Below are positions 1-16,983 of a stretch of 16,983 bases of DNA, piece after piece; within the stretch, counting starts at the first letter, position 1, and the number at the start of each line of letters is the position of its first letter. The notes beneath the pieces were generated by a model, which saw only the letters and a list, made by a program, of their open reading frames with translations, was not told where the DNA came from and did not search any database. A program made the position numbers and the translations under genes. Origin of the DNA: Armatimonadota bacterium (GTDB taxonomy: Bacteria; Armatimonadota; Zipacnadia; Zipacnadales; UBA5352); assembly GCA_034722055.1 (NCBI GenBank), contig JAYENL010000326.1:1-16983 (forward strand), written 5' to 3'.

Positions 1-5
1 TACCA

Positions 6-257
6 TGGAGGGGCCGCCGCGAGCGAAGCGAGCGGGGCGCGGTCAGGAGCGGTAGCAACTGACCGCGCAGGTTCCACCCCGGCCCACTGGAGACCTTCGG
101 TCTCACGGGCTTCCAGCCCGACCATCAGCGCAGGCGCCCCCGCCTGCGCGGGCTTTAGGCCGTGGGCAAAGCTACGTGCCGGGCCGGGGTGGAACCTGAG
201 GCCTGTGAGCGTAGCGAGCAGGCCTCACCGGGCGCTGCGCGCCCGGCGGCCCCTCCA
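6..257. repeat. Inverted doublet of branched REP-like units (REPIN/MITE-like palindromic element)
   Basis: Perfect 14-bp outer inverted repeat TGGAGGGGCCGCCG (6-19 / 244-257) and perfect 18-bp inner inverted repeat CAGGTTCCACCCCGGCCC (68-85 / 181-198). Local hairpins at 17-35, 37-68, 90-104, 106-120, 128-149, 198-226 and 228-246. A related unit recurs at 7922-7998. Confidence 0.75.
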
Positions 258-400
258 CCAGACACCCCCTCATCTCCAGGGCAACCAAGCCCCGAGTGTG
301 TTGGTCGTTAACATACGCTGAATTGTGCAAGTCAGCACTAGCTGCAAGCTCAGAATCGACCAACCGGAGCGATGACCATGCACTCGCAGGCGCCGGGGCC

Positions 401-1405
401 TCACACTAACTGCCCCACGCTCCACAGGCGCTTTCGCTCGCTGACCACCTCGACCGCGTGTCGCCTCTCCTCTTCGCTCAGCCGCCGCGACAGCTCCGGG
501 CGCTCCCACGCCCGCCAGAAGGGCACGTACTGCATCAGCAGCACCAGCTCTGTGTCCGGGAGCGCGTCCTCGAGCATCTCCGCCAGCGGGGCCGTGCAGC
601 AGTCGATGTGCCCCGGCAGGACCAGGTGCCGGAGCGCCACATCCGCCCACCTGCTGGCCTCCCGGAGCGCGGCCATGGCCGGCTGCACGTACTCGGCCAC
701 CCCCGACAGCTCCCGCGCGCAGTCGTCGTTGCCGTAGCGCACGTTGGCGATGAACAGGTCAACGCAGCCGCGGATCAGCTCCAGGCACTGCGGCGCGATG
801 AAGATCGTGCTCTCCCACATCACGGGCAGTGATACGTCCAGGGCCTGCAGGCCCCGCAGGATGGCGTGCACGTGCGGCTCAGGTGTGCCGCCCAGCAGCT
901 TGAGGGTCCTCGCTCCGTCGCGGGCGCCGGCGGCCACGTCCCGCGCGAATCGCTCCGGCTGCAGCAGATCGCCCTCATCCGGGCGCTGGAGCAGGTCGGG
1001 CTTGCGGCAATACAGGCAGCGCATGGTGCAGCCGCCCAGGAAGACGGAGTAGGCCGGCACGAGATCGGGCAGCTCCCCGAGGTGGACCATCTCGGCCGCC
1101 ACGTGCGTCTCCGCCCCCACCGCGCAGAAGCCCCGCTCTCCGGCCAGGCGGTCCACGCCGCAGGCATGGGGGCAGAGTCGGCAGTCGCTCAGGGCTCGGC
1201 GAGACAGCTCGATCTTCACGTCAAGCAGCGACGGGCTGCCGGCCGCATCGGCGCGATGCCCCAGGGCCTGCAGCCCTAGCGAGTGCGCCGCGGCCAGCTC
1301 CTCGTCGGTGGCTGTGTCCAGGTCGGCCAAGGGCACCGGCGTGGTGCGGCAGAGCTCGAAGGCCGGCGGCTCGCGCCCATCGCGGACGCGGATGAAGCGC
1401 CTCAG
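401..1405 (-). CDS. Radical SAM protein, PflX-like (PFL-activating-enzyme-related family); probable CTG start at 1405, ORF track start is GTG 1336
   Basis: N-terminal CRLCPHACGVDR..GERGFC motif, SAM-cluster motif CTMRCLYC (CxxxCxxC), LLGGTPEP, RHLVLPGHIDCC and MQYVP match the PflX family pattern. The frame stays open upstream of 1336 to CTG 1405, which has GGAGG 7 nt before it. Confidence 0.85.
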   Translation of the reverse strand: MRRFIRVRDGREPPAFELCRTTPVPLADLDTATDEELAAAHSLGLQALGHRADAAGSPSLLDVKIELSRRALSDCRLCPHACGVDRLAGERGFCAVGAETHVAAEMVHLGELPDLVPAYSVFLGGCTMRCLYCRKPDLLQRPDEGDLLQPERFARDVAAGARDGARTLKLLGGTPEPHVHAILRGLQALDVSLPVMWESTIFIAPQCLELIRGCVDLFIANVRYGNDDCARELSGVAEYVQPAMAALREASRWADVALRHLVLPGHIDCCTAPLAEMLEDALPDTELVLLMQYVPFWRAWERPELSRRLSEEERRHAVEVVSERKRLWSVGQLV

Positions 1406-3303
1406 GGCTCGCCCTCCCCCTCCTGCTCCTCGTCTTCGTCGTCCTCGATGGGGATGCTCCGGCCGGGCAGGTCCCCGCGGAGGAACTCATCGATGCCAAT
1501 GGCATCCTGGCGCCGATCCTCGTTCTCGGGCTCACCAAGCCCCAGAAGCACGCTGGCACCACGCAAGGCGTCTGCCAAAAAGCCGGTGCCGGAGCTGTCC
1601 GTCGGCGGCCGGGTGTACTGCGACGAGACCGGGCGGTGCGCGCCGCGGTCGAGGCGGAGGCGCACCTCCCGCAATGCCCGCCGCGCCTGGCCGTAGTCGG
1701 GGTCGGCGCGCAGAGCCATCTGCAGGTAGTGCTGGGCGGCCGGCTCATTGTGCTCCCCCAGGTAGCTGGTGGCCACCAGGTAGGCCACGCGGGCGTTGCG
1801 CGGCTCCTCCTCCAGCACCTCCAGCCACAGCTTGCGCGCCTGCCCATAGCGGCGCTGTCCGGCCAGCGCGGCCCCGAGGTGGATTACCGCCGAGCGCCGC
1901 ATCTCCTCGGACGGAGCTGCCTCCAGGACCTTCCGCAGCTCGTAGGCGCCCTCCCGGTCGCGCCCGTCGGCCACCAGCACCCGCCCCAGCTCGTGGCGCA
2001 CCTCCAGGTCGTCGGGCCGGTCCCTGAGCACCCGGCGATAGGCCGCCGCGGCCTCGGCGTACTTGCCATTGATCGCCAGCGCGTCCGCGAGGTCCCGCTG
2101 CACTTCGGCGTCGTCGGGAGCGCGCTGGGCGGCCATGCGGTAGGCCTCCTCGGCCTCCGCGAAGCGCTCCTCGACCAGCAGCCTGTCGCCGTGGCGCTGG
2201 AAGTAGGTCTGGGGCTCGCGGCGCTGCGGGGGGAGCGAGACGACGCGGCCCCGCCTCGTCCGCGGCGTGCCGCAGCGCTGGCAGACTCTCGAGCCCGGCC
2301 GGATCGGCCGCCCGCACTGCTCGCAGAACTGCACACCGCCCTCGGCCCGCCAGCCGCCGCCCGGCGCCCTCTCGGCCTCCTCGGCGACGGCCTCGGGCTT
2401 GGCCGCCTCCTCCACCAGGCTCTCCTCCACGTAGCGCTCGCCCTGAGCGTCCGCCCGCCAGGCCCGCGCCAGAGCCCCCTGCATCTGGCCGGCGCGCTGG
2501 TAGCGCTTACCGGGCTCAGCATCCAGCGCCTTGCGCACCACCGCCACGATGCCCGGCGCCTGCTGAGCGACCGCCTCCAGCAGCTCCTGGGGCGTCCTGC
2601 GCGCCGCCTGGCGCTCCACCTCCAGGAAGGTGAAACGCCCGCCCTGGGGCGGCTCCAGGTCCGGGCGGTCGGGGAGCACGCCGGTGAGCAGCTCGTGGAT
2701 GGTGGCGCCCACCGAGAAGATCTCGGAGGTAATGGCCGGCTCGGCGCCGGCGTGCACCTCCGGCGGGTGGTACTCGTCGGCGATGCTCGCCAGCGTCAGC
2801 CCCGTGCGCAGCCCCAGCAGAAGCTGCATGTGCCCGAAGTCGGTAAGCACGACCTGGCGGAAGCGGCGGTCGTAGTGGACGTTGTCGGGGCGCACGTCAA
2901 GGTGCAGCAGCCCGCGGAGATGGCCGAACTCCAGGGCGCTGAGGATCTGGCAGCCGATGGCCCACGCCTCCTCCACCGGCAGCGTCCCCTCCTGCGCCAA
3001 CACCTGCACCAGTGGCGGAAGCTCCACGTACTCCTCAGCCACGTAGACCCGCGTGCCCAGCCTCAGGACGTCGAGATTCTCGGCGATACCCGTGTGGGAG
3101 ATGCCCGACATCACCCGCGTCAGCCGCTTCAGCGCGGGATCGGTCCTGACGGCGTCGGCCTCCGGCGTCCCATGGCACTCGATCTCCCGGAGCGCCGCCT
3201 GGCGGCCGTCGGGACCCACCGCCAGCCAGGTTCGCCCGTGGCGGCCGGTGCCCAGCAGCCGCCGCACGGTGAAGTCGCCGATGGCGTCAGGTCGCCGGGC
3301 CAT
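1402..3303 (-). CDS. Ser/Thr protein kinase-like domain + double-CxxC zinc ribbon + TPR repeats + acidic tail (633 aa), probable pseudokinase
   Basis: Gly loop GTGRHG, HLDVRPDN, DFG, YHPPE and SEIFSVG. Zn ribbon CEQC...CQRC at about 2268-2328, followed by several TPR-like helical repeats. ATG 3303 overlaps the upstream stop (TGATG), so it is preferred over the 3426 start in the ORF track. Confidence 0.88.
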   Translation of the reverse strand: MARRPDAIGDFTVRRLLGTGRHGRTWLAVGPDGRQAALREIECHGTPEADAVRTDPALKRLTRVMSGISHTGIAENLDVLRLGTRVYVAEEYVELPPLVQVLAQEGTLPVEEAWAIGCQILSALEFGHLRGLLHLDVRPDNVHYDRRFRQVVLTDFGHMQLLLGLRTGLTLASIADEYHPPEVHAGAEPAITSEIFSVGATIHELLTGVLPDRPDLEPPQGGRFTFLEVERQAARRTPQELLEAVAQQAPGIVAVVRKALDAEPGKRYQRAGQMQGALARAWRADAQGERYVEESLVEEAAKPEAVAEEAERAPGGGWRAEGGVQFCEQCGRPIRPGSRVCQRCGTPRTRRGRVVSLPPQRREPQTYFQRHGDRLLVEERFAEAEEAYRMAAQRAPDDAEVQRDLADALAINGKYAEAAAAYRRVLRDRPDDLEVRHELGRVLVADGRDREGAYELRKVLEAAPSEEMRRSAVIHLGAALAGQRRYGQARKLWLEVLEEEPRNARVAYLVATSYLGEHNEPAAQHYLQMALRADPDYGQARRALREVRLRLDRGAHRPVSSQYTRPPTDSSGTGFLADALRGASVLLGLGEPENEDRRQDAIGIDEFLRGDLPGRSIPIEDDEDEEQEGEGEP

Positions 3304-3821
3304 CAGTCCCACCGGCGCACCCGAACGCGCACGCTGTCGTCGGCAAGGACCTCCTCCTCGACCACCTGGTAGCCCAGGGCCTCGGCCTCCTTCTTCACCT
3401 TCAGGTAGGCGTAGCGCTGGCGCCACTTCTCGGCGACCTCGGAGGTATCCACCTGCAGTCGCTGGGCGTCATCGGGACACCATTTGGCCACCACCTGGTA
3501 GATCCCCTCGCTGTCGCGCTTGAGGCCGATGACGTCCCCCGTGCCGGTGCGCACGATGACGTCGGTGCCCTGGAACTGTGCTGTCAGGCCCGCCTCGTCG
3601 ATCATGCTCCGCAGGCCCTCCGCCCGGTCCTCGTCGAGCACCTCGTCGAGGTTCAGCTCCCCGGCGGTCGCCTCCAGCATCATCTCGCGCAGCCGCCTTC
3701 GCTCAGCCGCGCGGTTCGCGGCCGCCACGGCCCCGCCTACCGCGAGGGCCGTGGCGTTCGTCGCAATCACGAAGATCGCCAGGTCCGCCAGCGCCAACCC
3801 GATGGCCACGCCACATGACAT
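3303..3821 (-). CDS. DUF1257/Ycf35-like protein with hydrophobic Ala-rich N-terminal extension
   Basis: The C-terminal half (GDVIGLKRDSEGIYQVVAKW...RQRYAYLKVKKEAEALGYQVVEEEVLADDSVRVRVRRW) matches the DUF1257 pattern. It lies directly downstream of a Ycf46-type ATPase, the usual partner. Purine-rich SD before ATG 3821. Confidence 0.8.
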   Translation of the reverse strand: MSCGVAIGLALADLAIFVIATNATALAVGGAVAAANRAAERRRLREMMLEATAGELNLDEVLDEDRAEGLRSMIDEAGLTAQFQGTDVIVRTGTGDVIGLKRDSEGIYQVVAKWCPDDAQRLQVDTSEVAEKWRQRYAYLKVKKEAEALGYQVVEEEVLADDSVRVRVRRWD

Positions 3822-3844
3822 CTGTCTCTCCCCCTCGCTGCGCT

Positions 3845-5374
3845 TCAGAACTCGAATCTGCGCCGCTCGGCGGTCGTCGCAGCCGCGTGCACGGAGGCCG
3901 GCCGGGCGCGCGTCTCCGCCCAGCTCCGCAGGGCGTCGATGTCCTCCCTGCGAGTGTCCGACAGGGGCACCGTGCTCTCGATGCTGCTCAGCATGTGCTG
4001 GGTGGTCAGCTCTCGCTGCTCGTCGAAGGCATCATAGAGCCCCGAGATGACCACCTGCTCGATCTCCGAGCCCGAGAAGCCCTCCGACGCCTGGGCCAAC
4101 TGAGCGATGTCGAACTTCGACGGGTCGCGGTCGCGCTTCTCAAGGTGGATGCGGAAGATCTCCTCGCGCTCGGACTCTGATGGCAGGTCGATGAAGAATA
4201 TCTCGTCGAAGCGCCCCTTGCGCATCAGCTCGGGCGGCAAGGCGGTGATGTCGTTGGCGGTGGCGATGACGAACACCGGCTCGGTCTTCTCCTGCAGCCA
4301 GGTGATGAAGCTGCCGAAGACGCGGGCGGTGGTGCCGGCATCCGAGAAGCTGGAGCTCTGCGTGCCCGAGAAGCCCTTCTCCAGCTCGTCCAGCCACAGG
4401 ATGCACGGGGCGATGGACTCGGACAGGCGCATGGCCCGGCGCATGTTCTGCTCCGAGGAGCCGACCACGCCCGAGAAGACCGATCCCACGTCCAGCCGCA
4501 GCAGCGGCAGGCGCCACAGGCTGGAGACGGCCTTCGCCGAGAGGCTCTTGCCGCAGCCCTGCACGCCGATGAGCAGGACGCCCTTGGGCTGGGGGAGGCC
4601 GAACTTGCGCGCCGCCTCCGTGAAGGCCTTCCCGCGCTTGCCCAGCCACTGCTTGAGGCTGTCGAGGCCGCCGATGTGCCCGAAGCGCTCCTCCGCGGAG
4701 TAGAACTGCAGGATCCCGGACTTGCGGATGATCTGCTCCTTCTCGGTGAGGACCACCTCGATGTCCTCGGGGCCCAGCCTGGCGTTGAGCACGACGGCCT
4801 TGGCGAAGGCGTCCTCCGCCTCCGACGCGGTGAGCCCCAGGCCGGCCTTCACGAGCTGCTCCCGGCCCTCCTCGTCGAGCTGAATGCGGATGTTGGGGTT
4901 GCCCTCCACCTGCTTGACGATGCCCGCCAGCAGCTTCTGCAGCTCCTCCTGGTCGGGCAGCGGGAAGTCGATGACCGTCACGTCCTTCTCCAAGTGATTG
5001 GGGATCTCCAGCACCGGCGAGACGATGATGAGGGTCTTGTAGCTGGCGCGGAAGGCTCGCGCCACGTCCCGGAGCTTGCGCTCCACGGTGGGATCGTCGA
5101 GGAATGGATCGAAGTCGCGCAGCACGAACAGGGCCGGGTCCTTGTGCTCCATGGCGAAGTCCAGCGCCCGCAGGGGGTCGGTCGTTGAGGGATCGCTCTG
5201 CTTGCCGCCCTCCTGGACCATCCCGCGGGTGATGGTCCAGGTGAACATCTGCTTGTCGCGCTTGCCCGCGATGCTCTTCAGCGCCTTCTCCACCCGCTCC
5301 TCCTCCCACGAGACCACGTAGAGGATGGAGTACCGGGCCCGGATCAGCACATCAATGCGCTGCGAGGCGTCCAC
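3845..5374 (-). CDS. AAA+ ATPase, Ycf46-like (509 aa)
   Basis: Walker A GVQGCGKS, Walker B ILWLDE, VIATAND sensor and [20 protein letters not shown] arginine-finger region. Ycf46-type N-terminal domain ([18 protein letters not shown]...PLRALDF...LFVLRDF). GTG start with GGAG upstream. Confidence 0.95.
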
Positions 5375-5524
5375 TCCAGGTCACGCTCCCGGTCCGCCAA
5401 TGAATGCTTCTGCTAGGACCTTTCCACAGCCGGAGGCCTGCACCTGCTCCACGACTCGGAAGGGACCGGCTCCCCGAGCGCGAAACTGCCCTTGCGCACC
5501 CACATCGCGACGCAGGGGGCCACC

Positions 5525-6244
5525 ATGGTTACCGTCTTCAACACCTGGAAAGAGATCGCCGACGAGCAGCCGGAGATCGCCATCCTCCCGGTCGGCTCGC
5601 TGGAGCAGCACGGCCACCATCTGCCCATCGCCACCGACTGGATCCGCGCCGATGACATGGGCCGGCGCATGGCCGAGCGCCTGGGCGACTGCTACCTGCT
5701 GCCCGCTATCGCCTACGGCAACTCCCAGGAGCACATGGACCTGCCGGGCACCATCACCCTCCGGCCCTCCACGCTGGCGCTGGTGATCGAGGACATCGTG
5801 CTGTCGCTGCGCCACCATGGCATCCGCAAGATCGTCATCCTCTCCTGCCATGGCGGCAACTGGATCCTCAAGCCCACCATCCGCCACCTCAACTTCCGCT
5901 ACGATGACCTGCGCATCATCCACGCCGACGGCCCACTGCTGTCCGAGCGAGAGCGCATGCCCCGGGAGACGCACGCCGGGGCCGGCGAGACCGGCCAGAT
6001 GCTGGCGCTGCGCCCGGAGCTGGTGAAGGGCCGGTCGCCGGACTTCTCGCCGGACGTGGGCCAGGAGTGGAACGACTACGTGGGCTACGGGACGAGCACC
6101 GAGACCGGGACGTGGGGCCGGCCCTCACAGGCGGACCCGGAGGCGTCGGAGGAGAGCATGGAGAGCGCGGTCGAGCACCGGGTGGCGTACATCCGTGAGA
6201 CCTTCGACCGCCTGGACGAGATGACAGGGCCGCTGGATGAGTGA
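5525..6244 (+). CDS. Creatininase / creatinine amidohydrolase family protein
   Basis: ILPVGSLEQHGHHLPIATD, GNSQEHMDLPGTITL, SCHGGN and HAGAGET motifs. ATG 5525 follows AGGGGG and is preferred over TTG 5492. Confidence 0.92.
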   Translation: MVTVFNTWKEIADEQPEIAILPVGSLEQHGHHLPIATDWIRADDMGRRMAERLGDCYLLPAIAYGNSQEHMDLPGTITLRPSTLALVIEDIVLSLRHHGIRKIVILSCHGGNWILKPTIRHLNFRYDDLRIIHADGPLLSERERMPRETHAGAGETGQMLALRPELVKGRSPDFSPDVGQEWNDYVGYGTSTETGTWGRPSQADPEASEESMESAVEHRVAYIRETFDRLDEMTGPLDE

Positions 6245-6315
6245 GTTGGGCTCTGTACTGGCCTATAGACACCAGTTGCGCAAGGGGCGTTTGCCCTGGG
6301 AGAGGCCGCCTGACG

Positions 6316-6332
6316 GCGCTCCGCAGGAGCGC
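6316..6332. other. Short GC hairpin between convergent genes
   Basis: GCGCTCC-GCA-GGAGCGC: 7-bp stem, GNA triloop, no U-tract. Confidence 0.3.
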
Positions 6333-6362
6333 ACGAAGTCGGCCCCCGGGCTGCTCAGGGTG

Positions 6363-6593
6363 CTACAGATACCCCAGCGACCGCAGGCGGGCCTTGACGC
6401 GCTCCAGCTCCTCCTCGGAGTACTCCTCCCCCTCGGCCAGGGCGTGGGTAGAGGCCAGGTCGCGGAGCACGTAGACCACGAACTCCGTCACCGAGTTGTA
6501 GCCCGCGCCGTCGATGATCTGCCCGATGCGCTCGTAGAGCGGGCGCGGGATCTTGATGGTCACCTTGTCTCCGCCGCGCGACTTCCTCGCCAT
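6363..6593 (-). CDS. Small CopG-like ribbon-helix-helix protein (76 aa)
   Basis: VTIKIPRPLYERI...GYNSVTEFVVYVLR strand-helix-helix pattern and C-terminal EEELERVKARLRSLGYL. SD GAGGAG 7 nt upstream of the ATG. Confidence 0.85.
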   Translation of the reverse strand: MARKSRGGDKVTIKIPRPLYERIGQIIDGAGYNSVTEFVVYVLRDLASTHALAEGEEYSEEELERVKARLRSLGYL

Positions 6594-6864
6594 TGGTTAA
6601 CTCCTCGACCGGCGCTGAGCGGAAGATCACCTGCGTCCGCACTCATCGTGGTCTTTCGCCGTGGGGCGGCGGGTTCCCTGCCCGGCATACCGTCCCCGCA
6701 TGTCCCGGTGAGCACCTTAACCCGAAGAAGAATTCTCTACAGGCGGAGGAAACTATTGTCCGATGCCGAAATACCCGCACGCGAATAGGGAGGCCACCCG
6801 GAGATTGCGCCGGGCGTCTTGCCTCTACAACTGTACCAAGCTCACCCCAGGAGGTGTCTGGAGT

Positions 6865-7536
6865 ATGCGCAAGGGCTTCACGCTCATCGAGCTGTTGGTC
6901 GTGATCGCGATCATCGCGATCCTGGCCGCAATCCTCTTCCCGGTCTTCGCCAGGGCACGGGAGAAGGCCAAGCAGGCGAGCTGTCTGAGCAACATGAAGC
7001 AACTTGTCCTCGGAGCGCACATGTACGTGACCGACTACGACGACTGCCTCTTCGGGCATCTTGCGGGAACACGACACCCGCAGACGCCAGACGAGCCGGA
7101 ATGGCCATGGGACTCCCCCTACTATAACTGGCAACAGCAGGTCTACCCGTATGTCAAGAACGAGCAGCTCTACGTCTGCCCCTCCCTCCCCACCTACGAC
7201 TGGCACTACAACGGCCGGGATAACACCCTGGGGTACGGCATGAACTACTGGGTGACCTACTTCTACAACTACCTCAACCTCTCCGACTTCGAGAGGCCGG
7301 CGGAAACCATCTGGTTCACGGACTGCAAGTACTACGTGGTCTACCCCACCTACTACCTGTGGAGGTACCCGGACCACTACGCGTACGGCAAGGACGGCTT
7401 CGCGCGTCTGGACATTCGCCATAACAATGGCGCCAATGTCGGGTTCATCGACGGCCATGCCAAGTGGATGAACCGCCAGACGCTTGAGGGCGATCACGGG
7501 CTCTATGGCGACTCCCAGTTCTGGTACGGACGTTAA
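6865..7536 (+). CDS. Prepilin-type N-terminal cleavage/methylation protein with H-X9-DG motif (DUF1559-like, 223 aa)
   Basis: [48 protein letters not shown]-terminus, YVCPS, GYGMN and [26 protein letters not shown] at 6849-6855. Confidence 0.93.
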
Positions 7537-7602
7537 TGGCGCCTGACGCCCAGGTGTGTATGTAGCTCAGAGCTGCCGTTCGTGGAACGCGAGGCGAGGA
7601 CG

Positions 7603-7629
7603 GGGGCGGTCGATTATGGCCGCCCCTAT
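7603..7629 (-). repeat. GTAG-type REP-like palindrome (ATAG variant)
   Basis: Minus strand reads ATAGGGGCGGCC-ATAATC-GACCGCCCC. Confidence 0.45.
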
Positions 7630-7743
7630 CGCCGTACGCGGGCACCGCGCCAGATCCGTGGACCAGAAGGCTCCCGAACCTCTCCCTCAACTCTCGAACC
7701 CCCGCCATTCGCGCAGGTCGGCCTGCGCCTGACAGCGTGCCTG

Positions 7744-7769
7744 GGGCGCGGCACAGGTCCGCGCCCTAC
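7744..7769 (-). repeat. GTAG-type REP palindrome
   Basis: Minus strand reads GTAGGGCGCGG-ACCTGTG-CCGCGCCC, the classic tetranucleotide-plus-hairpin layout. Confidence 0.65.
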
Positions 7770-7803
7770 AGCAAACGCCGCCCACTGTGCCGTTGCCGTA
7801 TGG

Positions 7804-8072
7804 CTAACGCATTGCCCACATCTTGGGCGCTGGCGGAAGGCCCATGGGCGCCCTGCGCGGGAAAGCCGTTTGCAGTTCCATCCCGGCCCATGTCGTTGCT
7901 CACGCCGAACGGCAAACGGGCGGGCCGGGATGGAACCTGCCGCCTGCGCGAAACGACGGCGCAGGCGGCACCCTCGCTGCGCTCGGGCGGCCCCTCCGTA
8001 CGACACCAACACAGGCCTGAGCCCGTGCTCAACTCCATCGCAGGCCTCCCGCAAGATGTGGGTAATGCAGAG
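7804..8072. mobile_element. Putative non-autonomous MITE-like insertion
   Basis: 17-bp inverted repeat with one mismatch (GCATTGCCCACATCTTG 7809-7825 / CAAGATGTGGGTAATGC 8052-8068), flanked by the 9-bp direct repeat GCCGTATGG (7795-7803 and 8073-8081). No credible ORF inside. Confidence 0.45.
7832..7998. repeat. Second doublet of branched REP-like units (left unit degenerate)
   Basis: Perfect 15-bp inverted repeat GTTCCATCCCGGCCC (7875-7889 / 7922-7936). The minus-strand unit 7998-7922 has the same head, two hairpins and tail as the units at 6-85 and 181-257. Confidence 0.7.
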
Positions 8073-8190
8073 GCCGTATGGAGGGGCCGGACCACTGTCC
8101 GGCCCGCCGTTTCTCCTGTGCGCGCCGTTGGTCTCAAGGTCCGCATGAACGGCCTAAGGGCAGGGCGGGAATCCCGCCCCTCCGTACGGC
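8073..8190. repeat. Inverted doublet of simple GGAG-headed REP-like hairpins
   Basis: GCCGTATGGAG-GGGCCGGAC-CACT-GTCCGGCCC on plus (8073-8105) and GCCGTACGGAG-GGGCGGG-ATT-CCCGCCC on minus (8190-8163). The ends form a 15-bp inverted repeat with one mismatch. Confidence 0.65.
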
Positions 8191-8258
8191 ATGACTGGGG
8201 CGTCTGGTAGGGCGCCCTGCACGCTGCGCTCCCCCGGTACTGCGCCAGGTTGCCGCCG

Positions 8259-10298
8259 TCATCCCCCGAGGTTGAGGTAGTAGCGGAATGAGATGACGGG
8301 ATCGATGAAGTAGTTGATGAAGATACGCCACACGATGCCGCCGACCAGGACATGCCCGAAGAACAGCCCCAGGAAGGCCGGCACCACCCTCCGGTAGGCC
8401 GGCAGGCTGCCGTAACGGAGCGTCAGCCGCTGGGCGATCCAGGCGCCCAGGAACGGGCCCCAGTAGGGCGACCAGTCGTTGTAGAGGGTGCCCATGATGA
8501 TGCCCAGTGGGTGGAAGGGGAAGTTGGAGACAACCATGCGGGCGTAGGTGACGATAGCCGTCAGGCCGAAGCCGGCCCCGTAGAAGCCGATCCGGGTCCA
8601 GTCGGGCCCCTGGGGGTTCGCCAGCGCCTGATCCAGGAGCCGGTAGTTGCCCCGCGACCAGTTCAGCGCCCACGACCGCCCTGCGCGCCCGGTCTTGGCG
8701 CCGATCAGCCCCTGGCCGTACTTGTAGCCCACGTCGAGGTGGTACCAGAAGGTCAGCCCCAGAGCCACCAGGCAGGCGGCCAGCATCAGCCACGCGAAGC
8801 TGCCCCGCCTGGAGCGCACGTACTCGGGGAGCTTGAGGCCGTCGGTAAAGGCCTGGCCGGCGCTGTGGGCCAGGACCGTGCGGCCGATCCAGAACAGGGC
8901 GTAGTAGAGGACCATGGACTGCGGAGAGCCTACGCCGCGCAGCCAGCGATTGCCCAGGAGATGTATCGGCACTATGGTGTCGAAGCCGTAGGGATGGGTC
9001 CAGAGAACCGGGGGGCCGGCCTCGGCGCGAATCCGCGCCGCCACCAGCACGAACATCCAGAGGCTTATGAAGTAGGCCAGCAGGGGGCCGAAGCGGATGC
9101 CGGCGTAGCTGAGCATCCACATCAGCGCGACGGTGCCGCCGATGAAGCCCACGGTCTGCGTGCGGTAGGACATCGGCTCGGTCCGGTCATACTCCTGCGG
9201 GCCGGACAGGATGCTGCGCCACACCTGCCTCAGATGCGGCCGGCCGGCCCACAGCATGAAGGCCGTGAAGGCGATGCAGCTTCCCGCGCTCACCTCCTGG
9301 TAGAACGGGAAGCCGGCACCCCGATAGCCGAAGCTGCGACCGGTGATCTTGACCAGCTTCATGAAGAAGTAGCTGCCGAAGGCCGTCAGCAGCACCTCGC
9401 CCGACATCAGGTAGGCCAGCCCCCACACCTCCAGCGCCAGCGAGAAGTTCATGGGGCGCAGGTAGCGCAGCGGCCCCTCGGTGATGCCCGACGCCACGCG
9501 CATGTACTTCTGGATCTGAGGGAAGGCGGGGTAGAAGGCGTGGGTGATGTTGATGATGTTGAATAGTGCCGCCACGCCGAAGCCCGCCCACATGACGGGG
9601 TCGGTGAAGAAGGACTTGACCGGCGAGGAGCCCGAGAAGCCCCCGGTGATCTCCAGCGGCAGGAACAGCATCGGATACGTCAGCCGCTCATTCTCGCTCC
9701 ACTGCTTGCGGAAGATGGCGACCAGGCAGAGAACGGTGAAGGTCAGCACCAGGCAGAACAGCGTCCACCAGCCCAGGGGCCCCCACCATACGTCCCAGGG
9801 CACGCGTCCGGTGGCGGTGCCCTCGAAGAAGCCCTCCACGACCCAGGTGTCGTGGGGGATGTAGAAGTCAGGGTAATACTGGAACAGCTCCCGGTAGCCG
9901 TCCACGTCCGTGCCGTAGTACTTGGGGAACATGAGGTAGTGGAGGATATAGCCGGCGCGCTCCATTGCCAGCGACGCCGCCAGGGCCGCATACACCAGCA
10001 GCAGCTCCCCGCGAGAGAACGGCGCCAGCAGTCGGGGCATCCGACCGGAGCGCCACAGCGCCCACAGCCCGGCATTGAGGCCCATCAGGATCAGCAGGAA
10101 CAGGATGGCCGGTGCGGGAGGGACAATGTAGGGCACCCAGCAGATGCGCACGTAGCCCAGGCGAGTGATGCCGATGTAGGTGGCGAAGGTCAGGACCACC
10201 GTCAGCAGCACCGCCCGCACGGTGAGGGCCCCGATGTCGGCGGGAGCGGTGAGCTGATCGTCGGCCCGCTGCGAAGCGCTTTGTATCACATGGCTCAT
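8259..10298 (-). CDS. Large polytopic membrane protein, DUF6785/DUF6784-like putative transporter (679 aa)
   Basis: Many hydrophobic segments plus RKQWSENERLTYPMLFLP, RIRAEAG, FPFHPLG and LRYGSLPAYRRVVPAFLGLFFG motifs. ATG 10298 follows GGAG and is preferred over 10421, which would overlap the divergent region. Confidence 0.82.
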   Translation of the reverse strand: MSHVIQSASQRADDQLTAPADIGALTVRAVLLTVVLTFATYIGITRLGYVRICWVPYIVPPAPAILFLLILMGLNAGLWALWRSGRMPRLLAPFSRGELLLVYAALAASLAMERAGYILHYLMFPKYYGTDVDGYRELFQYYPDFYIPHDTWVVEGFFEGTATGRVPWDVWWGPLGWWTLFCLVLTFTVLCLVAIFRKQWSENERLTYPMLFLPLEITGGFSGSSPVKSFFTDPVMWAGFGVAALFNIINITHAFYPAFPQIQKYMRVASGITEGPLRYLRPMNFSLALEVWGLAYLMSGEVLLTAFGSYFFMKLVKITGRSFGYRGAGFPFYQEVSAGSCIAFTAFMLWAGRPHLRQVWRSILSGPQEYDRTEPMSYRTQTVGFIGGTVALMWMLSYAGIRFGPLLAYFISLWMFVLVAARIRAEAGPPVLWTHPYGFDTIVPIHLLGNRWLRGVGSPQSMVLYYALFWIGRTVLAHSAGQAFTDGLKLPEYVRSRRGSFAWLMLAACLVALGLTFWYHLDVGYKYGQGLIGAKTGRAGRSWALNWSRGNYRLLDQALANPQGPDWTRIGFYGAGFGLTAIVTYARMVVSNFPFHPLGIIMGTLYNDWSPYWGPFLGAWIAQRLTLRYGSLPAYRRVVPAFLGLFFGHVLVGGIVWRIFINYFIDPVISFRYYLNLGG

Positions 10299-10441
10299 GT
10301 GTGGTGCTCCGAGAGAATCGAGAGCTGGACATGCCCTCAGCGCATTCGCCTGATAGCCGAAGATTCCCTGCCCGAGTGTGAACCTGGGCAGCCCGGGCGC
10401 CGTCCATGTCTTCAGAACCACTTAACGAGGAGGCGGTACCG

Positions 10442-11305
10442 GTGGTGAGCCGAAAGCGTGTGGTCCCCATCACCATCACGTTTGTCCTGGCCGTGACGGT
10501 GGCGCTGGTGCTGGCCGCGCCTGAGGGCGCCGAGCAGGCCGATCCCCAGCCGAATGCGCGGGCGGCGGCCTTCTTCGACAGGCACGACGCGAACGGTGAC
10601 GGCAAGATCGAGCGCGACGAGTTCCAGGGGGCCGAGAACGCCTTCCTTCGCATGGATGCCAATGGGGACGGAACCATCACGCCAGACGAGTTGCAGGCCG
10701 GGCGGCGGCAGGGCGCCCAGCGCGCCATGCGCGATCCTCAGCAGATGTGGCAGCGGATGCTCCAGCGCTTCGACGCCAACAATGACGGGGTGCTGGGGAA
10801 GGACGAATTCGGTGGCCCGGAAAGAATCTTCAGCGCTCTTGACAGGAATGCCGATGGTGTGGTAACCTCCGCGGAGGCTGGACGGATAGGAGGGCGCATC
10901 GGCGACCGTCCCGCTCAGCAGAGAGGTCCGGCCGACGCCCGCGCTCGTTGGCAAGTGATGCTCCAGCGCTTCGATGCGGATGGCGACGGGCAGCTTTCTC
11001 AGGAGGAATGGCCCGGGCGCCCGGAGGTCTTCCAGCGGATGGACCCGGACGGAGACGGAGTCATCACTGAGCAGGACGTGGAGGCCCTCCGCGGCGCACG
11101 CCAGCAGCGCGCGAACCCGGCCCTGACCCTGATCCGCATGATGGACGAGAACGGTGACGGGCAGGTTTCGGCGGACGAATGGCAGAAGTACTTTGACACG
11201 ACGGACGTTAATGATGATAATATGGTCAGCATGGCTGAGCTGGTCGAGCAGATGAAGAAGGTCCTTCGGCCGCCAGCGGCGAATGCTGAACCGGACAACG
11301 AGTAG
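10442..11305 (+). CDS. Secreted EF-hand calcium-binding repeat protein (8 EF-hand loops)
   Basis: Basic-then-hydrophobic signal peptide. Loops DANGDGKIERDE, DANGDGTITPDE, DANNDGVLGKDE, DRNADGVVTSAE, DADGDGQLSQEE, DPDGDGVITEQD, DENGDGQVSADE and DVNDDNMVSMAE. SD GAGGAGG at 10427-10433; GTG 10445 is an alternative start. Confidence 0.92.
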   Translation: MVSRKRVVPITITFVLAVTVALVLAAPEGAEQADPQPNARAAAFFDRHDANGDGKIERDEFQGAENAFLRMDANGDGTITPDELQAGRRQGAQRAMRDPQQMWQRMLQRFDANNDGVLGKDEFGGPERIFSALDRNADGVVTSAEAGRIGGRIGDRPAQQRGPADARARWQVMLQRFDADGDGQLSQEEWPGRPEVFQRMDPDGDGVITEQDVEALRGARQQRANPALTLIRMMDENGDGQVSADEWQKYFDTTDVNDDNMVSMAELVEQMKKVLRPPAANAEPDNE

Positions 11306-11320
11306 TTGACGCACGAGCTT

Positions 11321-11380
11321 TCCGTCGCAAGACGGAGCATCTGCGGCCCCAGGTCTCCCCCCGCCTGGGGCCGCGGTGCT
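11321..11380. terminator. Tandem hairpins downstream of the EF-hand gene, possible terminator or stabiliser
   Basis: TCCGTC-GCAA-GACGGA (11321-11336) and an 11-bp stem GCGGCCCCAGG/CCTGGGGCCGC (11343-11374), extendable to 11336-11380. No strong U-tract. Confidence 0.4.
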
Positions 11381-11383
11381 TAA

Positions 11384-11512
11384 CAGATGGTGGAGCCGGT
11401 GAAGAGAGGGTGCGAATCCCAAGTGTCGGTGGAACGCGCGGGCGAGGCCGCCCGCGCCCCAGTTATCTGTGTTGCGGGCGAAGCAGCGTTCCCCTCGCAC
11501 GCAGGCCATCTG
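11384..11512. ncRNA. Candidate rod-shaped structured ncRNA (6S-like topology, unassigned)
   Basis: Nested, roughly symmetric stems: CAGATGG/CCATCTG, GAGGG/CCCTC, CCC/GGG and a 9-bp apical GCGCGGGCG/CGCCCGCGC. Located in a 308-nt gap between convergent genes. Confidence 0.3.
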
Positions 11513-11613
11513 GGGCTACCGGCTGTAGGGTAGCGTGCATCCGTTGCAGTTGACGTTCAGGCGGGTGTGCACGTCGAAGACCGAGTCGCCGGCGATGTCG
11601 TTGATGCCCGGCA

Positions 11614-12366
11614 CTACAGCCCCAGCAGCGCGGCCGCGTTGTGCCACAGGACCCTCTCGCGGTCCTCGGTCGAGAGCCTGGCGCCCATGACGCGCCCGAC
11701 CTGCGGCGCGTAGTCCCGGCCGGGATAGTCGGAGCCGTAGACGACGCGCTCCGCTCCCAGATGCCGCACGGCGTACTCCACCATCTCGGTGTCGTACCAG
11801 CCCCCGCAGGTGTCCACTGAGACATTGGGCAGGTCCTCTACGTCCTGCACTCCGCGCCGGCCGACGCCCGTCAGGTGCGCCATGATAAAGCGCGTGTCGG
11901 GATGGCGCCGGGCGAGGTGCGCGATGTCGGAGCCGTCCGACTCCTCCGGATACTTCTCGACCATCTTGTACCAGGCATGGAAGAGCACAGGGATCCCCAG
12001 CTCCACCGCCGCCTCGGCGATGGGATCGATGCGGGCGTCGCGGGCGTTGACCTCGATGCCCTGCTTGATGGCCACCATGCCCGCGGCCGCGCAGCGGCGC
12101 GCCTCCTCCCGGATGAACTCCGGCGGGTGGTTCGGGCTGAGGTACATCGCGCCGGAGTAGAAGTCCGGGGCCTCCTCCACCAGGCGCAGCGTGCAGTCAT
12201 TCCGCCGCTGCAGCTCCTCGGTGGATGTCCCCTTCCCCCCGGTCAGGGCGAGGATCCGCTCGATGCCGCTCTGCCCGGCGAGGGACTTCAGCCGCTCCAG
12301 GCGGTAACCGGGCCGGTCATTCGGGTCCGTCCATGGATGATGCACGTGGATGTCGATGGCGGTCAT
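11614..12366 (-). CDS. Amidohydrolase_2 family metal-dependent hydrolase (250 aa)
   Basis: IDIHVH (HxH), VAIK, PVLFHAW, FIMAHLTG, NVSVDTCG and ERVVYGSDYP motifs. Confidence 0.93.
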   Translation of the reverse strand: MTAIDIHVHHPWTDPNDRPGYRLERLKSLAGQSGIERILALTGGKGTSTEELQRRNDCTLRLVEEAPDFYSGAMYLSPNHPPEFIREEARRCAAAGMVAIKQGIEVNARDARIDPIAEAAVELGIPVLFHAWYKMVEKYPEESDGSDIAHLARRHPDTRFIMAHLTGVGRRGVQDVEDLPNVSVDTCGGWYDTEMVEYAVRHLGAERVVYGSDYPGRDYAPQVGRVMGARLSTEDRERVLWHNAAALLGL

Positions 12367-13172
12367 GGCGCCACCCCCAGCAGTGTGCTGGCATTGGCCG
12401 CCGAGACGGCGGCCTTCACGTCATCGTCCGCCTCCGAGTTCGCGATCTTGAGCACGTTCGAGCGAGGATAGAACAGCGGCGCATGGGTGCCGAAGAGCAG
12501 CCGATCCGCCCGGAAGAGCTTCAGGGCCGTCACCAGCGAGGACTCGTACTCGAAGAAGCTCAGCTCGATCCACAGGTTCTCGGGGAGCGCCGCCATCTCC
12601 GACGGCCGCTCGGGGGAGTTGAGCCTGGCCATAAGGTCATCGGGCACGAAGTCCGACAGCTCCCGGAGCCTCGACAGGCCGAACACGATGACCTGAAGCT
12701 CCGGATAACGCTGGGCCATGGCCGCCACGTCGGCGAAGGGCACGCCCGGAACCATGGCGACGGGGTTGTGCATGCGCTCGTCCTCGGCGCGCAGGTGAAC
12801 GCCCACCGCCACACCATCCTCCGCCGCCCGCTCCGCCAGGTCGCTCGCGGCGTCCAGGTCATACGCATGGTAGCCGGGCATCAGCCGCACCAGCGGAACC
12901 TGCCACTGTTGCCGGCAGAGGTCGTAGGCCTTCGGCCACCCGGCCAGCGTCGGGTTGATTACCGCAGAGGGCACGAAGAAGTCCGACGCCGCCAACTCGG
13001 GGAGGCGCAGCTCGTTCGCCTCGTGCGGATCGGGCCAGAACCAGGCCTCCAGCGGGTAGGCGCAGGCGCCGGTGACACCCTCCTCCCGGAGCATCGCCTC
13101 CAGGGACGCGGGATCGGCGGGCGGCGTGGGGCGCATGGCCCACGTCCCGCAGCCCACCGTCATGTCAAACAT
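12363..13172 (-). CDS. Divergent amidohydrolase-fold protein lacking the HxH motif (269 aa)
   Basis: MFDMTVGCGTW, AVINPTLAGW, VRLMPGYHAY, LRAEDER, NLWIELS and DRLLFGTHAPLFYP. ATGA overlap with the next gene and GGAGGAG upstream of ATG 13172. The 14441 start in the ORF track is a shadow extension. Confidence 0.85.
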   Translation of the reverse strand: MFDMTVGCGTWAMRPTPPADPASLEAMLREEGVTGACAYPLEAWFWPDPHEANELRLPELAASDFFVPSAVINPTLAGWPKAYDLCRQQWQVPLVRLMPGYHAYDLDAASDLAERAAEDGVAVGVHLRAEDERMHNPVAMVPGVPFADVAAMAQRYPELQVIVFGLSRLRELSDFVPDDLMARLNSPERPSEMAALPENLWIELSFFEYESSLVTALKLFRADRLLFGTHAPLFYPRSNVLKIANSEADDDVKAAVSAANASTLLGVAP

Positions 13173-13361
13173 GGTTGCAGGTCTCCTCCCTTTCCTCGGT
13201 CTACCAGCTCCCGGTGCCCTTCTTCCCGGCACGGCTGTCTCCTTCAGGCCGGACAGGATCTGACCACGAGGCCCAATGGCTCCTAGCCGCGCGCAGGAGC
13301 CGCCCGGCTCTGCGGAGAAGCTTTCTCCTGCCCTGATAGCGACACCATGGAGGTGCGGCCC

Positions 13362-15887
13362 ATGGCTTCTCGCCTGTCCGTCGCTCTGGCTGCGGTGCTG
13401 TTCTGCGTCGCGGCCCCGGCCGAACCCATCCTGCTCGTCGAGGATGGCGAGCCCTCTGCGGTCATCGTCACCGGCCCGGAGCCGTCGGAGACAGTGGCGC
13501 TGGCGGCAGAGGAGATCGCGCTCTACCTGCAGCGGATGTCCGGTGCGCGCGTGCCCGTTCAGGCCGTGCCCCTTCCCGATCAGGCGGCCGTGCTCATAGG
13601 CGTGGAGGCGGTAGAGCAGTTCGCTGGCGGCGCCGGCCTGCCGGAGCTGGGCCCGGAGGGGCGGCTGCTGCGCACAGTCGATGACCGCCATCTGATCGTC
13701 GCAGGGCAGACCGACATGGGGACGCTCAACGGCGCCTATGACCTGCTGCACCTGCTGGGGGTGCGGTGGTTCATGCCCGGAGAGGCCGGTGAGCATGTGC
13801 CGCGGGCGGGCACGGTGACGGTGCCCGAGATCGACGAGGCCTTCCAGCCCACCATGGGCTACCGCCGCATCTGGTCGGCGGCTCACCGCCTGCGCGAGCG
13901 GCAGACCCAGGAGTATCAGGCGTGGCAGCGGCGGAGCCACATGCCGGGGCACTTCAACGGCAGCATGGGACACGCGTACCACAACATCTGCGACCCGCGC
14001 GACCGGGGGCCATTCGAGGAGCACCCGGAGTACTTCTCGCTCATCGACGGCCGCCGGGTCCAGCGCAGCCAGATCTGCACCACCAACCCCGAGGTGCGAG
14101 CGAGGGCCGTCGAGTACGCTCTGGACTACTTCGCGGCTCACCCCGATGCCGTCATGGTCTCGCTGTCGCCCAACGACGGCTACAACTGGTGCGAGTGCGC
14201 CCGGTGCCAGGCCGAGGGCAGCATGTCCGACAATGCCCTCATGCTCGCCAACCACGTTGCCGACGCGCTTGCCGAGCAGATGCCGGGCAAACATGTGGCG
14301 ATGTACGCCTACGCCCCCACCTCTCCCCCACCGAGCATTCAGGCCCGCGAGAACGTGGTCATCTGGATCGCCACGGCCTTCATCCGCGGGGGCATGAGCC
14401 TCCCGGAGCTGATCGAGGGCTGGTCCGCGAAGTGCCATCACATCGGCATCCGCACCTACTACTCCGTGACCCCCTGGTCATGGGAGATGCCGCAGTACGA
14501 TCCGCAGCGGCTGGCGGACGATCTGCGCTTCTATCACATGAACAAGGCCATCGGCATCAGCGCGGAGTCCGAGGACAACTTCGGCTCTCGCGGAGCGCGC
14601 TACTGGCTGGCCTCACAGCTCATGTACGACCTCGACCGGCCGCTGGACGAGCTGCTGGCGGACTACTACGATGGCTGCTGGGGCGCCGCGGCGCCGGCCA
14701 TGCGACAGTACTGGGCGCGCTGGGAGGGCGGGCAGCCGGTGACGGCCGAGCGGCTGGCGATGGCGCTGCGGGACCTCCAGCGCGCCGACGAGCTGGCTCA
14801 GACCGAGGAGGTGCGCCGGCGGGTCATCCTAATGAAGGCCTACCTGCACTACCTGCGGTTGTTCCGCGAGTACGGGACCGCGTCGGGCGAGGAGAAGACC
14901 GAGGCGCTGGGGCGGTGCCTCAGCTACGGCTACGCCATCATGCCCCTCCACATGATCCACATCCCGAATGTCTTCTACCGCATCGTGGGCAAGCCGGGCA
15001 GCCGCAAGCTCGACATCCCGGAGGAGACGCTGGCCCAGTGGACCTCTACGGAGCCCATGGACCCCTTCGACCCGCGGACGGCCGCCCGCATCGAGGCCGA
15101 CTTCCAGCAGGACCTGCAGGACTACCAGCCTCTGGACGTGGTGCGCGCCGAGTACTCCGAGGACCTCGTGCCGCTGGCGGCCGCGGGTGAGGGCCCGGCG
15201 GGCGCCCCGGCGTGGCGCGGTGCCAACCGGGCCTACGTGATCGCGCCGGAGGATGGCCTCGTGCGGCTGGGCGCGGTCACCGGGCTGATACGCGAGGGGC
15301 CCTGCGTGCTGGCGCTGGAGGAGCTGGATGGAGGCGACATCACGCAGGTCGAGCTGCCGCCCGGCCTCACGCGCGAGATCGCCGTGGACACCGGCCGCGA
15401 GGAGCCGGACGAGCTGCGCATGGCGGGCGACGAGCGCGGCATCACGCTCGACGCCGGCCGCCCCGGCCTGGTGCGCCTGCGCGTGGAGCCGCAGCAGGGC
15501 TCCGCGGTGCGGCTGGACTTCGGCCTCCAGCCTCACGCCTTTGTGGCCAGCGAGGAGCATCCGGCCAGCTTCATCAGCGGCACGCAGGGTCACGTGTCCT
15601 TCTACGTGCCCGCCGACACCGAGCGCTTTGCCGTCAGCGTCCGCACACCCGACCACCACGGTCGCCTCCGCATCTTCCGTGCGGATGGGGAGATGGTCCT
15701 GGAGGAGGCCGGCGACTACACGCTGGGCGAGGCCTTCGCCGTTGACGTGCCCGAAGGCCAGGATGCCGCAGCATGGTCGCTGAGCGTGGACAAGTGTGAG
15801 GACTGCGACCTGGCGCTGATCGGGGTGCCGGCGCTCGTCTCGCAGCGATCGTCAGCGCTCCTGGTACCGGGCGAGGTGGCGCCATAG
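13362..15887 (+). CDS. Secreted DUF4838-like protein with GH67-like N-terminal domain (841 aa), putative carbohydrate-active protein
   Basis: Signal peptide, AAEEIALYLQRMSGA, GTLNGAYDLL..LGVRWF, EEHPEYFSLIDGRR, QICTTNPEV, SLSPNDGYNWCECARC and MYAY..T..PP. SD GGAGGT before ATG 13362. Confidence 0.85.
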   Translation: MASRLSVALAAVLFCVAAPAEPILLVEDGEPSAVIVTGPEPSETVALAAEEIALYLQRMSGARVPVQAVPLPDQAAVLIGVEAVEQFAGGAGLPELGPEGRLLRTVDDRHLIVAGQTDMGTLNGAYDLLHLLGVRWFMPGEAGEHVPRAGTVTVPEIDEAFQPTMGYRRIWSAAHRLRERQTQEYQAWQRRSHMPGHFNGSMGHAYHNICDPRDRGPFEEHPEYFSLIDGRRVQRSQICTTNPEVRARAVEYALDYFAAHPDAVMVSLSPNDGYNWCECARCQAEGSMSDNALMLANHVADALAEQMPGKHVAMYAYAPTSPPPSIQARENVVIWIATAFIRGGMSLPELIEGWSAKCHHIGIRTYYSVTPWSWEMPQYDPQRLADDLRFYHMNKAIGISAESEDNFGSRGARYWLASQLMYDLDRPLDELLADYYDGCWGAAAPAMRQYWARWEGGQPVTAERLAMALRDLQRADELAQTEEVRRRVILMKAYLHYLRLFREYGTASGEEKTEALGRCLSYGYAIMPLHMIHIPNVFYRIVGKPGSRKLDIPEETLAQWTSTEPMDPFDPRTAARIEADFQQDLQDYQPLDVVRAEYSEDLVPLAAAGEGPAGAPAWRGANRAYVIAPEDGLVRLGAVTGLIREGPCVLALEELDGGDITQVELPPGLTREIAVDTGREEPDELRMAGDERGITLDAGRPGLVRLRVEPQQGSAVRLDFGLQPHAFVASEEHPASFISGTQGHVSFYVPADTERFAVSVRTPDHHGRLRIFRADGEMVLEEAGDYTLGEAFAVDVPEGQDAAAWSLSVDKCEDCDLALIGVPALVSQRSSALLVPGEVAP

Positions 15888-15938
15888 TAGCACAACGAAC
15901 ACCCTATCATATCATGAGCAGCACACTCGCCGGACGGC

Positions 15939-15960
15939 GTGCGGACGAGGGCGTCCGCAC
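15939..15960. terminator. Hairpin between convergent genes
   Basis: GTGCGGACG-AGGG-CGTCCGCAC, a 9-bp perfect stem with no U-tract. Confidence 0.35.
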
Positions 15961-15976
15961 CACGGCATGACGGTCC

Positions 15977-16699
15977 TCAGCGCACGGCCAGGACCTGGTT
16001 GCGCGCGGCCACCTTTCGCACCCGGGAGTAATGGGCCACCTGCATGCGGCACTCCCCCGCGTGAGACTGCTGCGCAGTCTCCGTGGGGGCGAGCACGATG
16101 AGCTCCGCGCGGTCGGGCCGGTTCCAGGCGATGAACGCCAGGTCCAGGCGCTCCACGGTGAGATCGACGTCGCGCTCGGCGTCGGGGACCAGCACCGGGC
16201 CCGTGTCCACCTGATAGGCCACCCGCTCGTCGTTGACGTTCATGGTCTTCACGGGGTAGTCCAGGCTCGCGAGAGGCTGACCGTCGTCATCAAGCAGCTC
16301 CGTGCGCCCGACGAGAGGCCGATTCGCAAGCGTGGCCTCCACGATCTCGTCGGGGCCCTCGCAGGCGTCGGCCGGCGCGTCCACCACGTCGATCATGACG
16401 TCCTCGAAGCGATCGCGGATCAGCCCCGTCTCGCGCCAGTCCTCCTGCACCGGGAGATGAACGCGCACGATGCAGAACTCATCCTCGCCGAAGATGGCGC
16501 AGAAGTCATAGTTGGGCAGCCGGAAGAGGTCGTCGGCGGCGTAGGTGGCCTCGGCCTTGCAGGACGCCACGAGCACAAAGCGCCCGCCACCCAGGCGGGC
16601 GCTGAGCTCGCAGACGGCCTCCACCTGGATGCGCGCGAGGTTGCCACGCCCGGGCGTCACGAAGGTTGCGAAGGAGCGGCTGAAGTCACAGACGCGCAT
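15977..16699 (-). CDS. Hypothetical protein (240 aa)
   Basis: SD GGAGG before ATG 16699, high-GC3 codon usage and globular composition (DFSRSF, NLARIQVEA, SCKAEATY, PNYDF, YPVKTMN, YQVDTGP). No family recognised. Confidence 0.78.
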   Translation of the reverse strand: MRVCDFSRSFATFVTPGRGNLARIQVEAVCELSARLGGGRFVLVASCKAEATYAADDLFRLPNYDFCAIFGEDEFCIVRVHLPVQEDWRETGLIRDRFEDVMIDVVDAPADACEGPDEIVEATLANRPLVGRTELLDDDGQPLASLDYPVKTMNVNDERVAYQVDTGPVLVPDAERDVDLTVERLDLAFIAWNRPDRAELIVLAPTETAQQSHAGECRMQVAHYSRVRKVAARNQVLAVR

Positions 16700-16834
16700 G
16701 GTAGACCCTCCCGCACCAACGCTGACAGCCGCGGGGCATTTCCCCGCGGCTGTCGCGCTTCCCTCGTGCGTCGTCAAGATTGTTCGACCCAGCTTAAGCT
16801 GCTCCCGGAGGAGGGCCGCGTGCCGCCGGCGGCT

Positions 16835-16879
16835 ACCATGAACGAAGCGCGCCGGAAGGGCGCGCTTCGTTCTCATGGT
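16835..16879 (-). terminator. Strong hairpin after the partial upstream gene, probable terminator
   Basis: Perfect 14-bp stem GAACGAAGCGCGCC (16840-16853) / GGCGCGCTTCGTTC (16859-16872), extendable by ACCAT/ATGGT. It lies about 25 nt past tandem TGA stops. Confidence 0.5.
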
Positions 16880-16902
16880 CCGACTGTCAGATCATCAGCT
16901 CA

Positions 16903-16983
16903 TCACGGGTTCCAGTACTCGCCCCAGGCGGGCGAGGCCCTGCCCTGGGGGCAGTAGGTGACCTCGTTCTGCAGCCACTTGAC
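16903..16983 (-). CDS. 3' end of a gene entering from outside the window, possibly another prepilin/H-X9-DG protein
   Basis: Open frame VKWLQNEVTYCPQGRASPAWGEYWNP followed by TGA TGA. VKW plus a short aromatic tail resembles the DGH(A/V)KW...FW end of the protein at 6865-7536. Confidence 0.5.
   Translation of the reverse strand, partial: VKWLQNEVTYCPQGRASPAWGEYWNP

Follow-up and report, generated by a model that had tools for sequence, protein, structure and literature searches.

A pseudokinase-containing cassette around a Ycf46-type AAA+ ATPase in Armatimonadota: a derived version of a wider radical SAM gene cluster

Introduction

Ycf46 and Ycf35 are stress-induced genes of cyanobacteria and plastids that have been known for decades without a mechanism. 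In a stretch of 16,983 nucleotides from an Armatimonadota genome (contig JAYENL010000326.1; hereafter the window), genes encoding a Ycf46-type AAA+ ATPase and a Ycf35-like DUF1257 protein are followed on the same strand by genes for a kinase-like protein and a radical SAM protein. Since an earlier note, made from the sequence alone, had taken these four genes for a single unit, we asked whether they belong together, whether the set is complete, and what a system of this composition might do.

Results

Re-reading of the sequence confirmed the four co-directional minus-strand reading frames described in the earlier note (third-position GC, 0.91-0.95; Table 1), joined in order by a 23-nt gap (ATPase-DUF1257), a TGATG overlap (DUF1257-pseudokinase) and a CTGA overlap (pseudokinase-radical SAM) that contains the CTG start. 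A 4-nt NTGA overlap precedes the radical SAM gene at 10/10 loci (CTG in five, GTG in three and ATG in two), which makes the CTG start credible, and the TGATG overlap is present at all eight loci of one family (f1), with a spacer in its place in a second (f6). The junctions are those given in the earlier note. Pfam matches above cut-off were found for AAA, DUF1257, Pkinase plus several TPR models, and Radical_SAM. Neither a sigma-70-like promoter nor a convincing terminator was found in positions 1-7000.

Table 1 Genes, domains and motifs of the cassette (positions are those of the window)
Feature	Position	Strand	Length	Remark
AAA+ ATPase gene, Ycf46-type	3845..5374 (read 5374..3845)	-	509 aa	GTG start; non-catalytic N-terminal half and one intact AAA domain
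ATPase pore loop 1 (GVVG)	4460..4471	-		Non-aromatic; aligns with the Trp-Tyr loop of Cdc48 D2
ATPase C-terminal tail motif, R-[RKQ]-[IFL]-E-hydrophobic	3848..3862	-		Candidate docking site for partners
DUF1257 protein gene, long form (Ycf35-like)	3303..3821 (read 3821..3303)	-	172 aa	
DUF1257 hydrophobic N-terminal segment	3759..3815	-		Predicted; likely membrane anchor
Kinase-like/Zn-ribbon/TPR gene (pseudokinase-Zn ribbon-TPR protein)	1402..3303 (read 3303..1402)	-	633 aa	
RFxxLE-type linear motif	2617..2637	-		Residues 223-229, inserted in the pseudokinase domain
Zinc ribbon	2263..2328	-		Two CxxC pairs
TPR repeats	1672..2193	-		Pfam-based
Radical SAM gene (PflX-like enzyme, GHxxCC clade)	401..1405 (read 1405..401)	-	334 aa	CTG start overlapping the upstream stop codon
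CxxxCxxC motif	1007..1030	-		Cluster-binding
GHxxCC motif	596..613	-		Clade-marking

The earlier note had made its reading depend on whether the kinase-TPR and radical SAM genes stay linked to the ATPase/DUF1257 pair in related genomes. The long DUF1257, the cassette pseudokinase and the cassette radical SAM protein occur together in the same 10/67 genomes of the order and in 0/57 others (one of the ten radical SAM copies being cut by a contig end). In these ten genomes, which come from two families and so represent few independent events, the four genes always stand in the same order and their chromosomal neighbours are constant across genera. The linkage therefore holds, as does the reading of the four as a single unit. 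We rejected the idea that the genes came together by chance or moved in recently, since their order and neighbours are conserved and their GC is that of the genome.

The unit extends beyond the window. While no DUF2997 reading frame lies within the window, as had been observed, that statement fails for the genome, in which a profile search identified a DUF2997 gene on a second contig, C284 (66.5 vs 24.1 bits), paired there with the gene for a 66-aa protein that we call X. DUF2997 was found in 12/67 genomes of the order, including all 10 cassette genomes, with X beside it every time, and in the two f6 genomes DUF2997 and X directly follow the radical SAM gene, making a run of six genes. Since DUF2997 and the sixth gene, X, are encoded in trans, we rejected a four-gene system lacking DUF2997; the composition first proposed gives way to one of six genes. 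No shared motif was found upstream of the operon and the DUF2997 loci (10 + 8 sequences), leaving co-regulation of the two split loci unsupported.

Outside the order, a wider Armatimonadota cluster comprises seven genes, encoding the radical SAM enzyme, the ATPase, the long DUF1257, a TPR protein, DUF2997, a Zn-ribbon/membrane/dead S26 peptidase protein and PilT. The four-gene cassette is a derived version of this system, in which a single pseudokinase-Zn-TPR protein occupies the slot of the TPR protein, the dead signal peptidase and PilT. PilT and the dead S26 peptidase are absent, within contig reach, from 10/10 own-order cassettes; the three PilT-family genes of the genome sit outside the cassette, and its S26 matches are weak. 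In an hhalign comparison, X matches the C-terminal tail that the radical SAM protein has in the wider system (probability 95.5, E=1.4e-8); some lineages have it fused as that tail, others as a separate gene beside the ATPase or DUF2997.

The association is not uniform: the radical SAM gene is in places unlinked or missing, which counts against the earlier reading. At long-form loci outside the order, a GHxxCC radical SAM gene adjoins the ATPase in 18/24 and X or the tail is present in 21/24; the radical SAM gene is missing from 6/24, and in two of those genomes is placed elsewhere. At one locus (L030), X, DUF2997 and DUF1257 are present in a genome showing only a stand-alone-type radical SAM protein, and in five genomes (67-84% complete) the radical SAM gene was found and DUF1257 was not. 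An NrdG-like radical SAM gene lies beside the module at 3/4 plasmid loci and 2/10 short-form loci, and also at one long-form locus without a PflX-like gene.

The cassette enzyme carries CxxxCxxC and a partial TIM barrel, as expected for the radical SAM superfamily, and we take it to belong with the proteins labelled PflX (COG1313); related proteins bear the database name 'putative pyruvate formate lyase activating enzyme'. The GHxxCC motif is present in 9/9 own-order and 15/16 wider-cluster copies and in 0/24 stand-alone copies. A phylogenetic tree places the cassette enzyme in a clade separate from these 24 stand-alone bacterial copies (FastTree support 1.0, stem 0.6), and it shares 28% identity with the stand-alone paralogue of its own genome, so that the tree proposed earlier sets the two apart. 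Among solved structures, the fold nearest to its model (pLDDT 92) is that of pyruvate formate-lyase activating enzyme, with Z 19.8 and an rmsd of 2.9 across 227 residues; QueE, NifB and viperin come next (Z 14.6-16.2). All NCBIfam equivalog models for glycyl-radical activases scored far below cut-off (TIGR02493, 28 vs 232). A few radical SAM proteins in databases have X-like segments at the N-terminus; these scored only E=0.005-0.09 and were left out of our counts.

Archaeal proteins also fall within the GHxxCC clade, and the module was found at 0/80 metagenome loci of the clade (the best 80 of 581). As all 80 lie near the archaeal-type first sequence, they serve as a control only and are uninformative on other bacterial phyla; together with the archaeal members, they indicate that the enzyme can work without the module. 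A genome-wide scan with the own-order enzyme as query gave eight loci, every one titled Armatimonadota.

The ATPase is provisionally classed as Ycf46-type from its neighbours and length: it has about 500 residues and a single classical AAA domain, with DUF1257 adjacent and DUF2997 in trans. Walker A, Walker B, sensor 1 and the arginine finger are all present. Pore loop 1, however, is non-aromatic in 27/27 aligned ATPases, with Gly/Ser/Asp-Val/Leu/Ile at this site, which makes classical threading-type remodelling doubtful and counts against the remodelling proposed earlier. The C-terminal tail motif is present in 25/25 cluster ATPases and 0/6 partnerless orthologues, the latter being relatives that retain the ATPase, minus this tail, at the same chromosomal site without any partner; they stem from two genera only and so reflect few independent events. 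Full-length homologues were found in 57 phage records and 80 plasmid records, including a Pseudanabaena plasmid protein (46% identity over 96%) that adjoins DUF1257 and DUF2997.

The DUF1257 protein scores 40.3 bits against PF06868 (cut-off 22.2). Its N-terminal helix reaches a Kyte-Doolittle 19-residue maximum of 2.24, with values of at least 1.97 in 31/32 long-form sequences, in keeping with the membrane association suggested for it previously. The Ycf35 N-terminus is reported to start MSH (PMC13060386). Long-form proteins start MSC, MST or MSV instead. Searches of PDB and BFVD with the structural model (pLDDT 70.5) yielded nothing at E<=0.001; when the model was compared alone, with a TusA/SirA-like split fold (DUF1257 plus DUF2997) in mind, the best Z was 3.4.

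In the kinase domain of the third protein, the beta-3 Lys is replaced by Arg, while the catalytic Asp and DFG are both present. Across eight cassette copies, Lys is found in one, Asp in four and DFG in three; none combines all three, as does a control kinase from the same genome. We therefore rejected an active Hanks-type kinase, and the domain is a pseudokinase, as first described. The RFxxLE motif is present in 9/9 pseudokinases, at the N-terminus of 20/22 TPR proteins of the wider system and in 2/3 NHL-type neighbours, and is thus common to three unrelated folds beside the module, against a background of 24 matches in 1.63 million residues, a rate that flatters the motif because the pattern was defined after viewing these proteins. 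An unlinked pseudokinase paralogue carries RFxxLE as well. The four Cys of the zinc ribbon are invariant in 9/9 copies, and Pfam Zn_Ribbon_1 falls just under cut-off (23.7 vs 25; E=4e-5). The match to the ribbon of the S26-like protein is weak (hhalign 40%), so we do not claim common descent.

Discussion

These data make it probable that the six gene products form one functional system. From what was observed (which genes are present, their order, coupling and co-occurrence, the degenerate kinase motifs, the hydrophobic helix, the linear motifs in common and the position in the tree) we infer, for the whole, a membrane-anchored, ATP-driven machine that presents a protein target to the radical SAM enzyme, a reading put forward tentatively. 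The long DUF1257 protein would be seated in the membrane via its N-terminal helix and pair with DUF2997, and the C-terminal tail of the ATPase may dock onto these partners. The pseudokinase-Zn-TPR protein could plug in by RFxxLE, as would the TPR protein in the wider cluster, and pick the target, and X, fused to the radical SAM protein in other lineages, might tether the enzyme to the core. ATP hydrolysis would power cycles in which a protein complex assembles and is released, and would not unfold it completely. The enzyme, which among solved folds is nearest to a radical SAM enzyme that activates a protein, would take hydrogen from a protein residue. By analogy with the cyanobacterial ycf46 operon, the trigger may be stress.

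It is conceivable, if doubtful, that the ATPase, DUF1257 and DUF2997 instead form a unit that chaperones or repairs iron-sulfur proteins, with the radical SAM enzyme as client, X as a loading tag and the DUF2997 Cys handling the cluster. The module's partner is an iron-sulfur protein in three forms: PflX-like, NrdG-like (plasmids) and, in cyanobacteria, the [4Fe-4S] ferredoxin Fed7 (PMC4284462). DUF2997 Cys27 is invariant (16/16), the X hairpin is also found in DUF2997 (hhalign 85%), a role of this kind works without a threading loop, and iron deficiency and oxidative stress both elicit a response of the cyanobacterial operon (PMC7496141). Yet stand-alone relatives of the enzyme clade lack the module (the 0/80 above), no radical SAM gene was seen at 8/10 short-form loci over the stretch examined, and the membrane anchor, the dead kinase and peptidase scaffolds and PilT are left unexplained.

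Somewhat harder to sustain, and in our view unlikely, is the idea that the ATPase and the scaffolds carrying the motif make up a switch for signalling or assembly, merely co-regulated with a radical SAM enzyme that, presumably like its archaeal relatives, makes a small molecule, lipid or RNA product. The solitary or unlinked radical SAM genes of several genomes, the clade's stand-alone archaeal-type loci, the structural likeness to QueE, NifB and viperin, and the persistence of the ATPase without radical SAM in six genomes would all fit; against it stand the 4-nt overlap, kept at every locus even with a CTG start, the occurrence of X both as a fused tail and as a free gene by the ATPase or DUF2997, and the recruitment of a second radical SAM family by the same module. 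Finally, a role in anti-phage or inter-cell conflict, raised in the earlier note, in which the pseudokinase-TPR protein would sense a protein of the invader and both the ATPase and the radical SAM protein would be effectors, is improbable: for all the patchy distribution, the phage and plasmid homologues of the ATPase and the weak resemblance between viperin models and the enzyme clade, PADLOC matched only the ATPase and the kinase, and generically (IetA for AAA; PD-T4-6 and Mad6 for the kinase), with nothing for the other four proteins, the neighbours are stable, the window has the GC of its host genome, and a Pfam search recognised no defence or mobility genes within it.

Returning to the presentation of a target to the radical SAM enzyme, one may speculate, at long range, that Ycf46-type ATPases are the hub of an unrecognised plug-in post-translational modification system, with a DUF1257/DUF2997 platform anchored in the membrane, a radical SAM writer drawn on two occasions from different families and tethered by the X hairpin, exchangeable RFxxLE-docked selectors (TPR, pseudokinase-Zn-TPR, NHL propeller) and ATP used without threading. 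If true, this would supply a function for Ycf46, Ycf35 and PflX at once. The cassette itself is a natural dissection, in which the ATPase, long DUF1257, DUF2997, X and radical SAM enzyme are kept and the exchangeable parts (TPR, dead peptidase and PilT versus one pseudokinase) stand out. The ATPase tail, RFxxLE and the hairpin of X are candidate docking elements, all three short and open to mutation, and through them a vague gene cluster becomes amenable to specific binding tests.

In agreement with the earlier note, which knew of no pathway of this composition, our literature search, with slight coverage of subscription journals, found among the papers listed no account of this cluster and none on PflX-like enzymes. 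We infer that the pseudokinase cassette is a new form of an uncharacterised module. Among known systems, the solved proteins closest in sequence to the AAA domain are Cdc48/p97 segregases (E=7e-52), which share its Walker motifs, sensor 1 and arginine finger, but the cassette ATPase has a single active AAA domain and no aromatic pore loop (TIGR01243, 106 vs 803). The PFL-AE/NrdG activases provide the nearest solved fold and the best PDB sequence match (E=3e-8) of the radical SAM protein; identity, however, is 16%, the cassette protein has GHxxCC and an additional cluster of Cys at its N-terminus, and the mapped loci showed no glycyl-radical enzyme. The cyanobacterial/plastid Ycf46-Ycf35-DUF2997 module (slr0373-slr0374-slr0376 operon) likewise joins an AAA+ ATPase of about 500 residues to DUF1257 and DUF2997 and has an Fe-S neighbour, as in the DUF2997-ycf35-fed7 cluster (PMC4284462). 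Here, by contrast, DUF1257 is longer, with a hydrophobic helix and an MSC start, a PflX-like enzyme, X and a pseudokinase are added, the host is non-photosynthetic and the genes lie at two loci. The wider seven-gene cluster, not itself a described system, has PilT and the S26-like protein, which the cassette lacks; the two share the ATPase and its tail, the long DUF1257, DUF2997, a GHxxCC radical SAM enzyme, X or its tail equivalent, RFxxLE, a Zn ribbon, the fold of a dead enzyme and a TPR part.

A conserved four-gene cassette in ten Zipacnadales genomes

Genes encoding long-form DUF1257 proteins (E<1e-70) were found in 10 of the 67 Zipacnadales genomes, with short-form genes in three further ones. 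The same 10 genomes encode the cassette-type pseudokinase and the cassette-type radical SAM enzyme, whose gene is almost complete in nine and truncated by a contig end in the tenth. All four genes lie on one contig, in the order seen in the window, in seven of the ten, and in the other three that order is interrupted by contig ends only. The neighbourhood conservation test proposed in an earlier note on this DNA thus returned a four-gene set kept in the same order in 10 genomes, which are not independent since they represent only two families and eight genera.

Coordinates of the four cassette genes in the window
Gene	Position	Strand
AAA+ ATPase	5374..3845	minus
DUF1257 protein	3821..3303	minus
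Kinase-like/Zn-ribbon/TPR protein	3303..1402	minus
Radical SAM protein	1405..401	minus

A reading of the window's sequence bore out the co-directional arrangement that had been described, with all genes on the minus strand, together with its junctions: a 23-nt gap, a TGATG overlap and a CTGA overlap. The last of these implies a CTG start for the radical SAM gene. In all ten loci read, the kinase stop and the next start share four bases, the start codon being CTG in five, GTG in three and ATG in two; since relatives keep the four-base overlap with a start codon at the same place, the CTG start is backed. The overlaps suggest that the cassette genes may be translationally coupled.

Upstream lie a divergent creatininase-family gene (5492-6244, plus strand) and a gene for a 76-aa protein (6363-6593, minus strand), a ribbon-helix-helix regulator by appearance without a Pfam match, both of which recur 5' of the ATPase gene in several relatives. 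The neighbours at 6844-16876 are unrelated: a prepilin-type N-methylation protein, a DUF6785/DUF6784 membrane protein, an EF-hand protein, two amidohydrolases, a DUF4838 protein and a 299-aa protein without a Pfam match (15977-16876).

DUF2997 and a 66-aa protein belong to the unit

The earlier note saw no DUF2997 gene, which holds for the window but not for the genome: one lies on a separate contig (C284:39239-39436; score 66.5 bits, cut-off 24.1). It overlaps by 47 nt a 66-aa ORF, here called X (C284:39390-39590), and the pair (C284:39239-39590 = L088:1489-1840) is divergent from a universal-stress-protein gene. DUF2997 was found in 12 of the 67 genomes. Two of these have short-form DUF1257 loci; the remaining 10 are the cassette genomes, all of which contain the DUF2997-X pair. 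The pair forms a separate locus in the eight genomes of the window's own family (f1), in all of which the ATG of X has the same place and overlap geometry; in the two genomes of the second family (f6) it lies directly 3' of the radical SAM gene. While Pfam gave no match for X, the protein resembles the C-terminal tail of other Armatimonadota radical SAM proteins (probability 95.5), a tail missing from the enzyme in the window. Because the pair accompanies every cassette, adjoins it in f6 and includes a protein resembling a radical SAM tail, the unit is larger than the four genes first proposed: it comprises six, split between two loci in f1.

A wider cluster across Armatimonadota

In a scan of 401 Armatimonadota genomes, in which eight candidates were scored per genome and some hits were perhaps missed, at least 40 genomes had DUF1257-like matches. 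Regions were fetched for 20 of these hits, and 20 more were selected on radical SAM hits or on DUF1257 hits outside the first set. Among them were 24 long-form loci outside the order, with circularly permuted gene order, encoding the ATPase (23/24), DUF2997 (23/24), a TPR protein (22/24), a Zn-ribbon/membrane/S26-like protein (22/24), PilT (21/24), X or the corresponding tail (21/24) and a cassette-clade radical SAM enzyme (18/24), several absences being contig ends. PilT exceeded the TIGR01420 cut-off in both copies tested; the catalytic Ser and Lys appear to be missing from the S26-like protein.

Several loci showed further peculiarities. The cluster ATPase is interrupted just past Walker A in L033 (3951-6854) and L113, the L033 insert being an intein with a LAGLIDADG domain; a short-form DUF1257/DUF2997 locus (L047:2033-9269) has three family ATPases, one fused behind a kinase domain; and in one genus (L036, L104, L105) a short PilT N-terminal-domain-like ORF lies between the TPR and DUF2997 genes.

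Candidate docking elements in the pseudokinase and ATPase

The pseudokinase assignment made earlier was supported. The beta-3 Lys is present in 1/8 cassette copies, the catalytic Asp in 4/8 and DFG in 3/8, and no copy has all three, as a control kinase from the same genome does. The pseudokinase takes the slot of the wider cluster's TPR protein. All nine pseudokinases contain the motif RFxx[LM][ED]-hydrophobic as an insertion at residues 223-229, and it stands at the start of 20/22 wider-cluster TPR proteins and of 2/3 NHL-type proteins encoded beside the module. In the window's genome the pattern, which was set after these proteins had been inspected, has a background of 24 matches over 1.63 million residues. 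That three different folds beside the same module share this motif points to a candidate docking tag.

One of the nine pseudokinases is an unlinked paralogue (C10:20264-21967; L028:7253-8971, in the window's genome) that carries the motif, occurs in all 18 f1 genomes searched, is absent from other families and is adjoined by a small divergent Zn-ribbon-TPR gene. The NHL-type propeller proteins (L030:2116-3075, L213:4098-5048, L214:4456-5409), beside the module or its ATPase, have the N-terminal motif or a close variant. Seven Ser/Thr kinase-like genes cluster within 17 kb at G014:C6:34821-51857.

The ATPase has an intact Walker A, Walker B, sensor 1 and arginine finger, and its AAA domain is closest to Cdc48. 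As no aligned member has an aromatic residue in pore loop 1, threading-type unfolding, one form of the remodelling previously envisaged, appears doubtful. In six f1 genomes (L207-L212), five of them congeneric and the sixth from a second genus, an orthologous lone ATPase with no partner genes nearby occupies the same chromosomal site; behind it comes the aminotransferase gene, which in other genomes lies after the radical SAM gene. That the ATPase is retained there shows it to be useful in the absence of these partners, perhaps together with the unlinked pseudokinase paralogue. The C-terminal tail R-[RKQ]-[IFL]-E is found in 25/25 cluster ATPases and 0/6 partnerless orthologues, which are truncated short of it. 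Tail and partners were therefore lost together, once or twice, and one of the partners may be what the tail binds. Full-length ATPase homologues also occur in a mycobacteriophage (L202) and on plasmids (L204, L206).

In 31 of 32 long-form DUF1257 sequences the N-terminus includes a hydrophobic segment, in keeping with the membrane association foreseen for this protein. A structure search with its predicted model returned no structural relative.

The radical SAM enzyme forms a distinct clade

A stand-alone radical SAM paralogue is present in most genomes of the order, cassette-bearing ones included, and in the window's genome is 28% identical to the cassette enzyme. The comparison with stand-alone PflX suggested earlier was made in a FastTree tree. 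Its 106 sequences comprised own-order (9), wider-cluster (16), unlinked (7) and stand-alone (24) enzymes together with 50 database proteins picked by rule from 113 hits, and it placed the cassette enzymes in a clade with support 1.0 that excludes the stand-alone copies. The motif GHxxCC distinguishes this clade, occurring in 9/9 own-order, 15/16 wider-cluster and 0/24 stand-alone sequences. The clade includes proteins named from Bathyarchaeota and Methanocella; none of 80 metagenome loci of the archaeal-type clade (35 of them at least 8 kb) had the ATPase, DUF1257 or DUF2997. The predicted model (pLDDT 92) has its nearest structural match in pyruvate formate-lyase activating enzyme, with Z 19.8 against 16.2 for QueE, and every score against activase profiles fell far below its cut-off. 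In three genomes (L039, L106 and L115) the cassette-type gene is split across two frames, through frameshift or assembly error.

A tentative model and its alternatives

Our leading reading, held tentatively, is of one membrane-anchored, ATP-driven machine in which a protein is modified, a model whose contacts we infer throughout. DUF1257 and DUF2997 would form its platform; the ATPase would dock via its C-terminal tail, and the pseudokinase-TPR protein by its tag, picking the target; X would tether the radical SAM enzyme; and ATP would power assembly and release, allowing the modification to take place.

The main rival, possible if improbable, is an Fe-S chaperone with the radical SAM enzyme as its client. 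An NrdG-like radical SAM gene lies beside the module in 3/4 plasmid loci read (of 80 records with a match) and in 2/10 short-form loci, and adjoins the ATPase in one long-form locus that lacks a PflX-like gene, where the NrdG-like gene itself is cut by a contig end; in two plasmid loci a helix-hairpin-helix protein is encoded beside the DUF2997 and NrdG-like genes. Slightly more doubtful is a switch accompanied by an independent enzyme. The link between radical SAM enzyme and module is not absolute in Armatimonadota: two genomes have a cassette-clade gene apart from the cluster, five incomplete genomes have one with no DUF1257 found, and none was found in three cluster-bearing genomes and one short locus. 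A defence role, including the conflict function once considered for these genes, is unlikely.

Relation to known systems

The six-gene set is genuine. It represents an undescribed form of a module that is itself uncharacterised, and provides three testable candidate docking elements. No description of the cluster was found in the literature searched, which included PMC4284462, PMC13683863, PMC13060386, 10.1101/2025.10.13.678797, PMC7496141 and PMC5940233, although neighbourhood tables in supplements could contain one. Iron, oxidative and other stresses induce the mechanistically uncharacterised cyanobacterial gene ycf46 (PMC7496141, PMC13683863); by analogy only, stress might also trigger the present module. 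The cyanobacterial genes for DUF2997 and Ycf35 lie in a cluster with fed7, which encodes an Fe-S ferredoxin (PMC4284462).
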